Origin: Aplysia californica
Lineage: Eukaryota
DNA: 64,000 nucleotides
Assembly: GCF_000002075.1 (NCBI RefSeq)
Contig: NW_004797311.1
Span: 673,968 to 737,967, forward strand
Direction of reading: 5' to 3'
Shown: positions 1-64,000 of the stretch, in pieces
Layout: every line of letters starts with the position of its first letter
Numbering within the stretch: position 1 is the stretch's first letter
Notes under the pieces: generated by a model
Told to the model about the DNA's origin: nothing
The model's input: the letters and a program-made list of their open reading frames with translations, nothing else
The model's database searches: none
Made by a program: the position numbers and the translations under genes

Positions 1-47
1 TACTATGTTGATCAAAAGCTAGAAATTTTCCAGACATTTGCACTCAC

Positions 48-225
48 CACTATAGGGATGTGCATGAAGATTGGGTTCCATGAGGCGATCATTCTCTGAA
101 AAAATGGCTTCTCGCTCCAATCTCAAGCATTCCTGCATCCTTCGGTTCTCATTCGAAAGAGCCAATCTCTTCTGACGCTCCTTGCAACTCGAAATGAATG
201 TTTGATTACGGGCGAGAAATGCCTC
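48..225 (-). CDS. ALMS1: ALMS1-like exon encoding the first half of the ALMS motif
   Basis: Acceptor ttgcag at 226-231 and donor gtgag at 47-43; encodes EAFLARNQTFISSCKERQKRLALSNENRRMQECLRLEREAIFSE. Confidence 0.85.
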
Positions 226-3200
226 CTGCAAAGTGAAAAAAAAGGGGTGATAATTTTGTTGACAAGGTAGGAAGGTGTATGGACACATGTCCATGCATGC
301 ATTTCTATGTTTGATGCTGTACTAACCACAAAAAAGTCATTCTGAAAAGGGGGGGGAAGACATTTGGTCAAGTGGTTGGCGAACAGAAAAAGGAAGAATG
401 CTGAGACAAAACAACAGACTTTATTCCACTATTTGAGTGGTTGCACTTCCTATTGATCTGCAGAGGGTTTCTTCTACTTGCTGGCCAAAAACTAACTGGG
501 GACGCGATTGATACCGGATGCAACCACAGTAAATATTAGTGAGGAGAACTTTATGAAACATACCCCCCCTCGCCCTGATAAAACTGCATGTAACAGAGGG
601 CAGGATTCAACAATATAAGGAGATCTCTAGGGTACACATGCATACTTAACAGGCCATCACAATAGGCAAGTTTCAGTTCTCTGTGGCATAATACAGAGGA
701 GGAAAAGAGCGGAACAAAGTGCATGCCTCATATTTTAACCTCAGTGAAAAGTCTCAATGTAAGGGCTCTGCCTTACCTGTAGGGTCATTTTTTCAATTGG
801 CTTCTTCTCACGCCAGGTCTGTCCAGCTTCACTGGCAGTGTCACTTGCTGGCTTGTTGAGAATATACTGGACCCTGTCCATCAGAGGATCCACTTCCCAG
901 TGGTTCGTCTTGCTGGCAAGAGCATCTCGACTAACCATTTCTGCCCACTGCTGCCGTGGGATTCCCGCAGGGTGGTCCCACTTATGCCAGATATCTGCCC
1001 CCTGCCGGTCAGCCCTTGGCTCAACATCTGTGTCTGTGTTTTCATCTGGCAGGCTCGGCCCATGGGACACTTCCGGCTGTCGGTTGCACTCTGTCAAGGG
1101 CATTCCATCTCGCACACGTTCTGCCTGCCTCTGTGGGCCAGTGGTGGGCTCCTTCCACTGACTGGGATGAGTGTTCATTGGAATGTGCCAGGCAACACCG
1201 CCACAGCTTGGTGTTTCTGAAATATGATACATTGGGTGTTACAGTAATGGAATAAGTAACAAACAAGCAAAAAAGAGATGCAAGAGTATAAAATACACTA
1301 CATCCATATACTTCCCCTCGGGCCTGACATGGTAGCTACAGATTGGACAAAGGAGTTAGTCAATGGGACAAATGACTATATTATAATCACTTTAACATCC
1401 TAGGCAATAAATGAGAAAATAGTTTCAACTACAACAACTTAAAGCTTGCGAAGAGAAACACCACACTATAATCATTTGTGCATGACATCATAATCATTTA
1501 TATTGACGTCTGCCTTTCGTATTGAACACCTCCTTCTTTTTTTCATCCTTCAATGGTCCATGTTCTACAGCACATTTGTTAAAATTAATGACACAATCTA
1601 AATTATACTACGGGAAAGGGAGACAACTAGAAATGGTGTTTACCAAGCTACATAAACAAATTTGAATATAAATCTTAATATTTGCTTTTTTACAAAGCAA
1701 GGTCAAATTCTCACCCTGTCTCCTTGGTCGTACATTCTCTGACCCTGTTCGCAGCTTAGCCACTCCAGCACGTCGATTTGATCTCTTCTCCTTCAAATTT
1801 TGAGAGGGAGACAAGGAACGGGGACGATGAGCAATTCCTCTTCCAGATGGACTTTTACTTTGACTATGGCGATTTGCTGGACTTCTGCTTTGATCATATC
1901 TCGAAGGAGAGAAGCTGCTGCCACGATTTTTCTGTCGACTCTGTTGAGCTGACCTGGGAGACTCTGGCACTGAAATCACAGGTCGTTCACGTGAATTTGG
2001 AGACCGGGAGTGGGAACCATAAGCAGCTGAGTTAGGACGTACCAAACCACGACTCTGCCTTGAGCTGCTACTGTGAGATCTTCCTTCCACTGAAGTTGCT
2101 CCAAACCTTTTCCCTGTGTTGTTCCCATCAGGAAACCTGCCTTGAATCTTCTCCCCTGGCAAAGATGAGCTCACAGAGGGAGACTGCTTCAGCTTGCCGT
2201 TGTGACGATAGACATTCCCATTGAAAGAGTCATCTCTAGAGTAAGGGGAATATAATCTGTGAAGCCTCTCATTGTGATTCATATTAGTATTTGGTACGTT
2301 TCTTGGGACAAATTCCTCATCCTGTGAAGAACCTCCCTGGGCAGAAGCCCTCTCCAGTGCCAGTCTGTAGGCCTCTTGGGGGCTGAGGAGACCTTCCGTC
2401 ACCAGCTGCAACAACTTTATTTCTGACATCTGCCCATTTGCTTGTCTGCCACCAGACTTGAACTGGTTGTGTCTAGACTCCATATTGCTCCTATCCTTCG
2501 CGACTTTCAGCTGTTTTATCTCACGGAGTCTTTCTCTTTCAGCTGCTTTCATTTCTTTGATTCTTTTTTCCTTCTCCGCCTTCCATCGATGCATTTCTGC
2601 ACTGCTGTCTTTGGCAGTAGTACTGTCATCAGAGAGAGCTGAGGAATTATGTCCATTATTGATATCTCTTGTGCCATCCTGGGAGTTGTCAGATACCGGT
2701 GAGGTAGACGAGATTTCTTCCAGCTGCATTTCCAGAGTTCCATCACTAATCTCTCCTTTTTGCTTGGCAGACAGAAGACTCTCCAGTTTCTTTAACTTGT
2801 CTATACGCTGGAGTTCTCTCAGTGTACTTTTGTCAATCTTCCCTTTTTGTTTGGAAATCCGATCTCTCAATTTTTTCATGTTGGGATCAATGATGTGCTG
2901 CTGACGATGAGGCTTAGCTTTCTGGGCCTTTGAGGGTGAATTTGATTTTGTCGGTGACTGCTCAAAGCTGGCATCTTCTGGAATAGAAAACAGACTGTCT
3001 GGGACATTTTCAGGATTCAGTGCATCTTGTGCACTTTCACCTCGGACTTTCCCTGTCTCTACTTGACCTTGAACTTTTCCCACCTCTCCAGATTTTCCTT
3101 TCTTCTTCTTTGTTGCTCTCCTTTTTTGCCTCTCCTCCTCCTTGCTGGCAAGTATTTGGGCATAGCTGCCGTTAAGATCATCTTCGCTGGAACTATGTCT

Positions 3201-6200
3201 AGACTGATGAAGCTTCTTCTGCTCTTGGAGCCTACGATCGCGATCTTGTTGTGCTCTCTCTTGTCTCTCCACACGGTACTGGTCGCGTTCCTTGAGGTAC
3301 TGCTGCACCATGTGTTGGGTGGGGTTGCGCAGCAGGTCAGCAACAGCCTCCATCCTTGAGCTGTTCATGGAACTGTCGAATGACTCATTCACGGCCTTGA
3401 ACTGCTCCCACAAAGCATTGATATCTGGCCGGACGTCTGGCTCATGGTTTTGGTGCAGCGCATGCCTCAGGAGTTGTGCCCTCTTACTGACGGGCTCCCT
3501 GTCCAAGTCAGTGTCCACCTCGCTCTCCGAGCTCATGCCCTCCAGAGTGAGCTCTACAAACCTGGAAGGAAACATGAAAATGTAGCATGAAAGACAGAAC
3601 TACAATCATGATATTTACAAAGCATACATCTTTACTCGAATGTAAGCTTTAAGCATGTAACATATTATTACACAAGCCTTTTATTTTTTTGAGTGCCTGG
3701 CTAGATTAAATGGGTAGATGACTAATGGTTCTGGCAGGCTCACCAAGTAATCAGTAATAAATGTGTCTCAGCCAGGATACTTCTCCATCCATGGTTCCCA
3801 GATATCCAAATGAGTTTGATAACGGCAAGCATCAATTGATAATAAATCTGAGACAGAAGTATGGGAAATAGTTCTGACATGTAAAAGGAAATGAATTCCA
3901 GCTGGCAAAAATTTGTTCTTCTGCATGCTGACTTTGTGAGTCTCAAAACAATATTACGGCAAGGCCATCTCAATTGAAGAGAAGCTACACTGAGGCTGAA
4001 TTATATCTTATTTAAGATAAACATAAATTAGAGAACAGGAAAAGGGTCTTAGTGAAATGTGTCACTTTACTTGGTTTGGTTAAAATAAAATGCAATGTCA
4101 TAGTCATAGTGACAGGAAAAGTACAGTTATACATCATTTAGTTCTTAATGACTTTATAAAAGTGCACAACAATGTAATAAACAGTGTGCAATAACAAGCC
4201 TCACATATCTTCCAAATTCACAAAAATACAGCAAAACAGGTACCTTTTTGGAGAAGAAACAGCTGCCTTTTTCTGTCTGGATTGTCCCTGCTCTCTGTGA
4301 CTCCGGTCTGGATCAGCCAAAATTCTAAGCGGGGGGGAAATAAACATGAAGAAAACACTCTTTTAAAAAATTGACCAATTTTGCCACCCACATACCTTTT
4401 CGATTGTAATTCTTTGAGCTTTAAGAAAGAAAAGTCTGTTATTTTCAAGCAAAAAAAGAGAAACCAGCATTTAGAGCAAGAATCAAGACTCACAGAAAAC
4501 TTAATTACAGCAACATATAGACCCACAGGACAACTATTACAAAATATTAGTAATGGCTTGTCTATTTTAAAACAAGCATAAATGAGAAGAAAGATAACTG
4601 AGTAAAAACTTTTTCCCCCCCCCTCAAAAGCGTTCTACAAATTGGCCCCCTTGCAATTCATTGTAAAACAGATATAGTATGCCTTCTACATCACTTTGCA
4701 TTACATTTCGACCACCACACCAACATAAGTGTCCATAAATATTCCATCATAATGCACTCACCTTCGACTTGGGCTCGGTGATGACTGCCTCACTGCGACA
4801 TCATCTCGTACTCTCAAGATCGGAGAATGAGCACGGTCTTCATGGCTCCTAGAGCGTAAACTCGGAGGGCTACTAGGTCTGGCAAACAGGTTTTCTGTTC
4901 TGTGCAGTCGTGGGGATGAACTACGATCTCGGGCCAGAAATGTTGGAGGAGGAGACAGACTCCTAGCCAAGTCACGTTCTCTCATTGGGCGATGCTCAGG
5001 GTAGTACGAAGGAGGTTGGGCAAGGGAATCCTTCAGATCTCGGCTCAATAGTGGAGACCTACCCTCTATTGCATTTCTCAGATCAGGTGAAAGTGCACGT
5101 CTGAAGGCAGGGGACAAACGAGCTTGTCGAACGGGGGAGTACAAGTTATCATCAGAATGAGATCGAGGTCGAACCTGGGTCAGTTGTTCTGGAGAGTACC
5201 TATGTGGAGAAGGAGACCTACGTCTTGGTAGAGAAGAATATTGACCCACTTCATCATTGTCAAATCGACTTCTACGGTCCGATCCAAGAAAAGGTCTGCT
5301 ACTTGCCGCAGTGGGCAGAAAGTCTTCAGGTATCCTCGACTGTTTCATTGTTGTTGGCTCTGCCCATCTCTGTCTGTCATATGCGTTTGACTCATTTGTG
5401 TCTTCATACTTCATCTGAATCCTCAGGGACAGTGGCTCCGATGGCTGATCATCTACTTCCTGTAACGGGGACTCCCGGCTGCTGATAAATGCATCAGAGG
5501 GAAGAGTATACGGCTCTCTTAATCCAATGTATTTGAAGTCCGAATCAGGACTTTGATCTTTTGTTCTGTCTGGTACTCTGAACTCTCCCCTTGTATGATC
5601 TTGTCCACCAAAAGACTGGCCTCCATTACCCACACCATGACTGGGGTTTGACCCACTGCGCTGTCTCTCCTCTTCTCTATTCTCCCATCGGGCATTTCTC
5701 CTTGCAGCCTCAACAGAAGGTGATGGACCACTCTTTGGCTCTCTGATTTCTGTATGCACGTTGATGGAGATCCCATCATCTTTATCAGTTCTTGGTTTGG
5801 AAGTCTTCTGTGCAGCACTGTATTCTTTGTCACGCCCCCTGTCACTAGAAGTTTCAGGTCTGGAAGAGATTCCCTGACTCCGTGGTCCGTTCCCAGGAAC
5901 AGTAGCAGATCTAGCTTCAGAGCTTCTGTCCCCTTTCCAGGAAGGAGATTCCTGCTCTCGCTCATCCTGCATGAATAAGAGAAACAAATAAACATCCATG
6001 ATGCATTAGGTTAAAAACAATAAATTTACTCAACTCCTCAGTAGCATAACACAATATATATTGCTATAAGGAACAACACATAAAAATCAAACGTCTATAA
6101 TGTTGCATATTAAAAAATCATGTTATGATTCACAACCATACAAGCCGAATTCATTTAGATACAGAATGCTTAAGCCAAAAATATCTACATTATCTGATCA

Positions 6201-8564
6201 GTTTGGTTTTTAACTTATCAAATTTATAAACCACAAAAACTTTTCATGATCTCACCTATGACAGAAAAAGTGAACCAAAAAAACCCAACCATTAGTAGAT
6301 GTAACAAGAAACTAATCAAAAGAGGTCAGGAAAAAAAAAGAAAAGAAAATACAGCAGCACAGCATTCCGAGAAACTTAAATATAAACAGCAATCATATAT
6401 AGCATTTTTCAGGACTCTAGTTCTTTAATGAATAGGAACAAAGACAATATAAAGAAACAAGACTTACAATTCCAGATTTTTCCTGGATGGTAGGAAGTTC
6501 AGAATTTTCTTGTACTGTAGAGAGAGGTTTTTTAGCACCATAAATACCAGCTACGTTTGGCGCATCTCTCCGACTTCCCAACACATTTGATGGTAGGCTG
6601 GGACCTCTTGCATCATCAGAACCTGAGGAAAAATACAGTCAAGCTGTTAGAACCTGTACAAATAAAAACTAAATTTTGAAAAACATAAGATTTACACCAA
6701 TGTGGAAAAAATAATAATTTCTAAGCTGGATTTTAAAATTCAACCCACTCACCAATAAAGGTTTTTAGATATAAAAAAACTCGTTGAGACATTAAATGCA
6801 GCTTCATTGAGTACAAAACATTTAATCTGTATGTTGCAGTGTTTTGAAAAATTAGCAAAGAACTGCTGTCAAACAAAACCTGCCTTTTATGAGACACCAA
6901 GCCTACTACATATAATACACATTTTAAAAAAATAAAAAAAATACACAGCCTTCAATTAAAAGTATTTACACATACTTTTAATGTCAGTATATTTCTTTCC
7001 TGAACGTAAGTTTGAAAAGTAAGAAAACAAGGAAGCTTCAAAGTAAGACAAGAAATGCCACATGATATGATAACAAGACCAATGCAACCTGGTGCACACT
7101 ATGGTGACTCAAGCCTTTATGAAGCAACGTTCAGATGTGTACAACATTTTGAGAGATGTATTTTATAAGAGACTACAATCATGTATGATACAATAGCTAT
7201 CAAAGATTCAAAAAACAATTCTGCATTAGGATTGCTCATTTACCAATGTGTGTGCTCTCCATGGTAGTGACACTGTCTGTCACTGAGGCTGTGTCACTCT
7301 CTGTGTAGTATACTTCCTTGGACCCAGCAGGACTGAAATAAAAGAAACAGAGAAATAGAAAACTAATACAGTCGAACCTGTGTCAAGGAGAAAAGTGGCC
7401 GTATAAGACAGGTGGCCGTCTTAGGCAGGACTGGTCAAGATGAAGAAAACAAAACATTCCTATCTGAGAAAACAAACCCTTCCTTTCTGAGGTCTCAATT
7501 GAAGGTAGTTGCATTGTTGTTGTTATTTTTGTTGTTGTTGTTTTCGCTGGGTTTTTTTTTCTATTGTTGCTGCTTTTGTCACGGGTGACAATAACAGGAA
7601 ATGTGTCAGACGAGAAAGACCAAGTGCTATGGTAAAACAAACACATGGGTCGCCACCACACGGAGAAGAGCGACGCTTCTGTCACAAGTTCATGTTGACG
7701 TCCTTTGTTACTTTGTTACAGACTGGGTAAACAGTGATCACTCATCTCACTTACGATTTGTGTATGGGTTCTGGGCAGGGCTTATGGGTTATGAGGGATC
7801 ACACGCTTCCCTCCCCAGCAGCTGAAAATTAATTTTGTTACCTATTGGTCAACAGTGGGAGGGGCCTACGCAACATGATCAGTTGGAGGGACTACCTAAC
7901 AACGACAGGTTTTTAGATTATGACGGCTCGCCCACAACGTCAGGGGCCAATGCTTGATTTATGACAAAGCGTAATGGAGTCACTAAGGTGGCCGTCTAAG
8001 ACAGGTGTTATTGCTTAGTGTGATAGGAGTTGTGTGTTGAAATATGGTGGCCGTGGCCGCGTTGGACAGGTGCCCGTTTTACACAGTTAAATTATATAGA
8101 AAAAACGCAAGGGGGGAAATGGAAAGTGTCCGTTTGTACAGGTGGCCGTCTTATAGAGGTGGCCGTCAGGGCAGGTTTGACTGTATTTATCATAGTTAAA
8201 ACTTTGGTTTTTTCACAATGAAACTTTTTATCACTTTATGTTCACATTTATAGAAAATGAACGTAAGAGCATGAAGGGAAAAACATAAACCATTCCTCAT
8301 TTCAACAATGTGCCACACACGTAGAAAAAAAAGAGTGAAACTGCATGTCATACCACCATCTGTACACATTAATAGCAATAGACCTGCCTTATGTCCAGAA
8401 GCTGACATTGTAAACATCCCTTTACTAGCAATGTTCATGCAGTATTAAAGTGTTTCTTGAACTGTCAACACTAACAAAAATGAGAAACTAAGCACAAGCC
8501 TGACATGCCTTGACAAAAAAATAAATTTATTCCCAGGTTTTATCTTAACCAAGCATTCTTGCAC

Positions 8565-8595
<31 letters not shown>

Positions 8596-11500
8596 AGGAT
8601 TCTATCACCAAAGAATACTAGGAACAAAAAAGAGGGTAAGGATCAGGTCAAAACAGCACATTAATTTTGGACTATTCATAGTCATAGAAAATGTTACCTA
8701 CCGATAGGGCCTGTACTTTTCCCTTGTTAGGTGGCCAGCCCCTGAGTCTGAGTCATTGGGAGATTGGTTGCTGTTGTTGCCTTGGTCTGGATCTAGTACA
8801 CAAATAAATATTGAACAATCCAATGGGAAAACAAAAGTACTGAAAGATAGGTCTAGATCACTAAATCAAAAGAAAATCAAGACTGGCTTGACTATTTTCT
8901 GAAAAGGACTACGAGACCATTTCAGTTTGTGAAAAAAGAAACAGAAACCATCAAAATTGTACAATTACTAAAATTACCTTTTCATTAAAAGATGAGTCAT
9001 CGTCAACACTACAGATTACAATGACATTTAGCAGACAAGTGACAAAAGTGTTATACAATCATCCAAAAGTTAGAAATGTAACATGCTTACATTGCATTTT
9101 TGCAACCTTCACTGAATGGCAAATCACATTTGAGAATAGTCTTTGTGGAGGTCAAAGAACAACAGCTATGCACACACCAACCATTCCAAATTTAAGAAAA
9201 TTTTCTAGGAGTGCTCTCTATACATGTATGGATTTTCATACAGTTGTAAAGTCCCTTGAGAAATATTCCCCTCTAATACTGCCATTACCTGAATACAGAT
9301 CCTTCAACTGAGTGCTCGACTCTACTCTGTCCTCAGCTTGAAGTGGACTCCTCGGCCTAGAAGCATAAGCCAAAGTAATAGCTGTAATTATTTTAAGAGA
9401 AACAAGCGTTTTTTTGGACATGATACAAAGGCATGCATGTGAGTAAAGTTCAACAGGTGTACATTTTATGGATTAATTGCAAAGCTTAGAATAATGTACC
9501 AAATGATTTCCGAGAAGAAATTACTTGTCTCGCTATCAAACTACCATCACTGGCCCAGTCTCGCAGCCAGTAAGAACTCTGCACTACTCATTAATTTCAT
9601 CAATGATCCAAATGTCACTTTTGATGCAGCATCATTAATATCAAGGACCTTTAATAGAGACCAAAACATCAGCATACCTGCCAACAATGCTTGTTGCTTC
9701 TGTGTCTCCCTCAGGAGATGTAGCTACTTGCTCCTCTGTGGGTTTATCATTGTCCTTGTTACCCCGGTCTTCATCCCTAAACAAAGGGTAACATTGAATG
9801 GTCTGAGGTGGAACTTGCAACTCGAGGCTATGATTGAATGTTCTCTCAGATACTTTTGCCATCTGGGAGGACAAAAATTTTGTCATGTCCTCAAATGCTG
9901 TGAAGCCCTTCACAGGAGGCATGGCGAAAGAGGACTTTTCAAACACTCGACTTGAGTCTACAGAACTCAGGCCAGACAGGTCAAGTCGTTTGCGCACATC
10001 GTCTGGGAAAGTCACAGTGTGGTTGCTATCGTCTAGATTGCCAGAGCCAGAAACAAAGTTAAAATCATTTTTCTGTAAGCCAAGTGCATACCTTGTTTTC
10101 ATATTTTTTTCCTCTGCACTAACATCAGACAAAATACCACGAGCCTGAGAATTTGGGTCCTGATTTGTCAAAATACGATAAACTTTGTCAGCCAACCCTT
10201 GGTTGTTCAACTGTTCATATCGAGACTCTAGTTGTCTCCTTTGGTCTCGGAAGCTGGACAAGACTTCATCCACATCTTTCGACGACTGAAGCTGGTGTGT
10301 CGTAGGGAGTAAAATTTCTGACATGTCAGCAAGAACTTGGTCCGCAGCTGCATGATCATCAAGCTTAGAACTACTCCCCGATGTCCTTGTCTCATCTCCA
10401 TCGGAATTATAAGACTGCTTTTCTGTGGAGGGTCTATGAGAGTTCGAAGTGTAGGTGTCTAAAGAAATCTCTCCCATCAAGCCACCTGGGTCAACATAGC
10501 CAAGGTCAGCAGCAAAGTCCCAAGTCATTTTGTTCTTTCTTCTCTCCGGGGTTGTTGTTGTGCTGGGAATTATATCACCATCATTGTCAGACAAAACAGG
10601 CATTCTTCCATCCACCTCGTCCCTTGCCGAAGCGTTACTCTTGTTTGCAGTGGTTTCTGGACCCAGGGTGCGATGCAAGCTGTCTTGGATCTCCTGGAGG
10701 TCCTTTTGTAACATATTATAGTCCACATTAGCTGATTTGTGGGCATTGCTGACAGCCTCTAGATACTCTGTTTGCGACAAGACTTTCTCTACTCTTTTCC
10801 CCAGATGATCTTCATCAGACCTGTAACCAGAGCGTTTAGAACTTTGTGCATTCCTGTTATCATCTTTCTTCAAACCAATGCCATTGACAGGCTGCAGGCT
10901 AGACTTCTCAATCATTCGTCCCTCAACAATTTCCTGTGGAATGCCCATTAGCTTAGCCCTCTCCATGACAGACATGTACTGCAGATTCTCAGTATTCCTA
11001 TCAGAACTACCAGATGACTTCAGACCAAGGTGACTTGTTGGTCCACTCATGTGCCTGTCTCTAGCCTGAAGATCCAGCTCTGGACCTCGCATTGTTTGAT
11101 TCAAATCCGTGTCTCTCCTATATTCTTTGTTTAACTTGACAGGGCTGGGAGTTTGCTCTGACATGTGAGAAATTGTGGAGAAGTCTGTAGTCATGTCTGG
11201 TTTCAAGCATACAACTGTATTGGCACTGTCTGTGTAACTGTGGCTAGTGCTGAGACGAGCATTCCCTGAAGCAGACATTGGAGTTATAATGTTCAAGTCT
11301 GTGCTGTGTAACGGAGGGTTGAAAGAAATGGTCTTGGCATCCACTATTTTATTGTCGGAATTATGCATACGTGGAGAAGCGTTTGAGTCAGATTCTGTGC
11401 CATACGGATTCCAGTCAGTGTCTGATAAGCCAGTCCCAGTTTCCGGGTAGCGAGCATATGAGGCCATTCCATTGAGAAGTTTGAATTCTGTATCTGATGA

Positions 11501-14208
11501 TATGCGAGACTCATCACTGTCAACATTATAGTTCGATGCCTTCAAGCCAGAGAGGAAGTCTTTTGAAACCTCAGTGATAGCACTGTTGACAGCCTCATCA
11601 CATCCACTGTCATTCAACTCTTTGTTAATGATTGAAAGTGGTATCTCTTGGAGACTGGCACCTGAAATAAAGGATGCAATGAGATATAACTTACTCGGTG
11701 CATTCATTGAATTTATTTTACAATATTTTTCAACAGTGGGCATATCTTAGATGCACTCTCCTATCTAAAAAAAAAAAAAAGTTGTTTCTGACGGAGTGCC
11801 ATCATAAAGATTGTTTTAGTCCTGTTTTTCCACCGTAATGCATAACTTGAACATCAACACCATAAGAGTACCTGTACCCATAAAAAGTACAATTTAGGAA
11901 ATATGGACATTATTTGCTATCCTAAGTATTAACTATTATGAAGAGATTTGGAGTACCTTATGCTCTCATTCCTAGAGCCTTATTTCCATGATAAAGTGAA
12001 AAGTATATTTCTCCTCAGCAAATACAAGCATAATGCCTGTACTCTGTTATGCAATAAGAAACATTTCGTGGAAATGATAAACTTAATATTTATTTCATTA
12101 AACAAAAACAAACAAATTTAACAGTGTAAAATGAAAAATATGTGTGCAAGAACTTAATTTTCTGCAGAAGCAATAAATTTATTAAATTAAAAAATGTAAC
12201 TTGCACTCTTCATACCAAAAAAATTATCTTACCCAGCGAAATGCACTTATCATAATAAGAAAACCCCAAACAAAATGAACTCATTGACTTACATATGTCA
12301 AAGAAAGTATACGGACTTCCTTTACTGTACTGAGAATTTCTACAAACAGTCACCAAGCACAGGGGATATCTAACCCAATGCCAACAACAGATGATGAAAC
12401 TAGCGTTATGTATACTGTACACTTACATACTAGACTCAGAGCCAATAGAATATATTGAAGTACTACTGAGATGTTGGCACCACGTAATTGGGAACTTGCA
12501 AGAGAAATTTTGTATTAAGCACACAATCTATCACGTGGGCAGGCAGTGCAGTGGTCTTTACTTTCAATGCAAGCATTCAGCTGTGTTCAAGTGAATAAAA
12601 GGGAAATAAAAATAGCTTCAAGGCGCTGCTGTGACAAAACCAAATTTAAGTGCAACAGATTGAAAAATACAAAATACTCCATAAAGTCAATATTTTGTAC
12701 AAAAGTGTTGGTATTGGCAATAAGACAGAACTACGAAAAACGTTATTGTTAATTGTATAATTACCATCTGATTCTTCAGACTTCCAAGCCTCGTCATACA
12801 GCAACTCGTACTGGTGAGATGATGATGGATGACCATCTACATGAAGTCCCAACTCTTCATGCTGGAGAAAGAAATTTTAGACATTTCAGACAAAAAGGTA
12901 TAAGCTTAAATTTGGTCTCATCATGATGCTTACACAAAATATGGGTTGTATATTCAGCGCGCCAAGAAGTGGTTCCCCTGTGCCATGTGCCCGCTGATTC
13001 GGCGGGCCTATGATGAAGTCATTTTTAAATGTAATTTTCCACTTTATAAAGGGACAAAACGATGTCAAGACTAACCCTCATTGATATTACAGTAGTCTCC
13101 AGCAAATCTGAGTGCCATTTTCATTGTTTTGAAGAAGTGAAGCGTTGACGTTCTGAGTTGTGTTTCTGATTTTTTAACTTTTTTTGTTGCTTTTCGCAAT
13201 AGCATCCAAGAGACTAGCCTATCGACCTTCCTTATAAGCTGAAGAAGTTCTAGACGAAATTAATTATGAATGACTGTGACAGTGATTATAATTATTTCAA
13301 TGGAGTTTCTGAGTTAGGGGCTCTATGTGATGGGAGTACTAATTGGAGCAATTTTCCCCGGCACAGTTATGTAGCTCATAGCCGGCAGTGAAAGGGTTAA
13401 AAAGGGAACAGGTGAGAACTGAAAGGAGAGGAGATAAAAAATAAATGCACTATCTTGTTAATCATTTCACATGATAAGACTACCAAAGATCTCTTAAGTA
13501 GAAGAGGCAAAAAAATCACTTCTCTCATTCTAAGTGACTTACTTTAGACAAGCAGTGGTCATTATGAAAGCAATTTTCTTGTCAAGAAAGAAAAACTCTG
13601 TGACTATCCCAAGAGATAAGAAAAAGTAAACACAGCATTTCTGGTTGTTCCATTTTTAGTATTCTTAACAACAATGTGTTTTAACAATACAGGAAAATCT
13701 ATCTTTTTAGCATTCATCAAATGACAAACCCAAGCCACGCTGGTACCTGCCATGGCTGACTTGAACATAAAAAGAAGACAACCACATTTTAAAAAATGAC
13801 TTAGAGATGCTCAATTAATATAGGACATGATCATGATGGCATGGGGCCACACGGTTACGGACACGGAGGGAAAAAAGTCAAAGCAGGTTAGTAAAAAAAA
13901 CCCAAAAATCATAAAAACTAACACGATAGGAATACAGTATTCTTTTTTCATTTATCAAAACAAGCACTTCTAAGGGGGGAAAAAATGCTCACACTGGTGC
14001 CCATTTTAATTAATTTTTGCCATGATAAATTCAGCCTCCTATCAAGAGACGAGACACAATTGTTTTTAGGAAAAGACTGTTTCAAGTACTGCATACTCAC
14101 TGTTTGGGATATGTCCTCAATCCTCTGATTTGACTTGTCCATTTCATCAATAAGATGTTGCATCAAATTGAATTCTGACAAAGCTCCACTATGTGGAGGA
14201 CTGAGAGG
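48..14208 (-). CDS. ALMS1: ALMS1-like centrosome/basal-body protein (ALMS motif), multi-exon, partial at both ends
   Basis: Phase-consistent GT-AG exons on minus: 14101-14208, 12765-12861, 9678-11661, 9289-9356, 8702-8792, 7244-7332, 6468-6622, 4762-5966, 4244-4324, 1715-3561, 777-1216, 48-225 (about 2110 aa). Blocks resembling vertebrate ALMS1 (recalled, not searched): YRPAGSKEVYY..TTMESTHIGSDDARGPSLPSNVLGSR, INALWEQF..RMEAVADLLRNP, GVAWHIP and the ALMS motif start TLQEAFLARNQTFISSCKERQKRL..LRLEREAIF. Confidence 0.85.
1715..3561 (-). CDS. ALMS1: ALMS1-like large internal exon (coiled-coil, Ser/Arg-rich)
   Basis: Lies within the 655-aa ORF; phase-2 acceptor and phase-1 gtgag donor match the neighbouring exons. 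Confidence 0.85.
4762..5966 (-). CDS. ALMS1: ALMS1-like large internal exon (R-x-x-S-P rich)
   Basis: Lies within the 413-aa ORF; phase 0 in, phase 2 out (gtgagt). Confidence 0.85.
7369..8183. mobile_element. Tc1/mariner (pogo/Tigger-type) MITE
   Basis: TA|CAGTCGAACCTG ... CAGGTTTGACTG|TA with subterminal GGTGGCCGTC repeats. Confidence 0.8.
9678..11661 (-). CDS. ALMS1: ALMS1-like large internal exon
   Basis: Lies within the 700-aa ORF; acceptor tttcag, donor gtatgc, phases match the flanking exons. Confidence 0.85.
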
Positions 14209-14950
14209 CTAAAAATACAAAAACAAAAGAAATAATTTATGTACAAATAAGAGGCCAAACATTTTCTTCAACATTTCTATGCAAGCACAATGACAATTCA
14301 ATTAAACGTACCAAAGTGAAAATCTTATGAAAGCTGATTATCCTCCCACTACCCACAATGTCCCAGGTAAAAATCCAAAATTAACTACTGGAGGAGGAAA
14401 GCAGTACAAACCTTTCTGCTGAGAAGAGAAACCAGACAAGTACGTAGTATAGGACAGGAAAGCTATGATTCATCTGACCAAGAGAAAGTTGATTTATTTC
14501 AGTCTGTTGTATGAACTCAAACTCTCTCTGGCCTCGTAGACAAAAAAAGCATAAATTTTGGGTTGATATTCCATCCTCTGAAATTTGCACAGAGCATTTT
14601 ATGAGGCAGACGGATGGAAAGAGAAAGCAATAAATGGAAGGCAGGAGCAACACACAAGAAAGAAAGGAACATGTGTTAGTTTGGTGACTGGCTGAAACCT
14701 CAGTTACCTTTTAGCGACTTGCCCACCTTTTAAAACTCTTTACACTCGCCAAAACCCGTCTCAACAACTAAAGCTGAAAGTAGTTAATCACGGCAGAATT
14801 CTTTTTACTGCATTCTCATGTGATTCTGCTTTTGGCAAAGTTCAACAATTATAATAAATTTCAAATTGATAATTTAGGCTAAAGTCCAACTGTGAAAGCG
14901 CCTTCCTGTTCCCTCACCCTAAACCTAAACCAAATCCTTACCGACCTGTA

Positions 14951-15095
14951 NNNNNNNNNNNNNNNNNNNNNNNNNNNNNNNNNNNNNNNNNNNNNNNNNN
15001 NNNNNNNNNNNNNNNNNNNNNNNNNNNNNNNNNNNNNNNNNNNNNNNNNNNNNNNNNNNNNNNNNNNNNNNNNNNNNNNNNNNNNNNNNNNNNNN
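14951..15095. other. Assembly gap (145 N)
   Basis: N run. Confidence 1.
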
Positions 15096-17845
15096 CCAGG
15101 AAAGATATTAGGGAGATGAGCCAAAATTTTTAGGGAGAAATGAAAAAACAATACGGAGATTTCAAAATCATGCGGTTCCGCAAGTACTATACACAAAAAA
15201 TTTAATAAAAAAGGAGATTATTTATTATAATGCTAGATCTACATGCATTGACAGATAGCTTGAGCGACAAGGCAAGAATGACGATGAATGAAGAAAGACT
15301 GGTGACGTCACACGACCATGAACGGGGCAAAATCTAACAATGAATCAAGAAGAGTGACGTCATGCGACAAAAATTCAAAGGCTTTTCTATTCTAAGACAA
15401 AGGCTGGCCCTGTTTACGTGCCTAAGACCCAATCAACCAATAATTAATAACCTACGGGCCTAGCTTCACAGAACCATTGTTTCATGGATTCGCTGCTCCA
15501 ATTAGCCCCCTTTGTTCGCATTACGAATGAAATTTGAAAGACTGCTTGATTACTTTCTTTTATGGTCAGTCACTATACTGAAGTCTTACCTTTGCAGTAT
15601 AGTACAGTGATAGATCTATCTAGTGTATAGCAACTATGGGCCTAGCTTCGTGGAACCATTGCTTCGTGGATTAGCTACTCTGTAGCTAGCCTCCTTACTT
15701 TACTCGAATGATTGAAAGACCGCTCCACTACTTTAATGGTCATATTTTTCTTGATTTCTAGAAAGATCCTGCAAAATTGAGAAAAAATGAGGAAAATCGG
15801 GAGACTGGGGCGATTGCCGGGAGGTCGGGAGACTGACTCATTTTTCGGTCGTCTCCTACAACAATCAGAAGGATTGGATCTCTGATATATAACCTTTGAA
15901 AATTTAGCTACATGTATCATGCAAAAATTATCAAACTCATGAGATGGTATGATGTAGAGATACTTGAGACAGAAGGAACACAAATTAAACAAAACAATGG
16001 TCAGTATTATTTTACTTTCACTCCTAACTGTCTCATACTCAGGTATTTTTTAAAAGCACTTTTTATGAAATTCATAAATTATTTTTATCGTTTTAAAAAA
16101 TTTAATATAACATAAAACTTACAATCAATCTGTCACAAATTATTAATTTTTAGATGGGAAATGTCTTTATTTAAACTTTGTATTTCAGTAGACCTAATTG
16201 TGTAGTTGTAGTAACATTTCACATGCTTTTTTAAGATGGGGGGCATGTTTCCTGTAACCTAAAAAAATTGGGAAGGGGGGGGAGGGGGGGGGGGTGTTCA
16301 TGGACCTGTCTTCTAGCGTAATCACATGAGTTGACTGAAATGTTAACTCACTTCAGACGGTTCACACAACAGTAGCGTGACCCCCGCCGCGACGCTCGCG
16401 ACGGCTCCCACAAGCCCTGCGTGACCAACTTTGGACATTTTTTTTCGCTCTACAAATCATGCACGGATCGCGAGGCCCGCCTCGTACCCTTGTTTGGCCA
16501 AGCCTGAGATACTTAGACTTTGTTTCGTATCTCTGGGGCCCGTAGTTTTTAAGTTATTGAAGTAGGTGAAGGACAGTGACCCCACCTGGGGTTGAACAGA
16601 CCGAAACTCGCGCTTTGTTTTTTTCTATACAGTCGCGTCGTAGTAACAGTCGAAGAAGTCGCATGAACAAGAATCACATAATTTCGCCATTTTCTATACT
16701 TCCGTACGTTTTATAAGTTCTAGTGTCTCAGAAAAAGATGTGTCTAATAGTTAGGATCCTGGATTATGTACTCGAACACGGCCTGAGTCGTAGTTCTAGG
16801 GCTAGATCTAGCACTAGTACTGGTGTTGTTTTTCACGCAACGAAATCACAGCGTCGTGCCGTACATCTGTCTCATGTAATTCAGTGTATGGGTCTGAATC
16901 AATGCACAGACCAGCTTTTATATTTTCACCAAACACTCGCACATGGATACAAATCAAACCAGAACACTTTGAACTTTTATTTTTGTTGTTGTAGTGAATT
17001 TCATTCTACCTGTCACGTCTCTGGAAATTTTTCGGAAAATCAAATTCATGCCAATTTTTAAAAAATTATACAAAGTAAAGTATTAGACTTAGACAACTTT
17101 AATTTTTTTTATAATTAGAACTTGAATGTTACTTTACTGTGTCAAAAAATATTTACAATAGGGTAATTCTGAGAGTTGTTGTGATTTATTGAAATACACC
17201 CCCAAAAACACCAGTCTTCAACGCTTGTGACTGGTGAAAGGGCCCAGTCGTAAGTGAGTCCAAGTGCAATTGAAAAGCATTAGAATTTTGTATGTGTGAA
17301 TGTAAGTCCTAGGTAACTGGAGGGTAACTTTTTACTTTCAATTCAGCACCGTTTTGCATTGTTTTGGGGGTCAAACTGACTTAATTTTTGCAGCAGATTG
17401 CACTATGGTCACTACAACTGTTGCAGTTCAATCATTTTCAAGAAAATTTCAAACCTAATTCCAAAACATCAAATTACGAGGAAAAACGGGGTGGATGCCC
17501 TCCTGTAACTGTAACCCCCCACTCCCCGATTTTTTACTTCAGGGGGAGGGGCATGCCCCAATGAAGAAATCCCCCGTTAAGTCCAAAGAGCGGAACTATG
17601 CAATTAATTAGCTTATATATATATATATATATTTATTGTGATACTGTGAATAAATACCATCAAATATTTTTTAAATGATTAATGTGCGACGAATGCAAAG
17701 TCGATATAATCGTGTAAAACGATTCCACAAGAAAAGGCCTTTATATATATATTATAATACCTGAGCATGAGAGGGTAGTGAAAATAAAATAAGGCCAGCT
17801 CTATTTCTCCGAATGTTTGGGAAAACAAACTTGAACTCGAAGTCT

Positions 17846-18319
17846 ATTTCTCCGAATGGTTTCCGTTCTCGAGATATGTTCGCTAATTTGCGAATGGAGA
17901 GGCCTGCGCGAGAGTGTGTGTGTGTGTGTAAGGTGTTGGTGGGGGGCCTTGGGGCGTGGAGGGATTTTGTTTTGTTTACTTACATGAGAAGGATTTTAGT
18001 TTTTGCTAAAGTGATTAGTGGTGACTAAATGCAAAATAGGTTTCTTCCAAAGTCGAGCGGTCTTGTTTTCTCGCCGCAGTACCTTTTGAAGGCATTTTCA
18101 AATTAAGTATAGTCCAGGAACGTTGTCCAAACCACAACTGAAGTATCTGAATATTCAGACGTCTAAAAATCTCTAGCTCTAGACTCTAGAAATTGAATTC
18201 GACACAAACATAAATATGCTCCTTCCCAGTCCTCACAAAAAGGCAGAATGAGAATGAAAGATGATGCCTAAATCTCGCAAAAACCAAAAAATCTCGAGAA
18301 CGGAAACCGTTCGTAGAAA
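17846..18319. repeat. 29-bp inverted repeat pair (probable decayed MITE)
   Basis: TTTCTCCGAATGGTTTCCGTTCTCGAGAT vs ATCTCGAGAACGGAAACCGTTCGTAGAAA. Confidence 0.55.
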
Positions 18320-18383
18320 TTTTGTGTTTTTAGTTTACTTTTTAGAGTCAAGTTCCAGCAGCTTGAATGAAAGAAAAGTTCTT

Positions 18384-18705
18384 AGACAAGGCTACTCTAG
18401 TTCAGAAGTTCTAGTCTACACGAGTAGATCTCAGATCTAGATCTAGAGTCTACTGGTTAGCATTCTAACCTTCTATTGTTACATTACTAGATCTCTAGAT
18501 CTAGATTTAGAATCTAGTTACTGTAGCCGACTCTCTCAGTCTGTCTAGATCTAGATTTCTAGATCTAGATAGATCTTGATTTAGAAGCTCTAGATCTAGA
18601 TCTAGAATCTAGTCCCAGAAGCCAGAAGTAGAAGAGACAATTTGAATGATCTATTATTCTAGTCTATAGTTTATAATATAATAGCTAGATCTAGATCTAG
18701 ATTCT
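18384..18705. repeat. Degenerate (TAGATC)n palindromic simple-repeat field
   Basis: Many TCTAGATCTAGA runs; further patches at about 19840-19888 and 20164-20226. Confidence 0.8.
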
Positions 18706-19093
18706 ATGTCCTTTTCTATATTCAACGATATGCAAAGTAATTTGTGCATTATTGAATTTTACATGATGAAAACACGTTTTAATTTAGAAACATCAGATCC
18801 ACAGTAGAAAGAACAGAAGGAAGGGCGAATCAACTTTCATTTCAAATCAAATTAGTCAAACATGCTCGGGCACGCAAGCTTGGTGGACAACGTAACCACT
18901 TGTGTCCGCACAGAATATGAAGTTTATAGATAATCTGTCATCTCTAAACGAAGTAAGATACCGTTCGAGCATTATATATTAATAAATATGTAAACAGGTT
19001 GGTATTCGTACCCGAAAACTCATATTTCATATATTTTCAGTCACGGTAGCTACGGATGTCGATGCCAGGGATCCATGTTGTAAACAAACTTAC

Positions 19094-19124
19094 CGCTGCA
19101 TGCCTCCGCCGATTCTCGGCTCAT
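19094..19124 (-). CDS. Candidate upstream coding exon of the ALMS1-like gene (MSRESAEACS)
   Basis: gaaATG context and strong G|GTAAGT donor. It ends in phase 1 while exon 14208 starts in phase 0, so a missing exon would be needed. Confidence 0.3.
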
Positions 19125-20429
19125 TTCGGAAATTATGAAGTTGTTATTGTTGTGGGGAATAGAAATACTGCTTCAATCATTTCTACAAACAGAAATGTTC
19201 ATAATTTCCTGTGCATTGAAATTTTGTCCTCGAAATTTAGGACATAATAATAAAAAAAAATATTAAAGAAATGGAAACACAACGTTCTGTAAAATGTTCC
19301 AGTCCAAATAAATGAGGGAGAACACAAGGGCACTTTCATCAGATACAGAGAGAAAACTAAGCTATAGAAAACTATTCTAGATCTTGGCTGCTTTTGTCAA
19401 GCAATTTTATCTTAACCGTTCTACGGTTTAAAGTAATCATGAATACTTTGAATATCTAAAGAAATTTTAAAGAAAAAACACTGATCTATCAGTATTGAAT
19501 GAACTACCGTTGAAATAGTAATAGCCTAATATAATGAAAATTTAAAAATAGGGCTAATTGAAATTTTCAAACTTTGATCCACACCAACTTTCTCTTACAA
19601 TAAATTTCAAGATGTCTGCGCCCTTGTCGAGCAATGGTGAGCTTCGACCCGTAGAATACACAATAATACACCGACGTCTTCGAGGCATTGCTATTATAAA
19701 TCCAAGGCCTTATTTATACAATTAGAATCTATACTATAGAGAATGGAATAAGACAGGTCTCCTTCGAGGCTTCTTATTGCTGTATGTAAATGAGTTCCGT
19801 AACGAGCAGAATTGAGGGCAAAGGGTAGGCCTATAAATACTAGATCTAGATCTATAACTATAATCCTATATATATCTAGATCTAGATAGCGATTTTGTAG
19901 TTTCGTTCGTTAAAGTCAAGAGATGGGGGGTTTCAGGGGGGCTTGCCCCCCTGACCTAATAAAAATATGGAGGTTGGGGGGTTCAGGGGGGCATGCCCCC
20001 CTGAATGTTTTCCAATTGTGATGTTTTAAAGTTAGGTTGCATCCCTGCTCTTTGTGCAGCCTATTTCAAAGAGTATTTTTGGTCATCAAGACTTCTGTGG
20101 ATTTCTTCTCTGGATGTAAACAAATTGGTCGTGGACTTAAACGAACGGAACTACAAGATCACCCTAGATTCTAGTAGGGTAGGGACTAGATCTCTAGATA
20201 TTAAGATCTAGATTCTAGAGATCTAGGGTTTGGGTTAGGTCTCTTCTTTATTGTGTTTGAATTGATGGGGTGGTCGCTCGTTACGGAACTCCTTCCAGAT
20301 ATTGACTTTTTAAAAGTAGGCTGTAGATCTAGAATCAGAAACACAATACTTAAACAAAGACGGTGAGAAACAACTGGTACCATACTCTTGCTGTTCCTAG
20401 CCTAAAAGCGTGCAATTTCGTTGGGCAGT

Positions 20430-20520
20430 GGAGAGAGAGAGGAGTAGCGCGAGAACTTCCGGGCAAAACAAAATAGCGACCCGCGTAGTTCGGCTCGATT
20501 CGAAAAGTGAAAAATAGCCA
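20430..20520. promoter_or_regulatory. Candidate bidirectional promoter of ALMS1-like (-) and SUPV3L1 (+)
   Basis: CpG-rich patch between the divergent genes with an ETS-type ACTTCCGG (20455-20462) and YY1-like CAAAATAGCG. SUPV3L1's ATG exon has its own acceptor (24188), implying an upstream non-coding exon. Confidence 0.4.
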
Positions 20521-20618
20521 TAGCATCTTTGTAGACCAGCAAATTAGCTTACTTTTGTGCTAGATCTATAATGTCATTTTTTCTTAGCTTTACTTTCGTC
20601 AAGACTCAATTTGATCAT

Positions 20619-21218
20619 CGAAGTGGCTAGCCGTACTTAAGTACGGCTAGACTGAGAGTCTAGCCGTACTTAGATCTAGGTTTGGCCCAATCGACTCAAG
20701 CCTGTTAAGTACACAGGTCTCATTAGACCTAGATCTAGTAATTATTCAGGTTCAAATACATGCAAGTCAGTAAGGCACCTTTTGGTTTTGTCTGAAATAC
20801 AAATACTTTTGGCATTGCAAACTAAAAATTTCATTTACAATACAGCCATCAATATTAAGTACGGCTAGCCTGACAGTCTAGCCGTCCTTAAGTACGGTTA
20901 GCCTGGCTGTCTACCCGTACTTAAGTACGGCTAGACAAGAAGTCTAGCCGTACTTAAGTACGGCTAGACTGCCAGTCTAGCCGTACTTATCTTAGGTCCT
21001 ATTAACATTAGAAAACAGGAGGTTTTAAAATACATACACTGTCATTAAGGCACCTGGTTTCGTCTCAAATACAAATGCTTTAGGTACTGCACACTAAAAA
21101 TGTATATTTACCATTCAGTAGGCCTATTTTTTGTAAATGGTCAGTCTAGCCATCATATTAAGAATAAGTACGGCTAGACTGCGAGTCTAGCCGTCATTAA
21201 GTACGGCTAGCCTCTTCC
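20619..21218. mobile_element. Non-autonomous Foldback/MULE-like element built of 33-bp palindromic units
   Basis: TIR GAAGTGGCTAGCCGTACTTAA / TTAAGTACGGCTAGCCTCTTC; 9-bp direct flank TTTGATCAT at 20610-20618 and 21219-21227; internal AAGTACGGCTAGACTGNCAGTCTAGCCGTACTT units. Confidence 0.8.
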
Positions 21219-21444
21219 TTTGATCATCCTCACCGATAGACACAGAGTAGTCCGAAATTAGGAAAAACGTCTTGTTTCACACCAGGTGAGAATAGCCAAC
21301 GCTGGCAAGTTTCACCTGGGGTGAGAGGTCAATCGTATTTTTATTCTCACTCCGGGTGAGGATAGCCACTTCCCTAATAAAAGCAAGTTGGCTTTATCAG
21401 GATTCCATTGTATGTTGTCATAAATATTTTTCCTTGTTATTTTA

Positions 21445-23700
21445 TTGGATTTACTTGGATCCAGAGCTAGAATCATAGCAGGCGGCACATGTCCATATCT
21501 GCTCATCTCTCCTTTCCAGCGTCCACCTCAGGGTCTTCCTGCTAATTGTCTCCATGAGGAGCTGGTTTGAGACACGCCTGACCACTCCTCGGAGCAAACT
21601 TTTTTTTGCTGTTCCCCGCACACACTTTTCTTTTATTGTGCTGAGTAAGTGGGAGTCTTTCTCCTCTTGGTCATGAAGGCTCTCCTTGCATCTGGCGATC
21701 ACCATTGGTGGGTTGAGCATGATTCGGCCATTGGGTGCTGCTTTGCCGGCAAGTTAATCAGCACGCTTATTTCCGTGCACCCCGGCGTGACCAGGGCAGA
21801 ACACCCATGTAATCCTTAGGAGGTGGCTATTTGCAATGGAAGCTCTGCAGTCACTGTAGAGCCACCCACTCCTGATTTTTTCTAGGGTGCTCATCGAATC
21901 TGTGACAAACAGGGCATGTTTATACACTTCCATACTGATCCATTCCAGCGTCTCTGTTATAGCTTTGACCTCCATTGCCATGATCGATGTAGGGCACTCG
22001 TAGGCTCCAGACTGTTCTTAATTATCTTCCCGTCAACTCGAGCACTGAATGCCCACCCAGATTTCTGGCCACGCCTCACTGATCCGTCGGTGAAGACGAT
22101 AACATCACTCATCACTGAATTTTCCTCAAGGATGACCACAATTTCCGCATTAGTTGCATTTGCTGGCCACTTGTGACACTCTCGAGTAGCTATCACCTTC
22201 ATGAAGTTGCTCATGTCTTTCTCCAGCCTCATCCAGTCACATCCTCTTCGTATGTCCTCGATTTCACAGCACATATCGAGAGTTCGCTCCGCCTGCGCCA
22301 TCCATGAAGATCCTCTTTTCAATCTTTGGCGTACTTGGTTTCCTATTTTCGGATGTAGAGGGTGACATTCGTCTGCTGTTACTCGAAGATAGGCCTTGAC
22401 TTGTGCTAGCTTATGTCGGTGGGTTAACGTTGGCAGGTCCAGCAGATACCTCATCGCTGATGCTGCTGTGTCACTGGTGCATCCCAAAACAGTTCTCATT
22501 CCTTCATTTTGAATGACTTCAAGGCGATGTAGCTGGGTTTTGGATAGAGTGAGCATACCAAGGCCATAGTCCACTGCAGACAGTACAACCGCTTGAAGCA
22601 TGATCATAAGGGCGGGCTGGGGCATAGATGCAGCCATCACTCTCAGTGCAACAAGTCCTTTCCTTGCTCTGGTGATAATGTTCGTCACATGGTCTTTTGC
22701 CGAGAGGGTGCGGTCAAAGATAATGCCCAGGTACTTCAATTTCTCTTGCCTTTCCAACTGCGTACCTTGTATATTGACAGAAGGCATGATAGCCTTGACT
22801 GCCCTGTTGTTGAGACTGGTCCACAGGACCCCTGCCTTCGCTGGATTAAGTTTTCCATTGTTCTGCTCGCAGGAAGATACTGGGAAGGAGAGGAAGAGTT
22901 AAAAGTCACATTGGAGGCTGTTCGAAATACTTAAGACGGCACCTGACACAGCACCAGGCCCAGATGGGGTGCGCTATTCCCACATCAAGGATCTGGATGA
23001 CCGCAAGTTGGAGAGTCTCGCAAACATCCTGGATATTAGTTTGCATGACGGGTTGGTTCCACAGGATTGGCTGGGATAATAAAGTACTATCTTATCTTAT
23101 CTTCCTTCAATGTCCCTTAGAATGCTCGTTCTTTCGTTCTCATTGTTCTGATTTGTTTGCCGCAGGTATTTGTTCAAAAGAGCCTGCCCTTTCTCCTCTT
23201 CCGATCTAACCCATGTACTGTCCTCTGTCTGAAAATCAGGAAGGCATGTTCTTGACTGACTTTTGTTCATTGCCTTGTGAAACCTCCAAAACTTTTGTAG
23301 GGATCTGTCACCTGTAATATTCTGGCAGAAGTCTTCCCATTTCTTGTTTTTCTCCTGCTCTGCTGTTTCTTTAAAAGTCTTTGATGCCTTTTTTGCAGCT
23401 TCCTGGAGTTCTGGATTCATTCGATTCCTTTGAGCCGCTCAGTGCTTTCCTTTTAATAACTCAGCGCTCCTGTATTTCCTCATTCCGCCATGGGGGTTTG
23501 GTCATGTCCTTTCTTATGCATTGGCTTTTCTCTTTTGTGTTCTTGCGTAGCATAGGGTCAGTCTCCAAAAGCGTGTATCTAAATGGTCTCTTCCTCTTCG
23601 GGCCACATTTCTCAAGAGTCTTTCTGATATGGACTCGGCATGGAAGATGGTCGCTTCCTTGACTGCTCAAAACGTCCCATCTACATTTAGCTGCCAGTTA
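21445..23700 (-). mobile_element. Degenerate non-LTR retrotransposon (AP endonuclease - RT - RNase H; I-group/Ingi/Nimb-like) with internal deletion and inversion
   Basis: EN C-terminal GSDHLP (about 23650); RT thumb LKYLGIIFD; RNase H VFTDGS, FVTDS, FCPGHAGVHGNKRAD. Carries stops and frameshifts; lies upstream of the first coding exon of SUPV3L1. Confidence 0.9.
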
Positions 23701-24233
23701 TTTTTGCTGCCTTGTTATTTTTTCACTTCACAAAAGTGTAACTTTACATTGATTCTAGACTCCCCCCCCCCCCCCTCCTTCTTACACTTTTCTTACAGGA
23801 GCCAAGACCCACCACCCCCTTTCTAGGCATTTGAACGCCCCCTTATAAGATTCGCACATCAGTAAATCTGCTCATGCAGCTTGACCAACTTATTTCCTTG
23901 CCATGTGCATTATGTCTTTAGTAGTAAAACATACTTTTCCATGAGTGGTGGTTGACTCATTTAGCACTAGATCTATATGCCTTGTCTCTCAATGTAGGTG
24001 AAAGCCTTTTTCATGCCAGACATTCATTTGTGCATGTAAAGGCAAGTATTGGCAGTTTTTATTCAGATTACATATTGGGGTAGAAAATGAACTACTGTTT
24101 AAACACATTTGAGAAGACTATTAGATTCTACATGTTCTTTTTCTTGATAACACTTTTTTTATATGGTTTTTACTATTTCTTTTTTCAGCTATACATCCTG
24201 TGAGATGAACTGAAACAAATCACAGTTTCAAAG

Positions 24234-27200
24234 ATGGGAACTCGTCTTGCAAGCAGATCATTTGTTCATCAAAAGGAACTCCTGGCAGTCGCTAGACATC
24301 TTTGCAGCAAACCAAGTCATCTTTTGCTGAAAAAAGAAGTAGTAGTCCACCAGTGCCAACGTCATAAATCAAGACATTCAAAAGATTCCCTTTCTTCAAT
24401 CATCCAGCCTCTTTCCGTCAAACCTGTCTCACGAAATGCAGATGACATCAATATTGGAGAGGAGTTAACTGGTACTCTCAAGAAAGGTAGGCTTTAGATT
24501 TTGCAGTCATGCCAAGTTCTTTGAAAAGATGGGATTTGTCATAATTTTTTTCTTGGTAAGACTTTCAAAGACCCGGACCAATTTTCTATAAATCTAATAC
24601 ATGGCATGGAAATAAGCTCTGTTATGACATGCTATTTGAATACAATTTTCTCTTCGTGATTCACTGAATTACATTTAAAATGTATTTAATATATCTCAGG
24701 CTTGTTTGTTGTTGTATTTGCAAAGTCAATTCATTACTTTAAATGACCTTAATACATCAGAGTTAATGTAACAATCTCCTTGTGGGTGGTTGGCGGGTGC
24801 TCTGGTGTGGTTTGCTTCTTCTTTCCTATCAAACATCTATTGTCCTTATCTCCCCTTCTTCTTTTTTATGTTTGTTACTCTCTTGTAACACCTCTAATCT
24901 TCTGGCCCTCATATATGACCTTATGCAGTTGCGAGCGCCGTAAAACCTCTACTGAAACTAAAAAACAATCTCCTTCTCTCCCCCCCCCCTCTTTCTTTTA
25001 TTTGGGGGAAAAGGGAAATTCTGTTAGTAATTGTACAGTCAAACTGTCTGATGACAGGCCAATGTTTTTAACTCTTTATGGCCTGAGTTTTTTCCACGGT
25101 TTCCCGGAGTTTTTTCTTACAGTTACCTAACATCATAACCCCAAAAGCTTGCCTCCAACTTTTAAATAACAAAAACAAAGGCTTAGTCATTGCTAAAAAA
25201 CTTGGTTGGGGAATAGTTCTGAAAAACAAGCAAAAGCTAGCAGCACTAAATAAAACAAAACAGTTGTCACTAGTACTGGACGCTCCCAGCATCTGATGGG
25301 GAACAGGGTTATTACCGCTGGATGCTCCCAGCATCCGATGGAGTTCAAAGAGTTAAGGGATTCATTATTCACCAAACTGATATGTCTGGTACAGTGATAT
25401 TTAAAGCTATAGATAGTGCTTTTATATACACAGCAATACTGGAAGCTATAGGTACAGTTGTATTCTGTCTCTAAATTAACCTGCAAGGAGTCTGAATTTG
25501 GAGGAATAATATGTTTGCCTAACTTTCAAAGTATTAAATTTATGAGGCTGAATGATGGAAAAGTAACTTACCATGTCAGTGACATGATAGTGTTGTCAAA
25601 ACAGGTATAATAATTTCAAACATCAATCCTACCCTTTGTAAAGCTTGTTTCTGATAATTTACTTACTTTCAGCACATAGAATTATGTTTTCAAAAACATC
25701 TGGTAGAGCATAATGTGTCTGTTTTGTGGATGGCATGCTCAATCTGTAATATAGTGAATATGTTTTATATTTTGTAGACTTGCCTTTTCATTAGCTTGCT
25801 ATCCATAAATGATGTTGTATGATTTCAGAAAAACTCCTGAAAGTACTCACGAAATTCCACAGCAGGGACAAAGTGAAGAAACTGGCCTTTGAAAATGGAT
25901 TGGACAGTGAGTGTTGTAATATCTTTTGTGTATGAATCCCTAGAAAAACAAATAGTGTAGATTTATGTATGTGTTTTTTCTTTGTCAAAAGTGAATTCAG
26001 TTTTTGAAAACCAGTTTATGTTATTTATGATGTAATTTTAGATTTTCGTCTGTATTTGTATTTTTATTGTAATATTTTGCACGTATTCTTTAATTTTTTT
26101 ATATTTTCTCTCTAATAGATCGTCTTTTTCACAAAGCCTACATCAGCTTTCGAAAGTATTGCGTTGAGTCAGAGCAGCTCCCTGTGGATCTTCACATTGT
26201 GATCAGTGATGTCTTGCAAGGCTCTGGTGAGTTCATGTCAGTGAAGAAAAGAAATGATATCTTGTTTGTCCTTGTTGAGATCTGGTTTTACAGCTCACAA
26301 CATTGCACATTTATGCAAAGCTAGCAGTAACATTGAATGACCTTTTTTGTACATCCCACTTAGTCACTGCTCCCAATGCCCAAGTTTGAGCTAGGGTAGA
26401 TGCAATATGCACCATTTTTTAAATTTGTAATTAGGCCTCTTTGAAAAAAGAATGGTAATGTCTTTAAAGGCGACACACGCATTTTGGGGTTGATGTATTC
26501 AATTACTGGGTTCTTTGTAATTAAAACTTTTTGACCAGGACTTTTGGAAATCTTTACTGTTACAGACTTTAATTTTTTTATTAACAATTTTTTTTCTGCT
26601 TTTTAGGGGTGGTGGTAAAATGTCTTCTTGTATACAATTATTTCTGCCAGGTGGTGCTCCTGATTGCTAATTGTCTCTTAATAGGTATTGATCAATGCCA
26701 ACAGCTGGATCAATAACAACTCGAGACAAATGTTACGATAACTTGTGTGGGATTTTGTTCTGTGGAAAGTCAATAGTCCTTTTTAAATAGTGGCCCTCTT
26801 AATACATGTAATGCATGAGCTGTCTGTGACATGTGTGACACATATAAATTGTTTTATTATGTACATTCATGTACATTTTTTGTTGATGTAAGAAGTAATA
26901 GTTGTTGTTTTTTTCCCCCTTCCTCTACAGGCAATGTGGATGATATTTTCCCATATTTCTTGAGACACTGCTTTGAGATTTTTCCTCATTTAGAATGCAT
27001 GGAAGACCTGAAAAAGATCAGTGACCTGAGACTACCGGCTAATTGGTAAGACTGGTGTTTTGGTTTTAGTTTTGGCCTATGAGAAAGAAAAGAATTGCAG
27101 TAGAGAAATGCCTGAAAGAAAATGATGTTACAATATGATGAAGATACTTTATTATTCTCTTGTCATTCACATGGCCATTTGCTATAGGTATTGTAAACCC

Positions 27201-27733
27201 TGTTCTTTCACAACTTTTCTTCATACAACAGATGTAAAATATTGGAGTGATAACACCAACTACAGGTAAGACAAGATTACTGGTGTACGTTGACCATAAG
27301 TGCGTGCCCAAAATCTTCTACTAGAAGAGAAATATTTTATATTCATTAAGTAGATTGTGCTGATTTACCATGAGAGTTATTTGAAACTGGAATATTCACT
27401 CCATGTTTATTTTTTGAAATGCTATCTACCTGTTCATATAGTTTAACAATAATAATTAAATAGATGGCATTTATATCAGTGCATTTCAATAATTTACAAT
27501 GCTCAATGCTCTTGACAAGACATAATAGTAGCCCACAATGGCATTAAAATGCTGGTAACATTCACGTACAAGGGTATTCATGTACATAATGCTGACATAA
27601 AATGACACAAATGTGTGTGTTAATGTATAAATATCATGTATACAGGAACATATTCAGTGACTGGGAAGTATAAAAAAAATTATATTATACACACACACAT
27701 ACAGGCATGCCGCACACATGCACACGCACAGGC

Positions 27734-27769
<36 letters not shown>

Positions 27770-28632
27770 CTACTTTCTTATCACACGAATTTCCGGTTAT
27801 AGCTTTCAGAGTACGCTCAGTAGGCTTGAGCTGGGCCGATACCATGATTTACGTAGGCCTATCGGCTCTGTGCTCTCACCATTTCGTATTAAAAATTCTG
27901 TTAAAATAAAAGCGTTGATGTATTTTTGCCTAAAATTGCAAGAAATTGCGAAAATAGCAAAAAATTGCGGGTTTATTGCGGAACTCGACGAAAACGCTGC
28001 CGCAAGACCGCGATTTCCTGGAGGGCCAGAATTATTGTAGTAACTTCTGAACACAAAATTTGGGATACTACTCTTTGATGTACTCTTAGGTGTGTATTTG
28101 GTATTTTCCAAAGCCCTGACTTTTGTTAAAAAGTGGGTTCAGCTTCTCAAAAGGGCACACACTTGTCGTTTCTGTGGCTTTTGCAGTGTTGTTTATTGTT
28201 GAAAGAATTCGAATTATTCTTTGGAAATATCAATGTTTCAGTTTGCCCGGAGATTCAGCCGCAATGAGCCTCTCACCCTGGACTGGTTGTGCAGACAGAT
28301 TGGCTGGCCTTTGAAGCCCCCAGAGAACTTGGTGGAGTTGGTTCATCTAGAGAGTGTCTTTGATGTACTGGATCTCTACCTGTGGCTCAGGTCAGGATGA
28401 TTTATTGTCACTGAAACCAGTGCAATGTATATATATTTTCTACCAGTTTCTCACAACTAAGTCAAGCATATTATGTTCAGAATATCNNNNNNNNNNNNNN
28501 NNNNNNNNNNNNNNNNNNNNNNNNNNNNNNNNNNNNNNNNNNNNNNNNNNNNNNNNNNNNNNNNNNNNNNNNNNNNNNNNNNNNNNTACACACACACATA
28601 CAGGCATGCCGCACACATGCACACGCACAGGC

Positions 28633-28697
<65 letters not shown>

Positions 28698-31600
28698 GAT
28701 GATGTTTTATTTTCTCCTGGTAGATCTGGTCATTTCACCTTGTATTCAGGTACCCAGAGGCACGGTCTATGCAAAGAAAGTTCATCTTCCATGCTGGCCC
28801 GACCAACAGTGGAAAGACTTACCAGGCCCTGGAAAGGTTCATCAATGCCAAATCTGGTATCTACTGTGGCCCTCTCAAGCTTTTGGCTTCAGAGGTCTAC
28901 CACAAGTGCAATGAGGCTGTAAGTGCCAGAACAATTTTAAAGCAAAATTGTTCATCTCTATTTCAGTAAGACATCATGCTTAGGTCACCTGGACAGCTAT
29001 CTAATCTTATGTAAGTTGCAGGCTTTATCATTGACTTAAAAGTCACCTTTTGTACTAAGATGAGCTAGGCAGTGGAGACATTTGTCTGCTTTAAAGATTT
29101 AAAAAAAAAAAAAAAGAACAGAAGTTTGAGATTGTTTTGAGGATTTGTTTTGTCTGTCAAATATTTAGTTCCTTTTGACACTCTAAATTGAATGAAGTAA
29201 AAACGATTTTTCTCTAACTTCTTTTCCCTTTTTTACTAAAGGGATAGTCTGTTTCTTTTGGTCTTGAAAGAAAATTGTATCTCTACGTTGACCTTGAAAA
29301 GAGATAATGAACTATCTGTTGACATGAGCTAGGTTTCTTTCCCAACGCAAATTGAAAAATGTTTGCCTCCGGTTCTGAGTTAACCATGCATAACTTTTTC
29401 TGATGTCTTTGCACAATTATCACAAATACAAGAACAATTCTGGACTTAACAATATTTTATAATTTTCAGAAATTGTATGTGACCAAAATCTCTACAGTTT
29501 TTCTGTTTATTCATGTTTCAATTAATCTCAGATGTTGAAGAACTAAAAGAAATTTCCTCCTTCCGTCCATGATGAAACTGAGGATTACAAACCCAAGGGT
29601 GGTTGGATTTACTATAATTTCTGTGTTTTTTGTTTTCTTGTATGTAGGGAACTCCATGTGATCTTGTTACTGGTGAAGAACGACGACATGCAAATGAGGA
29701 TGGCTCACAGTCCAGTCATGTTGCATGTACAGTAGAAATGACCAGCCTGACCACTCAGTGTATGTACATTGTCCTCTGTGCTGTAACATTTTGGCATTCC
29801 TCTTCTTGTTTAGAAGAATAGAAGTTAATTATTAAGTTATCATGGAAATTAAATTAGGTCTACATAATCTTGGTGCTATTGAATTAAAGTGTATTTTAAT
29901 TAGGGTTCATGAAGTTTTATGTAGTTGCTGAAAATTTTAGAATATAAATTTGTTCGTTCTGAAGGACCCACGTACAACAGAGCCAATCATCTGTTGTTGC
30001 TTTTTATTTCTGACATATGTTTTGTATTACTGCAGTAGTACTTTCCTTTTTCATCTTTTTCTATCGGCTCTGAGATCGATGTATTCTTTATTGCTTTCAT
30101 TATGTATCTATAAAGCCATGCCACACGAACAAAGTTTTGGTATACCAAATGACCCTTTCTAGTATGCTAAAGTGGGAAGATACCAGTATAAGACTGAGAT
30201 TCTTAAGATCATTAGTCTGTTATCCTGCTTTGTGAGCAAAACATGGTGACTTTTAGAAAGCACATTCCAGCTTCTTTTTCCTTACTTCAACCAGCTATAA
30301 ATGAGCTCTCCTTTGTCAAAACAAACAACACTTTGTGAACTATATCAGTATCGACTGCTTAGTATAAGATTCTGCCATATGCCATTAGGAAGAGTGATGC
30401 TTGATGGAATCTTACACTGAGCAGTCATTATGAGCATGATGAGCTGCATGTCTGCTGAAGGATGTTTATGGTGAGGTAGAATATACAAGCTGGTATTGGG
30501 AGAGCGTTCAGTTGTACAGGTATGCTGTTTCATGATAATGTTTACTCTACAGATGATGTAGCAGTGGTAGATGAGATCCAAATGATCAGGGACGCTCAGC
30601 GAGGATGGGCGTGGACCCGCGCTGTTCTGGGTCTGTATGCCGAGGAGATTCATGTGTGTGGAGAAGCCTCGTCTATTGACTTGGTGAGAGAGTTGGCACT
30701 CACCACTGGCGAGGAAGTAGAGGTATGGGAAATTTGCTTCTTTATCTTAATTAGTTTTTTACATAATGCATCTTTCTGAGTATCTATGTCTGGTGTATAT
30801 TTTCCTCAAGGTCCTAGTTTAAAGGTCAACTGGAGATTTTTTTTTACCTCGCTTTTGTAAAGCTCCTGGATTTCAAGAAGTATGTGTGGTACTAGTATGC
30901 CCTTTATAATCGATGCTTAGTTGTACAGGATTCCATTCAAATTATATTCTTTAAGTGAGTGCTGTTCGAGATCATATATATGCCTTGTTTTTGATATTCA
31001 GACTGAAGGATTGGTTCACAAGCAGACTATTTATCCCCTGTTTTTCTCATTTCAAAGAATATCTAAGTATTTCTATGAAAGTGATTGAAATTTTGTCGAT
31101 TGGAAAAGCTTTAAGAAGAAAATCAGGCCTCTTTTTTCCCTTCTTACAATAGTGAGAACATTGAATACTTTCTTTAGCTGTGGATATTATTTCATCAACA
31201 TTGTCGAAAATAGCAATAACTTGAAATTGTTTTTGCAGGTGAGAAGATACAAGCGACTCACAAATCTCTCTTATTTAGACCATGCTGTTGGTGAGTATAT
31301 TGAGGTCATAGCCTAATTTTTTTTCCCCATCTTTTTTTAAAAATCTTTTTTTGCATAATTTCTTATAAAATTCTTGACCAATCCTCTCCTACTTTGGTAG
31401 GATTAGCAGCATATATACATAAAGCTTTATTCATGTCCACTAATGATTTTGATGTTCACACCTAGTATATTGAGTCAATTGATTTTTGTTTGTCTTGGGA
31501 TTGGTTGTTATTTGGGGTTGGGGTGGGGGTTTTACATTATGATTTTATTTTTCCATTTTCATGTTGGTCGAAGTCTGTGGAATCGGGAGGATTCATAGTG

Positions 31601-34600
31601 TTTACTTTCATGCTCATAGTTAGTGTCTATGCCTAGTTCTGAGAATGCTTTAAGTCCACAAAGCTGCCATTAACTTTTGAGAATTGAAAATTACGAAAAA
31701 TTGGGTATCAAATGTTTCTAGCATACGTGACTAAAGTGGGTCATCTCCACCAGGGCAGTGCTACTGACTGAAGTTGTCTTTAGGCCATTCCCAAAGGTGG
31801 GATATTAACATGTTCTTATGCACAGTAGAATTGTAAACTGGCTGATTTATCAATGTCATGCTCATACTGTGCCGGAGCAACATTGGGGGAACTGCTGCTT
31901 TTTCTTTCCTCATCTTTACTATTGTAATTTTCCTGTACTTCTTTAGTATGTTTGTCACTCTCTTGTGAACTGCTATTTCGAGGGTTCCTTGATAGTAGAA
32001 GCAGACTTTGTGCTGTTGAGGCAAGTGAGGTGAGCAGAGTGAGCCTGATTCCCCGTTTGGACTTCTCTGTTGACATCCACCCCTTTGTGTTCATATGCAG
32101 TTGCAAGTGGCGTAAAACTTTATTAAAGCAAAAAGAAACAAAAGTGGGTCCAATTTGTAGAGTCTTTTATTTTCCACCAGTTTAGGAAAGATGCATGTCC
32201 TTCACATAGTCTTGTACAGTTCATTGCTGTTCTTCCTCATAAACTATGATTAAATTATTGTTTTCTTGCTGTATTTCCTAAAAAATTTTTTTTTATTTTT
32301 TGCATTTGCATTTTCCAGAGAAGTTTGAGAATGTCAGACCAGGGGATTGCATTGTGTGCTTCAACAAAAATGACATTTATTATGTGACTAAACAACTTGA
32401 ACAGCAAAACAAAGAATGTGCAGTCATCTATGGGTCCCTTCCTCCTTGTAAGTTTGTCTCCGTCAGAATTATTACTCATGACAATGAGATATGAAGTTAA
32501 TATGTGTAAGAATGATTACTCTTGACAATGAGATATGAAGTTAATATGTGATAGAAAATTTTGATTCCAATATTATTTAAAAGATATAATCACTCTTCTT
32601 GCGTCTCATGGGGTAATTTATCTGATTAGAGTATTGGCTATGTTTATTTTCATTTCTGGCTCAAATTCACTGAGAATTAATTACTAAGAGACCATTTATA
32701 GTGGAGGTTGCATACACAATCACTTCTTCAAGTTTGATGACATGTATATTTTTTTTTTCTTTTAGAAGTAGAAGAGGTGTATAATGTCGGCTGTCTTGGT
32801 CTTCCTGCTTTTCCCCTTTGGGTATTAATGCAAGTCTGTTGGATATGGCCTGCAGGTGATTTTTCAAATCCACGTTTGCTAGAGGCTGCTGCGTCTGTAT
32901 AACTTGTCCTTTCATGCCCTTTGCTGTTTATCATTCTTCATAAAACCCGTAACAAAATGAAAATGATTGCATATTTTGAAATTTTATGTTTTGTGACACA
33001 TGTTTTTCTTATGTTTCTCTTTCTATGACAGCAACAAAGCTTGCTCAAGCTGCCAAGTTTAATGATCCCAACAACTCTTGCAAAGTCATGGTTGCTACGG
33101 ATGCCATTGGAATGGGATTGAATTTGTAAGTCTGTCTCTCAGCACATTTCAAGTAGATTTTTTCATGAAACTTTGGGAACCCAAAAAATGGTACACTTTT
33201 TACAGGCTTTCTAGCTGTGTCTGATTTAAGGACTGTCATAAACATTGATAGAATCTTCTACCTTTTGATCTCCAAAGGGTTAATAATTCTGTTACTGTAG
33301 CTTTAGTTGGCAAGATGCTTGACTATAAAGAGGGCATCTTTTGTTTTTCATTCCCTGCAGGGAAGATTGAATTAGAAGAAGAAGATGAACGAGAAGACCT
33401 TACAAGTTCCTTTTTGAATGTAATTTGTTTTGGGTTTCTTTTAGGCTTTCCGTCTTAGCATAGATGGATGTTACTGTGACATCCTATCCCCTTCAATGGA
33501 AATTCAAGTTGTGGTCACAGATTTTAAACAAGAAAATGTCCTGAAAATAGAGGTCTAAAGTTGATGCAGTTTGACCCAGTAATGAACCCTATTTTCTTAT
33601 TTCAGAGCCATTAAACGTATTGTGTTCTACTCTGTGATGAAACCCATGCTAAATGAAAAAGGAGACATCGAAATGGACCTCATCTCAACGTCTCAAGCCC
33701 TTCAGATAGGGGGTAGGGCTGGTCGCTACAACACGCTCTATGAGAATGGAGAAGTGACGACATTCTTTGCAAAAGATTTACGAATATTGAAGGATATCGT
33801 GAAACAACCGATTGAACCAATTATGGTAAATGACAAGAATAACGTGCATGTTTCTGTGTAAGAATGTAAGATAATTCCTCAGCAGACGAGATTTCTCACC
33901 TAAGGAAATCTTTGTATATTTGTTATCAAATATTATATCAAATACAATAAGGGACTCGCTGAAGATAAAGTATTATGTATGCAATTTCTTCTGTTTTTAT
34001 CTGAGAGTACTGTAAGCTATATTTTCAGAGTAGCATGCTGTGCCCTTTGCAAAAATACTTTTTTGGGGGGTTTTTTGTTCACCCTGCTACCATTATCAAT
34101 AATGGCAGAAAAACAAAGGTGGCGTGTGAGTGTCTGACCGTGTGTCACCTCTTATGTCCTCCATGGGACTGAGACAGGAAATTAGAATGAACAGGTCATT
34201 CAAGGAAGTTAATGTAATGCAACCTTTGGATAAGATTCTTTTCAAAAAAATTATAAACTGTAAACGATTACTTTCCCATTTACCTGTCTGTTGTTAGAAG
34301 AACTGAAACAGGAGGTCTTGAGGCCAGTAATGATTATTCATGTGTTTTTCATATTTGATTGTTATCATACCAAAGTGATTTTATTTAACAAAGTTCTTTG
34401 CTCATTTTTAATGACTCTTGAGAATTATGCAAGTACAAATAGATTGTTTTTGTTTTTTCTCTTTTAGCAAGGAGGATTACATCCAACTGCTGATCAGATT
34501 GAACTGTTTGCCTACCATCTCCCTAAGGCTTCTTTGTCAAATTTGATAGTAAGTATTTGACAGAGTGTAAAATGTTAGATAAATTTGACCTTTTTCTTTT

Positions 34601-35579
34601 CTTTTTGTTATTCACTTAAAAGCATTAAAGATCACTTCTTTAGACTGATCTGAAATCTGTGTGAATGTAATTTAAACATAATATTTCCGAAATATCCAGT
34701 CCAAATCCCTGCTTTTGTGTCATACAAGACTCTTTGGGATCTTAAATCAATCAAAGACATTTGCATATTCTGTAAAAAAAATACAAAATTGTTATTTCCA
34801 AGGAAATGACCTACTCCCCTAGTACTTATTAAAGTTAAGTTAAATATACAATTTTTACATTCCTATTTCAGGACAGTCTGAAAGTATCGGTTGTTTAGCT
34901 GTTACTGTATGATCAGATAGCATAACAATATTTTTGAATATTTCAGACCTACTACTATGCATAAAAACAAGGTATTATGGAAATTTTTTGCTCAACATTC
35001 TTCTCTAGCTTTTGAAAGGGCAGTAACATGTAAAAGAAAATGGTTTACACTTATGGTCAAAATGGCCATTATTGAGGCTGTTAGTAGAGACAAAACACAA
35101 ACGCTCAAATATATGAGGAGATTTTGTTCTATAATGCAGCTCCTTGTTATTTCCTCTGATATCTGATAGCTTCTGTTTTTATCCCCCCCCCCCTCCCCTT
35201 TGANNNNNNNNNNNNNNNNNNNNNNNNNNNNNNNNNNNNNNNNNNNNNNNNNNNNNNNNNNNNNNNNNNNNNNNNNNNNNNNNNNNNNNNNNNNNNNNNN
35301 NNNATATAATGTATAAATAAGTGTATACAGGAATAAAGGTAGTGGCGCGTTAGAATATAAATAATCTATGAAAATAGTTTTTTGAAAAATCAACCAGGTA
35401 AAAATGCGGTAAACAATGCAAAGATACCAGTTCCGTTCAACATTAAAACATGTCTTCTAAACAGATGCAATTTTTAAATACGTGTATAATATGGTGCGAA
35501 AAGTATTCTGAGATATCACAGATTCTCCCCCCCCCCTCACTCCCTCGTTCTTTCTTTCTCCCTCTCGCTTTCCTTCTTT

Positions 35580-35622
<43 letters not shown>

Positions 35623-38600
35623 ATCTTTTGATTCTAGCAACAGCGAGACATGGCTTGAATTAGACTTTGTGTTTTGTTTGTTTCCTCATGTTTTTGCAGA
35701 GTTTGACCATTGTGAATTGTCTAAAAAGTCGGTTTGGAAAATAACGCTCTGTTGTTATGACTAACTTAAATAAAGCCATAAAATTCTACAAGTCATTCCT
35801 TTCAGTCCATAGACCTGATCATTGTAACATTGAAGTAAAAAAAAAAAGTACTTAAAAGTAGAAGTCACAAATATCTGTTCCACAATTTCAAACCATATTC
35901 TTGCCTTATTTGAAAATATATTTCTACTCCTCATAGGACATCTTTGAAATGAGTTGTGAACTGGATCAAGATACGTTCTTCATGTGCAAAAACGATGATT
36001 TCAAGTTCCTGGCTGACATGATAGAGCATGTGCCCCTCTCCTTGCGAGTGCGATATGTCTTTTGCAGTGCCCCTATCTCTGTGAAGCAGCCATTTGCTTG
36101 TGCTATGTTTCTCAAGGTAAGTTTATTATTCCTGTGTTCTGTATGCTGACTTGTAACAAACACCTCGAAACTGAAGTTTATAGGAACCAATGAAAGAGGG
36201 TTTGATGGTTTGTTTTCACTTCTGAAATTCTCTTTGCCACATTTTTTTTTTCAAATGTTTGCACTCTGGGGTCTCTAATTTGATGAAGCTGTGTTTAAAC
36301 TGATGTGCCCAGCAATTGGAGCTTCAGTGTAAAATAAGACCTCATCTCATCTCTTTTAACACTGCAGTTTTATTTACCTTTTTAGAATGGATGTTTGAAT
36401 TATAAATGTTTTGGTATTGCAAGATAAAACAATGTTGGAGCATATTTGGATAATGAGATGGTGTCTAAACAACTGTCAGGTTGAATTACAGTTATATAGT
36501 AAATATAATCTATATAGAATTTCACTTCTGTTTGATTTTTATCTCATAAGTTTGTTTCTTTATATATTTTGTAATGGGTTTTGATTTCTTTTTGTTTGTT
36601 TTAGTTGTTAATTTTGTTCGCCAGCAGGAGGTATTTGAAAAGAGGTGCTTCAATGCTAAATATTTTCAAATAATTTTGTTAACGTTGTTGTAGTTTTAGT
36701 AGTATTGTCTGGCCCCGTGGAAAATTGCATTTTTTAAATAGAAAAATTGCAAAAAATTGCAAAAAATTGCAAGGTAAATCGCCTAAAATTTGCAAAAAAT
36801 TGCAACCTTCCCATCCCAGGCGCATTAATACGGGCTTAACATTTTTAGTTTAAAAAACATGACAATTTTGAGTACCGGTAGCATAAAAGCAGCTCAGCCT
36901 TTTAAAAAATCATGACAAACAATACAAATTCATCAAATGTTATTAACAACATTTACTAGTAACAACACACGAGTACGTTAACAATGAAGTTATCGACCAA
37001 ATATAATATGATAACGCGAGACACAAAATAACGGAACCCTCGGTTTTCGTAATAACTTTTAAATGTAGGCATAAAATTTGACCAAATTTAGTACATACCG
37101 GGTACTTGGTTCATGCAAAAATCTAGAAGTGTATGAGGTTTAGTCTATAAAAAACAAAAAAAATTGACGAGAGAATTTCGAAACAATCTATAAATACAAA
37201 ATAAGCTTATGCTTCAATCAAATCAGATCCTGTTCTATTTTTCTCTTGAAACCTTCGATACAGCGGTAATCTTTAGATCTATTTCTGATATTTTCTGTTT
37301 TAAAACTGGCATGGTATTGTTTTAACACTAAGTCAAATCGTAAAATACAGCAAATTTTTTTTTCCATTTATAAACAATAGTAATACATGTACTAATGTAG
37401 ATCTAGATCATTTCTATAGCACCCACTCCCGTGTGAACGCAGCTTAAGGCTTTTTACATTATTTATGGGGTGTTTACGTACTCGGTACGCGGACACCTAG
37501 CCTCAGTGTCTACGTACACGGTAACCGGGCAGTTAAGAATTCCAAGTTCAGTTTTTGTCATCCGGTGTTGCCTTCAACTCCAGCCCTCCCCTGACTGTAC
37601 ATTTTTTAAAAAAAATCAATAATTCTCCTATTCCGGAGCCCTATACTTCGTAGCGCACAGACTTTGAATGAACTTTGGTGACCCCAACCGGTACTCACAA
37701 TGTGATGCGAGAGCACAGGTTCACTGACCGGTAATGATGGCGAGCCCGACAAGATGCGTGGATAACTTTCTTTTCTTTATTTCAACAAGTGACAGCACAG
37801 GACAAATATTGGTTAATATTCATTCCGGAGGGTTACCGTGTACGTAGATACTGAGACTAGGTGCCCGGTTACCGTGTATGTAGACACATGCTTCATGTAC
37901 GAACAATAGGCCTATTCACGCGCGCGCACTCACACGCACACACACTCACGTACACCTCACACACACACACACCTACTTTCTTATCACACGAATTTCCGGT
38001 TATAGCTTTCAGAGTACGCTCAGTAGGCTTGAGCTGGGCCGATACCATGATTTACGTAGGCCTATCGGCTCTGTGCTCTCACCATTTCGTATTAAAAATT
38101 CTGTTAAAATAAAAGCGTTGATGTATTTTTGCCTAAAATTGCAAGAAATTGCGAAAATAGCAAAAAATTGCGGGTTTATTGCGGAACTCGACGAAAACGC
38201 TGCCGCAAGACCGCGATTTCCTGGAGGGCCAGAATTATTGTAGTAACTTCTGAACACAAAATTTGGGATACTACTCTTTGATGTACTCTTAGGTGTGTAT
38301 TTGGTATTTTCCAAAGCCCTGACTTTTGTTAAAAAGTGGGTTCAGCTTCTCAAAAGGGCACACACTTGTCGTTTCTGTGGCTTTTGCAGTGTTGTTTATT
38401 GTTGAAAGAATTCGAATTATTCTTTGGAAATATCAATGTTTCAGTTTGCCCGGAGATTCAGCCGCAATGAGCCTCTCACCCTGGACTGGTTGTGCAGACA
38501 GATTGGCTGGCCTTTGAAGCCCCCAGAGAACTTGGTGGAGTTGGTTCATCTAGAGAGTGTCTTTGATGTACTGGATCTCTACCTGTGGCTCAGGTCAGGA

Positions 38601-40201
38601 TGATTTATTGTCACTGAAACCAGTGCAATGTATATATATTTTCTACCAGTTTCTCACAACTAAGTCAAGCATATTATGTTCAGAATATCTGATTTGGGGG
38701 GGGGGGGGGGTTGTATGCTTTTATTACTTTCATATATGCTTAACAATTTCTTACTTTATTGAACAAATTTGATTGTAAATTACAAAAGTGTATGTTGAAA
38801 TTATTGTATTAAATTTAATTAAATATTTGAACAAAGGAGATACATTTTTTGGTAGTTTAATTTTAATGAATAAAGAGCCCTGTTTCCTCACCCAGAAATG
38901 TATTCTTATATATGCAAATGTTTTCGAACACATAACTGTATAATGAATGAAGTTTTTGAAAGAGACATTTCTCTGAAGAGAATGTCAGTCACATATGAAT
39001 ATTGTTTAACTGTAACTGAATAGTATGTTTGGTTATTCTGTTTCAGTTATCGTTTTCAAGATCTGTTTCCTGAATCGCACCTGATTCGTGACGTACAAGG
39101 GGAGCTGGATCAAATCATTCAAAGTGGAGTCAGAAATATTGTGCAACTGGTCAAAAACCAAGAAAGAGAAAATAGTGGTGACTTGGATAGTGAGCAAGAT
39201 TTTGCGATCAAGACTCGGGCTCAGCGCAGCAAAATTCCCTCAGGCAGGAGAGCATTAGATGAAGGAATGCAGAAATTGCGCAGAGATGAAAAGGAGGTGC
39301 GCAGTGAAAGCAAGGTAAGATCAACTTTTCGTCTGAGCTAACAAGATTTTTTTCCTTCTTTTGAATAAGAATAATAAGATGGAGGGAGGGGAGGAGAAAA
39401 TATAGAAAGCTGTGAGTCTTCCATATTAATCTCTTGTAAGGAAGGGTTTACAAAAGCGTAACATAATATGTTGTGCTTAATATGTCGTCATTTATTTTTT
39501 ATGTAATGACGTTGGATTTTTTAAATATTGCACGTATAATTTCTGTTGCTCGAATGATCTCTTTAATTTATAATAGAAATCTTCAGTAATGCAGATCTCA
39601 CATCTTACGCTCTCAGAAATTTTCCATTATCTAAAACGTGTTTGGTCACCAAAGTTTCCTTGTCTTTTTGTCTTCATTTAAAGGAGTTCCAGGAATGTGT
39701 CCACTTTATTTAACACTTTATATTTACACCAGTTCATGGCCGTGATTCCTTTTGGACAATTTTTAATCACTTATTGATTAATGTTACAGTTAATACTGAA
39801 GGTAGCTCTCCATTGTGGGACACAAATTTTGATCAACACTAAAACTTAACACCCCAAAAATGTAGATAATGGATTGAAATATTTCTTCTTTCAAACTAAG
39901 GGGACAACTGGTCAACGGCCACTATCCTAGTTGTCAGTTATGATGCAGTGTACAGCAGGTTTGTCACCGTGCATTGTGGTATGTCGTAATTTAAAAGTTG
40001 TTCTTTTTTAATCCTTTACAGTTGGCTCACAGCAAACTGGCACAAAAACTGGTGGAGAGTGGAGTTGTTACCAAAGATATGTTGGACAAGCTGAAGGAGG
40101 AATGGAGTCTGGAACAGAATAAAAAGAAACAGACGTCTGCTGACGTTGATGGGGATGAAGACTGGACTGACAGCAGTGATAACGATGACAACAAAAGATG
40201 A
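24234..40201 (+). CDS. SUPV3L1: ATP-dependent RNA helicase SUPV3L1/SUV3, mitochondrial; complete, 16 coding exons, about 785 aa
   Basis: Exons 24234-24486, 25829-25906, 26119-26226, 26931-27045, 28750-28918, 29648-29759, 30553-30722, 31239-31290, 32319-32447, 33032-33125, 33606-33825, 34468-34548, 35937-36116, 38445-38593, 39047-39314, 40022-40201 total 2358 nt in frame. Motifs: [27 protein letters not shown] (Walker A), [54 protein letters not shown]. Basic N-terminal transit-like peptide. Confidence 0.97.
24782..24963 (+). mobile_element. About 180-bp SINE-like retroposon with 12-bp TSD
   Basis: AACAATCTCCTT at 24770-24781 and 24964-24975; homologous to 52848-53466 and about 43895-44075. 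Confidence 0.75.
25072..25352. mobile_element. TTAA-flanked (piggyBac-like) non-autonomous element
   Basis: TTAA|CTCTTT ... AAAGAG|TTAA with duplicated subterminal CTGGA(C/T)GCTCCCAGCATC. Confidence 0.5.
27760..28486 (+). other. Apparently identical copy of 37963-38689 (contains SUPV3L1 exon 14 copy at 28242-28390); probable misassembly
   Basis: Offset 10203 bp with identical ORF translations. It enters through (CA)n and ends at an N-gap, after which 27688-27770 is repeated. Confidence 0.8.
28487..28586. other. Assembly gap (100 N)
   Basis: N run. Confidence 1.
35204..35303. other. Assembly gap (100 N)
   Basis: N run. Confidence 1.
36708..38233. mobile_element. Non-autonomous DNA transposon (hAT/P-like) in a SUPV3L1 intron
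   Basis: Imperfect TIR TCTGGCCCCGTGGAAAATTGC / GCGATTTCCTGGAGGGCCAGA; flanks AGTATTGT / ATTATTGT; subterminal AAAAATTGC repeats at both ends. Confidence 0.6.
37470..37888. mobile_element. Nested MITE-like element with about 57-bp inverted ends
   Basis: CACCTAGCCTCAGTGTCTACGTACACGGTAACC vs GGTTACCGTGTACGTAGATACTGAGACTAGGTG. Confidence 0.65.
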
Positions 40202-40634
40202 TGATGATGATATATTTACTCCTGTATGTGACGCATGAAAAAGAATATGCCCGTTTGGTGTCTGTGGCTGCGTTAAAATGGTGTGTGTGTGAGAAAGTGA
40301 TGGTAAGTCTAACAGTAACAGTCCTGTAGCCTTGATACCAATTGTCACAGTATGCAGAATGCAAATGTTACATTTTGAGCATGTTGTAATTTGTGTCATG
40401 ATCTTTATATATTTACAAAATTGAGGCTGTAAACTATCCAAGAACTTATTTTGATTTTGTAATGTATTGGAATGATTGAGGTATCTTACAATATGCGAGT
40501 TTATAATTTGCCGTTTGACTGGCGCTGTGGGCCACCTTGTAGTGCTTTGATATGAGCTGCTCCGTTTTCTGGTAAGGAGTTTATCCTATCACAATGGGAT
40601 TTATGACTTGTGAGCATGCTCCAGATTTACAGAC

Positions 40635-40976
40635 TTACTTGGATTACTTGGATCCAGAGCTAGAATCATAGCAGGCAGCGCATGTCCATAGCTGCTCATC
40701 TCTCCTTTCCAGCATCCACCCCAGGGTCTTCCTGCTAATTGTCTCCATGAGGAGCTGGTTTGAGACACGCCTGACCACTCCTCGGAGCAAACTTTTTTTC
40801 CCTGTGCCCCGCACACACTTTTCTTTTATTGTGCTGAGTGTGTGGGAGTCTGTCTTATCTTGGTCATGAAGGCTCTCCTTGCATCTGGCGATCACCATTG
40901 GTCGGTCGAGCATGATTCAGCCATTGGATGTTCCTTTGCCAGCAAGTTCATCAGCACGTTCATTTACAAACCCGGC
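40635..40976 (-). mobile_element. 5'-truncated copy of the same LINE family (3' end only)
   Basis: Highly similar to 21452-21786 (EKCVRGTGKKSLLRGVVRRVSNQLLMETISRKTL..CAACYDSSSGSK*), followed by a TCCAAGTAA-type tail. Confidence 0.9.
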
Positions 40977-41068
40977 ATCTCATTTTTCATTATTAATAAT
41001 ATTAAGGTTCAAGATAGAGAAAACTTTAAGAATGATGAAAATGGAAGCTCAGTTGTAGCTCTGAATTA

Positions 41069-41244
41069 CAGTTGAACCTGTCTAAGAAGGCCACCAATTG
41101 TTGAGGATGAAAGTATCTACCTTAGGCAGACGGACATCTTGGACAGTTTCTTTTTCATGTTAAAAATGTTCAAGGAAGGAAATGGGAAGTGGCTGTTTGT
41201 ACAGGTGATTGTCTTAGAGGTGGCCATTAGAGCAGGTTTGACTG
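41069..41244. mobile_element. Short Tc1/mariner-type MITE related to 7369-8183
   Basis: TA|CAGTTGAACCTG ... CAGGTTTGACTG|TA; a further decayed copy lies near 54341-54480. Confidence 0.75.
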
Positions 41245-42205
41245 TATTTCCCTTAGCTGTTGCTTTACTGGCTTAGACAAGACTGACGAAAGTCTGCTGT
41301 GTAATGGTTGGACTCTTTATCTTGCATGCAGAGGACGAGTTCGATCCTGCATGGGGAATTAATTTTATTGAGTTTTTCTGTCTTTTTGTTGGGATGCTGT
41401 GTCCCACCAAGAGTGTGGTGTTACCTTGACAAGCAAGGTTATAAAAGCCTGCCTGTTTAATGATCTGAATGGTGTTGAATATCATTCGCATTTACCACTA
41501 TATTTTGATATGAGGGCAAGACCAATGCTAATCTTTGTCTTTTTTGCTCTGATGACATGTCGACGACAGATCCCAGACAAGTTTTAATAATATGCAAGGA
41601 ATGCAGCCCAATTCTTTCCTTTTCTTTATCTTAAGTTCATTGTAGATTCATTACCATTAATACGAATTCACTCATATTTTTTTAACCTGCTGAAGTTATG
41701 TTTAAAAAAAATAAATTATCTTCCTTGATGGCAACAGGGAATATCTTACAATGCAGCGTCATGCTGATTGTATTGAACTCTTGCAGTAGTAAGAAATGAG
41801 TGGAAAAGATGGTGCCTTGGAAGTTTATGTTGCCTCGAGTTTCTGTTTAGTACATTCTTATTCTGTTAAGATTGCAAAAATTGCATGTCTTTGACTGTGG
41901 TGATGTGTTTTTAGTTTCAAAGGAAAAGAGGTTATCTTGTTGTGTACAAATGAACCATTGCTGAGGGATAGAAACTTCACATGTTTTCATGTATGTTACG
42001 AGATAGAGTCCCCTGAGGTCTGAGAAATCAGACGTCCATGGACCAGATACTATAATTTCTGCATTTCAGAATGGGAAATGTGCCGCTACATCATATGTTG
42101 TCCCTGGCATAAGACACAAAAAGCTGAAACTGAAACAGAAATTATTTTTCACAGTTCAGTTCATGATAAGATCAGTAGAAGTAGAACAGTTGAAAGCTTC
42201 TAGTG

Positions 42206-43199
42206 TGGATCTGATTGAAAATGTGTTTCAATTTACGATTGCATTTGATGAATATATTTTATGACAAACAGTGAGTGGTGTGTGATGCATTGACAATGAA
42301 ATTGTTGCTATGAATGTTTCATCTAATTTTTATGAAAAAAAATGTTGGTAATCAATAGAACCATGTGAGGAGAAATAAACAAATCATGCTACTGACGGAA
42401 ATGTTGCTCCTCAAAATTCTGATATACATGAATTTATAAAATAAAAAAAAAGGACTGTCAACTTTTGAATATCTCTTTTTCTGGTGCTAAAAGGTGGAAT
42501 GTTTGTCTGAGATTTTAAAGGGTTATGAATGTTTTCATTGTAAAGCTTAAAGTCTCTAGAAGTGAAAATAGTCCTCCTCGTCAAACAAAACATTCAGCAG
42601 TAATATGGAGCATATCTTTTTGTGAACTTTTTTTTTGTGCCCTAATCCCTGACACTTAAAAGGTTATGATTTAATTTCAGTCATTATTCTTCCGTCTAAA
42701 ATTTGAAGAGCAACATTTTCTAGTGAGGTGCATGAGAAAATCTTAATAAAATTGGGACTTGGCTCTTTTTAAAAATTTGTAATGTCTTTGTATATTTCTG
42801 TGCTTTGTGTGTAAGTGTAAGAAAAAAAAGTACATTGTACTTGTATAAATGGGTTGGTTTTTGTTTTGTTTTTTAGGAAAAGCACATCCATTGGTGTGGC
42901 TGAAAAGAAGAGCACTGATTCATTAGTTGTCCCTACCTTAACCTTGTCTTCCTTGCCTCTATAACTGTGATAAGTTGGAATGGGGGATTCTGATCTCATG
43001 TAGGGTTTCCACAGTGGGATTAGCTATGGATCTGATTGAAAATAATTATGTTTCAGTTTATGATTGTATTTGATGAAAAACAGTGAGTTGTCTGTGATGC
43101 ATTGACAATGAAATTAGCTATGAATGTTTCATCTAATTTTTATGAAAAAAGTTTCGGTAGTCAATAGAAGCATGTGAGAAGAAATAAACAAATCATGCT
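42206..43199 (+). repeat. About 180-bp diverged direct repeat pair (42206-42390, 43027-43199), each ending near AATAAA
   Basis: TGGATCTGATTGAAAAT ... AGAAATAAACAAATCATGCT occurs twice. Confidence 0.8.
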
Positions 43200-44127
43200 G
43201 CTGCTAGCTCAGACACAACGCTCTGAACTGACAAACTTTTGTATAAAGCAATTTAAGGGTTTGAACCACATAATGGTTTATAATGTATTCATGTTCAAGA
43301 TCATATGATATTTACTTCGCACAAGAATTTCCAAAATATAGTCGGCTCCTCATGTGTTGAACTCGCTTGAGTTGATCTTCGGTAAAGTTGATCTTTTTCT
43401 CAGGTCTCAGCTCCTCTTCTTTACAGATCCCAATGTTAATAAGTTGAACTTGGGATGAGTTGATCCTTTTTTCACTTCTCTGACGACATCAACTCATCTG
43501 CAGTTGACTGTATTTGTACAGCACGGGAGGTGTTTGTGTGGATGTGGATTTATGCTTTAAAGTGGAAGGTTGACATTCTAGCCAGATAAAGAGGTAGAAA
43601 TTATGCACATTGAATACATTATACCTTTTGTGTCTCTCATGCGTTTGGGTTCTCTTGCAGCAGCAGGATAAAAATGAAGCAGCCCTCGTAACACTATAAA
43701 TATATGTTTTAACTACAGTCATTTGTACTGCATTTCATACATGTGTTTTGGCGAACTCTGGCCCGTCTGCTTTTCCGTACTTTCATTTTCTGTTGCTTGA
43801 TGTTATATACAAGCATTTTATCTTTTGAAACCTTGATAAACCTTCAACGTTAGCTACAGTCATCTGTAAAGGGAGCAGTGGGTGACGTAATAACGTGGTG
43901 GGCTATTTGACGGTTGCTCTGGTAAGGTTTGCTCCTTCTTTCCAATGACACATCTGTCGTATACTCTCCTCCTTTTTTGTGTTTATTACTCTTTTGTAAC
44001 ACCTCTAATCTTCGGTAGGCCTACTTATGTAACCTAATTGTGTTGCAAGTGCTGCAAATGGCTAACTGAGACCAAAGTAAAAAAGTGTGTGCGGGCTTGC
44101 ATACGTGCGTGCGAGGGGGCACGTGTG

Positions 44128-44134
44128 CGAGAGA

Positions 44135-44197
<63 letters not shown>
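44128..44197 (+). repeat. (GA)n microsatellite
   Basis: Direct reading. Other microsatellites: (CT)n 35583-35620, (CT)n(CA)n 28632-28694, (CA)n 44512-44546. Confidence 0.95.
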
Positions 44198-44199
<2 letters not shown>

Positions 44200-44510
44200 A
44201 AAGGGGACGGGGAAGGGGTGCGTTGAAAACGACGTTTGACGGCAGGAGATACGCTTGAGACAAGCAAGCAGAACAGAGAAAGAGGTCATGAGTTAAGGCA
44301 GTGATTTCTTAGTCTAGTTTTGGAAAAAGATGAAGAATTAATGGATGTTCTATTACTTGGCCTAAATAAGTAATCTGTCAAAGATGTCGTTTCGGGAAGA
44401 AAAAAGTGACGACGATAATTATCACTACTTTGGGACTTGCTGTTTCGGCTATCCTTTATTTTCTTCTTTTTTAAAAGCTGCTACTACTATTTTTTTAAAT
44501 GACGATTTCC

Positions 44511-44548
<38 letters not shown>

Positions 44549-45320
44549 ATTAATTATCCCTTTACCCACCCCTCCTCTACCTGTATTTTCTTCCTCAATT
44601 ATTTTTGTCTATCAATCTAACTTTCCCCAAACACTTCATGCCTCTGATACTATCACTATCACTGATAGTGTCTAAATATTTCTCTTCACTTGTACAAAAA
44701 TTAACCCGTTTTGCGCAAATGAAGACAGGTGGTTGGAGGGCGCCACTGGTATGCCTTACTTCCTTACTGTCCCTCTGTTGATTCTGTTTGTCTGTCTTAC
44801 ATTTTCTCAGAATTAAGTGACCTTTTGTGTTGATGTACTTCTCTTTATTTTTACTCAAACAAGCAAATAGCGCAAATGAGTGGCAGAGCGCGGAATGATG
44901 TACTGTCATGTCGATACCTTCATTTTTTCCAATTAGTCATATCAGACCAACAGGCTTGAAGAACCAGTGGTGTGCTTTCTTACTCTGACACTAAGCCTAG
45001 GCTCATTCTAAGCACATAACACAATCTGTTTCACCCATTGCTAACAGCTGATCAGAACGTAGGCCTAGGCCAACACGACAAACGATTGACAATTCAGCGT
45101 GTTGGAAGAAATCGCTGCCTGCCCTGTGCTCGCTGCCAGTGACAGACAAATTGGCAAATGGGCTCCTGACATAACAACCATGTAAATGGCGGATTGTTTA
45201 TGTCTCTCGCTGAACTCTGGCTCTCTTGACAGATAGCTTCGTCGACAGAATGTTTCTGACACCTGTGCCATAACGGTTTTATTTTATTCCCAGTTGTCAA
45301 ATTGTTCGTATCATAGCAAA

Positions 45321-48300
45321 ATGACGTTCACCCCAAGGGATGTGAAGGATGTCTCTGCTCTTGTTGCTAAGAAGTTGTAAGTAGAAATCTAGATTTCTCC
45401 ATCGCCACTCTGAGACTCTCTCGTTGTGTTTTTCTCCTTGATCAGCAGGTTAATTTTACAACTACACGTCTAGTATTCTTTATTGTTTTGAATTTATACA
45501 ATAGATTCTAGTTTGATTATCGAACCGACCAGAACTTAAACGACCGTTGCATGCTATATTGATTGTCTACGTTTATGCTGTCAATTGAAAATGTTCTGAA
45601 AAATTAAGTAAATTTAAACTAAATTAAACGGCTCCTTTTTATACTTTTAAATCGCTGCGTCGCTAGACGCGGCACTGGTCGCACCCAGGTGCAGGGATTA
45701 CGACGTAATGCTTACGGACCCGAATTGAATGTCTTTATATTGTATTAGAAATCTTAATCCTTGTGCATTAGCATTAGCGTGGCTAAGCCAGTTCGGTGAG
45801 CTTTAACCATTATTTTGCTAAGAAGATTAAGAGTGTTCCACGACTGAACCTACCGCCTTAGTTATTTTTCTGTTTAGTAGTAGACGAATAATTTGTAACA
45901 TTGTGACCCAGTACTAAGCTGTGTTTTATCCGTGGATGATTTGGATAATAGCTCTTCGGAACTGGATTACTTGTGTGGGTTAAAACAAAATTGTTTTCAA
46001 ATTGAAACCTGATCAAGAGCCCAGGTTATTTTGTGATTTTGTGAAGAAAATTGAGGTAGGCCTATCCTATGATATGACATTATAACCTAAATGTTTTCTT
46101 TAAAAAAAATCAGGAATACAAGATATGTTATGTTCCTCCTCGATCTGTGCCTTTATAGAAGTATAAGATATTATATGTAGGATAATACTTTTCATATTCA
46201 TTGATGGAACTATTGTGGGGTTTAGTTCCTAACATCAATCCTAGTGTCAATCTTGCTTTTTAACCGACAGAGAGTTGTATATGAATGTTGAGAGAAGGGA
46301 AGAAAGATTCGACCCTCAAGGATGTTACAGAACAACACCAAATATGGTAAGAATCACTTTCTGTTATATATGTGGCCTCTTGCGGTTGCTGGAAATCAGA
46401 TAATTATATGATTAGTTAGTTGTCAAGTCTACAATCAATGTGAAGTTTGAATTCGCTTTTCAAAGTGGTTCTTAAAATGAAGAGCCAAATTCATCTAAGA
46501 AAAAAATAAATGCTTTTCTCAAAACAATGCTTCTTGTCAAAAGTAACACATTTCCACATACTATAACTTAAAGAAACATTAAGAGGTCAAATCCAACCGC
46601 ATTCAGAGCGGAGTTCTGGACTGATAAATTACCAAATTTAGTGCGATGAAAACAAGGGTCATTATAATTGTCATTACATGAAGTGTTACAATTTGGTTTC
46701 TTTCACTTAAGTCCTCCTCCATTTCTCATCTTTCATTTGTTTGTTTTCTTTATTGTGCCTGTTGACAAAGCAATATTCCAATTTTTGTTTGAGTTATGAT
46801 ATTTATACTGAGTCCGGTTACATCGTTTTGTTGATGCAAGACCGCAAGAACTAATTCACTCGTTTTTCCCAAAACCCACGCTTTGACAAAGTGAAACTAG
46901 ATGTTTCAGGTACGAAGGCTGACTTGTTTGACAGGGTAATCAAAGTGAAACAAAACCAGATATAATGGCCTGGAGATATCACACAAGAATCTTACTCGAG
47001 GCGGCGACTCTTAAGTTGTGTGAATGAAAACAAATCCGGAATTCAACCGCCAAAATAATCGGGAAAGTATCTCATTAAATATCAATTCCAAACTAAAATT
47101 AAATTTAACTTTAAAAGTGAATACACAAACCCAAAGCAAGGAAGCAGAGATGTCAGTACTAGATCTATATGTTATAGAGATACCAGGGAGTCTAACGCTT
47201 TGGTAGAACATGACAATTATCATTTTTAAAAATTTCACTTTTGGCTGTGTTTTGTCTAGCTTTTCGCGGCCAGGAGCCGTTGTCATAATCGAGGTCACGA
47301 TCTGATTATAGGACGTTAAAAAGTCGAGGAAAAAAAACAAGCATTCGCAGCAGTAAAGAGATTATTAGGAGTTAGTTCCCCTCACATCTGTAAGGTAGAC
47401 TCGACCAGTGTACAAGTTCACGTACATAATCAGGGCTTACGACTGATTATAACTGTGGCCCGAAAGGGGTGAACAGGGTATATGTGGCAATGAAACAGTA
47501 TTGACTGCTATGCATGTATTCCCTTCAACTCTATTGGTAGACTCTTCCAGCCCCACTTTAAGCTTATTCAAATCAAAGCTTGTGACTGCTTATGGAGTGG
47601 CCCGAGAGGGGTGAGCAGGCTATTTCTGTGGCAATGAAACCGTTTTGAATGTTAGGCATACTGTTCATTGTTGATATTGAACGTCTTTTTACCTTTAATT
47701 TATAAGGTTTACGTTTATGGGTGAATTTGACTGCTACAACGTTTCAAAATTAGGTAGGGAAGCAGTGATTATTTGATTATATAGACGCTTCGCCACTGAG
47801 ATGTTTTCGTTTCCTGAATCCTTTCTGAGTTTTTCAATAGCGGTAAAAAGTAATTATAAATGACGGATCGTGTTAAAACTAAACAAAACTGAGGTACCCT
47901 ATCATGGCCAATATATCGGCGATACATCTGCAAGGGGTGTGGACTCGTGCCAATATATCGGTGATAGGTCCGGAAAGAGTTAAAATGGAGTAAGCACTGT
48001 GGATCTGGCATCTGGTATCGTTCATTGATTTGTTCCGAAGCTTTTAAACATCAAATTTGACACAGCATCACTTCTTTGCTAAAATGTTTGTCTCTGAAAT
48101 AAAAAACACTCAAAGCACTATTTTGCTCCCTTCGATGATGATGGTGATGATGTTCTTGATGTCCTTTTCGGTGATTTCTTATTTATGAAGATGTGGTTTT
48201 AAAGTGAATTTTGTTTTGTTATTGCTTTGCTTTTAATGATATAAAATGTAATGTATTTTGTTATTCCTTTTATTATTTCAGCGAACTTTTGATTTGATGT

Positions 48301-51300
48301 ATCATATGCTGGAGAAAGGAGAACTTGATAAAAAGAGTCACAAAGTCTCGAAGTCTAAGGGAAAGCATCACCGGAAAGGATCAAAGTCCCCTGAAAGGAA
48401 AGAAAAAGCTTCAAAATCTGACAAAAAGTCAAAAGGGAAATATTCAGATCATGAAAGTGATGAAGGCATTGATGAGAGAAATGGATGTCATGTAAACAGG
48501 TATGAGTCTCTTTTGCTGACAGAGCAGGTAAACCCTTAGTGTGCTCTTTGTTGAATTAGTTTGACATACAGTTCTAGAGCTAATTCTTTCAAGAGAAAAA
48601 AACATCTGGTTTCTGTAAAGCATAAAAGTATGCCATGCTGACATCTTTTTTAAAAATATTGTTTTTAGAAAATGTTGTTTGAGGATCAATGTCAAACAGT
48701 AATAGGAACATACAAGATGATATTGTGTCCCCGTCTTCTGAAAGCAATGGTGACTTGACCTCAGTACTTCAGTAATTGTGTTTGCATTCTGTTTCCTGGA
48801 TCAATATGTGAATGTAGTCTAGATTATAACATCTCAAATTTGGTCATAGTCCCTTTTGTGGTTTCTCTTCTACAGTGATGTAGAACCTAAGAAAAGAGAA
48901 AAGAAAAGCAAGAAAGAAACTGTTAAACCAAAGCTGGTTGAGAATTCCAGACGTGTAGTGCCATTCCAAGAGGCGGAGAGGTTGAAAGAAACAGCAAACA
49001 AAGTTTTGGTCAGTATGTTATAGGCTCACAAACCTGCCAAGTACTCTGATAAAATCGAGGCCGTTCGATTTTTTTTTTTTACCCTTCGAAGAGTCGGTCG
49101 GATTTGCATATAATCTGAGTTTTTTTTTCTTAGATTCCATTTCCATCGGTTGTACATAACTTATCTCAAATGGCGTGAAAATGTAGGGGTATATTTGTAA
49201 TATTTGTGCAACTTATACTTATCATAATGACATGAAAAATTCAAAGGTTATTTGCAACACTTGCACGGCTTATCGTAATGATATGATGTCAAAATGCAAA
49301 ATTTTATTTGCATATGTTTGCAATACACGTTTATTTGCCATGATTAATTTACTGGTATTATAAAGACTCTGATTTTTTTGCCCACGAACTCTAATTTTTA
49401 AAGAAGATTTTGAGGAAAACTCCTATTTTTGGTCATGGAGTGGTTGGCAGGTCTGGGCTTACAATTATTTGTGTGTTTGATTTCTGTTCTCATGCATGTG
49501 ACCAAGTCAAGTGTGCTTTTGTGTATATATTTATGTGTCATGACGTGGTAGAATCAGACGCTCGTCAATGATCAATTTTTGGGCATATGGAGTTATTGGT
49601 ATCTTCTTAAAGCTTGTTCAATTATCTTGCTTCTGATAGGAAAAGTACCCATCCGTGTTACTTGCGTTTGAAGGAGGTGGGGGTCCCCTTGTGTTGAGAC
49701 AAAATTAGTGAGAAAGTGGTGGCCTAAGTTTGGTGATTTTCAAAGCATAAGTGTCTTTGAAAACTGCCAATTTACATTTATCTGTTTCTTTTATCAAGGT
49801 TTTTCTTTAACCCTATCCGTTCGTTGTGTTTTACAATCGTATCATTACGACATGGGAAACTCTGTCCCACCACTTTCCAAAGAGGAAATTTACTCGTTAA
49901 TCCTATCTGTACGCTTTGCATAGCAGTCTGTCAAAATGATTTTTTGAGAAATACTGAAAGTTTCAAAGAGATTTTCGTACTAGAAGTATTCTAAAATGTG
50001 AAGAATACGACCCCGGGGATACAAAATGACCCCAGGGCGTACAGATAGGGTTAAAATCCACACAAGAATGTGTTTTATGTGAAAATAAAAAGTGTTGAGC
50101 CAAAAAATTGTCCAGGAAAGAAAAACGCAGGTTTCTTTGATTTCATTATTTTTGACAAGCTCCTGATTTTACCACAATGCCTGGCATATATTTATGTGTG
50201 TATGGTGCGGTTCTTGATCCTTCAAGACTAATGTGTATCTATGCTGTGCAGAGATATTGTGAATATGTATGTATGACTATAAGTGAGCTATTGTTCATGT
50301 ATAACTAAATGCGTTTTTATGTGTTTGTATATGTGTGAATGTGATACAGTCTTAATTCATGGGAGGTTGACTGATTCTCTCATGCGGTTTGCTTATGCTT
50401 TCCTATCAAATATCTATTGTCTTTATCTTCTCCTTTTCCTTTTTTGTGCTTGTTATTCTCTTTAAGAAATTCGATACAAAAAAGTCTTTTGTTAAAAATA
50501 ATAATATAAAGTTGACGAAAATTTATATCTATTACAGTTACTGTTATCTGGTCATGTTCTGTTATCTGCTTTCATCTCCACTTCTGCTTCCCCCTTCCTC
50601 TTGGCTCCCGACTCTTTTTGCTGCTACTTCTGGCTCCTTCTCACTGTTGTCTTTCAGCTACACTATTTAAGGTTGGTGAGATTTAACACTTAACCTTCTC
50701 AGATAAGGGAGAAACAATCTTGGAGGTCTTATGTGCAAGTTGTGTATGTTAAAAACTCTTTTGATGGTCTTAAAATAAATAAGAGTTGGCTTCGGCTGCC
50801 ACTCCCGCAAAATTAAATTCAAAATTAATTCTTACCCAAACTGAAAATGCCCTTAGTAGGTATAAAAGCATATAGAGTCCTTTCAAAATCGGAATTGTGG
50901 CTGCCTGACCTGAAGGCAAGGGGCTTTACTGAGTATGAAAAACAATCACATACACACATAAAATCAGTTGCACTGCAGATTGAAGAGCCAGTGACCGACT
51001 ACATCTGATATGGAGCCAAGAAAAGAATGGAATTTTAAGACACACCCTTACATCTTTGACTCCAAATGTACGACAGTGTCTCTCCTTTGGAGCATATCAA
51101 GGAAGTCAAGATCAGAAGGGAGGGAATTGGTACTCTATGTCTATCGCCCATGCAAAGCTGTTTCGTGAAAATTGCTTTAAGATCACCTGTCAAGATGCAA
51201 AATGCCATCACTGTTAGACTAACTATATGACACCCGTTTAAAAAATAAACCACTCTTTAGGAATAACTTTTGTTCAACCGAAAGACTTTGAAATGATAAA

Positions 51301-54300
51301 ACTACACTAATCTCCATTTGTACGAAATGCAGTGCCATATCTAAAACCACGTCTCACTCTGACGAAGAGCCTTTTTCTGCTTTGCTTGCAAGGACTCAAA
51401 ATTAGCGCATTTACCCCACAGTCTTTCCTTTCTAACAACATTTGGTCAGTAAAGTACGTGTGACAATGTCTTTTAAGGCCTGACTTTGGACTGTTGCAAA
51501 GAATACAATATACAGAATGAGATTGATAAATATGAAATATTTTTATTTTGAACATCCATATTTCAAACTTGGCTCCTAGTGTATGTGGGAGGATTTATAC
51601 TTTAAATCAGCTGAACTTAGCATTGGTGAATTAACAAAGATGAAAACAAATATTCCTCTTTAATGATGGGATGTGAACCCTTTTTCTGTGCTATAATGAC
51701 AAATAAAAACATATTAAGTGTCAATGTTTGGAATGCACTTGTGCATTCTGTCTAAACCTGTAATAAAAAATTTGTTTTTTTTTCTGATGGAAGGTCTAAA
51801 GTGCTTCATTTATTCTATCCTGTCTCCTTTACTCTTCTTTATAAAATTCTTTACAGGGGGAGCAAGATCTCGATAAACTTTGTGTGATCCATCGTTATCG
51901 GCCACATAGCGTTGATATTGCACCCATAACTGAAAACGGAAAAGTGTCCAACTACGTCATGCATGTTGGATCTGCTCTTCATTCAAAAAATTATGTTGAG
52001 TACTACATGAAAGAGGGTGAGTAGTTCAAAGTCCTTATATAAAAGAGAGTAAATTGTTGAGACAGGTTATAGTTTGAAGATATTGCTAACTGCTTTTTTG
52101 TTTTGCTCCATTTGAAGACGGTGACACAAAATGAACTTTTTTTTTTGCCAGACTTTATACACTGTAGTTCAGTACAGCTTGACAAAGGGAAGCATTTGGA
52201 CTTAGTGGAAACAAGATGCTTTTGAGAATCAGCTAACAATTATTTTCTCTTTTGTTGTTGTTATTTGATCTTACTGCTATCTTGTGCAAACTCAATTTTT
52301 CCATTAATATCAAATCTCAAGTAAGAGTTTTTCTTCAGGTTTTAATGTAGTAAGAAAACATTTTTCTTTTCATCACAGAAAATGCCTCTCTATCCTTTCT
52401 GCTTTGTGTTTAATAGAAAATACTTTGTAAGTAGCCTTCTTTTTCTTGTTAATCAATACTGTATGTAGTTTGTTCAACCGAATGTGAGAATGCCTTCCAG
52501 GCTGATTTTCATTTTTTTTCTTAATCTCTTAAGTAAAAAAGTTGACTTTTAGTTGAAATATATATGGTTTTCTCTATATTAACAGGATTACAGTCTGGAA
52601 ACAAAGAGCATGCCAAGAGACTGCAGCGTTTGGGTGGCAAAGATGGTGGGGTAGGTTACTTAAGGCTAGACAAATATTCTGTAATGGCATTGTTTCTTAA
52701 TTTAATGTTAAGACTAATGATCATAAGGATAGGGCTTAACTTCTACGAATGTCTTTGAATGATGTTTTGATCTTATTTTACATCAGTATATTATTTAAGG
52801 TTTAGACTTAAAAAGGCTACGTAGTCAGTGGTCAAACTCGGTACTTTGTGGATGGTTGGCCGGTGCTCTGGTGTTGTTTGCTTCTTCTTTTCTATCAAAC
52901 ATATGTGAGGCAGCGTGGTGGAATCAGGCTCTCGTCAAAATAATCAAAGTGAAAAAACTGGCATTTTTTCGCAGGTTTTTAAATTTTTATCAAATTTTTG
53001 TTTTTCGGCTCAAAACCTTTCAGACCCTTTAAAGAACTCATTTCTTCGTGGATTTTTCTTAAAAACGTTGATTAAAGGCACAAAAGATGTAAATTTTCTG
53101 TTACCACGTACTCTTAAGCTAAAGAAATAACTAATCTTTGGTTGCCATTTTTTCGCTAATTTTAACTCTGAAAACAGGTGACCCCCACCTCCTTCATACT
53201 TCATTTGCAAATATCTCGACTTTTTTTCAAGATAAATGGATATTTTTTTCATTCAGATAAAGAAAAATGAACAAGCTTAAAGTTGATATAAATAACTCTA
53301 CATGCCCCAAAATTGACGAGAGCCTGATTCCACCACACTGCCTCACATATATCGTCCTCATCTCCTCTCCTTCATTTTTGTGTTTGTTACTCTCTTGCAA
53401 CACCTCTAATCTTCGGGACTTATATGACCTTATTGTGTTACAAGTGCTGTAAAACACTTACTAAAACAAACTCGGTACTTTTGTGCTTGAGCTGCATTCG
53501 GTTGAATATCAACACTTTCCATTAAGTAATCGGGATAAATCTTTTCTTCAGCCTTTGAAACAGGATCACAATATTGGGCTTGCAATGATATCAGTTGTTA
53601 TGACACAAAACAAAACTGCACTTGTAACAAAGTAAAGTGCCTTACCCAAGGGCTCTGTCTTGGAAATGTCCTATTTTTGCCTGGTCAGACACTGTCCTCT
53701 TAACACATTTCACGCTGTGCCTAGAGATTCCCTGTGCGCACCTTTCATTTCTGACCAGAGCGCAGGAGGGTTAATCCCCTGTTAGGAGTGATATCTCTGA
53801 CACACCTATTTTTGTTGGAAAACCCGAAAATTTACTAGGTCGGGTGACACTGTTTTTGGTAAATTTGCTTTGTATGAAATGATTTTGAGAACAATTTATT
53901 TTATACCATAAGCAAAGCATGACCACTTCTTAGTGTAAGACTCAGCATACACCCTCAGTGTACACCCTCAGCGTACATGCTCAGCATACACCCTCAGCGT
54001 ACACCAGATTGAAAAGGGAAGTATAATGAAGTCTTACGCTGAACAGTCTACATGTAAACAGTCTGAAATGTCAGAGATTCAAAGTTCACTGAAAGGGTTT
54101 TCCCTATTTTTGTTTATCTAGGACAGAGATACATATGAAGAGCATGGGGATCAGCATCCTTCAGGAGGTAACTCATGTTCAAGACAGTAAGTTTAAGTTT
54201 TCTTCTTTATGTTTCGTTTTAGTTGAACGACATAAGCATTTCCAGTGTAGCTCTAGAAAGGTCAGAGGCCGGAGGGTCCTGCTCGTTCCATGCAGCTCTA

Positions 54301-57300
54301 AATGTTTATGAGCTTCACCTTGTGAACTTATTTTCCAAATGCAGTTGAACCGGCTCTATTGATCACCTGCCCAAGACAATAACCTGTACAAATGACCATT
54401 TCCCACTTCCCTCTTTTCACTTTATCTATATTATAATGACATTGGCCTCTAGGACCTTCTGTCTATATTGACCACTTATCTCCTTGAGGATATGTGTTAG
54501 GATATGCATTCCATGGAATGTTTTTTTAAATAGTTTATTTAGGGAGAAATAAATTTGCACAAAGCAACAGGTATTTGTACTATCTCTTTGCATTTATTTG
54601 GAACATGGTTCCGGGTTACATACTCCACAACTTGGAAGCTTATAGCAGAAGAAAAGTGTAATTTCTAAGTATCTAGCTGTCGTACCGTACTTGTGGTAGT
54701 CATGTGAAAATCTATTTTATCTTCTTTACCTATTTGCTTGTATTCCCCATTTACAGAAAAACATAATGAAATTGGTAAGACTGTTGACATTATATTATTT
54801 TCCTTCTCCTTATGATGCATAAATGTATCTGGAGCTTTTTTCATACTTCTTAATTAATCTGTTTGCATTTTTCACATCTTTAGTTCAGCATTTTGTTTCA
54901 GTACGAACTGACCTGCATACTCTTTTTGTGATGATCGTGTCTACTTTAGAAATAAAATCAGTACATATATTTTGAGTTCTTGTGACTGTAGACTCTTTTT
55001 TTTCAAGTTTCTGTCCTAGTTCAAGCGCGGGATGGATGCAACATTTAATAACGTTAGATCTTTAATGTATTTATCTGTTGTAAAATATGTAATATGTGTC
55101 ACAACATGATGGAATCAGGCGCTTGTCAATTTTTGGGCAAATGGAGTTTTTGGTATAATCTTATTAAAAGCCTGTTCACTTTCTTTTCTTTTGTTTAAAA
55201 AAAATCCTTCTCTTTCTCCTGCTTTTTTCTTTGCGTTCCCCTGCTAGATCTCAGGGGTAGTTGACTACTGGTTCTTCAATCTGCAGTGCAACTGATTTTT
55301 ACATATGTGAGCGTTTTTCTTACTTCATAGGGCCTCTTGCCATCAGGCAGCCTCATTCCGATTTCAAAAGTACTCTATATGTTTTTATACTGACTAGAGT
55401 ATTTTCAATTGGGATAGGAATTTTGAATATTTCCTGGGTGGCAGTTGAAGCCTAATCCTATCGATTTTAGGACCATCAAGGGATCTTTAACGTGCGCAAC
55501 TTGCACATAGGACTTCCGAGATTTGTTGCCTTTATCCATGAAGGCTAAGTGTTAGATCATACCTACCTTGACATCACATGTGTGGCTGAAAGACAGCAGT
55601 AAGAAGGAACCTGGAGTATAGTAAAATGAGTCAAGTGTATAGAAGAGAGGAGCCCTGAGGAGGCTGAAGAATTGGGGTGGGGGGGATGCAAGTGGAAAAA
55701 GTGGAGATGAAATCAGATGACAGAACAGGACTGGAGAACTGGAAAAGAGAAGAATGGAGGCAAATTTAGAGAAGGAAATTTTTCAGTCTCTGTCAGGTTT
55801 CGAACCCCGGACCTATTGAATGAGAGGCGAACACTCTACCTAAAAAAATCCTTTTGTCTTGAATAGAAGTTAATAGATATTTGTGATTGAAGGCGATGGG
55901 TCTCCTAGTGTCAGAGAAAATAGCCTCCCGAGTTTGGTGACTTCCACAGTTTGAGTGTCCTATGAAACTGACAATTTACCTTTTTTGTGCTATTGATCAA
56001 CGTTTTTGAGTAAAATTCATACAGAATTTGTGTTTTTAAATGGATAGAAAAGGTTTTGAGCCCAAGAGAAAAATGAGATAAATATTGCCCAGTGGGTGGA
56101 AAAATGCCGGTTCCTTTTTTTTCAATGTCAATATTTTGATGAGCACCTGATTTCACCAAGATGCCACATACAGTGGGTGTCGCATTCAATAAGGTTGCCA
56201 GGACCGGCTTTTTGTCCGCGTTGGATCCGACCTCTCGTTGAACGTGACTAAGGCTAAAGTAAAGAAAGGAGACAAGTTATTATATATATATTACACGATG
56301 TACCAATACCAATAATTAAAACAGTTGTTCCCCCTGATAACGAAAATCTCAAACAGCATCAGTGTGCGCGTGTTTTGACCTGTGTTCTGACCATCATTTC
56401 TGCATTTTAAAATATTTTTTTTTCAGAACACTTCTCGTGTGGAAACATACCCTCTCACATCTAGGCCTAGATATCTACATAAAGTAAAGGAGGGAGCTTG
56501 GATTTTCTGATCAAAGGAAGAACAGAAAATGGAAAAAAATCAAGGTCTCCATCTAGACCTACCCTTCCAGAGTTCATCCAGTTTCACACTGCCCGCTCAC
56601 CCCCTCTCTTCCCTACCGTAGGCCAACCCTCGTCCATCCTCTTGGCTTTGGGGCCCATATTAGGAGGCACACTAGATCTAGCAATACAATGTGTTAGAAA
56701 TCAAGGATGGGCCTTGTGCTTCGCGTGAGATGGAGAGAAAGGAGAAAAATTCTTTGCTTTTGGGGCCACTAATTGCTTTTATTTGGTTATCGCGACCTCG
56801 TTGAAAGCGACTTCGGTCTGTTTGGAACCTCGTTGGAGCTGACGTACATTTACAAAGAGATATAGAGAAAAAAAATAGAGGATTAAGAATTGCCTCGTTG
56901 TTGCCGACTTCTCGTTGAATGCGACACCCACTGTATATTTCTTAACTTTACACTTATTGCTCTCAAAACTTGCTTCATTGTACTTGTAACCTTGTTTTTA
57001 CAGTGTTATCAAGAACTTTTTGTAGCCTCTTAGTTTTTACAAATCAATTTTTTAAGTTGGTGATGGTGAACTTTTTTTTCCTCTTTTAAGTAGGAAAAGA
57101 ACCCTCATTGTGTGTTCTTTTTGCAAAGGCTTGCTTTTCTTAAGTAGCACCTTTTTGCTCATTCTCATATGCATTCAAGATTTCATGTACGTAAAATCAG
57201 CAAACAGCAGTTGCTTAGAGGAAGTTTTTTCATTAATTTCTTTCTTGTTGCCTTACCTGGCTGAAAGGGATAAGTTACGCAGTAAACCTTTCAGGACTTT

Positions 57301-60300
57301 AATTTTTACTTTGGGGGTGGGGGATGAATAGTCGGCAGCCTTTTACTAACAGAGGTGCTACTCCCTTTGCTGGTGGGGATCTACTCTTACGTTACCTCGC
57401 CGGTGACATCTTTTTCTCATTGTCTGTCCAACTCTTTTTGGTACCGATAGTGCTAATACTATTTATCTGTGTCAAGCAGGGCATTGAAGATAGTTTGATT
57501 ATGATGAAACTCAAAGTCAAAACACTAATTCATCTATTCTTTTCTGAAAATATGCTTTTTGTTAGTTGTTAGTAAACATTGTGAATTGGCTGGGCTGTAT
57601 GATATGGACATCAATATTTTTTGTGATGTACCCATCTGTTTGTCAAATTATTGTCTTCTTTTCAGTGTTGGCACTTCTTTTGCTATTCATCCTTCCATTT
57701 CTTCAGAAAATAGGTTGTTGTTTTTTTATTAATTAAAAACTGATTTTAGTGAATATGATTTCGAAAGGTATACCTGTTCATGTCTGCCAACATGAGGCAC
57801 ACTTGGAACATTATATCAATGCTCTTTTATTAGAGTGAATAGCTTAAGAACACTTTCGTTTCAAATTTATTATGTCTGTCTTTTGGGTTGTGAGCCATGT
57901 TTGAATAGTTGAATGTAATTGATAAACTCTTAATGTGTTTGATGTTTATATCGAGGGTATTCTCTTAAATGCTCTGTAATGTTCACAAATTGTGAGTTGT
58001 CAAGTTTTTTTTAGTTTATAGAAATCCTTTATACTATCGTTGTCATACCAAACCACTGACCTCCATATATATTATGTATGGAGAGAGGTCAAGACTTCGA
58101 CAGTTTTTATGTGCTTCCAACCCTCCCCCCTGTTTTGTATCCTATCTCATAATGTGGCATGTCGAGGGTAGGTTTGGTGACAACTCTGTTGTATTGTCAA
58201 TTCAATGTGTATGTAGCTCCTGTTACTGTATTTCTTTTTACATCCTTTTTCCATAATATGTAGGTAACAATGGCGCAGGCATTAACTCTAATGTACTTTC
58301 TGCTTTTCTTTTGCAATCAGTAGTTTTATTTTTAAATTTGTGACGCATACATTTGATTTTCTTTAATAAAAAATTATTTTTAAAAATATATATATTAGCC
58401 CTTCTCAGCTTTGCTTTTGCTCATATTATCTTTCTCATAACAGAAAAAAATGTCACACCTTAATTTTCCTTAGCTGGGACTACTGTAATTTTCTCTTTGG
58501 AAGTACCAGATAAAAGAACTGGCTTTATCATTTGCATCAATTTTGACCCATATGCAGGACGATAATAATACTTTTTATTTTATTATTGTATTATACTTTT
58601 ACTATTTTAATGTATAGTTGCCCACAAATATGACTGGACATCTTCTGACCCTGAGTATGAAATTCAACTTTTTACATAGATCTGATGTACAAAAAATAAA
58701 TGATGCGCAGCATATGTGGAGGCTACAAGGAAACAGTTTGTAGTGAAACACGTTTTAAAATGTTGATATTGCATAACATATGTCTCTCTAAGAGGTCAAT
58801 AATATTTGATTAGATTTTTACACATTTGCCGTAATGTTATTTTCTGTCAAAGCACAGCTTTCTTGCTGAATGTCTTTTGAATGAAGGAAGTACTTTTTCA
58901 GTCACACATGCATGTATCCTCCCCACCCACCCCTACCCCCATGTTTGTCCTTGAGAATTACCATGGGAATCAATCGTCTTATATTGACCTTTTTTTCAGG
59001 GAATGGACAAGAAAGTCATCAAGAATGCGGGAAATATTCAGCCCTGACAGCAGCATTTGTTCATCCTCATCACAGGCCTCCCCTCGTAATCTGACACCAA
59101 TATCCAAAGGCAGACCAGTATACAACACTATTCGGAGTAGCACCCCCCAGTCTTCGCGGGCGTCTGCAGGCAAAGTGTCTAAATCTTCCTCTCAGCTGTA
59201 TGACGCTCGAAAGTACTCTGAGACATTTGGGTATAAAATTGTATTAGGGGATATAGACAATAAAGAACCTTATGATGGAGAAGCAGGAAGTGTCAGAAAT
59301 AAATCAGAGTCAAGAGCTGATGTTGCAAGTTCAGAAGATTATTGTAAATTTTTAACAGGGAAAACAGACTCTTCCTCAGATATAGTCCGAAATGGGGATG
59401 GGCTCCCAACAGAGGAAGATTCTCTAGTGAAAAGCGATCCTGTAAGGTTGTCCGAAGTTGAAATGAAGTACAAGAAATACCAGAGTTCAGAGGCCAGCAG
59501 CACAGAACTGTCATTAGAAGACAGTAGGGCTCACGCCAATGGTCATCGGGACTCGTGGTTGGAGTCCCAGAACACTGCAAGGTCCAGCACATCTAAGAAG
59601 TCTGTACTATCTGTCAGGTCAGACAGGTCACATTCATCTCGCTGCTCACTGGCACACTCTGGAAATGAAGTGGAGCACTTGCACTTCCCATCTCGCCAGT
59701 CAGGTAATTATGATTCCACTAGATCAGAGGATGGATCAATAACTGAAAGGACTGTGTCATCTCAGACAATGACTCCCCGGAGGTCAAGGAGCAGTGCTAA
59801 GAATGTTGAGCCTATCCTGACTGTTATTTCATCTGAAGAAGTCCCTCGCCTAGGCATTACATCTTCTCTTAATGATACAAATGGTAGAAACAGTAGCTTC
59901 AGTTCTTCCAGAATTGAAGATTACATGACAGCAGAGGAAAAGGCTAAGGCTCATCCTGATCACAGGGCCAGTGAGGATAGAATTAACTCCATTGAAAACA
60001 GGGCAGTGGAGAAAGATATGGAGATTGGGGATCAGAGAGCAGAGGCCAGTGTTAGACCATATTTGGCAGATGAGGGCTACATTAACACAGAGGATGTTTC
60101 TCGTTCCGTACCCCCGGTGTCCCACACAGAGTGTGCTGATGGGGATAAGGCATCTGGTGAACAACAGAATAAGTCTGGGGGGGAGGGTAACCAAGGCGAA
60201 GGGGATGGTGAAACTAAGGAAGAAGACAAAGGTACCTCGGAGAAGACAGTGGAGGGAGATGGCAGTGCACAGAAACCAAGCTCTAGCAGGACCGTGAAGG

Positions 60301-63300
60301 CAAGGAGGGACAGTGTGCAGAGTGCACCGGCACAAGCGATGACACATGACAGAAGACATAGCTCAACCAGTAATAAGACTCCTGTTGTGATTCCGAAAAG
60401 AGCAAATGAGATGGAGGGAATGGAATCTGAACGAGGGGAGGACCAGTTGCGAGACACTCAGTTTGACCGAGGAGTGATCCCTGACACTAATTCAGTGCCG
60501 GCTAAGAAAAAAGTGGAAAGGGGAGATGATACTCCTCGTGTGAGTATGGAGGAAAGAACGAGACTAACAAAGTCAGCAAAACAGCGTGGTAGATCAGAAT
60601 ATCTCACAATGGATGATGATGAACGAGGTCTGGAGAAAGAATATTTTCAACCTTTGGCGACTGAGAAGGAAGAGTATTACACATCGGATGTGTCAGCAAA
60701 GGAAAGTGAGATTGGCTCCCCTCCAAGCACAAGACCGTCCTCTGCTTGCAGCCAGTCATCAAGTTCCACCGTGAAATCAGATGGCAAAAAACGCAAGAAA
60801 AAATCTTTGCGCAGATTTTCTAAAGCAAGTGCTGGGGTAGCAGAAGCTGTAGAACCTGAAATTAAAGAAGAGAGCCGGCCGGCATCAGCTGCTAGTAAAG
60901 ATCCCGATGGGAGAGGAGATGACAGTAACAGTATCAAAGATGCAGGTGCTTCTAATGGCAAGAATAAGTCAAGTGAAAAAATGAAGAGTCCCTCTGGAGA
61001 GATGGATGAGGCAGGTGACAAGAACACTGATGTTCGTCCAAATTCACGGTCCAGTCAAGCATCTTATAGTAAAGCAAAAACAGAAAGTAACTACACGAGA
61101 CCCCAGTCTGCCAGCTCCAGAGGAAGCTTTACAGCTAAAGAAAAGCTCGGAACTGGTCAAGGATATGCTATTGATGGAGAAGTATTGAACAGGGGAATAG
61201 ATGACAACACTCCCAGGACTCTAAGGGAACTAGAGCGTGATAAAGAGGATCAACTGGCCATGGAAAATCGTCAGAACGTAGGAGAAGCTTTTCATAAAGT
61301 AGAAGGTTTAGATGAAGCAATGAGGCCAGACTCTAGGAGTAGCAAATGCTCTATGAAGTCCTCGGAATCGGCTAAGAAGGCTGAAAGTACCAAGCTGAAA
61401 TCAAAGAGCCCTGACCAAGAGCCACAGTTACGCCCTTCTTCTGGCACAAGTCTGAGGTCAGTCAAATCTACTGGTTCCAAGAGTTCCCAAAAGTCAGACA
61501 AAAAGGAAAACTTGGTTGATAAGTCGCATAATTCTGCTGTTGGACAACCTGCAGGTCAAAATGTTATCATAGAAACAAGTCCTGAAGGCAGTCAGAATGT
61601 TGAGAAAAAGGAGACTGAGAAAGTATCTGCTGCGAGCGACTCTGGGGGAGGTTTTGTCGAGACAGGAGTCGAATCTGTAGAAAATGCCACTGGTAATGGT
61701 GAGTTTGATCAAGACACTGAAAAGAAAATTGATGCTGTCCTTCCAAAAACACAGAGTTATGAAAAGGAAACAGCAGAAGCCACTGCTCCAAGTGGAAATC
61801 AAAGTGAACTTAACCAAGATGTCCCTGTTGAAGAGAAGGCTTTTGTTGAGAATGAATCAAATGAGACGGAAATACTTAAAGGGGCTGTCTCTGGATCAAA
61901 TTCACTTGAAAAAATTTTGTCAGGAGTCAATGAAGGGCCTATAGATTTCAGGCCTTTATCGGCATCGACGGCAAAATCCGTTGGCTTGGAGCGTGAAATT
62001 TTCATTGACTGTAAAAGATCAGCTGTTCCACAGCCATCCAAGATCAGTGAAGTAACAGAGATTGAAGACAATATAACCACAGCTAGGGAAACACATCGTT
62101 CGGCGATATCGCCTAAGAGTGTGAAAGACAAAATAATTATTCCTCATCCAGCAGAAGTTGTTAAAGTAGAGAAGAAGGAAGCTGTGGGTCCGGTGCTTAA
62201 TCTAGCAGATGTGAAATTGGAATCCCAACAAGATTTGCCAGCTGATGCTTTGGTCCATCCGAGTATGAAGCGCAAAGAGTCAAAGGCTGACTCAGAGAAA
62301 AATAGTGAGAAAGGTCTTGTGGTGGCAGCTGGTGCTGAGCAAGAGGAGACTGAACATTCTTCACAAAAAGAAGACCGTGTTAAATTGCCTTCTGAAGATA
62401 TAGAATTTGGAGGGCCTGAACATTCGTCAAATCAGTATACTAAGGAAGTGGAAAGACCACCATCTGTAGCAAGTAAAAAATCTGCTAGCAAGGAAATAGA
62501 AAGACCACCATCTGTAGCTAGTCAGAAATCTGCTAGCAAAGAAGTTGAAAGACCACCATCTGTAGCTAGTCAGAAATCGGCTAGCAAAGAAATTGAAAGA
62601 CCCCCATCTGTATCAAGTCAGAAATCAGCTGGCAAAGAAGTTGAAAGACCACCATCTGTAGCAAGTCAGAAATCAGCTAGCAAAGAAGTTGAAAGACCAC
62701 CATCTGTAGCAAGTCAGAAATCAGCTGGCAAAGAAGTTGAAAGACCACCATCTGTGGCAAGTCAGAAATCAGCTAGCAAAGAAGTTGAAAGACCACCATC
62801 TGTAGCAAGTCAGAAATCAGCTGGCAAAGAAAATGGAACCCCACAGGCTGTGGTGAGTCCAAAATCTGGTGGTGAAAATTCTTTTCCAACGCGAAATGAA
62901 AAGTTTGAAAATGGAGAAATGGAGCCAGGTCACCCATATCAGTCTTTTGAGGATAAAGAAGCTGGTATACCAGCATCGAGTAAGAATGTTCTTGAAGCAG
63001 CTGTGGTTGCTATCCCTGGAAATGATGTTAGAATTGCCACAAATGAAGTTAAGGGCTACGCAGAAGCTTCTCAGGACATACCAGTGGGGGAATATAAATT
63101 AGGAGGAGAACGTCATGGATCCAGCCAGTTGGAGAAGCCCATTGGAGTAGCTTCCACATTTGATACACAAACATTTTCATCTGTTGAAGTACCATGTGAA
63201 CATTTTGGTGCAGAACAAATTGGAACAGCTCAGGAAAGGTCCCCATCTGCTGGAAGTCAAAAGTCCATTCCAAAAGAAGGAAAGATTGAAAGGCTAGCAT

Positions 63301-64000
63301 CTGCAGGTAGTCACAGGACTGTGCCAAATGAAGAGCCGATTAGGTCCCCATCTACGGAAAGTCAGAAGCTGGCAAATATAGATACTGAAAGACCACCATT
63401 AGTGGCAAGTGACAAGTCTATTCCCAAAGAAGGAACAGTTGGAAGGCCCCCATCTGCCGGAAGTCAAAAGTCTCTTCCAAAAGAAGTAACAGTTGAAAGA
63501 CCCCCATCTGCAGGAAGTCAAAAAGTAACAGTCGAAAGGCCCCCATCAGCAGGAAGTCAAAATTCCGCTGCAAAAGAAGTAAAAGTTGAAAGGCCCCCAT
63601 CAGCTGGAAGTCAAAAGTCCATTCCAAAAGAAAGGCCCCCATCTGTTGGAAGTCAAAGATCAGCAGCAAAAGAAGTAACAGTCGAAAGGACCCCATCTGC
63701 AGGAAGTCTAAAGTCACTTCCAAAAGAAGTAATAGTGGAAAGACCCCCATCTGCAGGAAGTCAAAGATCTGCTGCAAAAGAAGTAACAGTCGAAAGGCCC
63801 CCATCTGCAGGAAGTCAAAGATCTGCTGCAAAAGAAGTAACAGTCGAAAGGCCCCCATCTGCTGGAAGTCAAAAGTCTCTTCCAAAAGAAGTAACAGTCG
63901 AAAGGCCCCCATCTGCAGGAAGTCAAAAGTCCATTCCCAAAGAAAGGCCACCATCTGCTGGAAGTCAAAAGTCTCTTTCAAAAGAAGTAACAGTTGAAAG
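45321..64000 (+). CDS. Uncharacterised large protein (>1900 aa): possibly C2orf80-like N-terminus plus giant disordered RPxS-repeat region; 3' end beyond window
   Basis: Phase-consistent exons 45321-45376, 46271-46346, 48282-48499, 48876-49008, 51857-52016, 52586-52650, 54122-54186, 59000->64000. Reads MTFTPRDVKDVSALVAKKLELYMNVERREERFDPQGCYRTTPNMRTFDLMYHML... Confidence 0.7.
49029..49455. mobile_element. hAT-like non-autonomous element
   Basis: CAAACCTGCCAA ... TTGGCAGGTCTG termini; flanks GGCTCA / GGCTTA. Confidence 0.55.
49811..50050. mobile_element. piggyBac-type MITE
   Basis: TTAA|CCCTATCCGTTCG ... CGTACAGATAGGG|TTAA; a second internal left end TTAATCCTATCTGTACGC at 49897. Confidence 0.7.
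50680..51010 (+). mobile_element. Headless copy of the same SINE family, opposite orientation
   Basis: Reverse-complement similarity to 55255-55555 (e.g. AAAATCAGTTGCACTGCAGATTGAAGA). Confidence 0.7.
52848..53466 (+). mobile_element. Second copy of the about 180-bp retroposon, split by a MITE, 15-bp TSD
   Basis: CAAACTCGGTACTTT at 52833-52847 and 53467-53481. Confidence 0.8.
52904..53347. mobile_element. MITE with about 35-bp TIRs and TA flanks, nested in a short retroposon
   Basis: TGTGAGGCAGCGTGGTGGAATCAGGCTCTCGTCAA / TTGACGAGAGCCTGATTCCACCACACTGCCTCACA. Related end fragments at about 49535-49615 and 55095-55175. Confidence 0.88.
53941..54005 (+). repeat. 13-bp minisatellite x5 (CTCAGCRTACACC)
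   Basis: Direct reading of the sequence. Confidence 0.85.
55255..55840 (-). mobile_element. tRNA-derived SINE with Nin/Deu-like central domain
   Basis: Minus strand has GGTAGAGTG...GGTTCGAAACC (A/B boxes, 55840-55790) and the GCACGTTAAAGATCCC core motif at about 55480-55496. Confidence 0.7.
56171..56933. mobile_element. Tc1/mariner-type MITE
   Basis: Perfect 19-bp TIR CAGTGGGTGTCGCATTCAA / TTGAATGCGACACCCACTG flanked by TA; subterminal CTCGTTG repeats. Confidence 0.88.
59000..64000 (+). CDS. Giant (>5 kb) coding exon, Ser/Glu/Lys-rich low-complexity protein with tandem repeats
   Basis: Acceptor ttttttcag ends at 58999. The frame starting at 59001 (EWTRKSSRMREIFSPD...) is open wherever I checked it, up to the window end (...SQKSLSKEVTVE). 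It is absent from the ORF track, consistent with no stop being reached. Confidence 0.88.
62451..62831 (+). repeat. Coding minisatellite, 8 x 48 bp (ERPPSVASQKSASKEV)
   Basis: GAAAGACC units recur at exact 48-bp spacing: 62451, 62499 ... 62787. Confidence 0.95.
63234..64000 (+). repeat. Coding minisatellite of about 54-bp units with 39/42-bp variants (ERPPSAGSQKSLPKEVTV), about 15 units, open-ended
   Basis: Recurrent GAAAGGCCCCCATCTGCAGGAAGTCAAA; all length variants are multiples of 3. Confidence 0.93.

What the first reader, a model, noticed from the sequence alone, without database searches (positions are those of the whole stretch)
59000..64000. Hidden >5 kb exon encoding an array of R-P-x-S kinase-consensus sites
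Seen: an open frame from 59001 to the window end, absent from the ORF track. It carries scattered RPxS sites (RPSSA, RPASA, RPNSR, RPQSA, RPDSR, RPSSG, RPLSA), then about 17-18 tandem RPPS[V/A] units. Established: R-P-x-S/T is the substrate consensus of the cilia-linked CMGC kinases MAK/ICK and CDKL5 (the latter preferring A/G/P/S at +1), and is related to the DYRK consensus. Inference: a giant disordered multi-site phospho-scaffold, plausibly flagellar or sperm-associated, whose site number is tuned by repeat expansion. This is the best candidate here for an undescribed system.
Basis: partly seen in the sequence, partly recalled or inferred. Interest (0 to 1): 0.7.

Follow-up and report, generated by a model that had tools for sequence, protein, structure and literature searches.

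The report
Giant exon of tandem kinase-site repeats
The last exon of an uncharacterised sea-slug-type gene encodes a 2,100-residue floppy tail with 53 repeats of a kinase target motif, kept in related species, that likely works as a charge switch flipped by phosphorylation and that an 18-base stop exon would leave off the protein.

Summary
The frame is open from 59001 to a stop 1.4 kb past the window (2,129 codons) and holds 53 RPx[S/T] sites; 25 lie in the window, against 1.6 by shuffling. It is not hidden: it is exon 8 of a single-copy gene (start 45321) that NCBI already models but does not name. Two sacoglossan orthologue models keep the tail and an 18-residue RPPS array (33 and 42 sites). 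New here: (1) 47 of 53 sites extend to R-P-x-S-x-x-S/T-x-x-S/T, a priming site followed by a CK1-type relay. (2) One contig shows an 18-nt exon with an in-frame stop spliced onto the giant exon, which would give a 260-aa tail-less protein like the short homologue models of other gastropods. (3) The N-terminal domain occurs from molluscs to amphioxus and weakly matches DUF5563 (recalled, untested: vertebrate C2orf80). Phosphorylation, the kinase and the tissue are untested; nothing here shows a flagellar or sperm role. Eleven sites have Val at +1, poor for CDKL5, and most distant homologues lack the motif. A real, unusual variant of multi-site phospho-tails.

The parts
45321..45376 (+). Coding exon 1 (from the ATG) of the gene
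   Evidence: The eight exons with AG/GT ends rebuild NCBI model P0005 letter for letter
46271..46346 (+). Exon 2; first conserved block of the N-terminal domain
48282..48499 (+). Exon 3; end of first conserved block and Lys/Glu-rich linker
48876..49008 (+). Exon 4; start of second conserved block
51857..52016 (+). Exon 5; most conserved block (HRYRP core); single copy in G000
52586..52650 (+). Exon 6
54122..54186 (+). Exon 7; ends in phase 2
54757..54774 (+). Alternative 18-nt micro-exon with AG/GT ends; included after exon 7 it puts TAA in frame and gives a 260-aa tail-less ORF
   Evidence: One contig of run X11 joins it to 59000; located; translated
59000..64000 (+). Exon 8, the giant last coding exon; continues past the window to a stop at window-equivalent 65390 (G000:C41:739357)
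   Evidence: contigs of X11, X12, X14 cover it and not the intron before it
60732..61979 (+). Seven scattered RPxS sites; 7 of 7 have S/T at +3 and 6 of 7 at +6
62451..62819 (+). Array 1: eight 16-residue (48-nt) units, all RPPSV..S..S; net charge of the region +9
63441..64000 (+). Array 2 (continues to window-equivalent 65375): 40 units of 13, 14 or 18 residues, mostly RPPSAGSQKS; 38 intact RPxS; net charge +47

Best explanation
The stretch is the 6.4-kb last coding exon of a single-copy eight-exon gene, and it encodes a 2,129-residue, predicted disordered tail with 53 R-P-x-S sites that likely acts as a multi-site phosphorylation switch hung on a small conserved N-terminal domain. Shown: the gene, the open frame, the motif counts, the S/T at +3 and +6 after most sites, conservation in two orthologue models, and fewer amino-acid than silent changes among units. 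Inferred mechanism: an Arg-Pro-directed CMGC kinase (CDKL5/CDKL2/ICK type for the RPPSA array; a Val-tolerant one such as DYRK2 for the RPPSV array) would phosphorylate the first serine, and CK1 would then run down the pS-x-x-S-x-x-S relay. The basic array (net +47) would turn acidic with one phosphate per site (about -29 by arithmetic) and far more so with three, which would loosen its hold on an acidic partner, most likely microtubules, or swell it as a spacer. The N-terminal helices would anchor the protein. Inclusion of the 18-nt stop exon would make the anchor without the tail.
For: Open frame and counts. 54 of 57 Arg-Pro pairs in P0005 are RPx[S/T]; 33 of 36 in P0002; 42 of 44 in P0003; shuffles give 1.7-2.7. 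S/T at both +3 and +6: 47 of 54, 23 of 33, 38 of 42; in the non-repeat part of P0005 7 of 7 at +3 (p 2e-5) and 6 of 7 at +6 (p 6e-4), against 29% and 23% for the other 174 serines there. The acceptor serine is present in 48 of 48, 35 of 35 and 38 of 38 array units. Between arrays 1 and 2, pN/pS is 0.028/0.578 at the five motif positions and 0.183/0.62 at the other six. RPXSA is the CDKL5 motif, with substrates MAP1S, CEP131, DLG5 (PMC6293279, passages); ICK and CDKL2 phosphorylate the RPXS site of EB2 (PMC11371643, passages); pSxxS is the CK1 consensus (PMC7012598, passages); DYRKs act as priming kinases and tolerate Val or Ala at +1 (PMC10952393, passages). Exon-only contig cover in 3 of 3 contig runs.
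Against: No phosphorylation, binding or location was tested. The only splice junction into 59000 that I saw is the stop-containing one (one contig, depth 9.5, with a single letter pointing to exon 7); the full-length junction rests on gene models. Within array 2 the motif positions are no better kept than the other unit positions (pN 0.056 against 0.060), as expected if the whole unit spreads by repeat homogenisation; the between-array contrast rests on a handful of independent changes. Units were defined by a match to the consensus, which favours apparent conservation and left out degenerate units such as TPPPV in P0002. 0 of 53 sites have Pro at +1, the preferred residue for DYRK1A and algal CDKL5. 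15 of 17 distant homologues lack RPx[S/T] enrichment, and the two that have it (Lingula 11 sites, Lottia 7) have no full relay (0 of 11, 0 of 7). Two polyA raw-read runs gave almost no reads on the exon.
Confidence: 0.45

Rival explanations
1. One reading: a flagellar or sperm phospho-scaffold read by ciliary CDKL5/ICK/MAK.
For: CDKL5 and its algal homologue are ciliary kinases with this motif (PMC12711092, PMC9444073, passages). The 12 named homologues among 20 looked up are molluscs, a brachiopod, an annelid, echinoderms and amphioxus, with no arthropod or nematode. The N-terminal domain is modelled as loose helices without a compact fold (pTM 0.35), as filament-bound proteins often are (own knowledge). 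Near-absence in two polyA runs fits tissue restriction.
Against: No tissue label was available. No match to solved axoneme chains by sequence or fold (low-confidence model, so inconclusive). MAK did not phosphorylate the EB2 RPXS site in cells. If the C2orf80 lead is right, the mouse gene is strongly induced in brain development (PMC4359739, passages), although a review calls the human gene testicular (PMC4259396, passage).
Confidence: 0.3
2. A structural entropic spacer, like the KSP tail of neurofilament-H, in neurons or another cytoskeleton; phosphorylation is constitutive and sets volume rather than switching binding.
For: About 50 short Ser/Pro/Lys repeats in a terminal tail behind a helical head; the known CDKL5 substrates are microtubule and centrosome proteins; the NF-H comparison is recalled.
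Against: No intermediate-filament rod or other Pfam family in P0001-P0003; the ordered priming-plus-relay spacing suggests regulation rather than bulk charge.
Confidence: 0.15
3. The array is a low-constraint repeat expansion of one ancestral Ser-rich unit; only the N-terminal domain and a few tail islands matter, and the RPxS fit is incidental.
For: Eleven homologue models of 184-380 aa or less carry the domain with no tail, among them Babylonia, Littorina, Pomacea, Haliotis and Gigantopelta; echinoderm homologues have charged tails with 0 RPx[S/T]; a stop exon can remove the tail; unit number and period differ between species.
Against: Seven non-repeat sites share the extended motif, and three of them align with intact sites in both orthologues. 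pN/pS over the unit core is 0.058/0.305 within array 2. The same 18-residue period and core are kept in three species.
Confidence: 0.1

Closest known systems
CDKL5/CDKL2/ICK substrates MAP1S, CEP131, EB2, DLG5, IFT74 (PMC6293279, PMC11371643, PMC12711092; passages seen)
   Same: R-P-x-S with Ala, Gly or Ser at +1 in 40 of 53 sites
   Different: The passages describe one main site per protein; here there are 53, 46 of them in tandem arrays, 47 with S/T at +3 and +6; 11 have Val at +1
PER2 FASP cluster, CK1 pSxxS relay (PMC7012598; passages seen)
   Same: A first serine followed by serines at +3 and +6
   Different: PER2 has one cluster primed by CK1 itself; here the relay is repeated 47 times and each starts with an Arg-Pro motif of another kinase group
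Neurofilament-H KSP tail; Smoothened and Ci kinase-primed CK1 clusters; giant repeat exons of RP1L1, RPGR ORF15 and ALMS1 (all recalled, not tested)
   Same: Long disordered terminal region built from repeated phospho-sites or repeats, often in one giant exon
   Different: No sequence relation found (Pfam); different motif; different head domain
Pfam DUF5563 (PF17718); recalled to be the vertebrate C2orf80 family
   Same: 5 of 24 homologues of the N-terminal domain hit it, best E 3e-4; one hit spans profile positions 3-152 of 192
   Different: All hits are under the curated cut-off (20.7 and 18.8 bits against 25); P0001-P0003 do not hit it; the link to C2orf80 comes from memory, not from a call
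'sericin 2' label on the Plakobranchus orthologue GFO48384.1
   Same: Ser-rich low-complexity repeats
   Different: The N-terminus has no hydrophobic leader by eye (no signal-peptide predictor was run) and the protein carries the conserved intracellular-looking domain; the label appears compositional

Membership tests
CDKL5-type substrate motif | Arg at -3, Pro at -2, Ser/Thr acceptor | tested here: met
   53 sites in the exon; 25 in the window against 1.57 by shuffling; motif from PMC6293279
CDKL5-type substrate motif | Ala, Gly, Pro or Ser at +1 | tested here: inconclusive
   Met by 40 of 53; 11 have Val (all 8 of array 1) and 2 have Arg; Val severely reduces CDKL5 activity
CDKL5-type substrate motif | Phosphorylated by the kinase in vitro and in cells | not testable with these tools
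   Needs a kinase assay or phosphoproteomics
DYRK1A optimal substrate (RPXS/TP) | Pro at +1 | tested here: not met
   0 of 53; a review says Val and Ala are tolerated, Val best by DYRK2
Primed CK1 relay (pSxxS) | Ser/Thr at +3 and again at +6 of the primed serine | tested here: met
   52, 48 and both 47 of 54 sites in P0005; 23 of 33 and 38 of 42 in the orthologues; consensus from PMC7012598
Primed CK1 relay (pSxxS) | Sequential phosphorylation that depends on priming | not testable with these tools
   Needs a peptide assay
DUF5563 / C2orf80 family | Score over the Pfam gathering cut-off | tested here: not met
   Best 20.7 bits against 25; no hit for P0001-P0003 at E <= 1; no hit at this locus in G000
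DUF5563 / C2orf80 family | Remote homology of the N-terminal domain by profile | tested here: inconclusive
   5 of 24 members hit at E <= 3, more than any other family (next: 2 members); no profile-profile test possible; no vertebrate among the 20 of 49 profile hits looked up
Ciliary, flagellar or sperm protein | Expression in ciliated or germ tissue, location on the axoneme or basal body | not testable with these tools
   Run metadata are coded
Ciliary, flagellar or sperm protein | Relative among solved axoneme chains | tested here: inconclusive
   No sequence hit under E 0.08, no Foldseek hit under E 4.8, best Z 5.4 on generic helices; model mean pLDDT 55.6
Neurofilament-H / intermediate filament | Filament rod domain | tested here: not met
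   0 Pfam families for P0001-P0003 at E <= 1

The most novel reading that the evidence does not exclude
An ancient, unstudied animal family (the invertebrate branch of C2orf80) anchors to microtubules through a short helical domain; in sea slugs it gained a 2,100-residue tail of about 50 two-kinase cassettes (CDKL5/ICK priming, then CK1 relay) that works as a cooperative charge switch, and an 18-nt stop micro-exon toggles between the ancestral tail-less protein and the switchable giant. It would be the largest natural CDKL5-type substrate array described and would tie C2orf80 to CDKL5-family signalling.
Probability: 0.2. Interest if true: 0.75.

Novelty: new variant of a known kind. Interest (0 to 1): 0.5.

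Why it matters
The CDKL5 substrates described in the passages I read carry one main site each. A natural array of about 50 primed cassettes would be a ready substrate for testing how CDKL5, ICK, DYRK and CK1 divide R-P-x-S sites by the +1 residue (Val array against Ala array in one protein) and how site number shapes a switch. If the DUF5563/C2orf80 lead holds, the family gives a first structural and pathway handle on a human gene of unknown function that sits at a glioma risk locus (search listing). The stop micro-exon offers a simple, testable on/off switch for a 2,100-residue tail. If the tail is only a spacer, the finding is a curiosity of one gastropod lineage.

Tried and rejected
First read lay over 44100-64000 was swamped by dispersed repeats and showed no gene junction among the rows displayed; X1 and X3 hold 96% of the exon's words yet showed no depth over 58708-60699, which the tool says may be its filter. 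No RNA holder was listed as such; RNA status of X11, X12, X14 is a guess, supported only by exon-only cover and one junction. Pfam on the exon and on the full proteins: nothing. Structure of the N-terminal domain: low confidence, no meaningful fold match. ESM Atlas: two errors, then no usable feature hit for two homologues and only TM <= 0.35 matches. Other copies of the array in G000: none; all 17 protein matches and all 33 pattern matches lie in this exon. Control: the three large exons of the neighbouring ALMS-motif gene have 1, 3 and 2 RPx[S/T] against 0.37, 1.1 and 0.49 expected, p 0.07-0.31. The ATG that overlaps the micro-exon's stop opens another, short frame (ends within 20 codons), so it does not restart the tail. 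Literature: 0 papers for DUF5563; 0 for DYRK + priming + casein kinase 1 + tandem repeats + flagell; none of the 15 listed of 380 for RPXS/repeats/cilia/mollusc held 'RPXS'; 0, 0, 0 and 1 for four consensus searches. The ICK/MAK peptide consensus paper was not held, so that consensus stays recalled. Four look-ups of earlier scan notes gave nothing. No complex prediction was run: no partner is known. No supplements were read.
Full report
Observation. The + strand frame is open from 58881 to the window end, the longest of all six frames (1,706 codons). An acceptor ends at 58999. The window is G000:C41:673968-737967; in the next stretch the frame ends at TAG, window-equivalent 65388-65390, after 2,129 codons, followed by AT-rich sequence with several AATAAA. 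In the window part there are 25 RPx[S/T] against 1.57 in 2,000 shuffles, and 7 against 0.76 in the first 1,140 residues, which hold no tandem repeat. The whole exon has 53.

The gene. A search with residues 1-1140 gave 3 proteins among 7,979 candidates scored: the locus's own model and two sacoglossan proteins, Plakobranchus ocellatus GFO48384.1 (34% identical over 66% of the query) and Elysia chlorotica RUS76793.1 (32% over 96%). The own cluster has 5 members, 3 read: NCBI models of 2,387, 2,365 and 2,121 aa, shown without names. Eight exons with AG/GT ends, from 45321 to 65390, rebuild the 2,387-aa model exactly. So the exon is annotated but uncharacterised. The nearest homologues suggest a heterobranch gastropod (inference). 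The most conserved exon is single-copy in G000, and the repeat occurs nowhere else: 17 of 17 protein matches and 33 of 33 pattern matches lie in this exon.

Transcription. Of 24 runs listed, 19 hold the stretch, none on record as RNA. In one search, contigs of X11, X12 and X14 cover the exon and show zero depth over 57400-58920; the polyA raw-read run X22 gave 3 reads in all, and X21 gave depth under 1 on two of eight exon bins. One X11 contig (depth 9.5) starts at the acceptor with 18 loose letters. These match 54756-54773 with one mismatch (4 of 100 shuffles gave any match). That place is an 18-nt exon, 54757-54774, between a pyrimidine-rich AG and GTAAG; the one mismatch is at the acceptor G, where the contig has the A that ends exon 7. 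Placed after exon 7 it reads into TAA and gives a 260-aa ORF. The 2,121-aa NCBI model starts at the first Met inside the giant exon, as one would expect of a transcript whose upstream frame is closed (inference). This rests on one contig. I did not see the direct exon 7 to exon 8 junction; the second lay did not include exon 7 and the first was swamped by repeats.

The head domain. Residues 1-235 found 14 shorter proteins among 3,902 candidates, including models of 184-380 aa in Babylonia, Littorina, Pomacea, Haliotis and Gigantopelta at 45-64% identity. A profile of 10 of them found 49 proteins at E <= 0.001 among 1.84 billion. I looked up 20; 12 are named: bivalves, a limpet, a chiton, Lingula, Capitella, crinoids, a sea star and amphioxus. 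The domain has two conserved blocks joined by a charged linker. The model shows separate helices, mean pLDDT 55.6, pTM 0.35, with no fold match. Five of 24 members hit DUF5563 below its cut-off, best E 3e-4. I recall DUF5563 as the C2orf80 family; no call confirms it, and no paper holds the term. C2orf80 is described as strongly induced in mouse brain development (PMC4359739, passages) and as a testicular gene deleted in a gonadal dysgenesis study (PMC4259396, passage).

The tail. All three full-length proteins have scattered sites and then an array with the same core, [E/D/N]RPPS[A/V]xSQKS, and an 18-residue period; this locus also uses 16, 14 and 13. RPx[S/T] counts are 54, 33 and 42, out of 57, 36 and 44 Arg-Pro pairs. 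In the non-repeat part of this protein it is 7 of 7 at +3 and 6 of 7 at +6, against 29% and 23% for the other 174 serines; the positions were picked after looking at nine offsets, and the orthologues' sites are partly the same sites, so they are not independent. Among the 48 units amino-acid changes are rarer than silent ones (0.058 against 0.305 within array 2). Between the two arrays the five motif positions are better kept than the six others (pN 0.028 against 0.183, pS about 0.6 in both), but within array 2 they are not (0.056 against 0.060). Three near-units in the spacer between the arrays were left out of these counts (51 found, 48 used). Array 2 has net charge +47, the orthologue arrays +28 and +35.

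Limits of the pattern. Of 17 more distant homologues, only Lingula (11 sites against 0.69) and Lottia (7 against 1.83) are enriched; echinoderm, annelid and bivalve tails are not. Neither has the +3/+6 relay, and their tails did not score against a profile of this tail. The array is therefore shown only in three related gastropods. As a control, the large exons of the neighbouring ALMS-motif gene are not significantly enriched.

Mechanism. RPXSA is the CDKL5 motif; Val at +1 severely lowers activity (PMC6293279, passages). Algal CDKL5 prefers R-P-x-S/T-P and acts on flagellar proteins (PMC12711092, passages). ICK and CDKL2, but not MAK, phosphorylated an RPXS site in cells (PMC11371643, passages). 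DYRKs are priming kinases, prefer Pro at +1 and tolerate Val or Ala (PMC10952393, passages). CK1 acts on pSxxS in sequence (PMC7012598, passages). Here 40 of 53 sites fit CDKL5, 11 have Val, 2 have Arg and none has Pro. The best reading is a primed relay: a CMGC kinase marks the first serine, CK1 adds two more, and a basic disordered array turns acidic; one phosphate on each of 38 sites would take array 2 from +47 to about -29. The partner is most likely microtubules, because the known substrates of these kinases are microtubule and centrosome proteins. Every step from phosphorylation onward is inference. A ciliary or sperm role is possible but has no direct support here.

Verdict. Real, already modelled, undescribed in the searches named. 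It works like known multi-site phospho-tails and is not shown to belong to any named family. The extended motif, its repetition about 50 times, and the stop micro-exon make it a new variant of a known kind. Interest 0.5.

Noticed in passing
window 76-234, 1611-3599, 4761-6005, 9644-11746 (minus strand); G000:C41:671293-671391: A gene with large disordered exons ending in an ALMS motif (PF15309 over the cut-off at two exons), so ALMS1-like; a centrosome/cilium gene about 34 kb from the start of the gene studied. No evidence that the neighbourhood is more than chance.
   Followed up: partly
window about 28300-39150 (plus strand); G000:C41:712508-713101 and 702305-702355: Weak SUV3_C matches (PF12513, under the cut-off) and an exon at about 32300 that resembles the SUV3 helicase core (recalled) suggest a SUPV3L1-like gene between the ALMS-motif gene and this one; one small exon occurs twice, once next to a run of N.
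   Followed up: partly
window 21960-22898 (minus strand): A 313-codon open frame that by eye resembles the end of a LINE reverse transcriptase and the start of an RNase H (recalled); Pfam gave no family at E <= 0.1.
   Followed up: partly
P0023 (Lingula, 870 aa) and P0027 (Lottia, 1,496 aa): Homologues of the head domain whose unrelated tails are also RPx[S/T]-rich (11 and 7 sites), a hint that the family picks up such tails more than once.
   Followed up: partly
P0051, P0045, P0052 (unnamed): In P0051 (777 aa) the conserved domain lies at the C-terminal end (610-771), behind a long disordered region: the reverse of the usual order.
   Followed up: no
window 59025: The first Met of the giant exon lies in a short block conserved in both orthologues (SRMR.I.SP) and starts NCBI model P0004; a tail-only product is possible but untested.
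   Followed up: no
L001-L006 (window-equivalent 72146-73214, 102319-102729 and 114468-114878): Near-identical stretches occur twice downstream, next to runs of N; possibly assembly duplications.
   Followed up: no
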